Source of the DNA: Rhizodiscina lignyota | Lineage: Eukaryota | Direction of reading: 5' to 3' | Length of the DNA: 64,000 nt | Assembly: GCA_010015805.1 (NCBI GenBank) | Contig: ML978121.1 | Span: 3,534,001-3,598,000, forward strand | Part shown: positions 1-64,000 of the stretch, one piece after another | Position numbering within the stretch: position 1 is the stretch's first letter | Layout of the letters: each line of letters begins with the position of its first letter | The notes under the pieces: generated by a model | Database searches by the model: none | Seen by the model: the letters and a program-made list of their open reading frames with translations, nothing else | Told to the model about the DNA's origin: nothing | Made by a program: the position numbers and the translations under genes

Positions 1-38
1 ACTTCTTAGTAAGGCCGGATAATCTTCGATTCGCATTC

Positions 39-704
39 TTACTCACCAAAATCATGCCAAATATCCTGCTCTTCAATCCCAATTCGACTCTCCGAAAGCT
101 GGTTCTCTGGATTGTAGAACATCCAGCAAACACCCCACAGTACCACCAACGCCGGCCAAATCGTCCAGGGCATTGTTGTACATGGTGGTCGTATTTGCCC
201 AGGAAATGTACCCAATGCTCTGAAACAGGAGATACCATAGTGCATAATTAGCAGAAAAAGAGTCTCGATATATCTAAAGATCACTTCGAGCTCATGGGTG
301 CCTTCATGCTCCTCCACATACAGTTTCAGGTCGGTGTCCAAGAGCATGAAATTGAGGTCATTGAAAATGATATTGGCGCATGCGAAAACATGTCCGACAA
401 GCGAATGACCGATTGGTGGCCAGGTAAGGAGCTTGCGTATTCGAAGGTCAACTCGGAGGTTGTCCAAACGAACCTGTGCTTCTCTCAAATGCGAAAAAGT
501 TGGGCTCATCGAAAGGCTGGGAAGGTCCTTTATATAGTCCTGCATCGTCTTGATTTCCGGGATAGCGATCTGTTCGCTTTCAAGAAAATCTTTCAAGAAG
601 CTGTAGAAGATAATATCTTGCCGCGATTTCGATAGAACCTGGACTATCGATGGATAGACGACCGATCGCACATTCGGCACGTATTGGAAAAGGGTTGAAG
701 CCAT
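39..704 (-). CDS. Hypothetical protein, probably partial (continues past an intron toward or beyond the left window edge)
   Basis: 221-aa ATG ORF with a hydrophobic segment near its end (MPWTIWPALVVLWGVCWMFY). It ends at a GTGAGT donor-like site near position 46. Family not recognised. Confidence 0.45.
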   Translation of the reverse strand: MASTLFQYVPNVRSVVYPSIVQVLSKSRQDIIFYSFLKDFLESEQIAIPEIKTMQDYIKDLPSLSMSPTFSHLREAQVRLDNLRVDLRIRKLLTWPPIGHSLVGHVFACANIIFNDLNFMLLDTDLKLYVEEHEGTHELEVIFRYIETLFLLIMHYGISCFRALGTFPGQIRPPCTTMPWTIWPALVVLWGVCWMFYNPENQLSESRIGIEEQDIWHDFGE

Positions 705-1268
705 TTGTAGAAGGGCATTTGAAATGATGGAAGGATAAAGCTGCTATAATATCCCCAGGAACGATTCGGAATGGCGACTTATATGTATTTTTGGCCAACC
801 CCTCACTAGCACGCCGCCCTGTTTTTGAGGCAACTTCTTCGTGATGAACGTAACAAAATATACGGGAGGTTAATTGGAACTGAGCAACTGAAGAAGATTT
901 TTTGTGAAGGAAATTCAATGGGCATGGTTTATAATGTCTCGTCATACTTATCTTGATCAAATCATCAACAGGCATCGGTAGCTTGTGAGGCTGAATCCGG
1001 TTACAGAGATTTTTGCGCACGAAGCCCAAACAGGGCAAATACGCCTTAACTGTGGCGACAGCCTTGTTTGTAAGGCAAAGAATACCGCGACAAGGTGATA
1101 ATGTAGTTTCACTCATTTCAGCTCTGCGCCTTACGGCAACGAAGGCGAAAGTTTCGAGCCTTGCGAAGAAATTGGGCAAATTGAATACCTCTAAATGGAT
1201 CGCAGTGGCTTATGGGAAGACTTGACTTGCACCTCGATCACTGATCGGCGGTCTAAGGGGGCTTTTTT

Positions 1269-2337
1269 CTAGCACACGTCCTCAACCTCTCCTTCGCCCT
1301 CCCTCGGTCCCAAGTCCGATCTCAGCGTTCTGTTGAACAGCTCCAGCAACATGCTGAAACAGATCTCTGCTACTGGTGGATCATATCTCCCCTTGGATGC
1401 CTCATCCCGAATGAAAGCATCTGTGTAGCACGTTAGCGAGCCGCATTATGAACATTGGCGGAGAAATTTTACGCTGTGTCCACGTTGCTTCGTAGAGGCT
1501 GTACAACACACCCGCGTCAGTCAACGTCTTGCGAATGAGGTCACGTCCTTCCGGCGGGATGTGCGTGTCCCTCTTGCCGAATATCTACATCTCGTCAGTG
1601 GACAAGTGATTACATTTCATACAACGAGGACAGGCGAGTGCACGAGCATACCATACAGAGCTCTCCCTTGATCTCGCCCGCGCGATCAAGAGAGTCGTCT
1701 TTCATGCCCTCGCCAAGCGCGTGCTTGTGCAAATCAGTCGCGAAATAGCACACCGCAGCAGAGACGCGCTTGTCCAGCGCAGCGCGGTACGCCAGATGGC
1801 CACCGAGACACATGCCGGTCGCGCCAATACGGCCAGTGCAGTTCGGAAGAGACAGCAGCAGGTCAACTGCAAGCTTCGAGTCTTCATCGTAAGCGGAGAC
1901 CTTCTTGGCGATCTTTAATTCGTTGCCTTTGTCAGTTCCGGGGCCATCGTACGGCAGCGGATCTGGGCCGATGAACTCATGGTACGAAGATGGAGCCGCG
2001 ACGACGTAGCCTTGACCGCAGATTTGGCGGGCGAAGCGGGCCACTGGGCCGGTGACTTTGTTCTCTGTTAGTAGGGAGCGAGATATTCCATTAGACGAGA
2101 TGGACGTGTTGTGCTGGAAGGACAACAGAAAGCAGAACGAAGGCTCGAGACTTCTTGTGCGCAGATTGTGGTCAACCGCGGCAATTAAAATGACTTGCCT
2201 TGGTAAATCTCTGAAAACACAACTACTCCAGGGAATTTCGCTTTTGGATAGCCGGGAATGTTTGGCTTGAAGAGGAAAATCCTCATGTCACCACCTGACG
2301 TCGTGGATACATCCTGATGAGATTCGTCGATGAGCAT
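1269..2337 (-). CDS. Dienelactone hydrolase family (carboxymethylenebutenolidase-like alpha/beta hydrolase), multi-exon
   Basis: Spliced reading MLIDESHQDV...FPGVVVFSEIYQ/VTGPVARFARQICGQGY...IGATGMCLGG (nucleophile motif)...IFGKRDTH...AFIRDEASKGRYDP...EDVC*. ATG at 2337, stop at 1269. Confidence 0.9.
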
Positions 2338-2726
2338 TGTGGCACAATTTCAAGAACAAAAGAACTACGTTCAATTGATCTTTGAGAGAACGGGAATTCA
2401 ATATTTCAATTGAGGTTTCAGAAAAGTGGTCTGACTTTTACTAGCTGAGTAACTCGGTTACTAAAAAGTTGGAGCTGTTTCAAAGTGGACGTTGTTTTGC
2501 CGTTAAAGCGGCGAGATACGTAGATCAATACTCCATACCATAATATCAGCTCATTCGCATGCTTAATTTGAGAACAAACGTCATCATACAATCTACAGAT
2601 TAATGTGTTTGAAGTTCTTCCATACGACCTTCATTCTGACAATGATGATCTTCTGCTGATAAGCTTGATTCAGTCAACGCAATATATCGACGCCACAAAG
2701 CCACTCAAGCCACATTTGAATCCACC

Positions 2727-3476
2727 TCAGAGACCTACAAGCCCACGATCTTCATCAATACAATTGTTCACCCGACCCGTTGGATGTCTAATTAAATTTC
2801 CAGTTCCACTATACATCATCTGCTTCACCCATTCAGTGCCGTCATCCCACCAACCATGCCGCTCCGGCCTCACCCCCTCCTGCTCCAAACTTTCCTGATC
2901 TAACGTCCCCAGGGCAATGTCGACGACTGGGCCCAACGTCCAGCTTGGGGGTCGAGCGCCTGAATAGAAGTATGTCAAGCCCGTCCCACAACGGCCGCAG
3001 AAGGTGCGCTCAGCGTTGTCGCTCCCGCAATAATGTGAGATGTACGTTGACCGCTGCAGTTCCTTGGATGGATGAACGACTGAGGTCGTCTCATAGGCTT
3101 TCAATTGATCGTCCTCAGCTCCTGTAGTTGGCGATGTGCTCTGTTCTCGTGGGAGAAGTTTGAACTCGACCCAATCCGTCGAGCAAATGAGCCAGCACTG
3201 TAGAAGCGAGCCGCAGGCACGGCGGCAGGAATGACAATGATCCAGATCAATCAGCGGCAATCTGGTTTCCACTCTCTTTACCTCAGATTGGGAATATGTA
3301 GAGCTAGCTTCAGAATCTTTTGCCGCCCAATGTGCCGTGGATGCATGCACTGGGGTCGGCAATGACCCAGGTGCAACAGGTCGCTCTTCGAGTTTTGGAA
3401 TTGAGATCTTGTACCGAATTGCTGAACAGAAGCAGCCACCACTAAGTGTCAGCGGTCCTTTTGGGAGGAACGCCAT
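2727..3476 (-). CDS. GFA / Mss4-like (CENP-V) zinc-binding protein
   Basis: Motifs LSGGCFCSAIRY, DHCHSCRRACG and RTFCGRCGT in an intronless 249-aa ORF. Confidence 0.85.
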   Translation of the reverse strand: MAFLPKGPLTLSGGCFCSAIRYKISIPKLEERPVAPGSLPTPVHASTAHWAAKDSEASSTYSQSEVKRVETRLPLIDLDHCHSCRRACGSLLQCWLICSTDWVEFKLLPREQSTSPTTGAEDDQLKAYETTSVVHPSKELQRSTYISHYCGSDNAERTFCGRCGTGLTYFYSGARPPSWTLGPVVDIALGTLDQESLEQEGVRPERHGWWDDGTEWVKQMMYSGTGNLIRHPTGRVNNCIDEDRGLVGL

Positions 3477-5754
3477 AATGGTTAGAGGTTAGAACAAGGT
3501 AGCTCGAATACGATGGATCTTGAATTGTCGGCAAGACTCCGCCCGAGAGCACCTTATATCGTACCAACTCGACGCGTAAGGCAGACTGTTGCCTGTGTAT
3601 CACCGAATCTCGCTGATACGAAAGGAGCGGAGCCAAACCAAATTTCTGGACGGTGACCGGATTCGTCGTGATCAGAGTGTCGATCTGGACTTGGCTTCGC
3701 GGAGGGGTTCCGGTCTGCGGGATGTTGCAGGAAGTTCATCATATACAGAGGCTTAGCTGCAGTTGGCATGCCACGATTGAATGGGCTGATATAGATCTCA
3801 GGATAGCATTTGATGTTCCGAGACTAGAGAATGACATTTGCTCTCTTCGAACACTGCCATATTGTTTGATGTTCTGGCGCGTTTGGGCCCAGCGAAACTA
3901 GCGTTTTCTCGATCTCATCGTGTTATAAAGATAGTCAATACGCAGAAAGTGATGCCATATTTGAAGAATTAATTGGTAGATCTCAATACCTTTTTCAGCT
4001 CATGATAAGCGCTGTTGGTGTCCCTTTCTACTTTCGAAGAGCTGGAATTTAAAGGAAGATGGGATGAAGCCGGATATTCTCCAGTGCCAAGAGCCCCCAC
4101 GCTTGCCGCCGTGATGTCTTGGCAATTTCCTCAATGAGAAGATCGACAAAAGCACGACGCCAGATGATAGATCTGACTTGTCTAGACTGATCATATTGAA
4201 AGCGAGATAGAGGATAGATCTTCAAGCTGAAACTATATTTCTGTACGTGTGCTGTCAATAGAGTTCAAAGGGGCGTCAATTTCTGGTATCCAATGCTCCC
4301 ATTACAGGAGGATGAGATGAAGCTTGGCGCCAAGCCGTGAAATATATCGCCTTCAAGTGCCTAGCGCGTAACTTTCAAACAACAGGCCAATCGACGAAGC
4401 GCAGAGAGCCGAAGATAGACCGCTACCGCGCTTCAAGGTTCACCTGCATCGTCCGTTCTGTGGCTTTTGCACCAGCGTTTCGTTCCTCGTCCGTGCCGAG
4501 TAAGAATCCGGGAACAAGAGAGTGCCTGACCCCGGAGCATGTTGGATTTGCCTTCTGCTGAGTCTGGAACAGAGTTGCGGTTGAGCAAACGGGAAACGAG
4601 CTTGAGGCGCAGTCCTATATGTACTCCAAGGGGTAACACAAACGGTCATAATATCGATTAAGGAGCCAGAAATTGTCGAGTGAGGCTGGGTTCGAGATGA
4701 AATTGCTGATGCTATTCTTGAAAGCCACTGTGGAACTGATGGAAGCTGTTCGAACGTCGCTCAAGCCGTGCCTGGGTTAAGGTTGGCACTTGTGTGGAGG
4801 AGCGCCATCGCCAACGCCGCACAACTTTGTACGCTGCCGGGCCGAGAGGGTGATTGGATGGAAAGCAGTTGTGGATGATGACAAGCTCTGGCCGATCCGC
4901 TCCTCGGTACGGTGGCGCTCGCTATCGCTGGCAGTTGAAGGCGAGAGCGATGAGGGAGCAGCGGGCCAGAAAGCGCTCCAACCCGACGCTTCCATGCCGC
5001 GCAGAGAAAGGCACCGAGCATGGCTGTTGGCTGGGTTGTGCTGGCGTTACCGTTGGACAGGCACACGAAAAGGGGAGCTGGCTCGTCACTGGGTCAGACA
5101 GCGCAGGCGGCATCCATGCGCAGCACCACGGCACACGCTTTTCTCCCGGTCATCCCGCGAAGAGACTCCGCTTTTGATCCGCTTTCTGCCCACTCGCCTC
5201 TCGTCTCGCTGCCCTGCAGAGACCTCACCCTCTCTTCACCTCTTCCCTTCGCACACCTGCCAGCAGCCACTCAAGCGAAGGGCAATGGCAATTGCAGACG
5301 CGCTCGTCTGAAACAATTCCGCAATTTCTCTAGTGCTCGCGGCGGCGTGTTTGTTGTTTCTTTGATAAAATTGACGCGCCTGCCTCGTCATTCCAGAGCT
5401 GCGCCGCCAGGAGGCCCGAGCACGCCTCAACTCGCATTCACGGCATCATCACCTCCGCATCTCACGCCTGGCTGCCAACTTCTCAACGCCTTGCTCGGTG
5501 AGTTCTTCGACTCCCAATCACGCATTGTGCACATCCTCCATTCTTAATTTGCTCTTCCTGGATATTGTCTAATCACTTTGCTACAAGCGTTTCGAAACAT
5601 CCCCCAAATTCTAGCCCTATAGCCAGTCGACTGTTCCTGCAGCTTCCTGACAGCCCGTCATAGGCCGGATATTTCTACTACATGACCAGCGCACGCCAAA
5701 CATAAGACCAAACCTCAAAACACGCTTGCCGGTCTCCATCGGCCGCCATCTGAC

Positions 5755-7779
5755 ATGGCAACCGTTGCAGCTGCCCGTAGCCCGCTGGCACTGTATCGGG
5801 CGGAGTCCGAAGGCATGAATACTATACCTGACCCTCGGTCACCAAGTCCAGCGTCGGTCTACTCTCGCAGCTCTTCTCATTCTCCTGCATCTGCAGAGCA
5901 CCATCCAGACCTGAGCAACGAAGTCGCAGCGCTTTCTACGAAGCTAATCAATGCTATCAACCACCAAACCACACTCGATGACGCGCTTCAGGAGACCCGG
6001 CACGAGCTGGACGCTGCTCGGGAGCGGATCGCACAGCTGGAGAAGGCAGCGCGGGAACATTCAGAGTTGATCAGCCAGGGTTTGCTGGTGAAGAAGGAAG
6101 AGGTAGATCGAAAAGAAGGCAGATGGCGGAATGATCTCAATCAGGAGATACAGAAGCGCGAGATTGCCGAGAGGGACAAGAGACGAATGGAGGGTGAGCT
6201 GGAGAACTTGACCGCGAATTTGTTCGAGGAGGCAAATACCATGGTTTCCAATGCCCGCAAAGAGACAGAATCGTCAAATCACCGAATTTCGCAGCTCCAG
6301 AACCAACTCCGCGACACCGAGACGTTACTATCGTCACAGCAGGAGCAACTTCAAGGCTTAAAAGAGGTCATGCAGTCCATGTCCGATCGCGATGAGAACG
6401 AAATTGCAACGCACATGTCCTCTGCTCCCTCAACTCCAGGTCTCAAATCTTCCAGCACGATGAGAAGCATGTTCGATGCGGCAAATCTTACTCCTGTAAC
6501 TCCAGGCTTCGGCGACGAGATCCCACCTCAACACCCCCTCTTTTTCACCCAACTTCTCACGCCCGTCCTACGCTCCGATCTCCCCGCCTTCGAAGACTTC
6601 CAAACCCTCCTCCGCACCTCCAAAAACGTCCCCACCACCACCTCGCGCGTCAACAGCGGCACCTTCTCTGGCCTGAACGCCATGTCCATCGGCCTCGGCT
6701 CAGGCCACCTCTCACACGCGTACTCCCGCTCTTCACCTGCCGCTCCTACACCACCTGATACACCAAATATGAGCGCTTCAGCAGGTTCGGCGGGTTCACC
6801 ACGCGATTCCCTCAACCTGAACGCCCCGCAGCTCCCACCGCTGAAAGAATCGAAATACTTCAAGCGCTGCCTACCCGAGGACATCGAGCCCACTTTGCGA
6901 CTGGACATTGCACCAGGTCTCTCGTGGCTCGCGAAGCGCTCCGTATTGCAGAGCATCGTCACAGGCAGTCTAGCCATCGAACCTCTCGCTCCAGCTGCGT
7001 CGAAGAACTACGGTCCTATCTACGCGTGCTCTTTATGCGGCGAGAACAGGAAAAACGCGGCGTACCAACGGAGACATCAATTCCGCATTCAGGAGGACGA
7101 TCCCGATGCAGTTGCAAGCGGAGGAGCGAAAGCCAAAGCACAAAGGTGGCCTCTGTGTGAATGGTGCCTTGGGCGTATAAGGAGCGTGTGCGACTTCGTC
7201 GGATTCCTCCGCATGTGCCAAGCCGGCGTTTGGCGCGCCGATGTCCCGGAGAAGGAGAGGGAAGCCTGGGAGGAAGGTGTTCGATTACGGGAGAAGATGT
7301 TCTGGTGCCGAGTTGGCGGAGGTGTGATTCCGAGTTTTGTCACAAAGAGTCCAACGATGGAGGATTCGAGGCGGGAGAGTGATGAGAGCGATGAGAGCGC
7401 GAGGAAGAGTCTGAAGGGGAAGGAGGAGGATCCATTTAAGACGAAGGGGGAAAGCGAGAAGAGAGTCAGCATTGGGAAGACGATTATTGAGAGACCGGGG
7501 AGTCAGATGAAGGAGGTTAAGAGGAAGGATTCGGGGGCTGTGACATCGCCAGTCTCGGGCGAGGCTGAGAAGGTTCACGAGGCCTCTGTTCAAACAGAAG
7601 ATTCAGTGTCAACGAACGGACAGCTGGACGGAGCATCGAGTCCCGAGTCTAAGACGGAGTCTTTGCAAGCCTCGAGCGCCGCAGAACCCACGGAACCGGC
7701 GGCGATTGATGAGAAGAGAGACAGCAAGGCGAAAGATTTGCGGCTGTCCATTACCATACCAGGCTCGTTCGAGTCATAA
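5755..7779 (+). CDS. SEC2: Rab GDP/GTP exchange factor Sec2-like
   Basis: Coiled coil with Sec2p motif EGELENLTANLFEEANTMV, DIEPTLRLDIAPGLSWL, and a C-terminal CSLCGE...LCEWCLGRIRSVCDF zinc-type motif. Confidence 0.88.
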   Translation: MATVAAARSPLALYRAESEGMNTIPDPRSPSPASVYSRSSSHSPASAEHHPDLSNEVAALSTKLINAINHQTTLDDALQETRHELDAARERIAQLEKAAREHSELISQGLLVKKEEVDRKEGRWRNDLNQEIQKREIAERDKRRMEGELENLTANLFEEANTMVSNARKETESSNHRISQLQNQLRDTETLLSSQQEQLQGLKEVMQSMSDRDENEIATHMSSAPSTPGLKSSSTMRSMFDAANLTPVTPGFGDEIPPQHPLFFTQLLTPVLRSDLPAFEDFQTLLRTSKNVPTTTSRVNSGTFSGLNAMSIGLGSGHLSHAYSRSSPAAPTPPDTPNMSASAGSAGSPRDSLNLNAPQLPPLKESKYFKRCLPEDIEPTLRLDIAPGLSWLAKRSVLQSIVTGSLAIEPLAPAASKNYGPIYACSLCGENRKNAAYQRRHQFRIQEDDPDAVASGGAKAKAQRWPLCEWCLGRIRSVCDFVGFLRMCQAGVWRADVPEKEREAWEEGVRLREKMFWCRVGGGVIPSFVTKSPTMEDSRRESDESDESARKSLKGKEEDPFKTKGESEKRVSIGKTIIERPGSQMKEVKRKDSGAVTSPVSGEAEKVHEASVQTEDSVSTNGQLDGASSPESKTESLQASSAAEPTEPAAIDEKRDSKAKDLRLSITIPGSFES

Positions 7780-8363
7780 TCTCTACGATCTTTGACACGA
7801 CCGAGCTAACATGTATTATATTAAAGACTTTTTGCTCCGCTGGTGGATGTATTATTAGGATACCCTGAGAATTTGTCGGCTTTTTTTCGGTCCGGGCTGG
7901 TGTTGGTCATATGGAACTCATAGCGGTATTGGTATCGGTATTTGCATTGCTTGGGAGGGATGCACAGCTTTGGCCTGGCTATGGCTATGGGATACACGAC
8001 TAGGACAGGATGCCGGGCAAGGCACACGATCATTACGCGATGCGAAGATTCAGATGGAAAAGTTGGAGGCGCCGGCGCTGGCTGCTTGTGATTAGACGAC
8101 TTCGATTCGAGCCTTCAGAAGGCATGTGTGAATTAATGAGAGGGTTGAATGATCGAGACTTAACGTTTCCATACTCGGTACCCCCGTGTTATCAAATGCT
8201 CAGTTCGTTATAAACCCCCACAATCGAAGACCAACACCTTACTCCGTAAGCATTCCCCCATACGGAGCTTTTCACCGTTCCCAAAAATTTGGCCCTTCAT
8301 CCTGGGCGAGTCTGTTATTGTCGGGAATGCCGAGAGTCCTAGATAATCTCCGAGGTAAATCGG

Positions 8364-9301
8364 TCAAATCTTCAAGCCTATTTTCATATTCCCGCCTGTT
8401 CTGCGAACACTTTCTAACACTCGAATGAGAAGCTCACGTTTGGAGCAGGAGTAGTCAACATCAATGTCGCCTCCGTCCTTGACAAGGCCAAGGATTGCAT
8501 AGATCCTATCTCTCACATCTTCACACTCTCTTTCTTCACACAGGGATAGTAAACCGATAAACGTAACGCCCTCGCTTTCACTTTCATTCGCACGCCAACC
8601 CTGTTGCCGAAGGTTTAGCCTCTTCCGGCCACATAACACGGTTAAGCTTGAGGCTAAGAGGACCTCCTGCAAAATCCACATGCGTCGCCAATACGGTCGA
8701 CTCAACAGTACCCGAATTGCGTGGAGCGCGGCTGGATGATCCAAAGCCCAATTTTCCCAACCGTTCCATGGCCAATGCCGATGGACTCTAGCGGTGGATA
8801 TAAAAGCGTCCATCGCCTCATCGCTCCGATTAGCAGCGGCACCTAGCCAAATAAGAACTTCCTGAGCCTGGTACAAACCTTAGTTTCATCGCAGCCTCAT
8901 GTTTGAAGAGCAACTCGTACCTGTGAATAAACCTCGCCCATCGTGGCAACCTGATGGTTTCTTTCATGCACATTTCCTTGATCAATACACAGGGCGTCAA
9001 TCCATAACAATGGTATGTGGCCGCTCCGAGCAATTTGACCCTGCCAAAGAAAGCACCAAAGGTTCTCGCGGATCAGAATTTTATTTTCTACATTGTCAAC
9101 TGTAATTTCTTTGGTATTCGACGCATTGCCCCAAGTATACGAGAGTGCACAGTACCGTGGCCGAGCGGAGAGTGGGAAGACATGGAATTTCAACCGGATA
9201 TCAGAACCGTCGTCTCGATTCGCGTGAATGATTTCAACGAGCCGGATACATTTGGTATCGAGACTGAGTGGAACTTGGCTGTAAATGTCATGAGACGCCA
9301 T
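8364..9301 (-). CDS. HET-domain protein (HET-6-like heterokaryon incompatibility), 2 exons
   Basis: IRLVEI, YCALSYTWG, LWIDALCIDQGNVHERNHQVATMGEVYSQ, then an intron at about 8920-8868, then AQEVLIWLG, YWRRMWILQEV, DVRDRIYAILGL and VDYS. Confidence 0.88.
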
Positions 9302-9931
9302 CCCGAATTTGACGAACGGAACCCATATCTTGCGCTGAAAGTGAAAGGACTGCAATGAGTTGAGGAGCGAGTGGCGAGTTTCAGCCTCGCGCGTCTGCCT
9401 AGAATTGATGGCAGCAAGGCTGGTTCAATGTTGACTCGACACGTTGCAGTGCATGTCTTCCAATCGCCCCTCTCTAACAAGTACTTTCCAAATTCTATCG
9501 TGAACCGTCACCTTTACAGACTATTTCTTTAGACTCGCTTCATAGTTAGCTGCCTCCGTTGTGCGTTTAATATTCGGCCTCGGACTGGATATCCCCTGAC
9601 TTGAAGGTTATTCATGAAGCCGAACAATACGTGCGGCGATGCTACCGTAAGCGTCTCGAGCAGGAATATTACAACTTGGATTTCAAGGAATTCATAAACG
9701 AGCGGTAGCGAAACGAATTCGGCAAGGTCTTGGAAACGCATCACAATCGCATCGGACATGAGATCGGCGATGTTTCGCTTGTAAAAGATAGCTTGGCTGG
9801 GAAGAGTGCGTGAGAGCGAAGACGGCAACGATCACTGTCGGCGTGAATAAGGAATCTAATTAAAACCAATTATATCTCCCACTCAATTGTATATTGAAAG
9901 CGCTCGATGACAGAATATCGTTGACATCAGC

Positions 9932-10916
9932 TCAGTACCCAAGTCTCGAAAACTCATCCTCCGTCCAATCGTAGAGCCGTTTCGCCAACTTCGGATCTTG
10001 CGAATAATTGGATCCAGCATTCTCCTTTCCGACCGGTACGTAGTACTTGCCGCTCTTCACGCCTGGGCTTGTGGCAGCCCATAACGACGTCAGGGCGCCC
10101 TGCTCTACTGATTTGAACAGAATACTGCGAGCGCCTCCGAGCACGGCCCCCAAATATCGATGATTCTTCATGAAGTCACTTTGAAGATTTGTGCTCACAA
10201 GACCTGGATGCAAGGTAACGTACGTGATGCGAGGCTCAGTATCCCGTTTTGCCAGCTCCCTGATATGCAAGATGTTGGCCAGCTTCGATTGGCCGTATCG
10301 CGTAAAGGTCATAGTAGACTCCATCGTCGTTTTCAAGGCTCCATCAAAGACTATACCACCTTTCGGGGCCTGTGCGTGTGCGTCGGAAGTTAAGGCGACG
10401 ACTCGGACGTCTGTGCCAGGCATTGCGGCAGTCTTTTTCAGGAGAGGCATGAGATTTCTGACAAGGAGAGCGTGACCCATATAATTGGTGCCAAATTGGA
10501 TCTCGTATCCGTCTTTAGTCAAGCCTGCTGCCGTTGCCATTATACCAGCATTGTTGACAAGAACGTCCAGCCTTTGCGAAGTTGACTTAACCGTCTCCGC
10601 GGCATCATACACCGACTTCAGGGAGGAGAGATCCAGAGGCAGGAACGTAATGCTAGCATTTGGAACAGCCTTTTTCAGATCTGCGATCGCATCTTCGCCT
10701 TTCTTCTGGTCTCTGGCGGCGAGGAAGATGTTTTGCGGGTTGTGCTTCGCGAGCTGGAGGACGGTTTCCTTGCCTATGCCGGAGTTACCTGTATTTTTGA
10801 GTATAGCTCAGCTTATAGATCTCGACAGTCAGATGTTAATTGACAGTCAACATACCACCAGTGACAAGATACACCTTGCCGCTGAGATCAGGAATGTCTT
10901 TATTGGGAGTAAACAT
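9932..10916 (-). CDS. Short-chain dehydrogenase/reductase (retinol dehydrogenase/WWOX-like), 2 exons
   Basis: MFTPNKDIPDLSGKVYLVTG/GNSGIG Rossmann motif across an intron, LVNNAGIM, FGTNYMGH and catalytic YGQSK. Confidence 0.92.
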
Positions 10917-11632
10917 ATTTCTGAACAATGGAATGAGAATGATCAAGATGAACTCGACAACCAAAAGCTCTCAAGCAGCCTATAATTACCCACAGTGGTA
11001 ATAAGGGACTCAGGAGCGATTGGAAGCACCGGACGATAGGTACCATCATTAAGTCCGACGACCGCTCATGCCCGCTTGAATACCGTGAATTCCACGTCAT
11101 TGGCTTCTGCCTACAATTGAATGCACACATACTGGTTTGAAGAGAGCAAATACGTTGTGGCTGTCTACCTACTGGGTGCTATGAGATAGAGATGGAGTCG
11201 CGGTGGATCGGCCTGGACGCGTCCGGAGTAATAGTCGCGTTGCACTAGTCCGAAACAGGTAAAGGGGGAATGTGGAGCCCTCGTACCTCAACCAACAAGT
11301 CAGTGCGATCACTGCTATGTTAGATAACAAAGTACTTGGTCGACTTCGTCCATTAATGTGCCTGCTTTTTATGCAATCGAACGTGTTGCAAGCCGCTAAA
11401 ATTTGTATTTACTAATTTAGATTCTGTGGCTAGGTCGGTTTTGCGCCCATGCGCTCGTAGTCGTTCGCCTCGCCGCCTGCACTGACCGGTTAGGCCAGCC
11501 TTACTGAAATTCCAAAATGCTCTTCGAACTGATTCCACTTCTCACCACTTCTCATCATCGATTCTAAACTCGTAGTTGTTTCAAGCACCCTAGACTCTAC
11601 TATTTATTCGAAACACCGAACATGTGTGAATA

Positions 11633-13552
11633 ATGGATGGCTTGACAGCATTTGCATTAGCAGGAACCATAGCTCAATTCCTGCAGTTCAGCCTTGCGCT
11701 CTTCTCTGGGGCAAGAAAAGTCTATCAATCTTCTCAAGGTGCTTTGCCCGAAAACATCGAAGCCGGCGTCATCGCCAATTTTCTATGCAAGCATGTGGAA
11801 GCTTTGCAAGTCCATGCTGTTGTGGCTGAGCAGGATGCGGACACAAGATTAATCTGCCTCTCTCGATCCTGTGTTGAAATTGCTGGGGAGCTCGTCTCTG
11901 CCTTAGAACGCATTAGGTCGAAAGGCAAGGGTAAATGGTCCTCGTTCAAGGCGGCATTATTATGTGTGTGGACACGGCCAAAGATTGAAGAATTGCAAAG
12001 GCGGCTCGACACGATGACACAACAATTACAACTGTGTGGAATTGTTTCTCTCAAGTAATAGCCTTTGATCGTCTTTGCCAACTCACGCTGCTAACGAAAA
12101 GTCTAGTGCACAACTTGTGCGAGCAACGAAATCAACAGACACTGTCCATGACGAGCTGAAGGGTCTTCGAGAAGATATTCGGGCACTTACCAATCTCTCT
12201 GTTCAAAGACCTAAGGAACTAGGCTTCACTTGGGAAACTGGTCGACCTGAAGATCATATTTGTGTTGATGATGGACTAGGCCCAGTCTTTTATCTGCCCC
12301 GAGATCTCTGTGCTTCCCGAAAGGTAACCTCAAATATACGACTATCGATCAATTATCAGGGCTAATTATTTTTTAGTTGTTTCAGAGTACTATGGAACTG
12401 AAATACTCCTCGAGAAACCTTCCTGGGCTACATCAAATGCGACGAGGTCATTTTGTAGTATTCAACTGGAGCGACACAGCCACACTCAATATACACAATT
12501 GGAGCTCCTTGATGAAAGAAGGGCGCGGCATCAAAATCTCCTTCATTATGTGTACTTGGCATGGGTTTCCAAGGAATAAATGCTTACGATGCTTCAAACC
12601 AAGGAAACAAGGTGCCCAAAGCCGACGGCATCAGATCTGGTCAGTAAATGCATCAACTATTCCTTGAGACTTTGCACAAGTGGTAACAGTAACCAGCTCC
12701 TCGTGCGGCTTGGACCTTCGTTATGTTGAGCCGGACGTCATACCCTTCGAACCTGAAGACATAAGTATAGGGATGAGTCCAGATACGTATCGCAACCATC
12801 GTTTGAAGTCGCTCTCAACCAGTCCCCGAGGAACAAGAAAAGAAGATAATAGCGCTCCAACAGTCCCATTGGCGCCATCCAACCTCGAATGCAAAATTAA
12901 AGATGAAGAAATCCCAATCGACTTTGTATGCCGCCGAATAGTGCTTAAGTGGGAACCGATGTGGAATCTAGTCTATCGGTATCTTTACTGCCGTTGCGTG
13001 ATCCGGCTATCTACTCCATCGCGGTTGGAAAAAGAGATGACAGTATTCGCTCTTGCCCCATGTCCAAGGCATAATGACATTGGTGCGAATTATTTGGACT
13101 ACGGAAATATTGATTATCACCAGGATCCGTACTTCGACCGTTATGGAGGATATGATTGTTTTCGGGCTATGGTACTCTTATGCGGCGAGAACATCTATAA
13201 AATATTAGGAAGTGATAAATTCTTGAGTAAGGAGGAAGTTGATACTGCTGCTGACAAATTACTGCTGCATGAAGAAAGGAACTCAGGCGCCGTTAACAAC
13301 TCCTGCCGTGAACTCTTTTTGGAAGTTAACGACTATTTGCAAAGAGACGGCTTCGATCTCTCGAGCGAAATCCTGCAACGTCTTGAAAAGGAAAAATTAC
13401 GGAAGAACAAAGAGAAGGATGAACTCCTTGACATTTTCTCTCTCAGCGAAATACCGCGAATAGATTTCAGTGACACACCGATAGTTAAAGAAGTGGCCGA
13501 GATTTTGGACGGAAAGTGGTTAGGAAGGCCGCATTGGGCAGTTGACCCATAA
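11633..13552 (+). CDS. Multi-exon protein with a fungal STAND/NACHT N-terminal helical domain, a probable ubiquitin-like domain and an unknown C-terminus
   Basis: MDGLTAFALAGTIAQFLQFS...KWSSFKAALLCVW...IEELQRRL is typical of NACHT N-terminal domains. The next exons read HICVDDGLGPVFYLPRDLC...FQSTMELKY...LPGLHQMRRGHFVV...NWSSLMKEGRGIKISFIM...CLRC. Canonical introns lie at about 12055, 12324 and 12640. Confidence 0.6.
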
Positions 13553-13859
13553 TAATCGAACATTCATAAGGCTCTCGTTATGTATCTCGTGTGCATCTCG
13601 GATATGTGGACTTCCCTATTGGCTTGTGTTATCACGGTTCCTTCGGCGATGAGCGGGTGATCAGGATTCGACGAATTCTCACTTAACGAGGTTCATTCAC
13701 TCAATGATTATTCATTGCGAAGCGTTTTTCTTCGACGGGGATCAAGAATTAGACCCTCACATCTCAGTCCGATCGGGGCCTAGTTTACAGTGTCCCACTA
13801 ACAGCGAATGTTACAACAGCTGGGCCAGTTACCAAACACCCGTGCTGCCCGACAGACAT

Positions 13860-14826
13860 TCAGTTCCCATCCTCGATCGTCAGATTCCCTAATCTGTCTT
13901 TTATGAGCTCCCCATGGCCCGCAAATCTGTTCTTCTTCGCCCACCGCTGAATCGCACCAAAATCCCGACACCGATGCCACCCGCCGTCGAAATCGTAAAA
14001 GTCTTCTGTGGTCGCTAACGCCAGGTCTGCATTGCACGTGAGGCTTTGCCGGATCATGTCGACGCAGTGCATGCTGTGGTTAAAGCCAACTCCGCTCGGT
14101 GCAAAGTACGAATTATTCGGATCGTTGAGCCGCTGTCTTATGATACCCTGTGACTAATGAGCGGCATCCTCGGCTGGCTTTCGTACACGACGTATGGAGT
14201 ATGGATATTGATGACGATGGACTCACCAGACAGTGGAGCTGATGGAAAACAGATATCTGATAGATGCCGCTATTTGGATCGTCTGGAGGTGATGCAGATT
14301 CCGGGATACTGTGAGCAGCAATCCAGTCTTTTGAGAGCCTCACAACGCCTCCATCCTCTAAGACCTCTCGTCAGAAACGCTGATATAACTAGGAAGAGAA
14401 CTACTTTCGCGTGACTTACCTGTGTATGTGATGGATCGCCACCAGTGGTCATTCTCAGTAGAAGGAAATACGGACTCTTGTTTGTTCTCGAACGTTGTGC
14501 GCTGACCATATCTCAAGAGTGTCTCATCTATATGTGATACTTAGCCTTCCATTCTTCAACGATCGTACCTCGTGGAAGGGGACTTTACATTCTGTCATAC
14601 GAGAGGGCAGAATCGCTCCTCTCATGTATATGAGCCATATGATGGGACAGAATATTAAGAGATTGGCAAACTGCACTACCATTAAATATTTCCAAAGGGC
14701 CGCTGGGATACCAGGCTGTTTCAGTCTGTCTCGCGGCTCCCCGTGTTCATCAATATGGTCCTCCAAAGCAGCATAGTTGTATCCTTCCAGTTTGGAACTG
14801 TTTCTCGGAGACAGGAAGTTCTTCAT
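13860..14826 (-). CDS. DUF3328 / UstYa-like oxidase A (type II membrane protein, two HxxHC motifs), 4 exons
   Basis: N-terminal YAAL plus a TM helix, then IYQISVFHQLHCL, FNHSMHCVDMIRQSLTCNADL and WHRCRDFGAIQRWA. Confidence 0.92.
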
Positions 14827-14876
14827 GGACGATAGACAGATTAAACGAGCGGCAACAGTTCAAGATGCTTTTGCCA

Positions 14877-14904
14877 GGCAAGAATATGAGGCAAGAATAT
14901 GAGG
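14877..14904. repeat. 13-bp perfect tandem duplication (GGCAAGAATATGA x2) just upstream of DUF3328-A
   Basis: Seen directly in the sequence. Confidence 0.8.
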
Positions 14905-15358
14905 TGGAGGCCGATACTTAGCGCATAAGCCGGGCCATGGAGTACTGACTTTAGTGGCAGATGCAAAACACTGTACCCTCTGTACAATGGCGTATTAACA
15001 TCAGGTAACACTGGCGACCGACCTGGGACACGAGATTCAGGGATTATACGAAAGCTACTAAAATCTCACTTGGAGTTTCTTGGATTCGGCTAGCGGAACC
15101 TACGGCCACGGCTTTTAAGGGGAAGTACGGCTTCGGCCAGACTTAGCCACTTTCACGCAAAGAAGACCGAAACCTCAATCGGCGAAGATGACTATGTTCG
15201 GGTTCTTGTGATCTGCTGGACTACAGTTTCTGGAATGATCGATAAAGCGAGGTTTGAGTTCAGAAATTCAAGAGCTTTTGCACAAAACGTGTAATGAACG
15301 GTAAAGGGGATGCCCTCACTAATGACACTACATGATACATCCCTTGGTCATATATCGT

Positions 15359-16504
15359 TTAGAATACAATTTCTGGTAGCTTCCCTCCTGACTTCTCTCC
15401 TCTCCCCTTCGCGTTCTGCTTGACTCTCTCATCGACCCATTCTCGAATCTTTCCAAAGTTCCGGCAGGTATGAGGGTAGTTCGAGTCCACATATCTGAAG
15501 CCGCCAAGGAAGTCGTAGAACTTTGTTGGGATTGGTGTGAGATCACCGGAACACATTATATATTGGCGTATCTGGTCGATGCAGTGTCCTGGCTCGAGCT
15601 GTCAGTAGAGTTTTGTTCAGAAGATGAGCAGGTAAATTGAACACTACCTTTGTGCAACACCTCGAAGTTCGCAGTAGCTGGAGGTGGCTCGTAATACTCT
15701 GGCCAAAGCATCTGACGGATCTGATTCTGCGAAACACAGTTAGCGACAAATTTTGGTTCCAGAGAAGTTGTGCTTACAACGCAATGTAGTGTGTGGAACA
15801 TATCCAACCTGAAACCCTGATCAGTAACTGATTGAAATCTGGCTTCAACGGAGAGTTTGTCTACCCGACCAAATATCCTTCCTCGCCACCAGGCATTTTC
15901 GCGTAAGCTTCCTTCCACTCCGTTGGAAATGCAGCTCGAGCTTCTTCCTCGGTGATCATAAAATAACGATCTTTCCACGTTAACTCAGAATTTCCGGCCA
16001 GAGCACACAAAGATAACTCACCACGAAGAAGTTTCTCCCAGGCTTCGTCGAGTTCAGGAGTTGGATGGCCGACATAATCGATTGGCCCTGGATCCGGGAC
16101 CCAGGCAGAACCGTTCCGTAGCCATGCTGGACTGCCTTTGAACTGTATTTGCTCAACTTGAATTGCGTGCGCCGCTGGTGCTAGATTTCATGCATATTAG
16201 TACGGACTACGGAACCATTCTGAGAGTTTAAGAGCTTGATCGCAGATAGAGGAGTGGTTGGGGAGATACCAAAATCAGTCGACCAGCCTTTCGAAAGCGA
16301 TCCGACTCCAACTCTCTCATGTTCTGCTGAGACGCAACCTGTCTGCCGTTTTGCGTAGAGATACGAACTCGATATCAGAGAGATCACAGTTACAGTCCAG
16401 GAAATGATAAGGGAAATTCGGAGGAAATGATTGCCCCTGCTAATAGATGTCTGATGCTCCACTAATGCGGAATATTCATACTTTGAAAACGGATTGAACT
16501 TCAT
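15359..16504 (-). CDS. DUF3328 / UstYa-like oxidase B (two HxxHC motifs), about 5 exons
   Basis: MKFNPFSKYEYSAL plus a TM helix and GWSTDF, then YVGHPTPELDEAWEKLL, RLDMFHTLHCV/NQIRQML, LHK/GHCIDQIRQYIMCSGDLTPIP and HTCRNFGKIREWV. Confidence 0.92.
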
Positions 16505-17563
16505 CGTCGAATCCGCGAAATCGAAGACTGGACAGAGAAACAATACTGATGTCGAGAGTTGAGAGCATGGTTCTATCCAGAAATGGATGAAAATTGGTAA
16601 TCAGCTCTGTCGTGTGGTTGAAATAAGATACTACTTTAAGAATGTATGCTCAGCGCCAGCTGGTTGCGATAGCGGTTATCCTGTCAGCACCACTTGTAGA
16701 TGAGATTAAACGCAGTCTGTGCGTTGTTGACCGAATGAAGGCTTTGTCGCGTTAAGGAGAGATCAATGCACGCACACAGGTGTACGATAATGTTTTGAAC
16801 CGAGGGAAGAGCAGTCCGGCCAAGCACAAGCTTAGAGCAGGTTTCAGCCTACATCTGTGGCCCCTTGGCACGGAGCTGAAGTTGGACAATATAAATTAGA
16901 ACACGATACGGATAAGGGGAGTACCTATGCTTATGTAACACTCTCAGGGGCCAATCAGAAAAGCCCACACAACTCCGGACTTCCCCGCGTCTGCCAACGG
17001 TCTCCACAACACCATCCTGCAAGTACAGCTATTCCCGAAGTCCAGACATTAAATCGGGCACGCCAACTCAAAGAGGTAAATGTTCATGTGGTAGTGATCC
17101 CGATAGGGCGTTTCGTTCGCTCTGCTCCTGGCCAAATGTGATCATTACTTGTCATGTCAACCTCGATTGTGGCAAAGACTCGCGTGCTTGCAAAACTTCA
17201 GGTTCGACGTCGTCGGTCGCTTTAACTACTCTACTAAGCAGGTTGGGTGAGGCTGAGGAACGTTACTGTACCTAAAGTCGTATATCACCCGGTCGTCTTC
17301 TTCTATTGATATTCATGTTTCTTGTTCATCGTCCATCAGCGCTACCGGTGCGTTCCTGCGGGCCGTGGCAATCATTCGCCTTTCCGTATCAGACTATCTT
17401 CCAGCTCGTGGTCAGATTCGCCTCGCGACAGTTAATTTACCGGGGTCTTGTGAGATGTATCCAATTCAAGGGGGAATGACATTCCTATTCCTACCTCCTT
17501 TGTCGAGCTCACCTGAACACATTTCCATCGTCAAGCCATTTGTATATCGCTATACACAGCAAC

Positions 17564-18514
17564 ATGTCTGAAAGCGTATACGCTCCATTAGACAGAGAGG
17601 TAGAGGACTCTCCTATTGGAGTTTCACCGCGCCGTTGGCAACAGTATTTTTACCTCTTACTTGCCTTTTACGCTCTCTCTGTAGCTGTACTGGTTCTGGA
17701 ACCATTTCAGCAACGCGGATCTGCAGGGATCACAATATTTCCCGAGTGTAAGTCTCTCGTTCAAACCCGAGGGAGACTTAGCTAATACGGGGTTGAGCTA
17801 GTTTCAAAACACCAAGTGACTTTCAGGGAGAATGTCACCTTCGAGCGAGACATTCCCGGTATCAACAACTCGGTCTGGAACTCTCTACTCCCTGGTATGT
17901 GGTTCGGCTCTATCTCATGCCGATTTCCGCGAACCATAAAGCAGCAATGACTGAATATGAATAGAGGGAGCCGGTTTCATCAAAGTCGACGAACCCACTC
18001 GCTTCGGACTTTCGGGTGGCTTTCCCCTTGAAGACCTTCCAGGAACTGCGGAGCAGTACTGCATTTCTATGTTCCACCAATTAAATTGCTTGGTAAGCTT
18101 TTAATGCTTAAATGTCTTCTACATCAAGCTGGGTGGGTATTGGGGCTGATCATTTCCCAGGCCACTTTGAAGCGGGCTTTCGAAATAGTCAAGCAGTCTC
18201 CCAGATCGTCAGAGCCAGACCTTCTCCTAGAGCACGCGGCTCATTGTTGGGATTACCTGCGCCAAGTAAGTCCAGTAGACAATTCCTGCCTTGTAGAGTT
18301 TATGCGTTGACCACGTAATACACAGGCCATTATGTGTGCGGCCGATCTGACTCTCGAGACCGCCATCGTGAAAGACGGGAAGATGTTGAGTAGCGTAGAT
18401 GGATGGGACAGCACACACCAATGCATTGATTATGGGGAGGTTTATGCATATGCATACGAACATCGATCCAATCATAACCAAGACGGGATCATCAACGAGG
18501 GTGAGAACCGTTGA
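17564..18514 (+). CDS. DUF3328 / UstYa-like oxidase C (first motif altered to HQLNC), about 5 exons
   Basis: MSESVYAPL plus a TM helix, then WNSLLP/EGAGFIKV, ISMFHQLNCL, EHAAHCWDYLRQ/AIMCAADLTLE and GWDSTHQCIDYGEVY. Confidence 0.9.
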
Positions 18515-18750
18515 TGTGGGCTTGTCGCCGACTCTCTCCTGTCAAAGCTTCATCGCCGAGACTTTTGGTCCTTTCTAGCTCTACGTCTACTTGCCTCTTC
18601 AAGGCTTTGCTTTGCTTACTGCAATCTCCATCTGAGCTTATTCCGTGCAAAAAGTGGTGGAACAACGACGGGTGAGTGGTATCACACGATAATTGGCGCC
18701 TAGGTGGAACTATTTGAGCATCGGGCTATCAAGTCGCCGCTCTCAGGGAC

Positions 18751-18875
18751 TATAAATATTATGCAAACGTGTCGCCGCAAACACATCAGGCCGCTCGAAA
18801 GTCAATCTCTATCAATCAAAATCAGGTTCGTATGATACATTGAAGTTCTTTCAAACTTCTGGCTGATTGCAACAG
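18751..18875 (+). promoter_or_regulatory. TATA box (18751-18758) and probable 5'-UTR intron (18826-18875) of the small peptide gene
   Basis: TATAAATA followed by a 50-nt GTTCGT...GCTGAT...CAG intron-like segment upstream of the ATG, which is in TTCAACATG context. Confidence 0.55.
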
Positions 18876-18936
18876 AGTATCCGTTCGGGACGAAGATCTC
18901 CAAACAACGTCAAACGTAACGTCCCCAAGTTTCAAC

Positions 18937-19119
18937 ATGAAATTCATCACTGCATTCTCCTTGGCTCTTGCCGCTCTCTTCGCAGCCCCGGCCATCGCTG
19001 CACCGACTCCTACCGAGGGAAGCATGACGCTCGAAGTGCGTGATGCCCAGGGCAATCTGCAGAGCCGCAAGGTCTGGCTCTGCGACTCTACTCCGGGTTT
19101 CTGCAATGCCGTCGCCTAG
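18937..19119 (+). CDS. Small secreted peptide (60 aa), candidate RiPP precursor
   Basis: Clear signal peptide MKFITAFSLALAALFAAPAIA, pro-region APTPTEGSMTLEVR-DAQGNLQSRK and C-terminal VWLCDSTPGFCNAVA. Codons mostly end in C or T, the start context is good, and the gene sits between DUF3328-type genes. Confidence 0.8.
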   Translation: MKFITAFSLALAALFAAPAIAAPTPTEGSMTLEVRDAQGNLQSRKVWLCDSTPGFCNAVA

Positions 19120-19742
19120 AGCTTTCTGGAAAGGATTTCTGTTAAGATAGCAACGCTTGGTATTGCAAGTGGTTGAGCAGCACCACCATTTGAAGGTGCG
19201 GGGAGTCGTGGAAGGGGCTTGGATGCATTTGGTTCGAGGAGTGTAGTGTCTTTGTTGTAGCTGCTTTAGAAAATCGATGTGAAAACTATTCTGGCAATAT
19301 TCTGGCTGTAACGATGAGGGCTCGTTGAGGTTAAACTCATAAATTGCGGCAATCTCTGCTTCGATAAGTAGACTCAACAAAAATGTCTTAATGATGTCTC
19401 TGGCATATCAGTCGCGATTGAATTGCTCTGTTTCAACAGACGCGATAGGGTGTGCCAAGCAATATTGTATATCCGTTATATGACGGCCCAAAGATTCGAC
19501 GGGCCTGCTCGTATTGACGCTCAGGGGCTTCGACGTAAGCGCTGAGTTAAGAAGATTTAGCTTCCAATGAGCGATTGCTTATAAGAGTAACCGATAAGCC
19601 CCGTCTCCTGCTTTATATGAATGACTGAGACCGTAGTCGACTTATGATCGGACCATCTTCTTCATTTTATAAGCGCATAGCCGCGACTCAATCCACTTGT
19701 TTCATCATTTTTGCGAAAGGCAAACACTAAGTCGGGATCAAT

Positions 19743-20507
19743 ATGAACAAGTTTGTACCCATATCTTTAGAAAAGTATGTGCATTAGATTCGCAAGTTGT
19801 GCAACTAAGAAAAGCTCGCTCATACTTGCAGGACCGGCGGAGAAGGCACGCCGAGCGATGTAGAATCAATTCTCGACGACGATGAAAAAGAAGAAGCAAC
19901 ACTCCTATCCCATCTAACGAAGATCAGCCAAAACTCTAAGCTGAATACGTTGCGAGACTCTCCAATAAAGATAAAGATTGTGGTCCTCGGCCTTCTCTTC
20001 ATCAGCGTATTCACGGCCGGTATCGTCATTCTGCGGCGCTTCGGGAAGCATACTTGGATTCCATGCGGTACCACCGCTGCTGAGGCCCGAGCTGCAAACT
20101 GCCACTACGAACCTATGATGAGGGCGTGGATCCCTCACGCTTGCTACTTCCCGGAGCCGAGCGAAGAGTACGACCCCTTCCACGACAGAGAGTGGTTTTC
20201 GGATGAGAACTTGACGGTGCCGGTGGACATGCGGAAGCTCGAGGAGGGAGTAGAGAATTACCCGGTGTACTCAAGACACTTCCATCAGGAGCACTGTCTC
20301 TATGCTTGGAGGAAGCTGGCGATTGCCGTCGAAAGGAAGCTCCCGTTGCTCGACAGCAAATCGCACGACGTCTGGCATTCGAGCCACTGTTCGAAAATGA
20401 CCGTCGAGATGCTGAAAGCTTCCTGGAACGGAACGTGGGAGGATCTTTGGGGAGAGAAATCAACTCGTTCTCCGACATTGTTTCTGGGATGCAAGGAAAT
20501 GAGATAA
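19743..20507 (+). CDS. Divergent HxxHC-HxxHC protein D (DUF3328/UstYa-related subfamily with CGxTxxEARAxxC motif), 2 exons
   Basis: Exon 1 MNKFVPISLE(K) at 19743 and an intron GTATGT...CTAAG...CAG ending at 19831. Then a TM helix, CGTTAAEARAANCHYEPMMRAWIPHAC, FHQEHCLYAWRK and WHSSHC. Confidence 0.8.
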
Positions 20508-20674
20508 AAAGAGGCCCGCAAATACGGAGAATTGGCAATATGGGATCGAACATGTCCGGAAGGCGTGTAGACATGTCTCCACAGTCGTGTCGTTAGAGAA
20601 GGGGTGAATTGTTCGATGTCCTTAGTGTGTGAGAGGTGTAAGAATGGTATCTTTATCTACAGATATTCTTATAG

Positions 20675-22447
20675 TCAGATTTCCGACCATTTCTGCACTT
20701 CCATCACTGGCATTTGGCCAGAAGATACCTTCCGAGCAGTAGGCTTTGCGTTCCTTGCCCAAGGTGAAACACCGTCTTCATTATACTTAACGCTGATAAG
20801 TATTACGGCTTGCCCATGTTCTATACTTCTTCGAACGAACACAGAGATGGACGCTCCGGAGTCGAGAAGACCGATGGCAGTGTCAGTCGCAGGTGTGCCA
20901 ACATTAAAGTCCGTTCTTAGCATTTGAGCAAGAGAATCGAGGTCATTCATCCAGACCGCCGGAAATCCAATAACAAGCGAAACCGTGATAAATGAATCAA
21001 TACGAGTCTCGTTCTCCTCCAGGGTTCGGTCATTCAAAGTCGTGTACACGCAGAAATAGTCAAGCGGCTTCGCTGCGCTTCGGACAAGCCGCAATCCAGA
21101 CGTCTTCGATGAAATTTGATATGTCAGCTTGATTGGAAGCTCGCACACAGAAAAGCCATGTGGCGCGAGGGAACTCAAATCCCAACGCAAGTTGGACGTG
21201 TTCGGGTCCAACATAGCTCCATAAGTGGAGGTAGTGCCCACTTGTGGCTGTGGAACATGGACAATTCCCATCGCGAGAGCTTCCAGTTTGAAAAGCTTCC
21301 AACCGGATTCTCGAGACAGCTGAGTAAAGCCGATCCTAGTATACTTTGGTCTTGATACCCCATCCCCCTTCCTCAGGAGAACACCAAACCTCATATGAGC
21401 CCGACCACCGGACCTGTTGTGATAGTTCCTTCTGAGGGTGCAATTCAATAACATCAACAGTATTCCGCTGAATTCGTTTCCAAAAGTGCGATCAAGCGAC
21501 ACCAAAGGGTGCTCTAAGCGCACACCTCGACTTGTGATAGAGGGTGGTTCGAAGTCTCGCCCACCGAAGACATGGTGACAAAAATTTCCACAGTTCCTAA
21601 ACTCAGCCGGAGAGGCCGCAAGCATACCGGTATTTGGAAGACTCCAAAGGGAAGAAGGGTCGAAAGAAGGTTCCAAAACGGCTTTGGTGACGCTCCATGC
21701 GAAGATTGAATCGTCATCATGGTTCCTTATAATCTCGTGCTCCAACCTGATAAATGCCTTGGAACCCTCGCCATACAGCAACGGCATGTTGACACCGAAA
21801 ATACCTAACAAACAATACGCCATATCTTCTTTTCTCGTAGTGTTGCGATTGGATGCCCATGACATCTTCTCCGCAACGCTGGTGCTTCGGCGGAAATTGT
21901 GGAGTAGATGGTATTCAGTAATGCCCGTCACCCTCGAAATCTCTGCCCGAAGGCTCCTCTTTGTCCCCAGATCTTTCCATGTTGCATCATAGAAGATGAC
22001 AAGAGGCGGGGCCAACAGCTCCTGCAGTGTCCAGCCGCGTGAGAACCATGTCGAGGCTCGGAAAGAGGTTAGTGTTTCCTCCGCGGAGCGATAGAGGTAG
22101 ACATCGGCAAGATACGCATAGCAGACCGTTGACCGTTCATACCAAACATACATTGAGTTGATCGCTTCAGACAACTCTGCACTACTCGCCTTATTGATGC
22201 AGCAGGTATCTATCCAAGCCCATTCAAAGCCATCCTCGCGTGCTATTTTACAAAGGTCAACGATCTTGCGCCATCCGCTAGTCTTCCTCTTCTCCCTCGT
22301 AAGGCCGGCCTGGACATCTTCGAAAGATATTTCATCATCGCCCCAGCGATGTGAGAGAATAGCATAAAGTGGTACTGACTCTTCATGAAATTCTCGCAAT
22401 ATGATTCTCGTATCGTTCGGAGCTGTCGCGGTATGGAGAAGGCGCAT
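20675..22447 (-). CDS. HET-domain protein (HET-E-like N-terminal HET domain, no NACHT/WD40), intronless
   Basis: MRLLHT, YAILSHRWG, WAWIDTCCINKASSAELSEAINSMYVWY, WFSRGWTLQELLAP, KMSWASNRNTTRKEDMAYCLLGIFGVNMPLLYGEG and SIFAW. Confidence 0.93.
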   Translation of the reverse strand: MRLLHTATAPNDTRIILREFHEESVPLYAILSHRWGDDEISFEDVQAGLTREKRKTSGWRKIVDLCKIAREDGFEWAWIDTCCINKASSAELSEAINSMYVWYERSTVCYAYLADVYLYRSAEETLTSFRASTWFSRGWTLQELLAPPLVIFYDATWKDLGTKRSLRAEISRVTGITEYHLLHNFRRSTSVAEKMSWASNRNTTRKEDMAYCLLGIFGVNMPLLYGEGSKAFIRLEHEIIRNHDDDSIFAWSVTKAVLEPSFDPSSLWSLPNTGMLAASPAEFRNCGNFCHHVFGGRDFEPPSITSRGVRLEHPLVSLDRTFGNEFSGILLMLLNCTLRRNYHNRSGGRAHMRFGVLLRKGDGVSRPKYTRIGFTQLSRESGWKLFKLEALAMGIVHVPQPQVGTTSTYGAMLDPNTSNLRWDLSSLAPHGFSVCELPIKLTYQISSKTSGLRLVRSAAKPLDYFCVYTTLNDRTLEENETRIDSFITVSLVIGFPAVWMNDLDSLAQMLRTDFNVGTPATDTAIGLLDSGASISVFVRRSIEHGQAVILISVKYNEDGVSPWARNAKPTARKVSSGQMPVMEVQKWSEI

Positions 22448-23045
22448 CCTCGAGACGTTCAGCGAACGATATTTGCGATGAGCTTTTGGCTCCGAATAAC
22501 GCGATGAAATCCGTAAGATGTGCCATGAATATGACAATAATTTTGAAGCAAGAACAAAAAAGACACGAGCAGGGCGACAAGGCGGCGGCCGACAGGATGA
22601 GGCTAAAGCGAGGCTAAGGTGGCGCTAATTTTTCATTTTTCTCGTATTCCCCTATTACGCTCTCATAGCCTTCAAGGCTCCTCTTTGCTGGCATATTAGT
22701 CTCTTCAAATGATACAGATAGTTTATCGATGTATGTGGAAAGGAGGACTTCATCAAAAATAATGACATTTTATCCAGCATGCAGTCAACGGAAAGCTTCA
22801 CTGGTATGTAATCCGCCAAACTCGAATTGGACATTCATCGTCGTGGGTTTTGTTCATTCATGCTCATAATATCTGTAGACGTCATCATATGCCTCTGCAA
22901 TTGTCTCCTACCCTATTCACAGTTCAAGTTCTGATGACAGCTGTGCCTGTTCAACTCAAATCCGCTCTACTCAAAGTTGGTCAGCACGATACCTATCAAC
23001 TTATATGTTTGCGCAATGTTTAGACCTCAAGATTACTGCGTTAAA

Positions 23046-24308
23046 TTACTGCAGCAGAGCATCCTCGAATGGAAACTTCGACAGGACTTCGATACCCGTT
23101 TCGGTAATCAGAACTTGCTGCTCCAGCTTCACTCCTTCAGCCCCGCCTTCCTCCCCGATGTAGCTCTCGACACAAATGATCATTCCTGGCTCGATAACAC
23201 CGTCGTAGCCAGCATCTGGGAAGTCTCCGCGGTCGTAGAGGGCGGGGTACTCGCCCGTCATTCCACAGCCATGTGCCGAGACAAAGTAGCGGTTGGCATA
23301 GTATTTCTCTGGGATTTCCCACGCCTTGTCGGCATACTCGCGGAGCGTCATGCCAGGCTTCAGAATTCCCATGTTATGGGTTACCTGCTCGTACGCGATC
23401 TTGTACAGCTCCTTTTGAGCGTCGGTAGGAGGATCAGGCCCGGTATGAAAAGTTCGCGAGAAGTCCGAATAGTATCCATGACAGCCGACTACGTCAGTGT
23501 CCAGTGCAACGAGCTGGTTTTCGCCGATAACATAGCTTGACGTCTCCTGGAACCACGGGTTTGTTCGCGGACCGGCACTGAGCAGCCGTGTTTCGACATA
23601 ATCGCCGTTCTGCTCGATGACCGACTGGTGCAGGACTGACCAGAGAGCGTTCTCGGTGATGCCTGGACGGATCGCATCGCGAAGCTTGCCAACAGCAACC
23701 TCAGTCGCGCGCAGCGATGTGACGACACATTTGATCTCTTCGGCGGATTTGATGGAACGCGCAATTTCGACGGGTCTCTGGGCGTCGACAACTTTGAAAC
23801 CGAGCTCCTTAAAGGCAATGGCGACGTTTGCGTTGAGGCGCTCCAAGCCAAGCGCAACGTTGGAAGGTTTACCAACAAGCTCGGTGATCAAATTGGCCAT
23901 CTCTTCTGCCCAAGAGCGTTCTCGTTCCGCGATCTTGGGGCCAGCAGCCCCGAAGCTGGCTGTTCTCGCAGGACGCACTTCGTCGACTGTCTCGTACCCT
24001 TCACCTAAATGCAGGCAGCCCGTGAATTCGAACAGAATCGAGCGATTTGCAGTAAGTAGCAAATAACGCGATGCCGGGTTACGCGATGTGTAAACCTGCA
24101 TGTTTCGAGTACCGGTAGCATAGCGGATGTTGACCGCATCTGAGAGAATAACAGCGTCGATGTTTTGTTTCACCATTTGTTCCCGGACACGACCGAGTCG
24201 GTAGAGACGCACTGCTTTAAGATCAATGCCCTCGCTTTCAGGAGCCCGATCCAACAGTGCCATGTCGGAGAGGTCACTTCTTCCAGCATGCCAGTCGAAA
24301 TTCGCCAT
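23046..24308 (-). CDS. M24B metallopeptidase-fold enzyme, DddP (DMSP lyase)-like, intronless
   Basis: IDLKAVRLYRLGRVRE, NIRYATGTRNMQV, ETRLLSAGPRTNPWFQE, LDTDVVGCHGYYSDFSRTF, HGCGMTGEYP, CVESYIG and VKLEQQVLITETG. These contain the pita-bread metal ligands D, D, H, E, E. Likely ATG at 24308. Confidence 0.8.
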   Translation of the reverse strand: MANFDWHAGRSDLSDMALLDRAPESEGIDLKAVRLYRLGRVREQMVKQNIDAVILSDAVNIRYATGTRNMQVYTSRNPASRYLLLTANRSILFEFTGCLHLGEGYETVDEVRPARTASFGAAGPKIAERERSWAEEMANLITELVGKPSNVALGLERLNANVAIAFKELGFKVVDAQRPVEIARSIKSAEEIKCVVTSLRATEVAVGKLRDAIRPGITENALWSVLHQSVIEQNGDYVETRLLSAGPRTNPWFQETSSYVIGENQLVALDTDVVGCHGYYSDFSRTFHTGPDPPTDAQKELYKIAYEQVTHNMGILKPGMTLREYADKAWEIPEKYYANRYFVSAHGCGMTGEYPALYDRGDFPDAGYDGVIEPGMIICVESYIGEEGGAEGVKLEQQVLITETGIEVLSKFPFEDALLQ

Positions 24309-25120
24309 GTTCGAAAGTGTCAGTTCAATTGAAATGGCTTTTACGAGACTCGCTATATATATCGACAACTGTGAAGTCTGAGTATGGCGTATCTCGAGGG
24401 AAGGATTGACGAGCTACGTTTGGCAGTATGCACAGAGGAATACGTCACCAATCCCCTCACAAGGATCTTACTGTAATTCGTTTTGCTATAAATTACTGTA
24501 TAAGGATACAATGCGAACTGAAGTGTACATAGCATACGACTAGCGTAAGCAATAGAAGGGAATTTTACCAAGGCGGCCGAAGAAAGTACTAAGGTACTAC
24601 ACTCCTTACACAATATTCAGCGAATAGAAGTCACAAAGGGTGGAGTGTTAGCAAAGCCTGATGAAATAGTTACCGTAAATGAGAATCTCAGAATTTTAAC
24701 TTATGATCCTGGAATTCGAAGAACTTCCAAAATGTGTGATGTAGCAGCGGACCGGAGCTCTAACTCCTTTCCATGATAGTACAGCTGTCGTACAACGAGC
24801 TTTGAATTAATACCGTCTGCTAACGTCGGCTTTAGAAAGCAAGTTCTCCCAGTCAATTGCGAAGATGCCATCGATAGATAACAAGCAGCCCCATGAAAAG
24901 GTCAATTAAAGCATCGTTATAATCCGAGACATAGCTTTAGTATTCTACAACTATGCTCTCGTTGGCTCGGAACTCCTGTCAATGAGCAAGTCTTTCAGAC
25001 ACGAAAGAACATTTTTCAGTATCCGAAATGTACCTTGCACTTCATCTTTATCTCTCAGTCCTTTTTTAACACCCTAACCATATCCTTCCACGGGCGAAGA
25101 CATGATATCCTTCATCACAA

Positions 25121-25306
25121 TTATCCCATCTCCCACTTCTTACCCCCATTACCCCCTTTTTCATCCCCAGATTGGGGTTTTCGATCAGGACACCAATAAT
25201 TCCTACAGCCGTTGCACAACAAGGAATGGCCGCAATTATCGCAAATTCTATCTGAGGGCTGCGAAAGGAGGCCGCATTGGCAGCACCGTTTCAACAGTTC
25301 TGGCAT
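25121..25306 (-). CDS. Tiny Cys-rich putative zinc-binding protein (about 61 aa)
   Basis: MPELLKRCCQCGLLSQPSDRICDNCGHSLLCNGCRNYWC has three CxxC pairs plus His, with the ATG in CAAAATGC context. Confidence 0.5.
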   Translation of the reverse strand: MPELLKRCCQCGLLSQPSDRICDNCGHSLLCNGCRNYWCPDRKPQSGDEKGGNGGKKWEMG

Positions 25307-26336
25307 TTTGTCTTTCATTAAATATTAGCTCTGATGCTACCTTTGTTCAACTTCGATCTGGAAACACACCTTGCCGTTAATGGTCGATCGGATATTCAGT
25401 TGTATTTTTGAACTCAGCAGTATATTCGGGGACAGAGTGCGAGCCGTGTGAGGCTTTCTCGAATGGTTTATTTGCTCGTATATATTGATATGATTGAGAA
25501 GTTGTTTGAACTGATGTCACATAGTTGAGAGCCCTCCTCATTTTATACAACTGATTCCGCATATTCATGTGATTATTGCCGCAGCAGAAGAGATCTACTG
25601 ACGTAGCGAACTAACGATCGATAGGCGTATGATCACTTTATCTGCTACTATGTAGCAGGTCAATTGTCCGCTTCGGCGCTTAAAGCTTCGTCGACATTGG
25701 CGCCAGATGCTCCGCGTGCTGGCGAGGTGGCACGATATACGAAGTTCGCTCATCTATATGCTTCTATGAGCACCACCTTGGAGTCATTTAGATGTGGGAA
25801 CAGGGAAAGTGTCCCCGAAACTTGCCAGATCAAGATATGGGAATGCTTAGGTAGGACAGGGTCCTGGATTGATACGCCAACAGGCTCCTTGCAGGTTTGC
25901 TTGAGAACCATTGAGGGGGGAAAACACTGAGCAGTCCTTGAAGCCATGTCACGAGCATTTAAAGAGGTTTCATACGTTGCGGCAATCAGCCTAACAGACC
26001 TCTTTTGCTTGAAGAAGAAATAGCCGCTCCGCCCTCAAGTAAAATCAAGTTCCGCGTCAATAATTTCAAGGAACTAACTGTTTAGAGCCGTACATCATTA
26101 TTGCTATGTGTGGCCACTTCACAGAGCAAGCAAACGGAGTTCTGAGCCCCCATGAAGCTTAACCAAGCCGAGGCCATATTTTTCAAAGGCAGCAAGACCA
26201 CCTTAATTGTCAAGGAACCAGAGCACAGAAAAAAAGCAGATTTGCAAAACCTTCCTTCCAGAATCAAAATACCGTTTTGGCTTGAACTTTGTGAAAGCCT
26301 TGAAAAGAAAAGAAGTTTCGACGCAACTTCGACCGC

Positions 26337-29300
26337 TCAGCCCAGCATGGCACCCAGACGCTCCAGAGCCGATGGTCCCTCATCAATCTCAATCTGTATT
26401 TCTCCTTCTTCCACTTCGCCCAGAGTGGTGACCTCGGCCTCACTTTCAGCTTCCTCTGGTCCTTTGTGACCGCTCGGGTTCTCGTCAGAGCCTTGGCGGA
26501 TCTGGTAATCCGCTGGACCTCCAGTGTAACGTTTCAGATTGGCTACATGCCCGAACCCATCGGTGGGACCATCGCCAGTGTCTACTTGGTTACGATTCAG
26601 GAATGCCGTATATTCTTGGAACCGTTGTGCAGTGACCGCTTCGGTGTGACGAGTCTCGGCCAGTGATGGTTTGGCGTACCGCTCGACCGGGACATCGTCA
26701 TCGCTATCTGAGCCATCGTCGGACCGCATCATAAATCGATCATTGTCCTCATCTTCAGAGTTCCCATGAGACTCTTCAACCTCGTCTTCCTCCTTTGGTC
26801 TTTTAATAATTTCGAGGACTTTATGCTTGCCTGCCCAATCGTTCAGTGGCAAGGCGGATGGAATAGCACGCTTCCGATGAGGAACCTGTGCATGCCCATC
26901 TCCGCCCTTAATACCACTCTCGACCATAGCAACATGTTCCGCATCCTCAAAATCTCTATCTTTCTCGGCGTCATCGAATAGGAGCAGCTCCTCGCCAGGA
27001 TGCACGACTCCAGCTTTTGTTTCGACATCGCCGATGGTTTGAGCTTGGTCATCGACCCTCTTGTGATGGCGAGTCTTCTTTTGCATTCCTTGCAATGCAG
27101 CCATATTCGCTGCGCTAGAGATATGCTTGCCGCTTGCAATCTTTCCAAGCTCCGCTGGAAAGAGCCACGGGAAGCTCATCAGGGGCATGAACTTTGGTAA
27201 CATCCTGCGTTTTGGCACCTCTCGACCTCCAACTGTCTTCGTCTGGCCACATTCCGCTACCGCTGTTGTGATTTCGTCTGCAGTGACTTTATACATTGCT
27301 ACAACAAATGCCCCCAGTTTAGAAATCTCGGCGCCTCCAGCCTTCTCGATGCAGATCTCGCGGAACCTATCTTTGAGTGCGCTTGTGAGGTTGCCGATCT
27401 CTTCGTGGAATTTGTAGTCGTTGGATTGCGTGTTGTGCTGCAGAACGAATGTAGTCCAAACCTCAAATTCAGTCTCGATAGCATGTTTAGCCATGATCCT
27501 GCGCACGCCGTCGTCGTAGTCGCTTTTGATCCCTTTAACGACTCCAAGGAGCTCCGCCGATTGCTCTTCCTTATATGCGTCCAAAATGCGCTTGTCGAAC
27601 GGCGCATTGTAGAAAGGTTTGAAGTCTATCAGACTGACACGGTCGTACATTCGTCCCAGGACCTTACCTGAACGGTAAGTCTTATCCTTAGCCTTCTCCA
27701 TGAAGTGTGGCCACTCCTTCGGCTTTAGTTCTCTCGTCATTTTCGCCGGACGGCCAGATTTTGGATAATCCACAGCTAGTGCATGGAGTTCCGCGAGTTT
27801 GAGGCATTTGCTATCGAATACTCCAACGTCACTAATATCCGACCATGCGAGGTGCGCATGCGCGATTCGAGGGAGTTGGTCGTTCTTAATGTAAGTGATG
27901 AAGAACTTTGTGATATCTTCAACTCTTACTTCGCGGTCAATTTGATCTGGCTTGGGAGGCCTGAAATCCATGGCCTCTATATTCCAGTGGTGATATGGAG
28001 GAAGCAAATCATGGTCCCAAAGAACCATGTAGTCGTCTCCGTCCAGGTCTCCGCCGGAACACATGTTCGCGAGGTCCCGATCGCCCGTTCGTGGCAGCAC
28101 AACGACATCCTTCAGGTGGCGTAGCTCAGGTACATCAACAGCCTTCACAATGCGGATGTCTCCCGGATGTAAAGATGGATTGCGAGCAAGCATGCAAACA
28201 CCAGCTTTGACTTTATACGGGCCGGTGAAAGGAGGGTCGCGAACTTGTACGAATATTTCCGGAAGGCTCTGGATTCGCTCCTTCGCGGACGCGAATTGAC
28301 CTGGCTGCTCCTCTTTGTAATATCCATGCAACGTCTCTGTCTCATCAACGCAACCGAGAAGGAAAGCGCCTTGATCGATCGTGATTCGAGCCTTCTCCTT
28401 GAGATATCGAATGTTCCAGGCGCGCCAGAGATGGAGGACGGACATCATGAAAGGGTCTTCAGCTCGCATAAACCCATCAAGAATCATCGCTGCCACAGTC
28501 AGCGTCATCTGATTGAAGTCTATACGCTTCTGGAGCAGCGATAGCGCGATCTTCTCATTTTTCATTGCATCAGCGAGCTCGATGAGTTCGTTTTCCAGTT
28601 TCCGCATAAATACTGCATCCGCAACTCCCAATGCTGACAGCAAAGTTATGATTTGTCGGTTCAGCATCGACACCGCAAAAGATGAATAGCGAATAACGTC
28701 GAGACCCTCGTGCTTGGCGGGAAACTTGTACTGGCTTCGGCGGATAATAAGCTCCTGTATCCCCTTGATTTGCGGATCGACAGCGAGCACACCTTTGCAG
28801 CCACCCATGCGGAACTGAAACAATGAGGGATATTCTTCGTTGATATTGTCAATGCCGAATTCCTTTGCGATCATCTTTGCTAGGAAGACTGAGATCCTTC
28901 CAACACCGTCCGTGAAGGTGTATCCGTTTCTCACTATATCCTCCTCTCCCTTAACCTCGACGTGGACGCCATGAATAGACCTCGTTGTGGAGAAGGCTTG
29001 CCCAAGACGCGCTGCCCACTTGGCAACAACTCGAATATCTGTCAAGTCGCCCATCCACGTGCGGATATGTTGCGCCCGTAGAGTCTCGGTGCTAGCGAAG
29101 AAATATGCTCCATGCTCACGGAATTGCGAATTACCAAAGGCAAGGAATTCATAGTGTCGATCGCCGATACGAATGCCGTTATTCATAGCGCGCATGATGC
29201 GGTCGAATATTGCTTCTTGGGTCTCGCTGTCTTCCTTTGCAAAGATCTTGCCTCTCTCGTCGACAAATTTGACTCGTAGAAATCGGTCTTCGAACGCGAA

Positions 29301-30947
29301 GAACTGCCTTATGATTCGATTGGACGTCTCAAGGACCGGTGTCGCATAGTAGATCATGGAAGGCGATACCTGAGCAGCTCGCATGTACGTATAGTGACCC
29401 CCCTTTGCCTTTCTCGGTTGTCTTGGTAGACGAAGGTCGAATATCTTCATGGGATCAAAGTATCGCACTTGTGACTCTGCCGCTTTCTCCAGATGTCGCA
29501 CCGCAAGGTCTTCTTTCATGATGACTAATTGTTCAAGAAACTCTCGGGATATGTTATGCTCGTTGATGCATCCGAGTGAAATGCAGACCTCAAGTTGGTA
29601 TCGAATCCGAAATGCCAGATGAATCGTGTCAAGTTGAAGCAATGTTGCGGAGGGGGACATTGCGTCAATCGGTGGAAGGTCTAGAGTTTGCCAAATTGCG
29701 GCCTCTTTTCCATCACCCATGATACGAGCGATTGGCTCGTGTTCGAGAAAGTGCACATTGTAGTCTCGGAGGGCTCGACAAAAGATATCGTAGGTCGTCT
29801 TCTGATTCCTCTGGCTGCCAAGTTTGAGGCAGAAAGTTCTCCACCGGCCTTAATCTGTTAGCCACATTTAAAGCAAACGGAGAGCATTCTTACCAATATC
29901 AACTACTGCACTCTCTTTCCTTAACCTTACCGAAGAAGCCGCAAGTCCATGGGCGTCACTAACGATATCTGTTTGGCGATACCAGGCTCTCCACTCATCC
30001 CATGTCCTCAGTCTCGGGTCATGCGTAGCCTCGATATTGTCTGTCTTGCGAAAGTATTCCGGTGGCGAAGTGACAGAGAAGACAAGTTCGCGCTCTTCGT
30101 CTGATTGGAACGTCTCAAAGACAGTATGTAATGTTTCCAGTGGGATCCTAAAGCGGAACTCAGCCTTCGCATTCGGTCGAGCTGGGCGGGGGTGTTTGTT
30201 GACCGCGCTTCTCGGAAGATGGAACATGATGGTGATTTCCCTGAAGCGTAAGTTCAAGGTAAACTCAACGGAATGTGAAATTTCCGTCTTAACCGAGCAC
30301 ATTGTCATCATGGATTTTTCGCCGTACATAAATCCGAGGTCCAAACTATCCAGGTACAGCGTAATGCGCTGGGGGTAAAAGTATACAGGATCGACGGGAC
30401 TTTGGTGTAAGCCATATCGTCCTCTAGGCTCGAGACGAGTGCATATGAGCGGGATTTCGCGATCGTTTTCCGAGTCTCTCAATGTGACTGGCTGTCCAAC
30501 GCCTTGCCAGAACGCGCGATGCGGTGGCGGAGAGAAAGTCACATAGGCGGTGTTTTCTCCAATAACTTCGATCCTGAAAATTCTACCCTCACGTGAGAAC
30601 ACGCGATATAGATCCAGCGTCGAGACAGCCCATGGTAATTGGTTCACACGAATCTTGACTTCAAATAGTCCCCGCCAGTCTTGACTGCCGTGTACAAGTG
30701 GCCGTTTGGGCGTTGCGCCACTATTGGCGAAGGCAGGGGAGCTCGTAGCTCTTTGATAGTCGGTTGTAGTACCAATACGACTTTGAGGAGCATATATAAC
30801 GTTCGATTGTTGATCAGAATCCGGTCGAAGCAGAGGTCTGGTTGGTTTTGGAGGTGTTGGCTTTCGCGCTTGCTGATTGACACGAGCTTGCCTGAACACG
30901 CTAAGCAGCTCCTTTGTGGAGTCGGATGTGCTAACGTTTGGATCCAT
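26337..30947 (-). CDS. Eukaryotic RNA-dependent RNA polymerase (RNAi; SAD-1/RDR-alpha-like), 2 exons
   Basis: N-terminal RRM-like region, ETSNRIIRQF, FLAFGNSQFREHG, FTDGVG, FQFRMGGCKG, RNPSLHPGD, catalytic CSGGDLDGDDY and AVDYPKSG. Intron at about 29893-29849. Confidence 0.95.
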
Positions 30948-31641
30948 TCTAACATATTAGTTGAATTTACAAGGGTGAGAAGTAATTACATACTGCGGAA
31001 GAAGAGAAGAGGGCGTGGTGAGTCCGTGAGAATGCCAGGATGATGAACTAGGTTCATGCGATCGAGTGAAGTCAATAGACAGGCAGCGAGCTTGAGAGTC
31101 ACGAGAGTTGAGCTCTGCCGTTTGCACCTTTGTGTACGCAGTTCGCCCACGCGACACTCTAGCGCGCCGCGATGAGGAAGGCGGTATTGCTGAGTTGAAG
31201 TGAGCTTTGCGAAAATATGATTCGTGATATGGGACTGTGCTTACCTCGAGAGCGACCTCAAGACGTATCAGAACCTATTAGGTTCATGAGCAATGCAGAT
31301 GTTCAGAGCATGCCATGTTGGTGAAAAGGAGGTGAGTGTTGTGAAGAAGGCAAGGTATTTAAAATGAAGTGTTACGGAGCCAATCTGGAAGGCACAACCG
31401 CCACGGCCAAACAAGGAAACTGTGTCATATGTCTCAGGCGACGCAGCGCTTGGAAGTGAAAGAAGAACTCTATAGAGATTTCCACTGTGCACTACAGTGG
31501 GAGTGAAATTGTTTGGAGATATTTATGAAAGTTTGTTGTTTATCCTTTGGCGGGAAATACACGTCATACGATTTCCCGATACCAACAAACGCCGACCTAC
31601 GCATATGCGTGTTTGTGTATCCAACCGATTCTTTGTCCCGA

Positions 31642-34600
31642 TCAAAGATCTATAGTCGTCTCATCGTAGGTATTATCCTCCGTCCCTTCCTTGAACGCCT
31701 TTGGTACCGATGGTGTACCCATGAAGAATTCGCTTTCGTCGAAATCAACATCCTCAATATCGAAGTCCTCGACTCTTTTAATGACTTTCTGTGTATCGGT
31801 CGCTCTACGCTCGGATGCATGCGGCCTTACAGATTCGTTTCTTCGGCCTATTGAAACATCTTCAAGAGGTCGTCTGACAGTCGCCGGCATGGATGCGCGT
31901 TTCGAGGACACCTGACTGAGTCTACTCTGAAGCGACGATTTCTGCACAGTCGGCATCTTGAAAGATGTTCGAGGTTTCGTTCGCTTCGGAGTTGGTCCTG
32001 CATTTGAAGAGTTGCTTGATCCGAACGATTTGTTCGGCGTTGGAGTTTCAGCTTCCTGAGATGCAACATTTGGTGCCTTGACAGTCGCTCGTCGACTTCG
32101 ACGCCGACTACCTTCCATCCCACCGATATTCGACCAGCCTACGATCTGAGCATCATCCCCAAGACTTAATGCCGCCAGCAATTGCTGTCGCATCTCCTGC
32201 GCTTTCTCGAGAGCAGCAGTTTTCTCCGAAACAATCCGTTCGAGCTGCTCGATCTCGGCGTGCGCTTCTCGCAATTCCCTTTGCTTCTCTTGAAGATGTT
32301 GCCTCGTATCTTCCTGCGAATTATGAACGGTCTGAAGCTCAGCCTCGACGTGATTCAATTTATCTTGGAGCCCTTCTTTCGCCGCGAGAGACTCTTGCAT
32401 CTCTGCAGAATGAGCAGCTCTCAAATTTGCAATTTCTGATGTTGTGGATTTTGTCACCGCTTCATACTTGGTCTGCCAGTCAGCGATCTGTGTATTGGCG
32501 GTCCTGAGCTCGTCCTTAAGCGTTTCGACCTCTCCAAATCGCTTCTGGAGCTCTTCTTGCACAGCTTTCAGCGTAGATTCCGTTTGCGAAATTGACTCTT
32601 TCAGTGATGATAGCTCATCCTTGTGGGCCTGCAAATCTTCTGATAGTTCCGCATTCTCGCCTTGTTTGTCTCCCAGGAATTGGTCGAGTTCGTCGTATCT
32701 TGATTGCAGGTTGTCTTTGTTACACGACTCCTCTTGTAAACGTCGCTCCAATTCTTCCATATCGTCGTCCTTTGCCGCCATAGCCCCTCTATGCTCAAGA
32801 TCTTTGCTACTTAACTCCTCCCTTAAGGTTTGAATGGTACGTTGCGTTTCCTCGTTTGCTTTGCTCAGTTCTTGCTCGAGCTGTTCAACTCTGCCGACCA
32901 AGGCATGATTCCGTGAGTCCGATTCGCGAAGCTCACGTTGTAAGCTCTGCTCTTCGTCCATTTGTATCAGAAGAGTACTCTCTCGCTCAGCAGCTTGTGC
33001 TTCCAGTCCTGCAGCACGTTTCTGCAGTTCTTGGTGCTTCACTTTCAGCTCCTGGTGTCTTCCTTGTTCCTCGCGCAACGGCTTCTCTGCGTTCGCACAG
33101 CGTTCCTCTAGGTCCTGGCAGATGTCTCCAACAAGCTTGATAATGCTGTTATGGCGATTTTGGGCATCGTGCTCGAACTGCTGTTGCAGCACGTCTTTCC
33201 AATTGTGGCTTCTCCATTCAGAGCTGTCCATTGGAGGTGCACGTATTGATGCCTTGGGTCTTTGTGGTGCGACGTGCGCACATGGCATGCGACTTCGAAT
33301 GGCATCTCTCTGAGTGGCGAATAGCTGACCTGCGAGCTGAGGGGGCATTCGCGGGTGTGCCGAGGATGCCACTGTGCCCGAAAAGAGGATCACACGTGTT
33401 GTGGCTTCAGTAAGGTCACAACATAGATTTGAGTAGGCTATTCCGGAGCAACCAGCTGTAAAATACCCTCTATCGCACCGTGCACGCCGCTTCAAAAGGG
33501 TCTTCAGTAATCGACTAATTTCCACATCTTGAGTAGAAGCTAGAATTAAGCTAGTGATGTGTGAGTTGTTTTCTGAGAAGCGTGCCAATTCGTCAATTAT
33601 CATAGACAGAGCCTTCAAAACTCGTGCTGGGGCGTTTTCTGATGTTATTAATGCTCTGAGAGCTCTCCGAAGTAGACCGTTGACGAAAGATTGGCCCAAA
33701 AAGTGACCGTATATCTCAAAGGAGTGCTTAATGAGCCAGATCTCGGTGCTTGATGAGCCTAAGAGATTCCAAGAGTCCAGAAGTATCTGTTCCATTACCG
33801 CGGGAGTCAGGTTTGGCAGTTTCGCTACGTCGCCGACGAGTAACCCAAGGAAGATGAGACCTCTTAGTGCCAGGGGGGAAGAAATCTCCGGTCGTTGGAT
33901 TTTCTCCGCGATCTTGCGAATTTCAATCGCTGACTTCGACCACTCGTGCCGGGTTTGCTTGTCAATATGGCCAACAACATTATTGGCGAGGTCGAGAAAT
34001 TCGATTGCGTTAGAAGAAGGACTTGAGTTCCCTCTACATGCTAACAAGACTTGCGATGCTATCATCTTCAAGGCAGTCTGCGCCTTCTTGGCGCCAAAAT
34101 AGCTGCGAGCGGCTTGGATCCTCCAATTTGGACTCTGCGGTTCTGGCGAAGATAGTAAGCTTGCTGAAGACGTCGCTGTGTCAAAGGATATGCCTTGTGG
34201 AGTGCATGGCTGTGAGAGAGCCTTGATGATTCCAAAGCAGAGCAGACACAGAGGCTCATCTTCACTAATATTGGCAGTTTTCGATATCTTGTAGACATTC
34301 TCTGCAAGCGAATCCAGGATATTGTCTGTTAGAATGTCTAAAAGATTTTGGCCTGTTCCTTCCAGCAGCGTGAGCACGGGGCGGAGTGAGGCTGATGTGG
34401 GAGAAGCCACAGCATTCTCTACGAGGCGAAGGAAGAGGTTCTGTGCTTTAGAAGGGAGTGCATATGCGTCAGGTAGTGGCCCTGACAACAGGGCGATGCA
34501 GGGACCGGCATATTGATCAAAAGAATCCTGATCTACTAAGGCGCCAGAGAGTAAGGACTCGAGTATTCCCGGCTCTATTTGGAGCAATGCCAGTCTGAAC

Positions 34601-34947
34601 TCTTCCACAGAGCCTGCACACGTTGATTAGCACAATGTTAACATGTTGAGGGTCAGTTGAGAGGCGTACATAGCCGTCGGATGATCTCGAGCGTGTATCG
34701 CCAGAGGGGCAGCGACTCGAGTACTGCTGCGGCTAGCCTTCGTACCTCGCAATCTCGGCTGCAGGCCCACTCCTCAATGGTGGCCGCATCACATTGAATG
34801 AGAATGTCGTGCAGTTTCTATCGAAGTCGTCAGTTTCTGCGATGACTTGCGTCGCTCAAGGATAGTGCGGAGAACCTTCAGCGCCACATTGTATGACGAG
34901 CCAAGGACCCTGTCGACTTCCGCCGAGAGGCGATCCAAATTCTCCAT
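31642..34947 (-). CDS. Large hypothetical protein: helical N-terminal half and long C-terminal coiled coil, 3 exons
   Basis: Spliced start MENLDRLSAEVDRVLGSSYNVALK/KLHDIL.../CSVEEFRLALL joins the 988-aa ORF. It contains ICQDLEERCANAEKPLREEQ and extensive heptads. Confidence 0.8.
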
Positions 34948-36622
34948 TGACAACGACAGACAAGAAATTGGAGCGACAAGGCTGTGTTTTTGCTTAGGAA
35001 TGCCTCCGAATGTTCTCTGAGGGGTGTCTTCAAAGATGTCGCATTCCGTTTCCAGGGAGCGCGTCTAACCAGTTGCCCCCAGCAACCGCCGCTCACTACT
35101 CCGTAGTCTACCACAATTCTCCTTGCCCTTTCCTCCCCGACATCGATTGTTTTCAGAAGATAAGCATGGCATTTCGATGGATTCAATCTCTTTCGTGGGT
35201 TTGCTCCAGCCTCATTCGGCCTGGATTATGGCAAGATGATTCTCAAAGTCACGCTTGCATCTGCTTCCCGCTGACGATCTGTGTATCACGCGACAGTAGA
35301 AGGCAGGTCGGCATACCCATCGCGTAGAAGACTGTCGAAGAGGCTATCCAACATCTTCATCCCTTGCTCTTGTTGGGCAAATAATGGCTTTCTATATATC
35401 CCGTACACACCACAGCATCAATCAAGTGGACCCTGTTCAGGAAGTCGTGGCACAACCTCAGAGCTCGCGTTACCATGGCCTTGCCGCCTTGTACTCATCA
35501 TTCTTGACCGGAATACGCCGATGGACTATGGAACCGTGACGGGCGAGTGCTTTTAAAAGAGTGCTCGATATCCTCGAAGTCAAATCGGTAGATCAAAAAT
35601 ACCCAACTCTCGTAGAATCACGCCGGCTTCATGTTTCTTTGTCATTTCGCATTGATATTCATTCGGATTAATTCTTAACTTCATGGCTGGTAACAGCTCT
35701 TGATAAACATTATGGTTTGTTCGATTAGTCCTATCTTCAGGGCCTCAGCCGGCTTCGCTAAAGCCCGGACTAGACCAAAGTTCTATCGATTTCAGCATAC
35801 GGAATCTGCTTCTCCCAAGGTTGCTAAGAAAACCATCCCCAGCCTTTGGACGTCTGGTCGTGCTTTGGAGATGGAAGGTACCTACCTGTACTAGTAAACA
35901 TAGAATCGGACTTGGAAAGAAAGTCATTGATTAAGGGACTCGGCCTCGACAGCGTTGCGGTTATGAAGAGTATCAAGAGCGCGTTAGATTCACACTGGCT
36001 GATGAATCGAAGAAAGATTGTGGATATTCCAGGCCGATAATGAGATCAACAGGACAGATATGATGCGGGCAGGTTTGGAAGGCGCCTTGGCCAGGCTCTC
36101 GATTGCTTGTGAGGGTGACAGAAAAGTCTTGCATCTAATACAACGTGCAAGTTTTCAATGGTGTTGCGATTATCAAGTATACTTTGAAGAACGTAGAACT
36201 GAGCTTTCAGAGATAGTCTCGCTTACCTTGAAGTCCAAGAGCCGCTCGCACTTAGGCGTTACGACTTGTCCGACGGTCAGCTATTTTGTCACCCTCGAGA
36301 TTGCTCGATGTCGGCTTGAGCGGGCCGCCGATGCCATCGTTTGATTTTTCACATAAAAGGCTTTCTCTTATCCAGCTTCCCAATACCAATTGAAACAATC
36401 TCCTCCTCCAGATCCCGATGTAGTCAAAGACCGAAGAACCTTGAAAACGCATGCCGCAGTGCCGCATGTCAGATGTGAGAAGTCCCTGAAGGAGTATTTA
36501 GCGTGGGCAGACCTCCCCTCTTCGGTAGGGCTGAAGTGCTCCCCCACATTTCTGGTTCCCTGACCCAAAATTTCATCATCCAATTGACTCACGGCCGTTT
36601 TGCAGCTTTCACGATCATCAAC

Positions 36623-37969
36623 ATGACCATGGATGCCCCGTATTTCACAGGCCATAATCGGAACTTCCCCACGAAGAAGTGCGGTAAGTAGACTGCGCAT
36701 TATGTGTGCCAATGGGTGGCAGTTCGAAAATTGGCGATCCAAGACTGCACAGAGCATGGAATTGTGATCAGTGGGCTAATTTCCATGCAGGCGTATTAGG
36801 GGCGACGGGCTCAGTAGGCCAACGATTCATCCTTCTCCTCGCGCTTCACCCGCATTTCCACCTCCATGCCGTTGGAGCCTCCGAACGTTCAGCGGGCAAG
36901 AAATACAAAGATGCGGTCAGGTGGAAGCAGGCGCTGCCAATGTCGAAGGAATTGGGAGATCTGGTAGTCAAGAAGTGCGAGGCAAAAGAGTTTGCGGATT
37001 GTGATATGGTGTTCTCGGGGCTTGATAGCGACGTCGCTGGAGAAGTAGGTATGAACAAGGGCATCCAACTGAGTTCCTTGTAGCGTTCATTCAACTAACT
37101 GTGTTCTGAATTGTAGAGATGGAATTCCTGAAAGCCAATATCCCGGTTTTCAGTAACGCAAAGAACTATCGCCGCGATCCCATCGTTCCTCTCGTCGTAC
37201 CTACCGTAAACCTTGGCCATCTAGACGTCCTATCGCACCAGCGCAAGCATTATGGCCTTGACAAAGGCTTCCTCGTATGCAACTCCAACTGTGCCGTTAT
37301 TGGCATTGTCATCCCTTTCGCCGCACTTCAAGAAAAGTTTGGCCCGGTCGAATATGTCTCGGTCGTCACGATGCAGGCACTGTCGGGTGCTGGATATCCT
37401 GGAGTTAGCAGCATGGACATACTTGACAACGTGGTACCCTTCATATCTGGTGAGGAAGACAAGATGGAACCGGAGGCGCGGAAGATATTGGGTGCGGTCA
37501 ACGGTTCGATCACAGGCTTCGAGGACCAACAACTGAAAGTATCCGCGGCGTGCAACAGAGTTGCGGTGCTGGACGGACACACGGCGTGTGTATCGCTCCG
37601 CTTTGCGAAGAGGCCTCCGCCCAGCGCAGAGGATGTCAAGCAGGCGATGAGAGAGTACGTCAGTGAGGCGCAGAAGATGGGATGTCCGTCCGCACCGAAC
37701 AATGCTATCGTGGTGATGGATGAGCCGGATAGACCCCAGCCACGATTAGACCGGGAGACGGATCGCGGGTATGCCGTGAGTGTTGGAAGGATTCGAGAGG
37801 ACGAAAGTGGAATATTCGATGTCAAGTTCGTAGCCTTAAGCCACAACAGTAAGCATCTTCCTCTTTGTCCGGATACTTGGCGGATTGCTAATCGTCTGCA
37901 GCCATCATCGGAGCAGCTGGGTCCTCGATACTGAATGCTGAAGCAGCGGTACTCAAAGGATTCATATAG
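36623..37969 (+). CDS. HOM2: Aspartate-semialdehyde dehydrogenase, 4 exons
   Basis: [38 protein letters not shown], catalytic [26 protein letters not shown] and [18 protein letters not shown]. Confidence 0.96.
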
Positions 37970-38766
37970 TCCTAATCCAAAAGCTGATAGTGTGCTGTTC
38001 ATTTTCCAATTTCGGAGTCTTTATGGGGAATTAGCAGATGCTTTGACCACCGTGTTTGAGGTGGAATGCTCCAATAAGAGGGAGCTGTTGCAAAAATATA
38101 TCATGAGACAGGACCGTGGGGCAGCCCACAATATGCAAGCCATTCGTATTGCGGAGACGCGATCAATGCGAGCTGGACGCTTCTTTGTGCTACATTTTGA
38201 TAGAGTGGAGAATGGGCATTTGCTGGAAAGGTTGTGAATGCCATGCCCCTTCTGATTGACACATGCGTGCAATTCATGTTTGTAAAGGGCCCACGGTGAT
38301 TGGTTGTCTCGCGCAGCGCGTGGCATTCCGTCCATTTCTTGCAGGTGAAAGGGACGGCGTGGCCGATTCTAGCCTCGCTGCCGTCGCGAGGGGAAGCGAC
38401 AGTAAGCAGCCCTAAATATACGGTTCTTACACTTTGACTCTCCCTTTTAACTTCTTGGATCATTAATCCCTACGCGCATCTCAATCCTGCCCTCTATACG
38501 CAACTTGTCCCTGAGCCTCAACGACTGCCCTGCGCAACCCAGACGCGTTTTATCAGAGGCGCTGCTGCTGGGCGATCGCCGACCTACACCCTACGATACA
38601 CCAGAGCCAGGTACCTTTTGTCCTGCATCTGACGATCCGGGACCCTTGCCCTATTCGCTTGCTTCGCCTCGCCGAATAGCCCCGCGAAAAGGCTGAAAGC
38701 TCGCCGTTAAGACGAGCCGTATACCTCTCACAACGTGGAAGAGCCAACGCTGGAGGAGCTGGAACA

Positions 38767-39695
38767 ATGGCACAGTCAGGGCAGGCTCGCGTGCAACATC
38801 CTGCGCCGCACTTTCAGTGCACAGCCGTAATTGATGGGACGTTTGAAGGTCAGTGGCAGCACCGTCTGTTCTTACGGAGCCTGTTCCGTGGCGTGATAAC
38901 ACCGATATCATCTACTACATGCCCCGGACGCCTTGGAGGCCCGAACCATATCTAAATGGGCAATATAGAGGTCTATATGCTGTCTTGACTTTGTCCGCTA
39001 ACCAATTCTCTCCAGACTTATCGCTAACGACCTTTACCTCCTCGAAAAAATGGCTTGTCCTCGGCTTCATACCAATGGCATGGACATTCGTGTGTCCGAC
39101 CGAGATAATCGCGTTCAGCGACGCAATCAACCAGTTCAAGGAGCGCAATACGTCGGTCGTTTTCGCATCGACAGATTCGGAGTATAGCCTACTTGCATGG
39201 AACAATACGAGCAAGAAAGATGGCGGACTGGGTGGAATCAACATACCGCTACTGAGCGACAAGAATCACAAGCTCTCCAGAGACTATGGCGTCTTGATTG
39301 AGGAAGAAGGCATAGCACTGCGTGGCTTATTCCTGATAGATCCGCAAGGCATAGTTCGCCAGGTAAGACATTCGCGGTCTCCACCGCATCTGACCAAAAT
39401 GCTGATCAATGGGCCGCAGATAACGATAAACGATCTTCCCGTTGGTCGTAGTGTGGACGAGGTTCTCCGTTTGATCGATGCCTTTCAGTTTACCGAAAAA
39501 TACGGCGAAGTATGTCCAGTCAACTGGAATCCAGGCGATCAGGGGATCCAAGAAACGCCTGCTGGTCGACAGCAATATCTGGAGAAACAATATGGCGCAA
39601 CTGCTCCCGGAGATGTTCTGATGGCGGGAGAGGGAGCCGTGGCCGCTAGTACCGCAGCAAAAAATGGAGTCGTAAATGGAACAATGCAAAAATAA
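38767..39695 (+). CDS. Typical 2-Cys peroxiredoxin (AhpC/Prx1 family), 3 exons
   Basis: [25 protein letters not shown], peroxidatic [37 protein letters not shown] and resolving GEVCPVNW. Confidence 0.93.
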
Positions 39696-41130
39696 GGTGC
39701 AACTGCAAGCCACTACTGAGGTACATTCCGCAAGGCTGCCAGGTCTTCGTTTGAACAATTCCAGCGGGAGGCGGCATCTTAGATTGGTTAGAGGTCAAAC
39801 ATTGTTATCAGCGAGCATGGACTCTGGAGTTGACTCGGCAACGGCGTATTCCAAGGCTTGGATCGAGGAACTCCTTTTTTCGGATTTGAATCATTCTCTG
39901 CAAGGCTTTGGGGGATTTGCTCGGTTTCCGCAGGACAGTGACGGCTTGAGGCGATTCTTCCCTCTTCGTGTGACATTTGGATAGGGTGTAGGAGTAGTTA
40001 AGCTGTACACGAGAAAGTTGAACCACTTCCAAAATGCCGTCGCGCAGCGAGATCGAATTCTCATATATTAATAGTTTTTATGCACGTATGTAATCTTCAC
40101 AGTCTAGACACGAGGACTTACGAAGTAGGGGATCTGTTGGCTGGGCGCTTGTGTAATACGTTGCATAAGATTGGCCCCCATCCGATTAACCTCTCCGACT
40201 ACAAGTCTACCTAGGAACTTTATCCGGAGTTTATTTCGACGTTCGGATCCAGATCTCTTGTGAGTCGCGTCCGGAATCTTGTGACAAGAGAGGGTGCTGA
40301 TCAAGGCTGCTCTCGTCTGTCAAAAAGGAGCCGCCGCCGCTGGTGCCTCGCAAAATGGAACCTTTCAACATCCACCTGCGACATTCTCTCAAGAGTAGCT
40401 ACTTATTTGCATTTGAAGATTGAACACTTTCATTTTTGTTCCCAATTCCAGTTCACCGAAGACGGCGGTGCGATTCCAAGCCACAAAATGCCAGCTCTTT
40501 TCCGTTTGGGGATTAGAGGTCTTACCTTGCTCGTGGCTTCTCATGCCGCTAGTTTAGAGCATGCCACACAGGCTTTGGAACTGTCGAATCTATAGCCATG
40601 AAAATACGATGTATTCGGCAAGTACCAACTGCTCAAGCTAAAAACGGGGCAGATCAAAATGAAATCTGCAGTGCTCATTGCAGCCGCATACTACGCCTTG
40701 CAACATCACGCGGATGAGACTGCGGGAGATGCGAACCGCAACGTGCTCGCCATTTTCCAGATAAGCTCCTAAATGGTAATTCATCGAGGATGTCTGATAA
40801 CGTCCGCCCCTAAAAAAGCCATTCATGGGACAGGGCTAGGGAGAGACAAGCAAAATGACAGCAAACTCCGGGGGATATGACCGTTCCAGACAAAACGCAC
40901 TCCACCGCTCAGACATCCCCAAGCCATGGTATACTGAGGACTAATAATAAAGTACGGACCACTGACATCTTTCTTGGCCATGGCTTTACGAAGATGCAGA
41001 TTTAGATGCCCTGCCACGCGGTACTTCCAGCCTTCCGTCAATGTAGTATTAAATCGCCTCTAATCCTGTGGCTCCAGGACTTTGGAATACTCGACTAGTC
41101 TAACTCTCATTTCATCAGTCTTTTCTAATC

Positions 41131-43413
41131 ATGATATTCCACATTTTCCTACTCTTTCTTACGGCCATTACGGCTCTTTCAATACCGATGCGAAACCCAT
41201 GTGATACTCTCTTTCAAGCAAACAAGGCACAAATTAAAGCTTCATCGTCAGGTAGGGAACCAATGCTAACTACGATCTCTTCGAGAAAGTTAGGACCTTT
41301 CAATTGACAATTGAAGCAGCACAGCCCAGTTTCAAGCCCAGCGAAGTAACCGCCTGCCTCAAAGATGTACCTATCAATACCACACTCGCTACAGCCCTGA
41401 TAGAATACCTCGAGACCAACCTACAATTTCAGTCGACGCTCGCATATTTGAAGTCGCCTCCACAGTCTTACCCGCATCCCCCACTTGATCTTTTTGGGGG
41501 TCTCGCTGCGATAAAGCAAAACGTTCAGGCGAACGCGTACGAAAATGAGTACGATTTCGAGAAGGATATCCACGTTTTGGTAGCGCATGCCTTTGATGGG
41601 CACCTAGCGGTGGTACCTTTCCTTGTCGGGAGCTTTAACTTCAATAACAACGTTCAATTGGTCTCTATTTCCTTGGACGGATCGTCGCCACCGGAGGTCT
41701 ACTTTATATGCACGTTGCTCCTGTCAAAGCACTCGAGCATCCGCTAACTGGCAATTCACAGCTGACATCGCTACCAAGGACGCATCTCCATTGGTTCAAA
41801 TAGATGGAGTCAACGTTGAGGAGTACATCTTGTCATTCCCAGCGGTCCTCCAAGACCCAGATGCGCAGTACAACGATGCCTTTTACACCCCGACAAATGC
41901 CTTGACACTTGTAGGGGCTGGCTCATTCACCAGCCAATTCTTCGTTTTCCCCGAAGACAGCACAAAGTACACCTTTAAAAACGGCACCACAACCACAGTT
42001 CTCAACACTGCGACCCCGCTCACGACTATCGACTATCAGAGTGGGCAAGACCTGTTTGAAAAATACTTGATCCCATCTAACACAGCTCCATCCTCGAACT
42101 CGACGGCTACTGCCACGGCGTCCACTCCGAACCCGACCAAGGCGGCCGCAGAGCTGGCTGCACTGATCCGCGAAGAAGGCTATCCAAGTCCACTGGTTGC
42201 CTCGCTCGACACCAGCATATCCGGATATTTCCTTCCCAATGTTCCAGACACAGCGATCTTAAGTATTACAGGGTTCGCGGCATCCTCTAAGAGCACGTCG
42301 AACACAACACAGCGATCTGCCTCTAGTTTTCAGAATGCTGCGCAAGAGTTATTCACCAAGGCTCGAGCGTCTGGAAAGACCCGTCTTATCATCGACATGC
42401 GTGGGAACCTTGGAGGCACCGCCGATCTTGCTTTCGGCATCTTCAAACAACTCTTCCCGCAAGAGAAGGTCATCAGTCCCCGGCGGTTTAGAATTCACCC
42501 GCTTGCCGACGCCCTTGGCCAAGTCAACTCCGCGCTTGGTTCTGTAGACTCTTCCGAGCCTTCAGGTCCGAACTTCTTCCTGGATCAGGCTGCGCCGTTT
42601 AACTTCGAGGATTACGTTAACTCACCCAGCGGGAAGCCTTTCAATTCATGGTCAGAGCTATCTGGACCTGTGACCGTTCATGGAGACAATTTCTCTAGGA
42701 TGCTATTGCAGAAGATATCGGATCCTGCTTTTGACCTTGCTACCGGAGGGGTAGTCTTAAGTGGCTTCGCAAACGAGGCCAAGCTTCCTCCGCAGCCCTT
42801 TGCGCCTTCCAATATCACCATTGTAAGCCGTTCTCATTTGCAGAGGTTGCTTGTACCTAACATCATGCAGATTACAGACGGTAGATGCAGCTCGACCTGC
42901 GGAGTTTTCACCAATTTGTTACTGGACCAAGGAGTTGCTGCTATCACGTTCGGTGGCCGACCCGAAGACAAGCCTATGGCAGTCATCGGCGGCACGCAAG
43001 GCGCGATAGATCTGGATGTATTGAACATCCAGCAGCTCGCAAAGCTGTTTCTCGAAATGGTAGCGAATGAGAAATCCAGGGAAAAGTTCCACCTCTCTGC
43101 GACACTCGAAGCGCCGTTGCGGCGTCTCGCACAGCCCTCACCATTAAACCTTGGATCGTCAGGGTTCAGCCTTAACTTCATGGACCACATTGGTAAAGAC
43201 GACGAAACCATGACGCCGCTGCAGTTTGCTCCCCCAATAACGGCAAACTGCAGAGTGTGGTATATGCCGCAGGACATTGCCAACGTGACGAACACGTGGG
43301 AAAGGGTTGCGAGTGGGAAGTATACTTGCGTGGGACAAAAGGCGACGTCGACTCAAACCCCTCGTGCAGCGCCCCCTCTGTTCGCGCATGGTGTAATTGA
43401 TATTGCTGCTTAG
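41131..43413 (+). CDS. Secreted peptidase family S41 (CPAF-like; UstP/PhomP-type), 4 exons
   Basis: Signal peptide MIFHIFLLFLTAITALS, FQSTLAYLKSPP, DGHL, QDPDAQYN, LIIDMRGNLGG, TDGRCSSTCGVF (catalytic Ser region) and FGGRP...IGGTQG. Confidence 0.88.
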
Positions 43414-44417
43414 GTGGCATTGTTGGCTTTGATTGTTAGTTCCGTGTTTGCTTTATATCGCATTGCGAAGGCGTTACGGTGTACTTTATTTAATGGAAAC
43501 TCTGAGAATAATCGCAAACGCGTGGAAGAATACGAACAGAACGTCAAGTCCGACTGTGCAATCGACATGGAGCGTGAGAGCTTCAAGGTCGTCTGCTACT
43601 AGACACCGCGAACTCGGATCCACGGCCGAGCACATAAGTTTGGGGAGGGACCCACCCAAATTTAGAGCGCGAGCACCTAAACCTGGCTGGCCTAGACTCC
43701 TATCGGCTTATCTCCGGGGCGCTTGAAGCCATCGTTCGCGCGAAGCTACTGCAGTTTTGCTTCCTGCACGCATCAGACGACTCCCGCCCTGATAAAGGCT
43801 CAAACAACGCATCAGTGTACTAACTGCGCTCGTGTCCGTTAGGATTAACTCAGCAAGGCAAGCAGGCGACTTCCCAGGATAGCAAATTGGCTCAAAGACA
43901 TGCGGGTGAATCAGACGCGAGGCTGTTTCTACGTAACTCCTCGCACCTCTGAAATGCACAGACGTCCGGCCCCCACACCTTTTTCTTCAGTCTTTCAAAA
44001 TGGGAATCGATGAGGCTCTGCGGCTGTTCATCCAATGAGACGCGCAGCGTGATAGAAATCTCAACGCGTCTCCGCTTGCCGCATTACCCTTTACGGACAG
44101 TCGAGCTGAAAAGGTGGTGTATCGGCAAGCAGAGTTGCAGACGCCACAAAGTCTGGAAGGCTGGAAGGCAGAGATATTTTTGAAACTTACCACATACTTT
44201 TTGGTACTTAGAACGGCCCGCTGCAGCGCCTTTGGGGCATGATGGCGATTCCAGCCTGCTGCCCTGACGCGTTCGCCCTTTGCGAGCGGCCTCAAGGCTG
44301 GCTCACCCTCAGGTTGATAAATCCAATGCTGCGCCCCTGCGTCTTAGTCTCTTGTTCTTTATTCTGTTCCTGATTTCTCTTGTCTGAACACTTTCGTTAT
44401 ACAAATTCAATTGCAAT

Positions 44418-46506
44418 ATGGCACCTGTCAGAAGTCTGTGCCGGAGCTGGGCTCTCTTTGCACTGTTCATGGCAGCCTTGCTCGCAAGTACAGTGGCCGC
44501 AACCTACCCAAACTTCGATTTTTGCTACCAGGAGAAGGTCCTTCATCTCAACCGAAACGATACGAGCGACCCCAAACAATGCTGGAACCGGAACAGCACG
44601 ACAGGCCTGATCCAGCCCAGCAACAGAACATACCTGTCACTCCAAGGCTGCTACGACCTCTGTGGCCACGGCTTCCAGTTCTGGCTATGGACCGATACGC
44701 TCAAGCGGTTTGCATTCTTCATCCTTCCTCTGATCGTTTTATCCGGCAAATACGCATGGGTTCCTCTCAGTCTTACAAATGGCTTCGCCGTCTTCGTACA
44801 CCTCATCGGCGATCCAATAGACTCTTTCTGGAGTCTTTTGACACGACAAGAGAAAGCCAGACGATTCTATCATTTGGCAATGGAGATAGCACCACAGATG
44901 CCTCGAGAAGTCGCAGAGGTTTGGATGGCATATGACCAGTGGTGGCAAGTATGTCCGATAACCACCAGCGTCAGCAATAGAAGTAGCATAGAGTAGAAAG
45001 GCTAACGGTCACTTTGTACAGGAACCTACAAAACAGTTTGAATCTTTCCTCGATAAACGAAGTAAAATTAAACGAGAGGCCTCGGAGGGCGAGGAACTTC
45101 CACTCCCTGCGCGGCGGACGACAACGGCGGTAGGCGACCAATCAACTCGAGGAGACCAAGCCAGTCGAGGCCCCAGAAAGGATATAAATGTGCCTGATCT
45201 TCTGCGCCGACAAGAGATGTACTATATCAAGAAAGCAGCATCCGAACTTGCGGCCGAGCGATCAAGTGGACAACTCCTTTTGTCTTGGCTGGCAATCGCA
45301 GTCTTTCTGGCTTCGTTGACCGGTGCATATATCAGAACTGCGACCAATAGCGCCAACAATCAGACCGGTCACACTCTCGCAGTCGTCATGCTTTTCAGCT
45401 TCTTGCTATTTGCGGTATACATCAGCGGACATGTCGGCACGTTCAAGTCCCCCGCCAAAGTCATCTGGATCCTTGAGAAACTACATTCAAACCTACCTGA
45501 TCTATTTCCAAAGCCGTACAGTGAAATTATGGTGGAAGATCATCAGAGAACATTCACCCGGCAATACATTGATTCTGCTCCTTGGGCTGGGATCAATAGC
45601 TCCTGGCGCCTCGCAAAGTCGCTACGTCCAGTTTCCCATTCTGACAGATCTCGCTGGACACTGTTCAGCTTAAGTATTTTCCCGATACTGATATCCTGGG
45701 CGGCCGCTTTCGTGATCTCTTACTACACTCCATTGCAAGGGTTCGGCTGTCGCTCGGGGACATGGACCGCCATCACAGTTGCATGGATTCTCTCATGCGC
45801 ATTCGACGGCTTGCTCGGCGCATGCCTACACAAGAGAGCATGGAATGCAAAGCGAGCTAAAGCGTTCTGGTACACTGTACTCACTAAGGACTTCATAATT
45901 ACTTTGGGCAGCATCGTCATGGTCGTTGTCTCTCAAGTCGGGCTCATGAACACTTGCTGGTGCCGCGCAAGTCTTGTCTTTCACATTGACAAAAATACAG
46001 CTTGCATTGACCTCGGGCCAGTGACGGCACAACAGAAGGAAGACAACTGGTACCTTTGGCTCATACCTCCTGCAATCGGGTTGCTTTTGATGCTTGGCGA
46101 CATATTCATGGCCGGATATCAGGGTGAGAATGGCCGCATGCTCTTTAACCGAACAGAGCCCGACCGCATCGCAGAGGACAAGGCTCTCAAAAACATGAAA
46201 AGACTTCTCGAAGTTCAGGAGCCGCCGTTACCAGGTCACACGCCAAGGCAACCCTCTCCAGCGGGTCCACTGCACAATCCGTACTTTGACCGCGAGGAAT
46301 CACCTGGGCCGCAGGATGAGCACGAGACCAATCACTTCAGATTAAGGGGCAGATCATCAGGAACACCGCAAGGACTGGGTCTCGCATCTCCAAGCGCAGC
46401 TGAGACACAGTATCTGCTCAGCCCTTCGGCAATGTCTTCCAGAGGGACATCAAGAGATCCATCTGCGAGCCCTTCGCACACGATGCGCGGTGCCAATGGC
46501 GTATAA
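44418..46506 (+). CDS. Multi-pass membrane hypothetical protein with Cys-containing extracellular N-terminus, 2 exons
   Basis: Signal-like N-terminus, LSLQGCYDLCG, HLIGDPIDS, several TM segments, GFGCRS and GLMNTCWC. Intron at about 44949-45020. Confidence 0.75.
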
Positions 46507-47236
46507 ATACTGAACAACTACTGGCCCGCACGGTCAATCAACCATCGACGTGTTCCGCGTCCTTTACCACCATCCGCCTGAAGCAGCATGGCATGCTATA
46601 AGGTTTCCTTCTACGGTGACATGCTCGTGATTGACGCTCTGCAAACTTCCAGGCCAGCGAACAGCTGACTGTCAACTACGTCGGCTTGGAGGTGGACCAT
46701 GATCGCAAAATTCTAGACGACCGGCGGAGATAGACCGACGATCCTGCTTTGATGCAAGTGTATTCAACTGCAGGAGCTTCAGGCAGGCCTAATACAATAT
46801 GATAGAAGTTGCCCCCGAGCACGCAGGAGACTCTCAGCTGAGCCATTGGGCAACTTTAGGCTTATTATCCAGAATTGTGCAAAAGGTGTGGACAGCCGAC
46901 CAAATCAACCCTCCGAGACCAGACCGAGAGGCTCGCACAAAGACAAATCCGAGCGAAATGTGGGTTTTCTATGTCGTGTTGCTGTTCACAAGTGGCTCCC
47001 GAGCTCACTCTCACCCGAACTTAAGCTGTCTCGTCAGCCGGTAGAGCCACGGTTCCATTGGCATCGCATGGCAGCCTCTCACCACGTTCAATAACACAAG
47101 GCGGAAGCTATGTGAAAAGGGTTTCAATCCTGCTTATCGCTATGCCAGTAAATACCCCAAAATATAATGTACATACTAGCAACGCCAAATTCAAACGCTA
47201 AAAGTTCAATGCCAAAATCCAACAAAGTCTCAAGCT

Positions 47237-48013
47237 TCAAAGCTTTTCCTCCTCCTCCTCTGTTCTTATGCTGTCTTTCCTCGCCCTCTCCAATTCATCT
47301 CCCATGACTCTCTCTTCAATCCGTCTCACTTTGTCCCCAACCCCCTCGCCCTCCTCCTCAGCCACAGTCTCCATCTTCTCAAAAGGCGGAACGGGCGCTG
47401 CGCTGAACCCGTTCGGCCACATCCGCCCCCTCCGTTTCTCCTTCCGGTCGATATGGATCGTTCGTCCGTAAACCCCCAGGCGTATCGCCTGCGCCAGACT
47501 CAGACGCGTGGATCTGGGTCGGCCCCAGCCGTCTTTTGCTGGGCCACCAGCCATGGCAAGGTGGCTGTCGGGTTCATTGTCCACGCAACTCTCCGTGTTA
47601 TCAGAGAAAGACTCTTGTTCTTCTGCAATGGGTGATATCGAGGATGATCTGTATGTAGGCCCCTTGAAGGACAGGCTGGAGGTGGGAGAGTATCCCTGGC
47701 CCAGCGCCTCGATTTCTAGCGCATCGCTTGGGACGTCAGGAACGGTAATCAGATGTGCACGAGGTGGAGTAGGTGCGCGCTGGACGAAGAGCTCAAATGG
47801 GAACGAAGCGCCTGGACCGATTAGAGGTATAGTCTCTGGTTCAGACTCTGTTGATGTCCACCCTGTCGAAGTTGTAGGAATGGGAGATGAGCTGACGGGG
47901 GGCGCTGTGGACTCTACTTCCGCAATCGCCATGGAGATGGGAGATTGTGATATGGGGGAAAGGGGTAGGTGTGTGGTGCCTGTCACTAGTGGTGATATCG
48001 TTATGGTCGTCAT
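47237..48013 (-). CDS. Ser/Pro/Glu-rich hypothetical protein
   Basis: ORF of about 258 aa from ATG 48013 in a good AAAATG context. Low complexity, no recognised domain. Confidence 0.5.
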   Translation of the reverse strand: MTTITISPLVTGTTHLPLSPISQSPISMAIAEVESTAPPVSSSPIPTTSTGWTSTESEPETIPLIGPGASFPFELFVQRAPTPPRAHLITVPDVPSDALEIEALGQGYSPTSSLSFKGPTYRSSSISPIAEEQESFSDNTESCVDNEPDSHLAMAGGPAKDGWGRPRSTRLSLAQAIRLGVYGRTIHIDRKEKRRGRMWPNGFSAAPVPPFEKMETVAEEEGEGVGDKVRRIEERVMGDELERARKDSIRTEEEEEKL

Positions 48014-48363
48014 TTTCAAAAACTGCGATAGGTTAGCAAGAAAGTGTTCGGAGGACCTGAGAGAAATATTATTAGTGCACATTGTGAAGAATCTGCGTCG
48101 CCATGTCCTTTGTACTGGAATAATGAGACAAAGGGATTCTTCTGAAACTGATGTGAGAGGTTAATTTCATGCCCACCGAACAAGGGAGAATCGACAGTTC
48201 TTTGTGGTAGTTCGGGCGCGTCAAAATTGATCCCGACGGTTCTGGCAGCGAAATAACGTCGATTCGAAATCTATACTAGTCTCTAGGTATTCCAGAAATG
48301 CCCGAAATGCTAGCAAATCAGCAAACCGCTTTTATGCTTATGTTTCTTCCGCGTCGATCACTA

Positions 48364-50600
<2,237 letters not shown>

Positions 50601-51322
50601 TGTGAATGATGCTGCGAGGAAATGAAGTGTGAAATGAGAGACGAAAAGTCGATTGCAAAGAGGACAATTGCGAGTGAAGTTTGCTCGAGCGTCTGGGGCA
50701 AAAATATGTTTGCCGTTCAAATGCAATGGCGTGCTCGCGGTAGTGTCATCAAAATCTTTGACAACCCGGAAGACCCTGCAGGAGAACGAGCTCACGATAA
50801 CGTCAGAGCTCGAGCTTCCAAAGTCAGGTTGAAGGTGTTGAGAAATGCGCACCAGGCGCAAATATTAAGTACCCGGAGTAATGCAAAAAATTACTGAGCA
50901 GCTTCTGGCAGTCGGCGAATGAGAAAAGCACGGGGTGGAGCGCAAATTGCGTGATTACAGCCTACTTCTGCAGCCTCTCGAGATCCGGGAGGCGCGGCCG
51001 GCTGCAAGCAATATCTGGCAGGGACGGGTGCGGCTCAACAGATCTCAACTTATCTCAAAGAGGTACCGCCGGTACCTGCAGATAACAAGGATCTCACGAC
51101 GGACTCAGTGTCACACATGATGAAAGGTTGTCATGCTGTGTATATCAAGTCATTGATCTCTTTTGTGTCGTTCATGCTATGTAGTCATGGCACATCCCAT
51201 CCCATCTTAGGGGCTTACGGGTGCAACTCCATATCGGAGCAAGTGTAAGCAAGTATAAATGCAGAAACGCCGTCGCTAAATGCAACAATCTCCCCAAACC
51301 ATGTTTCAAGGTGATGGGGCGG

Positions 51323-52289
51323 TCATGCTCCAATCGTGAGTCCATTTTCCAGCGCCTTGGCCAGATCCTCGGCCTGAGCCTTTTGCTCCTGTTCCATCAA
51401 GAACTGCGCATATCGACTCCTCTTGTTGTGAATCCCGCACTCAGTCTTGGCCTGACCCTTCCAGCGTCCTGCTCTCTCATCCTCGCCGGCAGCAACCGGT
51501 TGCGTGCTATGCCAATCGCCGACGCTCTTGTATCCCCTGTCCAACAGCTCGTTGTATGGGACGTCGTGCTGCTTGATGTACGCCTGCACATCCTTGAAAC
51601 TCCAGTTGGCGAGAGGGTTGATCTTGATCAGGCCCGCGTCGTCAATCTCGACAATGTCCAAGTCGCCTCGCTTGCCGCCCTGGCTGCGACGTCGGCCGGT
51701 AAGCACAGCCTTGACGTTGAGCTCCCGGTAGGCACGCTGTGCTGGCTCTACCTTAGCGATCCAATCATACCGCTCTTCATCGGTCTCCCAGAAGCGGTCA
51801 CCATACTTGGCGATGAACTCTTCGACGGTTTCGGTGCCGGCAGGCTTGTAGACGTGGAGCTTGGTTTGAGGATAACGAGCACGGACGCGGTCGACGAGTG
51901 ATAGTGTCTCTGGGAAGTGATAAAGTGTGTCGAGGAAGATTAAGTCCGTCTGCTGCTTCAGCGGGGAGGTTGCCGCGATCTTGGAGAGGATGTCCACGGT
52001 GACGAGACCAGTGAGTCCGAACGCAGTTGTTTGATAGAGGTTTGGTAACGTGATCAGGCACCATCTTAATATTTCTGATGTTGAGTTAGCATTGCCGTTG
52101 CTCTGACAGACGCCCCAGTGTCAGCTTACCTTCTGGCTCTAATCTCGATAGCTGCTTGTTAATGTATTTCAGGTGCGGCTTTGTGAAGTACAGATCAGGA
52201 AGAGAGTCTTCGCTGCCACTACCACTTGCATATCCGGACTCTACGTCCGCATGCTCAAGCTTCTCGTCATAAATTGGTGACGAGGCCAT
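51323..52289 (-). CDS. MET16: Phosphoadenosine phosphosulfate (PAPS) reductase, 2 exons
   Basis: YQTTAFGLTG, FLDTLYHFPET, KVEP, TGRRRSQG, KINPLANW, GYKSVGDWHST and ERAGRW...KTECGIH. Confidence 0.97.
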
Positions 52290-53859
52290 TGTGTAAATCG
52301 TGTTTATTCTTTGTGTGTGTGTGCTTTTAGTCAAAATGAAGAAAGTCTTGTGCTTTGAGTGAATCTTTCGAGATTTCTGTCTATGAAGCGACAAAATATC
52401 CGCAGAAGCGATTTAAAGAAGAAAGATAGCACGAGTTGGAGATGAAGAAAGATAGAGGCGTCAAGATCACGTATATCAAGGGGGAAGCAGCTCGGCAACG
52501 TACATCGATGGTGCAATACCTGCCTTTCAAATCAGTCCGCTGGGAAGGCATCATCCCATTTTGCGAGCACGCAATTTTAGCGCCATATGATCCGGTACGC
52601 ACAATAGACGGAGACATGGGCCAATGAAAGTAGCAGAATTTGAGCCAGGAAATAATAGACGGGAGCTGTTTCGAGCCTCTACTTGTTTCCGAGAAGGTGC
52701 GATTGTGCGCTGACAAAACTCAGAATTGCCAGCGCTCATGTTCGCGACACTTCGACTTCAAGTGGCGAACAAAGGGTAAATCCGAACAACGGCGATAAAC
52801 GTCACCCCTACAAACCTGAGGCTCATATTAGAGTGGATATTCATAATCCTCACTCATTCTGCCTTTCGTTACATATCTCTCCCTTGATCTCCGGGCGATG
52901 TCGGCAGTCCACTTGAGTGGAGGAATATTGCGTGATCCGCTCGATTTATGGGCAGTTGCATAGCTGAGGCTGGAGACCGACGGAAGAAGATCCGGATTGC
53001 AACACTTTGCCGAGACTTATATGTTCTGCGGCGATTTGCGACTTGATGTAGCGGTGTCGCGTGAGGTGCGACGTCCACACGAGGATATTGACTCCTTTCG
53101 GCGGTCCGGATGTCGGCTGGCAGCCGACTGCAGCTCAAGTGTGGACATATCGTGAGGTTCCTGTTGGTCTCACAATAAAGGCGAAATGTGTTTTCTAAAT
53201 TGTTCTATCGTGTTCCCTACGTCAGACTATATATTGCACATTCAAAAATTTGGAGTGAAGTGCAGTGGCGGAGGTAGGGCTGTATTTGCGGAGATCCCGC
53301 GAGTGCTTGAAGTCACTCCGAGGGCCGGGAGGAGTGCAGGGCTATTGGATATCGGTCACGCCGAGAGCCACTACCAGCCGGCACTCTTCGTACACCCAAG
53401 CAAATGATCTTACAGCTCCGTGGCACGTTGATTACTACGTACCGATTCATAGAAGTAGCCCTCTACAAATGACATACTTCCGGGGAGATGCAAAATCAAT
53501 AGAGAAACATCAAGGTATTTGTGAAAAGCTGTTTGTGACAGCATATGGGTATATTTTTGATATTTTTCTTGTCTGATACGATGAAGTCAGAATCACATGG
53601 CCAAAGGATTCTCATACCAGTCTCATATTATTCGCTGTCTTCTCCTTGGGCCTCTTTTCTCATACGCCATTCGGTGTCTTCTAGCAACCTAGAAAGTTTC
53701 TTCTAGTCTGTCTCTTTGGCTTAATATTAAGCATCTGACCAGGACCGTAGTCGAAACAGTCCAATCCCTTTCGTTCTCTTCGTATTCCGGGGATTCTCCG
53801 CGACCTCTTGGTCTTGCATGGTGGCCCAACATGATATTAATCCATGGTGGGAATCACTC

Positions 53860-55438
53860 TCACCCTTTGGGAGCAGATGACTCGCTTGCCGAAGGTAATT
53901 GTGTTGCAGAAGCATTAATCGAAGTCGGTCTCGAGGTAAAGGCCGAGAATAGCACGGATGATGGGAGCAACTGCGATGCCATACCAGACGACAGCACAGA
54001 ACTCCAGGGTGATCCTTTCCTCGTAGATCTCACCGGTGATGGCAATGCAACTTGGGTATTCGTCGTGTTTTGAATCTGGCGATCCAAAGAAGAGACTTTC
54101 ACTTGTGCCTCACTTTTCTGGTCCTTAGAGGGGCTAATAGTGGAACCTTCGGATGGCTTGGTTACACGATTGACCCCACCATCTTGCGCAGCTGTGACGA
54201 CATTACCAGGCACATCTACATCAACCTTGCGCTTGATCGTCACCGTCCTCGCAATATGGACACTCGTCCCTTTCTCAAGATCATACGGGGTTGAGGAGCG
54301 CTGCGTTGCCCTGGGCATTGGCTGCGCCGTAGATGGCCTGCTTGCTCTTTCTCTTCTGCCACTGCGACGACTGGCGGACGCGGTATAACGTTGAGACCGT
54401 CGTCTCGAGGGCCCAGCAAGTGTCCCTTCGGGGATCTCGTTCCGTCGTAGAAGTGCATCAATGCGGAAGAGCGAAACGGCAGTTAGGCCAGACGTCATCT
54501 CGATCATTGAGAAGAGAGGAAGGAACAGCAAACGACTGGGACTGCATGTCAATATTCACTGCAGACTGCGCTCGGATAAGATGACGCACCGTTTCGACTC
54601 AGCCATTGTCTCAAAGACGAAAAAAGTCAGGACCCGGGAGAGGCTACCGAGGACCGAGACTAAGCCCACGATGCATACGGCATAGAATATCGCTATTTCA
54701 GACATTAGTGTTTGTGACGTCGATTAGAGATGGATGAAAACTTACCTCTGTGCCGGCATTGGATTTGTGATTTGATAATGAAGATGGTTGGCAAAAGCAC
54801 GATAAGTGCGCTTGTGAGGGCATTGATTGCCGAATCGATACCCTGTACACTGTTGAGGTCTATGCAAGACGACAAATCTGTCTCCGGTGTCCATAATAGT
54901 GAGACTGGTTGGCACACAAAGAAGATGATCTACGAGGGTTTCGTTAGCATCAACCGCAACCATGACAAAATACCGTAATCGGTACACTTACGGATGCCGA
55001 AATGATGGAGTGCAGTGAGACCAATACCATCGCAATTAGGATACCAGCTCTCAACAAAGGATACGGCTTCTCTCTCCGCAAGCTAGGTAGAATGAGGTAG
55101 AAGAAAGCTAGCACACTCAGTTTGAGCGCACCAATGGCAAGCCAGTATATGAAGTTGAATGCCAGCATTGCCTTCATGGTTCCGCTCGTCGGCTTGCCAT
55201 TCCAGCTCCCTTGGTGCGCAGAAAAGGTGATTGCTCCCGCGAGGGCAGTCGTACATATTGTAGCAAAGACGAGTGCCCAGTCGTCGGCGGAGAAGCGCTT
55301 CTCAATGAGCCGCCGCGACCATATCCGGAGACACACGTGAACGAATGCTACGACGAACAGAATCCAGCTCACAGCCATCAATGCCCCGGCTTCTGGTGAG
55401 TGTGCATCGCCGGTGTCATGGTACAACAGCCCGTCCAT
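53860..55438 (-). CDS. Pth11-like (fungal rhodopsin-domain) integral membrane protein without CFEM, multi-exon, long Ser/Thr-rich tail
   Basis: VCLRIWSRR...FSADDWALVFA, LKLSVLAFF, CQPVSLLW...C, INALTSALIVLLP and FSMIEMTSG. Confidence 0.75.
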
Positions 55439-56453
55439 TTAAAGTGCGTATCGGCTGCAAGCTGGTACTGGTCCTTGATCTGGCCGGCAGAGAAGTGGCG
55501 AGAATCGAGATGCAGAACGATTGGTCGGAGGCGCAGCCTTATTCTTTGAAAAGACAAATGCACTGCATTTACAAAGGAAAAGGTGAAATAGTGAATCGTG
55601 AATGATAAATTCAGAAGCTGCGCGACCCCTGCTCGCCAGTAGCAGCCACCAAGAAACGACAAGAAATATGTTTCTACAACGAGAGAAACATGTTCAAAGG
55701 AAGAATCGAAGAGGACCGTCGAGATAAACAGCGCGAAACGCCAATGCCATTGGACAGCAAATTGGAGTATTAAGGTTGTCGGCGAGTCAGGGTGGCATAT
55801 GCAGGGCCCACCACGCTGCATGGATCCTGAAGCACTCCACGGTTTGAGAATCTTGAGAAGACGTCGCATCTCTCTTCACCCACCGCAAATTGATCTTGGC
55901 GCACATTTAGCCATCTTCCTTCTGTGCACTTAATATCACCCATTTGGGATGAAAAGGTGGGATTCGACGATAATTTGCCAAATCTGACGTACCTTCTTGC
56001 GTACGCCGTTTGAAGTCGAGTAATGTTATTTCCCGTCGGCCAGCAATATCGCTGCTCAGTGGTTTTATTCAGGTTAATAAGTCAAGCTCGATGGACCACA
56101 CTCTAAGGATTGGTCCCGCACTTTTGTTAATCTAACGTTGTTACAGTTCTCGGCTGATCGACAGACTCACTGAGCCAGTCCGTTGAACGTGATAATCAGA
56201 TGTCCCGAGGATCCTCACATACTGGCCGTTCTTCAGCCGCGACTCCAAGAGGTTACAGATGAAAGTCTGTGCAGACATTCCTCAAACAATTCAGTGGATA
56301 TGTTGGAGAGTCGCAGCATCACAGTTGGTTCGATACCCTCATACGCAGTTGGCATTGCGCAAAGACCTTGGCAATCCTTGAATAAGGTGTACTGTCTCGA
56401 ACTTGCCACGGTACACCGCGAAAGAGGCGACCAATGCTGGAACGCCAGAAGAT

Positions 56454-57642
56454 TCAGTTGCCGTACTTTGACAACAGCTTCTTCATGATGCCAACGGCTC
56501 CTGATCTATAACCCCCGCCGAACAAGGCATGGTGGTTGAGGTGATGGTAACTACACCACGTTAGCTCACACCACTCTCACCTTGTCCTCACACCAAGCGC
56601 AATGAAACACATCAACAATGCTCTAACTTCTAAAGAACTAGAGCAGAACTCACAGTTCGTACAGCGCAACCCTATCCTCATATTCTTCAGCCGGCTCCGT
56701 CTTCGCACAAAGCGAATGGTACTCTTTCAAGAAGCTTCCTCCAAAGCCGCCGAACATCTTCATAATGCCCAGCTCAAACTCTGAATGGGCGTAGCAGGCG
56801 CTCGGATCGTATACAACTTCTTCCGGCTCACCTTCCCCACCAATTGTGCCCACGCTCGCATTTCCTGACCACAGATCTCCATGAACCACGACGGGTGTGA
56901 CGCCCTTTCCATTGTTCAGATGGTCATCCCCGAGGAGTCGCGGCACTACTTGCGATGCCGTAGCCTCGATCATCTTCGCGAGCTCCGCATCCTTTCCATT
57001 CGAACGCTCGCTTCGCCCCAGGATGAAGCGCAGTCGATGATTGGCGTAGAAGTCGGCCCAAGACGATGAAAATGCATTGTCCTGTGGAGTGTCGCCGCAG
57101 CACGTAGTGACGGGAAACCCGAACTGAGGCTTGTCATATCCATCTGGTATCGGCGCTGGTGTGGTGTGGAGTTTGGCTAGCTTCGATGCGAGAGAGTTGG
57201 CGTCGGAAGACTTGTTTGGTCTTGCGCGCCCAGACAGGATGAGGTAGTCGGTCACAAGGAAGGACGTTGAGGACGATGAAGAAAACTTTCCCCAACCAAA
57301 TGATTGCGGGCAAAGGCTTGGGACGGCGTCGTGGAGGGCATTGAGAGAGGCATGTTCTCCTAAGATTAATGATGAGACACCAGGCCAATTGAGTCAGCGC
57401 GTATTTTGCAGACCTTCAAACATAACATCTGCGTCTTTTCCATGGCCAGTCTTCATGAAGTACTCCTTACGCGTTCCATCGTCCAATTTTGTCGTGATCT
57501 TGGATGTGGAAGCCGACGAGCAACCCCCACCTCCAGCAGATGAGACGGTGCTTGAATCCGGATTGAGCTTCAAGAGCTCGATGACTGCTGGATCAAGCTT
57601 CATGGCGGCTCCGGAAAGATGTCTCGCAATGTTTGAGAGCAT
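56454..57642 (-). CDS. Fructosamine-3-kinase / ketosamine kinase family, 3 exons
   Basis: YFMKTG...MFEG, LAKLH, FGFPVTTCCGDTPQDN, VVVHGDLWSGN, YDPSACYAHSEFELG and LYEL/YHHLNH..LFGGGY. The start is ATG 57642 or 57603. Confidence 0.93.
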
Positions 57643-58266
57643 TCAGAAAGCAATTGCATAGCTATTTGGTTTGCTGAAGGGATTCGGAGCATTGAAATCT
57701 TTATGACGTTAAATGTGGGGCTCAGATCGCGTCCCACTTCAAGCTGTGGTAGACTAAGAAACGCAGACGCGACAGCGTATCTGAACCTCAAATTCGAAAT
57801 CAGGTTCCAGATGTTCTCTCTAACAATGTATTCTGAACATTGACATCGTGTAAGCTTGATTTCAATTCACTGTTACACAAGATATTCGCGAACCGCTTGC
57901 AAAACACCCGTCAAAGAAGGGGATTTTCTAGCCAGTACAATATGTTCAGTGAAGAAAAAGACAACTGCCATTTGCAAAGCAAATATACACTCTACAACAG
58001 TAACGTACACCAAGCATGGTCAAATTAAAGAGATTCCTCCACGAGAACGCGAAACCAGCCACCACCGAGGCCTGCCTACTCCGTCATCCCCACAGGCGCA
58101 ACTCGTGCCCATGCACATGCCCGGGCCCGACTTGCTGAACAAAGGAAAGACCCAAAATGTAAAAAGGGATATATCTGAAGTAACACCTCACATGAATGCA
58201 GAACGCTTGCTCGTTTCCGTTAAATAGTGCCAAAATAGGAGTAACAACGCTTACGCTACTCATCCC

Positions 58267-60881
58267 TTACAGAAGAGCAGCAGCGCCAACGAGCATGGCA
58301 ATCATACCAGCGCCGACATTCGCCTTGGAAGCGGCACCAGTGAACTGGGCAATCGGCGACACATCAGTGCCGCTTGGGGCCCACGAGGCGCTGGCAGTGC
58401 CAGTGCCAACTGGGACGGCGCCCTTGTTACCACCATAGCCAGATGGAGCGCCAGCGACAGGGGCAACTGGAGTGGAAGCAGTGCCGTTGCCCGGAACGCC
58501 ACCGTAGGTGTAGCCAGTGTATGTGGAAGCAGCAGAAGGAGCGACTGGCAGAACAGTCAAGGTGGCTGGCTTGGTAGGAGCAGCAGGAGCGCTGTATCCA
58601 GCCGGGCCAGACGGCTTCTCGCTCTCGACCGGGGAGGCCGGGGAGCTGTAAGCAGGGGCGCTGTAGCCAGCTGGGCCGGATGGCTTCTCGCTCTCAACTG
58701 GGGAAGCTGGGCTAGACTCGGCAGGCTTGGTGACAGTGACAATACCAGTCTGGGTGAGAGTGCTGTGGAGAGTGGTGGTGACAGGAGTGGTTGGGGACTC
58801 TGGGGAGGAGTATACCGGGATAGACTCGCTGACTGGGCTGTTGGGCGTCGACGCTGGCGCAGAATAGGTGACTGGGTAAGTAGTCTTGGAGGAGACGGTC
58901 TCGGTCAGAGTCAGGGTCTTGCTCTCGGTGGTCGTAGTGTACGTCTTGGTCACATAGAGGGTGCTTGTCTCATAAGAGGTGACCGGAGTATAGCTGTAAC
59001 CAGCGGGCGAAGATGGAGTCTCACCAGACTCTGGGGTGCTGCTTGCTGGCTTGGTGTAGGTGACAGTCGTCGGCTTGGTGATGATGACCGTGGTAGGAGT
59101 GCTGTAGCAGTTCGTGCAGTAGGTCGTGATGGTTGTGTCAGTGATGACGGACGACGGCGTGGTTGAGGCACCCGGGCAGTAAGTCTTGGTCAGAGTAACA
59201 GTGACGGTGGTCAAGCCAGTGGAGCAGACATCAGTGTAAGTGCCTGATTATAAAATTAGTAACCTGATCACATAATTGGAATTTTAAATAACTCACTGGT
59301 AATCGTCTCCGTGATGGTCGTAGCCGGAGAGTACGAGGCAGGGGCGCTCGTAGTGACTGGGCTGTTCGGGCTGGAGTAGGTTGCTGGGCCAGACGGGCTG
59401 CTGGAGGCAGAGACTGGGCTGTTCGGGGTGCTAGAAGGACCAGCCGGGGTGGTGTAGCTGTACGGCTTGCCAGGGGCAGAGTACGGGACAGTGTAGCTGG
59501 TGGTGTAGCTAGTGATGGTGCCCGAAACAGTCGTGGTGATCGTGGTGATGACCGTGGAGTAGCTGGTGGTTGCAGGGGAGCTGGAAGCAGACTCTGGGGA
59601 AGCTGGGCTGGAGGAAGAACCAGTTCCGGTCGGGAACGAGTAAGTGGTCGGGCCAGTGACGATTGGCACAGAGTAGCTGGCTGGGAAGCTTGGGGAGCTG
59701 GAAGCAGAGACGGGCGAAGCTGGGCTGCTGGATGAGCCAGTTCCAACTGGAGCAGAGTAGCTAGCTGGGCTGGTGCCAGTTGGGCCGGACGGGAAGCTCG
59801 AAGTCTTCTTGGTGCAAGTCTTCGTCTTGGTGCAGGTCTTCTTCGTCTTGCTGCCGCTGCCGTATGGGCCAGTAGGGAAGCCAGTTGGGTAGCTCAAAGG
59901 ACCGCTTGGGGAGCTGGTAGCAGACTCAGGGGAAACTGGGCTGCTGGGGGAGCCAGATCCAGTTCCTGGGAAGCTGTATGGCGGGATGCTGTAAGGAGCA
60001 GTTCCGACTGGGTAGGAAAGAGGACCAGTGCCAGAAGGAGCAGTTCCCGATGGGAGAACTGGAGAGACTGGGGTGCTCGAAGAGCTGGATCCAGTGCCTG
60101 GAAAACTGTATGGCGGGATGCTGTATGGAGCAGTTCCTACTGGATACGAAAGCGGACCAGTGCCCGAAGGAGCGGTTCCCGATGGGAGGACTGGGGAAAC
60201 GGGAGTGCTCGAGGAGCTAGAACCAGTACCCGGGAAGCTGTATGGTGGGATGCTGTAAGGAGCGGTTCCCGTTGGGTACGAGAGTGGGGCAGTTCCAGAA
60301 GGACCGGTTCCAGATGGGAAGACGGGTGAGACTGGAGTGCTGATGCTGCTTGAGCTCGAGCCAGTGCCCGGGAAGCTGTAAGGGGGGATGCTATACGGAG
60401 CAGTTCCCGCTGGGTACGAAAGCGGGCCGGTTCCAGAGGGAGCAGTTCCAGACGGGAACACTGGCGAAACCGGAGTGCTGATGCTGCTGCTCGTCGACGA
60501 GCTGGACGAGGTGGGAGCAGTGTACAGTGGCACAGATGGATGGCTGTATGCCGGAATGCTGTAGCCTACGCTTGGGGAGCTCGATGCGCTCTCTGGTGAC
60601 ACTGGCGTGCTTGCACCAGTTCCGGAAGGATGATGGTGCTTGTGTCCGCCAGTGGACAGCGAGACCGAAGTGTACAGAGGAATACTGTGCGATGATGATG
60701 TTGAGCTCGACGAGGCGACTACTGGAGAAACGGGTGTCGAGACGCTGGAGCTGGAGCTCGAAGAGGAGCTTGAGGACCATCCGGCACCACCGCCATATCC
60801 TCCATATCCACCATATGCAGGCGCATTAGCCATCGCGACTCCGACGAGCCCGCCATAGATGGCGGCAATTTCGCTCCTCAT
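58267..60881 (-). CDS. Ser/Thr/Pro-rich GPI-anchored cell-surface glycoprotein with internal repeats, 2 exons
   Basis: Signal peptide MRSEIAAIYGGLVGVAMA, S/T/P-rich body, short Cys-Thr segments and C-terminal QFTGAASKANVGAGMIAMLVGAAALL GPI signal. Intron at about 59295-59244. Confidence 0.9.
59950..60490 (-). repeat. Four intragenic tandem repeats of about 39-41 aa (TPVSPVxPSGTAPSGTGPLSYPxGTAPYSIPPYSFPGTGSSSS)
   Basis: Visible directly in the translated ORF. Protein copies are near-identical, while the DNA copies differ at many third positions. Confidence 0.9.
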
Positions 60882-63002
60882 TATAATGATTGGTAACCGA
60901 TATCCGTAATAATGCAATAGCAAAGCGAATGAATGTTAGGCCGAGGCCAAAGGAACGATCGTGGACGCGTAGGCTGAACGAGTGAACGCAGGCCAAAGTC
61001 TGCAGGAGGAAGAGTGAGAGAGAGATAAGGTGGATGAGAGAGGGTTTTGATGGAGGGACGGAGGAGGAAGGAAATTACTTGGAAGTGGAGATCCCATGTT
61101 TTCTGTCGCCCGTCACAGGCGTCACGACTCTGCGCATAGGGGAGGCGGCGAGGGCCATGATGGGTCGAACGGGCCAGACTAGCGCACGTCCGAGAGGCCA
61201 TTGCGGGTGGTTGTTGGCCGGGAGTTGCTTTGATAGCGCTTCTGACTGCCTACCTACTCCAACTCCAAGCCACTGGCGTCGGGGCCATCAACCAGACGGG
61301 ATAGCGAGTTGCCTGTTCCTGGCGGCAGCAGAGAGCTAGCACCCAATCAGCCAAGAGGCGCAAACGGTGTTCGGCAGCGGCCTGTATGGCTGTGTACCTG
61401 CGTCGTGATGCAAGAGCTAAAATCCTTTACCCGGCCAGCTTCTCCTTTTCCTTGCACGGGCCAATGGCGGAGGTTGATGGCAGCCCTGGAGGCGCAGGAA
61501 CAAATCTCGGGTGCCACGCCGGTGGAGACGGTTGTTTTGCGACACCCATCTCACCATCAGCCTCTTTGCCCTCAATCCTGCTCGCGTGAGGCATGAACTA
61601 ACCGCTCCTATTCTCTTTCCAATACATAAACGGACGTTCGTTCTTCGGAGGAAACATGTTTTTGGCACGGCAATCCTTCTGATAGCGCGGATCGGCGTCC
61701 AGGTGTCTAGTTCGTACACCCTTTTGCTTAGGTACTCCAAATAGAATTCATCCGGCGCGAGTCACGGCATCGTGGCCGGAAGCTGTTGGCGCAGAGCACG
61801 CGCTTGGAGATTGCATCGTCGCATCGAGCAGGCTTAAGACACATGGTTGTTGGTGAGTCGCTCGCAACCCCTGACGGTGGCGCTGTGCGGTCCGAGGAGA
61901 GGCCTGCCTATCACATGCTGCCACTCCTATGCCTAAGCCGTATTCGCATATACTCGACATGCTAAGGCCTAAGAATGGAGCCCTAGTTTTCATCAAACCC
62001 TTGCCCGTGATTCCATCCATGAATAAGGATCGTCGGTCATTTGAGTTTGCTTTTGCCCGATTCCACCTCACCTTCCAGATGTTAACATCACGCATGCTGT
62101 CCCGCCTCTCCGGATCGTCAGTTGGACGAGGAACCAGCTTCGCGTCCGACACGTGGATTTGATGAAGTCGCTCTTTGTCCTTTTCCACAGCTTTGCGCGA
62201 TCAGAGACAGCCGGTAGGAGCGTTTTCCGCACGGGCGCGAGATCGGGATGGGGAAATATGGAATCGAAAAGAAAATTCCTCAGGACTTCTGCATGAGCTT
62301 GTTTCTCGTACTCGGCTGGCTACCACCGTTATTCCCACCAAGACGCTCGTGCGCGCACATTTCCTTCACAAAAATGCGCACCCATGAAAGGATAAAGGTG
62401 TGTGAGGGCCCAAGGAGAGTGCCGCGAGAGACTCACACCCACGTTAAAATGGGGGGAGCCGCCATACGAGAGCCGCGCCGCAACGCCGTCCCTGGCTAAG
62501 CGCCACACTTCACTCGGCTCTTTTTCATGTAATTTCCGCATCACAGCAGGCTAAGTCCAGCAAAGTCAAGCTCGCGATGCACGCTGGCCAGCACGTCAGA
62601 TGCGGATTGCTCCCGCTCGTGCTCCACACTGCAAGTTCGCAAGCCGTGTCGACTCCAATTATTTCTGGCCCACATCAAATTTTCCCACTGCGAGGTTTAT
62701 AATGCACCTCTTGATCTTGATTCATATGACGTCTTCACTGATCAAACAAGTCGACAGCAGTCTGCCGAGCGGTCGCCTCCATTTCGTCTGCACTTTGCGG
62801 CGCTTCTTCTGCAAGCAGGATACGACACGTGCAGGAAGACACATCACTGGCCCACTTGGATCAATAGTGTGCCTCGTACAATGCCTCGCTACTGAGTCCT
62901 CTCGTACAATCACACGGCAACTCCAAGCTTCCCAGCGCTTCTCGAAACACGAGGTTTCTGCTAACAGATCTATTCTTGAATTGCCGTACGTCTACAAACG
63001 TA

Positions 63003-63034
63003 GATCTTGTATTCGATCTTGTATTCGATCTTGT
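63003..63034. repeat. 12-bp tandem repeat (GATCTTGTATTC, about 2.7 copies)
   Basis: Seen directly in non-coding sequence. Confidence 0.7.
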
Positions 63035-64000
63035 GCGGTTCCAGTTCGACGTTGCCACGTTGGTAGCGAAGAATCGTCTGTTTTATTAATTCCAAGTTCT
63101 CCACTCTTCGTTACATCCTCATTGGTATATATTGGTCTACATGTGCAGGCTCGTTTTTCAACTGTTGAGAAACGTACATATCGTTGCTTTCAACCACAAC
63201 ATTTATTTGTTCAATCCGACAGTTTCCTAATCCTACATTAGATAGTCCACCGCCTCGGAGATGCACGGGAAACCCACATCGACCTTGGCAAAGTGCGTGC
63301 CGGAAATACAATGTCTTGCTCTAAGTGGTCGTTCAGCGAAGAGTGATCTGCTCGTTCCTTCCACCTGCAGCCTGCCGCATGCCAATGTCAATGAATGCCA
63401 ACCCTATGCGTTCAGACACTCCATTTTCGTTCATCTCCACTGCCAGCGCGACGACGTGATGCCAACTGTCACCCAGCGCAGTGGCATGACTGATGACCGA
63501 AGGAACGCCTTCACGAATCCACGCAGTGAGCCAGACAAGTTCTACTAAGAACGGCTCTTCACCAGTTTCCGCGTCCAAGTAGAGGATTTTGGGGATATGC
63601 TTCCGCTCTTCGTTTGGGACAATGCGCTCCTTTTCAGGCGGATCATTTGTTGCGCAGAGGGAAGTGGAAGCGGTCGTTGTCCTTCAGATTAACCTTCTAG
63701 CTGTCGAACGCCGAGGCGTATTTGCCCGTCCTGGGATCCAGGATATCACATGCAACCGCAATATTATTCGGGTTTCTTGCAGACTTACTCTGTCTCTACT
63801 TCTTCCCGGAATCTTGTGCGCCCAGAAATTGCGTATCGGCGAATGGCGTGCCACGAGTGCGATATATCATCCTTTCAAAGCCTCGGAATGCGTTAAGAAT
63901 GTCTGATTCGTATGTCAACAGATGCTCCCTGGATGCAAGGACGAGCTTCGAGTAGAATTCAAACGACGCTCATAGGCACCATTTCCAAGTGTCCCGTCCG

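Follow-up and report, generated by a model that had tools for sequence, protein, structure and literature searches.

A 64-kb window from the wood-dwelling fungus Rhizodiscina lignyota (64,000 nt, the whole stretch of DNA analysed here) contains a compact, stand-alone gene cluster of the UstYa type, and no NRPS or PKS backbone gene is present in the window. The four genes of the cluster, A to D, very probably constitute a real oxidase cluster of the dikaritin type. Three of them are DUF3328 genes, while the fourth, gene D, is assigned by its sequence to an unnamed UstYa sister family with a membrane anchor and two HxxHC helices. A 60-codon ORF located between genes C and D is the only in-cis candidate substrate within the window; that it encodes the precursor on which the oxidases act is plausible, unproven, and held by us tentatively. 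Most DUF3328 genes have no known substrate, and four oxidases plus one 60-codon gene make a system small enough to ask whether non-repeat precursors exist.

Oxidase genes A to D

Gene A (13860–14826, minus strand; 250 aa) corresponds to NA57DRAFT_71152, is annotated with PF11807, and has exons at approximately 14826–14601, 14527–14420, 14360–14227 and 14147–13860. Gene B (15359–16504, minus strand; 279 aa) is described by a six-exon model (16504–16270, 16180–16022, 15970–15865, 15808–15778, 15726–15648 and 15588–15359), built from sequence alone, without a transcript or homologue as guide. Gene C (17564–18514, plus strand; 232 aa) is described by a five-exon model (17564–17747, 17802–17894, 17965–18092, 18161–18265 and 18326–18514), and the exon borders of both B and C are models of this analysis. 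Gene D (19743–20507, plus strand; 235 aa), with exons at 19743–19774 and 19832–20507, is identical to NA57DRAFT_71155. The locus tags across A to D are consecutive, from 71152 for A to 71155 for D, and the 60-codon ORF is unannotated. Introns in all gene models are of the GT..AG type and 51–89 nt long, and all four reading frames are open.

The last exons of A, B and C, scored alone, exceed the Pfam gathering cut-off of PF11807 (25 bits) with 52.5, 48.5 and 28.4 bits, respectively, whereas gene D stays below it (15.3–15.4 bits, E 0.017–0.018). A, B and C share only 27–32% pairwise identity and are thus diverged, old paralogues rather than recent copies. Each of the four proteins has one strongly hydrophobic N-terminal 19-mer, at residue 48 in A, 27 in B, 27 in C and 60 in D (mean Kyte-Doolittle 1.85–2.90), as expected from the sequences if each carries a single N-terminal membrane anchor with the catalytic domain C-terminal to the predicted helix.

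The paired motifs are HQLHC (residue 150) and HSMHC (179) in A, HTLHC (172) and HKGHC (202) in B, and HQEHC (162) and HSSHC (193) in D, with a spacing of 29–31 residues. Gene C reads HQLNC (130) and HAAHC (160), with Asn in place of the second His of motif 1; the motif falls within one unbroken exon, and the reading depends on the exon model. In CctR, alanine substitution of the conserved His and Cys residues abolished activity (PMC12435403). The original prediction of four membrane-anchored HxxHC genes within 6.6 kb, all of them DUF3328 oxidases, is thus borne out in part: the four genes are present and intact and A, B and C are DUF3328 genes, but D lies outside PF11807 and C is short of one putative copper-ligand His.

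Gene D, its family and the neighbours of its relatives

We aligned 16 sequences of the D family, which are 32–47% identical to D and share 35 invariant columns. Residues H162, H165, C166, H193, H196 and C197 are invariant in all 16 sequences. In addition to the two HxxHC motifs, the family features a membrane anchor, a CG..A.AR...C..EPM...WIP..C block and a C-terminal Cys. None of the 16 members has a precomputed Pfam domain, and a PF11807 match at E up to 1 is found in only three. By hhalign, the two motifs of the D family line up with those of DUF3328 (E 2.7e-4, probability 41.6%), and BLASTP relates B to D at E 0.001. In the ESM Atlas, UstYa is the first named family for gene D (score 0.85, 170 shared features).

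In the AF2 model of D (pLDDT 76.9), the motifs start helices 161–178 and 191–210, and a further helix spans residues 55–81. Among solved structures, gene A has no match by sequence, and the D profile has two, at E 0.8–0.9, which are not meaningful; compared by fold, the D model matched none at E up to 0.001. D is predicted to form a homodimer, with a score of 0.72 versus 0.00 for the best of three controls, contact agreement between runs of at least 86%, and partner pLDDT of at least 85. Of proteins solved as one-chain pairs, 21 of 30 attained the dimer mark, against 0 of 23 solved single chains; for eukaryotes the figures are 17 of 29 and 0 of 30, respectively, with only 1 of 7 for proteins without an older solved relative. 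The modelled interface is formed by the two motif helices (residues 159–218). The model, made for D alone, suggests dimerization through the motif-bearing helices, as in the description of CctR.

To place D in a wider context, we looked for its relatives and obtained eight metagenomic loci, leaving out one in which the similarity was limited to 67 residues at 30% identity (E 6e-4). Of the others, three fungal loci at least 9 kb long are informative. A gene above the PF11807 cut-off adjoins the D-like gene in all three (57, 31.4 and 54.1 bits), and an ORF with a signal peptide and tandem repeats lies 1.2–4.5 kb from it, likewise in all three. D relatives thus stand beside UstYa and ribosomal precursor genes, which leads us to expect a precursor in cis in the window and makes it likely that the cluster serves a RiPP pathway, although the context consists of three loci only. 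The UstYa neighbour of D is common to the window and these loci, whereas the precursors there are repeat-type and the ORF of the window is non-repeat. Pfam does not see the D family, which, given its neighbours in these few loci, could offer a further way to mine fungal genomes for RiPP clusters.

Other loci gave weaker signals. UstYa-like motif exons beside D homologues in L001 and L003 are short pieces of only 15–16 bits and were not counted. In L002, the D homologue is accompanied by a 58-codon ORF that resembles the ORF of the window in size, signal-peptide-like start and C-terminal Cys loop, and that is kept as a lead. As evidence it was rejected, with BLASTP giving only E 0.079 and the chance rate of such ORFs being about 0.06 per kb.

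The 60-codon ORF and the surrounding window

We scanned all 179 stop-to-stop ORFs of at least 95 aa in the window (106 + 73) against Pfam. No NRPS, PKS, tyrosinase, methyltransferase or MFS match was found among them, and no cluster regulator; exons shorter than 95 codons may escape such a scan. The cluster has no tandem repeat array within 38 kb, and the only protein-level repeat ORF in the window is a Ser/Thr/Pro-rich protein at 59–61 kb. These results agree with the original prediction that tailoring, backbone and transporter genes of these kinds and a repeat precursor are all absent. HET-domain genes flank the cluster, and the flanks also hold a short-chain dehydrogenase, Sec2, an M24 peptidase (23046–24413, beyond a HET gene) and an RdRP.

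DUF3328 enzymes work in NRPS and PKS pathways as well (PMC12435403 and PMC12048977), and A to D might accordingly tailor a non-ribosomal peptide or polyketide whose backbone gene lies outside the window, the upstream side of the cluster extending only 13.8 kb within it. We consider this very improbable: no NRPS or PKS domain occurs in the 179 ORFs over 64 kb, both flanks switch at once to HET-domain and housekeeping genes, and D-family relatives adjoin ribosomal precursors.

The 60-codon ORF lies at 18937–19119 on the plus strand, where a signal-peptide ORF between C and D had been predicted. Residues 1–21 are signal-peptide-like (MK...AIA|AP), with a hydrophobic core of Kyte-Doolittle 2.34 and A-x-A before the predicted cut, a heuristic call. 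Residues 22–45 end in RK, and the C-terminal 15-mer carries Cys49 and Cys56 (C-x6-C). A TATA-like box (TATAAATA / CTATAAATAT, 18750–18759, plus strand), with a function suggested by its sequence, is positioned 178–187 nt upstream of the start codon. We ranked the 239 ATG ORFs of 45–120 codons in the window by codon log-likelihood, and the 60-codon ORF came 13th. It is the only one of three signal-peptide-like small ORFs with a positive coding score, and hence the sole one with gene-like codon usage. By arithmetic on ORF-scan counts, chance alone would be expected to yield roughly 0.01–0.2 such ORFs in 6.6 kb. The coding evidence exceeds chance without proving a gene, and we judge that the ORF is probably a real gene.

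The ORF contains no repeats, no KR or RR sites and no Tyr, and therefore misfits known dikaritin logic. A word-index search of 5.8 billion clustered proteins, limited to lengths of 33–105 aa, found no homologue. A phmmer search of 1.84 billion representatives gave 12 matches, all to proteins of 699–2643 aa, which we rejected as repeat-protein artefacts; the four inspected individually are repeat proteins whose domains are Ig-like or adhesin-type and which have a TL-V-DA-GN strand motif in common. The best ESM Atlas score, 0.76, is a lead only. No 8-mer is common to all four upstream regions of the oxidase genes, and the count of words present in at least three equals the shuffle expectation. 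The minimal pathway of precursor and oxidases that had been proposed thus keeps its stand-alone oxidase cluster and its sole in-cis candidate, but the precursor role of that candidate finds no support in a homologue beside DUF3328 genes of other fungi, a KR/RR site, a repeat, a Tyr or a common promoter word.

These properties would also fit a cluster in which the oxidases are real and the substrate, an unlinked repeat precursor or another secretory-pathway peptide, is encoded elsewhere, the ORF being an unrelated one-disulfide small secreted protein or a non-gene. The ORF has neither homologue nor annotation, and it lacks the repeats and dibasic sites seen in known DUF3328 substrates. In victorin, from another Dothideomycete, the precursor genes are not known to be in tight linkage with the rest of the pathway, which counts for a substrate encoded elsewhere. 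Only 31.8% of DUF3328 genes have a repeat precursor within 15 genes, and about 68% are farther than that from any (PMC7329392), so it is common for a cluster to lack a linked precursor. Lichen DUF3328 clans are also without a precursor, and their authors allow a location outside the cluster (PMC12048977). In contrast, a precursor lies less than 5 kb from the D-like gene in all three informative D-family loci, the 60-codon ORF combines a signal peptide, gene-like codons and a TATA-like box inside the cluster, and the chance expectation given above is low. An origin of the substrate elsewhere is a serious possibility, if not quite an even one.

A relic cluster, in which a repeat precursor has been lost and the oxidase genes drift and make no product, would account for the missing repeat precursor in the window, the lost metal-ligand His of C and the HET-domain genes on the flanks. 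It is improbable, given that all four frames are open with canonical introns and that both motifs are kept in A, B and D. D also keeps every invariant D-family column, as it must by construction, being the query of that alignment. Furthermore, no decayed repeat units that a lost array might have left were found next to the 60-codon ORF, on its downstream side.

Proposed pathway and comparison with known systems

In the pathway that we propose, A to D would encode four copper oxidases of the DUF3328/UstYa superfamily, anchored in the membrane and facing the lumen. If they resemble CctR, each would be a disulfide-linked homodimer in which the two HxxHC helices bind two copper ions, using O2 and electrons to attack C-H bonds by hydroxylation, halogenation or cross-linking. 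That DUF3328 enzymes contain a binuclear copper centre and can hydroxylate, halogenate or cross-link unactivated C-H bonds is a recent finding (PMC12435403). The substrate would most likely be the product of the 60-codon gene, carried into the ER by its signal peptide. The 39-residue remainder could then meet the oxidases in the lumen of the Golgi, endosome or vacuole. Oxidative modification there would probably affect the C-terminal Cys-x6-Cys 15-mer and be followed by trimming by a protease other than Kex2. The genes with their motifs and family assignments, the dimer model of D and the lack of other backbone genes are results of the analysis; we infer the expression of the ORF, its role as substrate and all of the chemistry.

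This explanation as a whole, an oxidase cluster with the 60-codon product as its substrate, is possible but short of probable. Still more doubtful is the generalization that DUF3328-type oxidases, the unnamed sister family included, mature a single-copy, Kex2-independent, 39-residue secreted propeptide, defining a dikaritin-like RiPP subclass. If true, such a subclass would be hidden from repeat-based mining, and could explain some of the DUF3328 genes, about two thirds of the total, that have no repeat precursor in their vicinity. To call it a new class, as the original prediction did, is too strong, since a single core has already been proposed as a possibility for repeat-less DUF3328 clusters (PMC12048977).

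The nearest known systems are the dikaritin clusters (ustiloxin, phomopsin, asperipin-2a and victorin), in which, as here, several diverged DUF3328/UstYa genes adjoin the gene for a signal-peptide peptide (PMC7329392 and PMC12048977) and the enzymes carry the double HxxHC motif. Unlike their repeated, Kex2-flanked (KR/RR) cores, the candidate precursor here is single-copy, without KR/RR and without Tyr, and one of the four enzymes, D, falls outside the Pfam UstYa family. The five-gene definition quoted in PMC12048977 includes an accessory tyrosinase and methyltransferase, and a transporter or peptidase; none is found among the 179 ORFs, apart from the M24 peptidase, which lies beyond a HET gene.

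CctR and other cyclochlorotine DUF3328 enzymes (PMC12435403) have a single anchor, a lumenal helical domain and HxxHC(x)nHxxHC on paired helices, as predicted here, and CctR dimerizes via the motif helices, as modelled for D (0.72 against 0.00 for the control). CctR acts on an NRPS product, whereas the window has no NRPS. It is a copper enzyme, whereas a copper role here would be by analogy, with Asn replacing one ligand His in C.

In the main texts that we searched, we found no DUF3328 RiPP with a single-core precursor. The lichen DUF3328 clans R1 and R2 likewise have no repeat region in the cluster, and their authors suggest a precursor outside the cluster or a single core (PMC12048977). Their gene content differs from that of the cluster here, for which there is a concrete candidate ORF. 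Single-core fungal precursors do exist, as Acalitide shows (PMC10840396): its precursor AcaA is, like the candidate here, a short (81-aa), non-repeat peptide with cysteines, which form disulfides in this fungal RiPP, but its pathway uses the peptidase AcaB without a DUF3328 enzyme, and we found no sequence similarity between AcaA and the 60-codon ORF.

Four clustered oxidase genes and their families

The genes A (13860–14826, minus strand), B (15359–16504, minus), C (17564–18514, plus) and D (19743–20507, plus) form the oxidase cluster of Rhizodiscina lignyota, a Dothideomycete of the order Aulographales. The exons of A were mapped separately, and a query with its last exon retrieved the deposited protein NA57DRAFT_71152 (250 aa, 100% identical), for which a PF11807 (UstYa, DUF3328) match is precomputed. 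The models of B (six exons, 279 aa), C (five exons, 232 aa) and D (two exons, 235 aa) were built from the sequence and checked by coordinates; their nine introns are all of the GT..AG type and 51–89 nt long. The D model is identical in every letter to the deposited protein NA57DRAFT_71155 (235 aa), found with the long exon of D, and those of B and C are predictions from sequence alone.

Translated exons of A, B and C score 52.5, 48.5 and 28.4 bits against PF11807, above the Pfam cut-off of 25 bits, and D scores 15.3 bits, so D is not a Pfam UstYa protein. The original prediction of four DUF3328 genes therefore stands for A, B and C and fails the profile for D. A, B and C are only 27–32% identical to one another, and are thus old paralogues; old UstYa paralogues also lie side by side in known multi-UstYa clusters. 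Each of the four proteins contains one hydrophobic segment, at its N-terminus.

Gene D and its relatives, here called the D family, look like a sister family of UstYa. The family comprises 15 relatives of D that are 32–47% identical to it (16 proteins at E ≤0.001 among 221 candidates); none of the 15 has a Pfam domain on record, and only 3 of the 16 proteins match PF11807 at E ≤1. Members of the family occur in Pyrenula, Xylogone, Talaromyces stipitatus, Pseudogymnoascus, Cadophora and Chlorociboria. D is composed of a disordered tail, a membrane helix and a lumenal domain, in the same order as in UstYa. Both copper-site motifs are aligned when D is compared with A by hhalign (E 2.7e-4, probability 41.6%), BLASTP matches B to D at an E value of 0.001, and UstYa is the first named family among the ESM Atlas neighbours of D (0.85, 170 shared features), which serves as a lead only.

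A candidate secreted peptide between C and D

The predicted 60-aa signal-peptide ORF between C and D is present at 18937–19119 (plus strand). Specifically, residues 1–21 are signal-peptide-like, with A-x-A ahead of the predicted cut, residues 22–45 end in RK, and the last 15 residues include Cys49 and Cys56; the ORF contains no KR or RR site, no Tyr and no repeat. A TATAAATA box was read nearby, at 18750–18759. Ranked by codon log-likelihood, with nine large window genes as the training set, the ORF is 13th among the 239 ATG ORFs of 45–120 codons in the window, several of the higher-ranked ORFs being exons of real genes, and it is the only one of 3 signal-peptide-like ORFs with a positive coding score (GC3 0.67). 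The ORF is probably a real gene. The deposited annotation does not include it; as A is 71152 and D is 71155, only B and C fit between them in the numbering.

No homologue of 33–105 aa was found in a word-index search, and a phmmer scan covering all 1.84 billion representatives yielded no true homologue. The scan did match the 60-aa query (18937–19116) to 12 long proteins (P0018–P0029, all 699–2643 aa, E ≤0.001, as low as 7e-11). These were rejected as homologues, the 4 examined being Ig-like or adhesin-type repeat proteins that share a short common strand motif. The low E values arise because this motif recurs up to 10 times per target, an example of how repeats inflate the whole-sequence E values of very short queries.

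Surroundings of the cluster and the source of its substrate

No match to an NRPS, PKS, tyrosinase, methyltransferase or MFS transporter was found among all 179 window ORFs of at least 95 aa, in accordance with the predicted absence of these genes, and we consider it very unlikely that the oxidases tailor an NRPS or PKS product. The absence of a repeat-type precursor was likewise borne out, with no tandem array found near the cluster. No repeat remnant was found beside the 60-codon ORF; that the cluster is a relic is improbable.

The flanking genes encode HET-domain, short-chain dehydrogenase, Sec2, M24 peptidase, RdRP and sulfate-assimilation proteins. HET-domain genes lie on both sides of the cluster (8364–9424 and 20675–22624, both minus), and an ORF at 11633–12058 (plus), followed by a 294-aa ORF at 12668–13552, has no Pfam match, nor does the latter. 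The RNA-dependent RNA polymerase gene (26337–29849, minus, 658 bits) and the sulfate-assimilation genes for ATP sulfurylase/APS kinase (48364–49605, minus) and PAPS reductase (51323–52120, minus) are housekeeping neighbours. A 555-aa Ser/Thr/Pro-rich protein with a hydrophobic start is encoded at 59268–60935 (minus), with about 4 copies of a 132-nt unit; it is probably cell-wall or mucin-like, lacks KR-flanked cores and is not a RiPP precursor.

The D-family alignment matched 8 loci in metagenomes (L001–L008). L008 was left out (30% identity over 67 residues, E 6e-4, one motif-like site only, bacterial-looking neighbours), and L001 (3.8 kb) and L003 (2.7 kb) contain UstYa-like motif exons of only 15–16 bits. 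L002 (1.9 kb) and L004 (1.2 kb) are too short for neighbours to show. L002 contains a 58-codon ORF (28–201, minus) whose start resembles a signal peptide and whose C-terminus has a Cys-x8-Cys loop. This ORF lies upstream of the D-family gene, at a distance of about 680 bp and in divergent orientation; its similarity to the 60-codon ORF is not significant (E 0.079).

In L005 (8143–15852), a UstYa gene (57 bits) and two D paralogues are accompanied by an MFS gene and a Zn2Cys6 regulator, and a signal-peptide ORF at 15247–15852 is built of 10-residue RQQENVKLTD units. L006 (8278–12100) contains a UstYa gene (31.4 bits) and a D-like gene; a signal-peptide exon lies 1.2 kb downstream and is followed by units that contain Tyr and are flanked by KR. 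In L007 (31–9417), a signal-peptide exon with seven KRDILSQD units accompanies a UstYa gene (54.1 bits), a Zn2Cys6 regulator and two D-like genes. In 3 of 3 informative fungal loci, a small sample, a UstYa gene and a ribosomal repeat precursor thus both lie no more than 5 kb from a D-family gene. The precursor seems to be encoded in cis in D-family clusters, and the Pfam-invisible D family, with its two HxxHC motifs, may provide an extra marker for dikaritin-type clusters.

Given the apparent cis precursors of D-family clusters, the lack of another backbone gene and the position of the 60-codon ORF in the slot adjoining D, the original prediction that this ORF encodes the precursor for the oxidases is the best-specified mechanism. 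We hold it as tentative, because only position ties the ORF to the enzymes. Its main rival is a broader class, in which the gene for the substrate lies elsewhere; this has a somewhat better chance, though short of even, and is a common situation for DUF3328 genes, of which PMC7329392 places 31.8% of 9399 no more than 15 genes from a repeat precursor. As to a single-core precursor, the possibility for repeat-less DUF3328 clusters is already raised in PMC12048977, and a fungal RiPP of another pathway, acalitide, does have a single-core precursor (PMC10840396); no demonstrated DUF3328 case was found in the literature searched.

Copper-site motifs and the predicted dimer of D

The first and second motifs are HQLHC and HSMHC in A, HTLHC and HKGHC in B, HQLNC and HAAHC in C, and HQEHC and HSSHC in D. 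In CctR, a DUF3328 copper enzyme of cyclochlorotine biosynthesis that was assayed with Cu, ascorbate and O2, the four motif His are coplanar and hold two copper ions, and alanine substitution of the conserved His and Cys abolishes activity (PMC12435403). The first motif of C departs from HxxHC by having Asn in place of one of the four His (residue 133, 18080–18092). As this is the position of a copper-ligand His in CctR, C may, by analogy, be inactive, bind one copper or have a different chemistry.

In the D family, residues H162, H165, C166, H193, H196 and C197 are invariant, and in the AlphaFold2 model of D (mean pLDDT 76.9) the motifs open helices 161–178 and 191–210. No solved structure was found to resemble A in sequence or D in profile or in the fold of its model. 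A homodimer prediction for residues 55–235 of D scores 0.72, whereas the best of 3 controls scores 0.00, with a contact agreement between runs of at least 86% and a partner pLDDT of at least 85. In calibration, 21 of 30 proteins whose solved structure is a one-chain pair attained the dimer mark, against 0 of 23 single-chain ones. Among eukaryotic proteins, the figures were 17 of 29 for pairs and 0 of 30 for single chains, but only 1 of 7 that lacked an older solved relative attained the mark. The prediction supports dimerisation of D. The two motif helices (residues 159–218) form the predicted interface, in a four-helix arrangement as described for CctR, known in D from the predicted dimer only.

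Follow-up and report, generated by a model that had tools for sequence, protein, structure and literature searches.

We propose that a small open reading frame (ORF) at positions 18937-19119 of the window, the whole stretch of 64,000 nucleotides that was analysed, encodes a dikaritin-like peptide precursor with a single core, and that this precursor is the substrate of the enzymes encoded by four flanking double-HxxHC genes (A-D). We give this reading a probability of about one half. The ORF lies on the forward strand and comprises 60 codons and a stop (ATG at 18937, TAG at 19117-19119), and its product, the candidate prepropeptide P0001, has the layout described in the original prediction: the translation is exact, Tyr is absent, and a C-x6-C spacing falls within the last 15 residues.

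P0001 can be divided into three parts, all read from the forward strand. Residues 1-21 (18937-18999) form a signal-peptide-like segment that starts with M-K, continues as an unbroken hydrophobic run and closes with A-I-A; hydropathy in a 19-residue window peaks at 2.11 over residues 3-21, and signal-peptide cleavage is predicted after A21, with earlier sites also accepted by our own filter. Residues 22-45 (19000-19071) resemble a pro-region or leader, with A-P and T-P at 22-25, L-E-V-R at 32-35, D-A at 36-37 and R-K at 44-45. The sole basic sites, R35 and R44-K45, have a putative role in processing. RK is a non-canonical kexin site, while L-E-V-R, with an aliphatic residue at P4 and Arg at P1, is presumably usable by kexins. 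The final 15 residues (46-60; 19072-19116) constitute the candidate core, which holds W47, C49, F55 and C56 in a C-x6-C arrangement and no Tyr. In total, P0001 contains no Tyr, two Cys, one Trp and four Phe. Neither KR nor RR occurs anywhere in its 60 residues, and tandem copies of the core are absent, the peptide being single-copy with no repeated 4-mers. Because it is without repeats, a KR or RR site and Tyr, P0001 fails the features by which Kex2-processed repeat proteins (KEPs) and canonical dikaritin precursors are usually recognized. The “staged processing layout” seen in it originally is best taken as a reading of patterns in the translated letters; the X-Pro and X-Ala pairs, in particular, are unremarkable since 12 Ala and four Pro are found among the 60 residues.

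The ORF is embedded in a block of 6.65 kb (13860-20507) with four genes. The genes of the window have short GT-AG introns, which marks the DNA as fungal. Gene A (UstYa/DUF3328, 250 aa; 13860-14826, reverse strand) has four exons (14826-14601, 14527-14420, 14357-14227 and 14147-13860), one N-proximal hydrophobic helix and the motifs HQLHC and HSMHC; its last exon matches Pfam PF11807 at E 7.5e-14, and its product is identical letter for letter to the public protein P0030, for which PF11807 is precomputed. Gene B (UstYa/DUF3328, 279 aa; 15359-16504, reverse strand; our own 6-exon model) carries HTLHC and HKGHC, and its last exon matches PF11807 at E 2.7e-12. Gene C (UstYa/DUF3328-like, 232 aa; 17564-18514, forward strand; our own 5-exon model) has HQLNC as its first motif, in which Asn replaces the second His, and HAAHC as its second; the match of its last exon to PF11807 (E 1.3e-5) scores 25.6 bits, just above the cut-off of 25. 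Gene D (235 aa; 19743-20507, forward strand; two exons) encodes a single-pass membrane protein with HQEHC and HSSHC and is identical letter for letter to the public protein P0014. In each of the four, the two H-x-x-H-C motifs, the first of them degenerate in gene C, are 29-31 residues apart and accompany one N-proximal hydrophobic helix. The four oxidases invoked by the original prediction are thus represented by four double-HxxHC genes flanking the ORF, with A, B and C being Pfam UstYa members and D scoring under the cut-off. A search of PDB sequences with gene A returned no relative.

P0030 and P0014 are both catalogued as hypothetical proteins of the Dothideomycete Rhizodiscina lignyota (order Aulographales). 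Their public tags differ by three, which would fit genes B and C filling the gap and no tag being assigned to the ORF. The distance from the end of gene C to the ORF is 422 nt and that from the ORF to the start of gene D 623 nt; genes A and B are within 5 kb. Between 10.8 and 23 kb of the window we found no KR/RR-repeat segment and no second precursor candidate, leaving P0001 as the sole signal-peptide-like small ORF of the cluster. The window contains no non-ribosomal peptide synthetase (NRPS) or polyketide synthase (PKS) gene, and no cluster-linked protease, transporter, tyrosinase, methyltransferase or regulator; the remaining Pfam-matching ORFs are unrelated to secondary metabolism. Two peptidase genes were considered as cluster members and rejected: the M24 peptidase gene (23046-24413) is on the far side of a HET gene and lacks a signal-like start, and 21 kb separate the cluster from the S41 peptidase gene (41608-43410), with genes unrelated to secondary metabolism in between.

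Gene D deserves separate consideration, as it reaches only 15.5 bits (E 0.016) against Pfam UstYa, under the cut-off of 25. Fifteen relatives in the protein database share 42-56% identity with it. They belong to Pyrenula, Xylogone, Talaromyces, Pseudogymnoascus, Cadophora and Chlorociboria or come from metagenomes, and a precomputed Pfam domain is missing from all of them. Across the alignment of these 16 sequences, H162, H165, C166, H193, H196 and C197 are invariant and an N-terminal Cys-rich stretch is also kept. Only 3/16 members match PF11807 at E up to 1, and an hhalign comparison of the D family with A, B and C gives a probability of 32% (E 4.8e-4), with the likeness confined to the motif region. 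In the AlphaFold2 model of gene D (mean pLDDT 76.9, the lumenal part mostly 87-94), a membrane helix spans residues 55-81 and each HxxHC opens a long helix (161-178 and 191-210). Neither a PDB sequence search with the D family (no relative) nor a Foldseek search of the model against the PDB (nothing at E < 3.8) returned a counterpart. Judged by its sequence, gene D is a member of a conserved ascomycete family that Pfam misses. By motif and predicted topology it works like a DUF3328 enzyme, and it is not filed as a Pfam UstYa member.

The D family also made it possible to find related loci. Gene D by itself retrieved nothing from the metagenomes, and a second scan, for which the alignment of its family served as query, retrieved eight loci (L001-L008). 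One of these, L008, was discarded as a weak match (E 6e-4) with bacterial-looking ORFs. A UstYa-like gene adjoins the D-like gene in five of the seven fungal loci (L001, L003, L005, L006 and L007), the remaining two being contigs of 1.9 kb or shorter; these neighbours were recognized by Pfam or tblastn in L005, L006 and L007, and by tblastn together with HxxHC-bearing ORFs in L001 and L003. In L006 and L007, a KR-repeat precursor with a signal peptide is found within ~1.3 kb of a D-like or UstYa-like gene. The L006 precursor, which follows the D-like gene at a distance of ~1.2 kb, consists of a signal-peptide exon, an intron and four KR-separated units that contain F-P-G-I-Y-I-G or F-T-G-E-Y-V-G. 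In the L007 precursor, the signal peptide precedes eight D-I-L-S-Q-D units split by KR or KKR, so that its core is Tyr-free. L005 encodes a signal-peptide protein of R-Q-Q-E-N-V-K-L-T-D repeats without dibasic sites. No single-core ORF resembling P0001 was present at the related loci. Since the pair of D-like and UstYa-like genes recurs in peptide-modifying clusters with a precursor close by, these loci support the same reading for the window.

Among the closest known systems are the dikaritins, namely ustiloxin (UstA with UstYa/UstYb), phomopsin and asperipin-2a (AprA with AprY). As described in PMC9233826 and PMC7329392, these pathways likewise place a signal-bearing precursor beside several double-HxxHC DUF3328/UstYa genes, and modification is expected to take place in the secretory pathway. 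The differences are substantial. Dikaritin precursors have many KR-separated cores and close their rings through Tyr, whereas P0001 has one core, no KR or RR, and no Tyr. Moreover, the window is without the tyrosinase, the methyltransferase and the cluster peptidase. Biochemical precedent for the enzymes comes from the cyclochlorotine hydroxylase CctR. According to PMC12435403, two coppers are bound by its HxxHC(x)nHxxHC motif, without which O2-dependent hydroxylation does not take place. The protein resides in Golgi, endosome and vacuole membranes; its N-terminus is cytosolic, it crosses the membrane in one helix, and its helical domain faces the lumen. A-D share the motif (the first being degenerate in C) and the helix with CctR, and the model of gene D sets each motif on a long helix. 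The substrate of CctR differs in that it is a non-ribosomal cyclic peptide.

The original prediction had argued that, with no Tyr available, the four oxidases would have to carry out new linkage chemistry, and this argument was overstated. In the review PMC9233826, victorin of Cochliobolus victoriae is described as a DUF3328-dependent ribosomal peptide, with a ring that joins the side chain of a C-terminal Phe to an internal Leu. Victorin is thus Tyr-free because its ring closes through Phe and Leu, and together with the Tyr-free repeat core of L007 this means that the absence of Tyr is not new in itself. DUF3328 enzymes are furthermore reported, in PMC12435403, to hydroxylate, halogenate and isomerize aliphatic C-H bonds. 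The P0001 core offers comparable positions in F55, L48 and other aliphatic residues. The parallel has its limits, as the victorin precursor is multi-core and Kex2-processed and its product is chlorinated (review PMC9233826). A precedent for an unrepeated precursor is acalitide (AcaA/AcaB) from Acaulium album, which is also a fungal ribosomal peptide with disulfide bridges. It differs from P0001 in that, according to PMC10840396, no DUF3328 protein is involved, a protease cyclizes the peptide head to tail, two disulfides are formed, and the core is internal and succeeded by a follower.

We propose the following pathway. The hydrophobic N-terminus would direct P0001 into the ER, where signal peptidase would cut near A21. 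In the ER/Golgi lumen, the propeptide would meet the lumenal domains of A, B, D and possibly also of C, in which the first motif is one His short. These enzymes, presumed to be membrane-anchored oxidases of the UstYa/DUF3328 family with a binuclear copper site and a need for O2, would oxidize side chains within the last 15 residues. The likeliest change would be that F55 or W47 becomes cross-linked to an aliphatic side chain, for which the Phe-Leu linkage of victorin and the Tyr-Ile linkage of ustiloxin serve as models, accompanied by hydroxylation or desaturation. In addition, C49 and C56 could close a disulfide loop. A protease whose gene lies outside the cluster would cut off the leader at R35 or R44-K45, and the product would be secreted. 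The pathway would thus be dikaritin-like, with one unrepeated core replacing the KR-separated array.

The alternative that survives best is that P0001 is a real small secreted peptide, for example effector-like, antimicrobial or signalling and with one disulfide, while the oxidases act on a different substrate, encoded elsewhere, or on a non-ribosomal compound. Its lack of repeats, KR sites and Tyr would suit such a peptide, and the precursors at the related loci are of the repeat type and not single-core. DUF3328 genes also serve non-ribosomal-peptide and polyketide pathways, as stated in PMC12048977 and PMC12435403. However, just 422 and 623 nt separate the ORF from genes C and D, NRPS and PKS genes are absent from the window, and no alternative precursor was found between 10.8 and 23 kb. 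Chance alone would place only ~0.02 signal-peptide-like ORFs in the cluster's 2.8 kb of intergenic sequence, a value scaled from shuffled sequences. We regard this alternative as unlikely, and favor the assignment of P0001 as the substrate of the flanking enzymes.

Whether as a substrate or as an unmodified peptide, P0001 requires that the ORF is a gene. The competing view is that the ORF is non-functional, either a chance frame between genes C and D or transcribed without being translated. Our signal-peptide filter, a crude heuristic that was written once the ORF had been seen, passes one of 310 ATG-initiated ORFs of 40-200 aa in the window, and this one is the P0001 ORF. The same filter applied to 40 Markov-1 shuffles of the window passes a mean of 0.475 ORFs per 64 kb (maximum 2), a rate at which one such frame in the window could arise by chance. 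Codon usage, scored as log-odds after training on the 12 Pfam-supported ORFs of the window, gives the ORF 0.231 bits per codon, a value matched by just 2.8% of 289 small ORFs and to be compared with 0.09-0.16 for genes A-D. The remaining two sense frames at the locus score -0.218 and -0.146; one antisense frame is also positive (0.165), which favors a chance frame. GC3 is 0.67 in the ORF and 0.56 in the training ORFs.

The region upstream of the ORF adds further signs. A TATA-box octamer, TATAAATA, lies at 18751-18758 on the same (forward) strand, 179 nt upstream of the ATG; it has two matches in the window with both strands counted, against a shuffle mean of 0.53. A candidate, consensus-like 50-nt intron (GTTCGT ... 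CTGAT ... CAG) is predicted from the sequence at 18826-18875 on the forward strand, and its splicing would remove a short upstream ATG from the leader of the ORF. The ATG of the ORF itself has an A at -3. A comparison of the four promoter regions yielded no 7-9-mer common to them.

Searches for relatives of P0001 were negative. The exact sequence is absent from a collection of 15 billion proteins, with no public annotation of such a protein, and a word-index protein search gave no candidate. An exhaustive phmmer search produced 12 hits, all of them proteins of 699-2643 aa; the three that were inspected are bacterial-type repeat proteins, and these were not accepted as relatives because the likeness amounts to one short E-V-R-D-A-x-G-N-like stretch. 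The best score in an ESM Atlas search was 0.76, under any useful level, and tblastn against the eight related metagenome loci gave E > 1 throughout. The lack of homologues and the absence from the protein collection are what a non-functional frame would predict. Yet missing homologues say little here, because the ORF itself is unannotated and its relatives may be likewise. Short genes are commonly missed by annotation. Against a chance frame stands the coincidence of independent signs: a signal-like start, codon usage in the top 2.8%, GC3, the TATAAATA box, the A at -3 and the position within the cluster. We consider a non-functional ORF improbable and conclude that the ORF is probably a real gene. 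The earlier idea of a secreted-peptide precursor gene is accordingly borne out to the extent that the locus looks real and provides the sole signal-peptide-like small ORF among four double-HxxHC genes.

The layout of P0001 also fits an alpha-factor-like pheromone, or another unmodified signalling peptide, in which a short Trp/Cys peptide is freed at a basic site. Alpha-type pheromones of filamentous ascomycetes carry a W-C-x3-G-Q-x-C-like motif, which likewise places six residues between its Cys. Precursors such as Ppg1, PpgA and Ccg-4 resemble P0001 in their signal peptide, pro-region, basic sites, X-Ala/X-Pro spacers and short Trp/Cys peptide (PMC7329392), and dikaritin and alpha-factor processing are described as alike in the review PMC9233826. 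These precursors differ in having repeated, KR-flanked copies and a motif unlike that of P0001, which is single-copy, has no KR, does not place W and C next to each other, contains no G-Q and has no match to Pfam MF_alpha. They are almost never found beside DUF3328 genes: in the Umemura survey, 98.6% of 216 putative pheromone precursors were without a nearby DUF3328 gene (PMC7329392). A pheromone is therefore a very unlikely identity for P0001. Equally hard to credit is a longer product of 102 residues, a small membrane accessory protein with an internal signal anchor, that would start at ATG 18761, which shares the reading frame of the ORF if 18826-18875 is spliced out, since this ATG lies 3 nt behind the TATAAATA TATA box, would precede the transcription start if that box is used and is thus unlikely to be transcribed, and no similar protein was found.

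A bolder form of the single-core substrate reading would make P0001 the first leader-plus-single-core precursor for DUF3328-type enzymes, with the four oxidases, one of them from a family that Pfam misses, installing cross-links new to fungal ribosomal peptides, for example Trp-to-aliphatic linkages or linkages involving Cys on the C-x6-C scaffold. We hold this to be quite unlikely. Our literature search found no characterized single-core DUF3328 precursor, and relevant cases may exist in subscription papers and supplements (e.g. the AprY and ApnU work mentioned in PMC12435403). Single-core precursors for the DUF3328/UstYa class have been raised as a possibility in lichen clusters, according to PMC12048977. 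Among the eleven papers naming Rhizodiscina lignyota, none was on ribosomal peptides, judged by title.

UstYa/DUF3328 clusters are now mined by looking for a signal peptide and KR-separated repeats. The locus described here presents a compact test case, in which 6.65 kb hold four oxidase genes and, between them, exactly one small secretory ORF, with no repeat precursor close by. If this ORF encodes the substrate, single-core precursors exist for UstYa/DUF3328 enzymes, and a core with Trp, Phe, two Cys and no Tyr would widen the substrate range of these copper enzymes. The gene D family, which is ascomycete-wide, carries the double HxxHC motif and is repeatedly found beside UstYa genes, provides an extra search handle for such clusters. 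Should P0001 indeed be the first precursor of its single-core type, repeat-based genome mining would be missing a whole layer of fungal peptide clusters.

The oxidase block, in which genes A to D surround the candidate single-core precursor ORF of 60 codons, is bracketed by two HET-domain genes on the minus strand (8364-9424 and 20675-22624). A multi-exon gene without a Pfam match (11630-13552, plus strand) stands between the HET-domain genes and the block, and such an arrangement is characteristic of fungal regions that evolve quickly and show poor synteny. S41 peptidases are present in some dikaritin clusters, and the window contains an S41 peptidase gene with a CPAF-like PDZ domain (41608-43410, plus strand), 21 kb from the oxidase block. 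We rejected it as a cluster member because genes unrelated to secondary metabolism intervene. Elsewhere in the window, on the minus strand, are an RNA-dependent RNA polymerase gene (26337-29849) and two neighboring sulfate-assimilation genes, encoding an ATP sulfurylase/APS kinase (48367-49605) and a PAPS reductase (51326-52120). A Ser/Thr-rich, highly repetitive coding region, which extends over both strands (58228-60935) and in which the G+C content is high (0.57-0.58) and the GC skew pronounced (0.15-0.23), is probably a gene for a cell-wall or mucin-like protein.

Two other frames overlap or adjoin the precursor ORF. Directly behind a TATA box lies an upstream ATG (18761-18763, plus strand), which is brought in frame with the ORF by removal of a candidate 50-nt intron (18826-18875, plus strand); initiation at this ATG, followed by splicing, would give an alternative product of 102 residues. 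On the minus strand, a stop-to-stop frame of 165 codons (18910-19407) spans the ORF together with its 3' flank. This antisense frame has no Pfam match, and by our estimate about two frames of such length are expected by chance per 64-kb window.

The first motif of gene C (17564-18514, plus strand), the UstYa/DUF3328-like gene upstream of the ORF, reads H-Q-L-N-C and thus lacks its second His. In the cyclochlorotine hydroxylase CctR, a reference DUF3328 copper enzyme, replacement of the conserved His or Cys residues by Ala abolished activity (PMC12435403). Gene C may therefore encode an inactive protein or a non-catalytic partner.

Three metagenome loci related through gene D carry repeat proteins of different layouts. 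A classic repeat precursor (L006:9645-10029, plus strand) lies ~1.2 kb downstream of a D-like gene, with a UstYa gene 3 kb away; its signal-peptide exon is followed by an intron and by four Tyr-containing units separated by KR. In a second locus, a precursor ~1.3 kb from a UstYa gene (L007:35-350, minus strand) also starts with a signal-peptide exon and an intron, after which come eight D-I-L-S-Q-D units with KR or KKR between them; its repeat core is Tyr-free. A third locus encodes a signal-peptide protein of 201 residues (L005:13247-13852, plus strand) that is built from R-Q-Q-E-N-V-K-L-T-D repeats, is devoid of dibasic sites, and may be an unusual precursor; 3 kb away are two tandem D-like genes and genes for a UstYa protein, an MFS transporter, and a Zn2Cys6 regulator.

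Gene D itself (19743-20507, plus strand) is one of 16 aligned sequences of a family conserved in ascomycetes (alignment A1), and its relatives there are 42-56% identical to it. Invariant across these 16 sequences are the pattern C-G...A-R...C-x-Y-E-P-M...W-I-P...C and two HxxHC motifs. Searches for the family found neither a Pfam domain nor a relative of solved structure, and a fold search gave no match. The gene D family appears to form a branch of the DUF3328-type copper enzymes that has not been catalogued.
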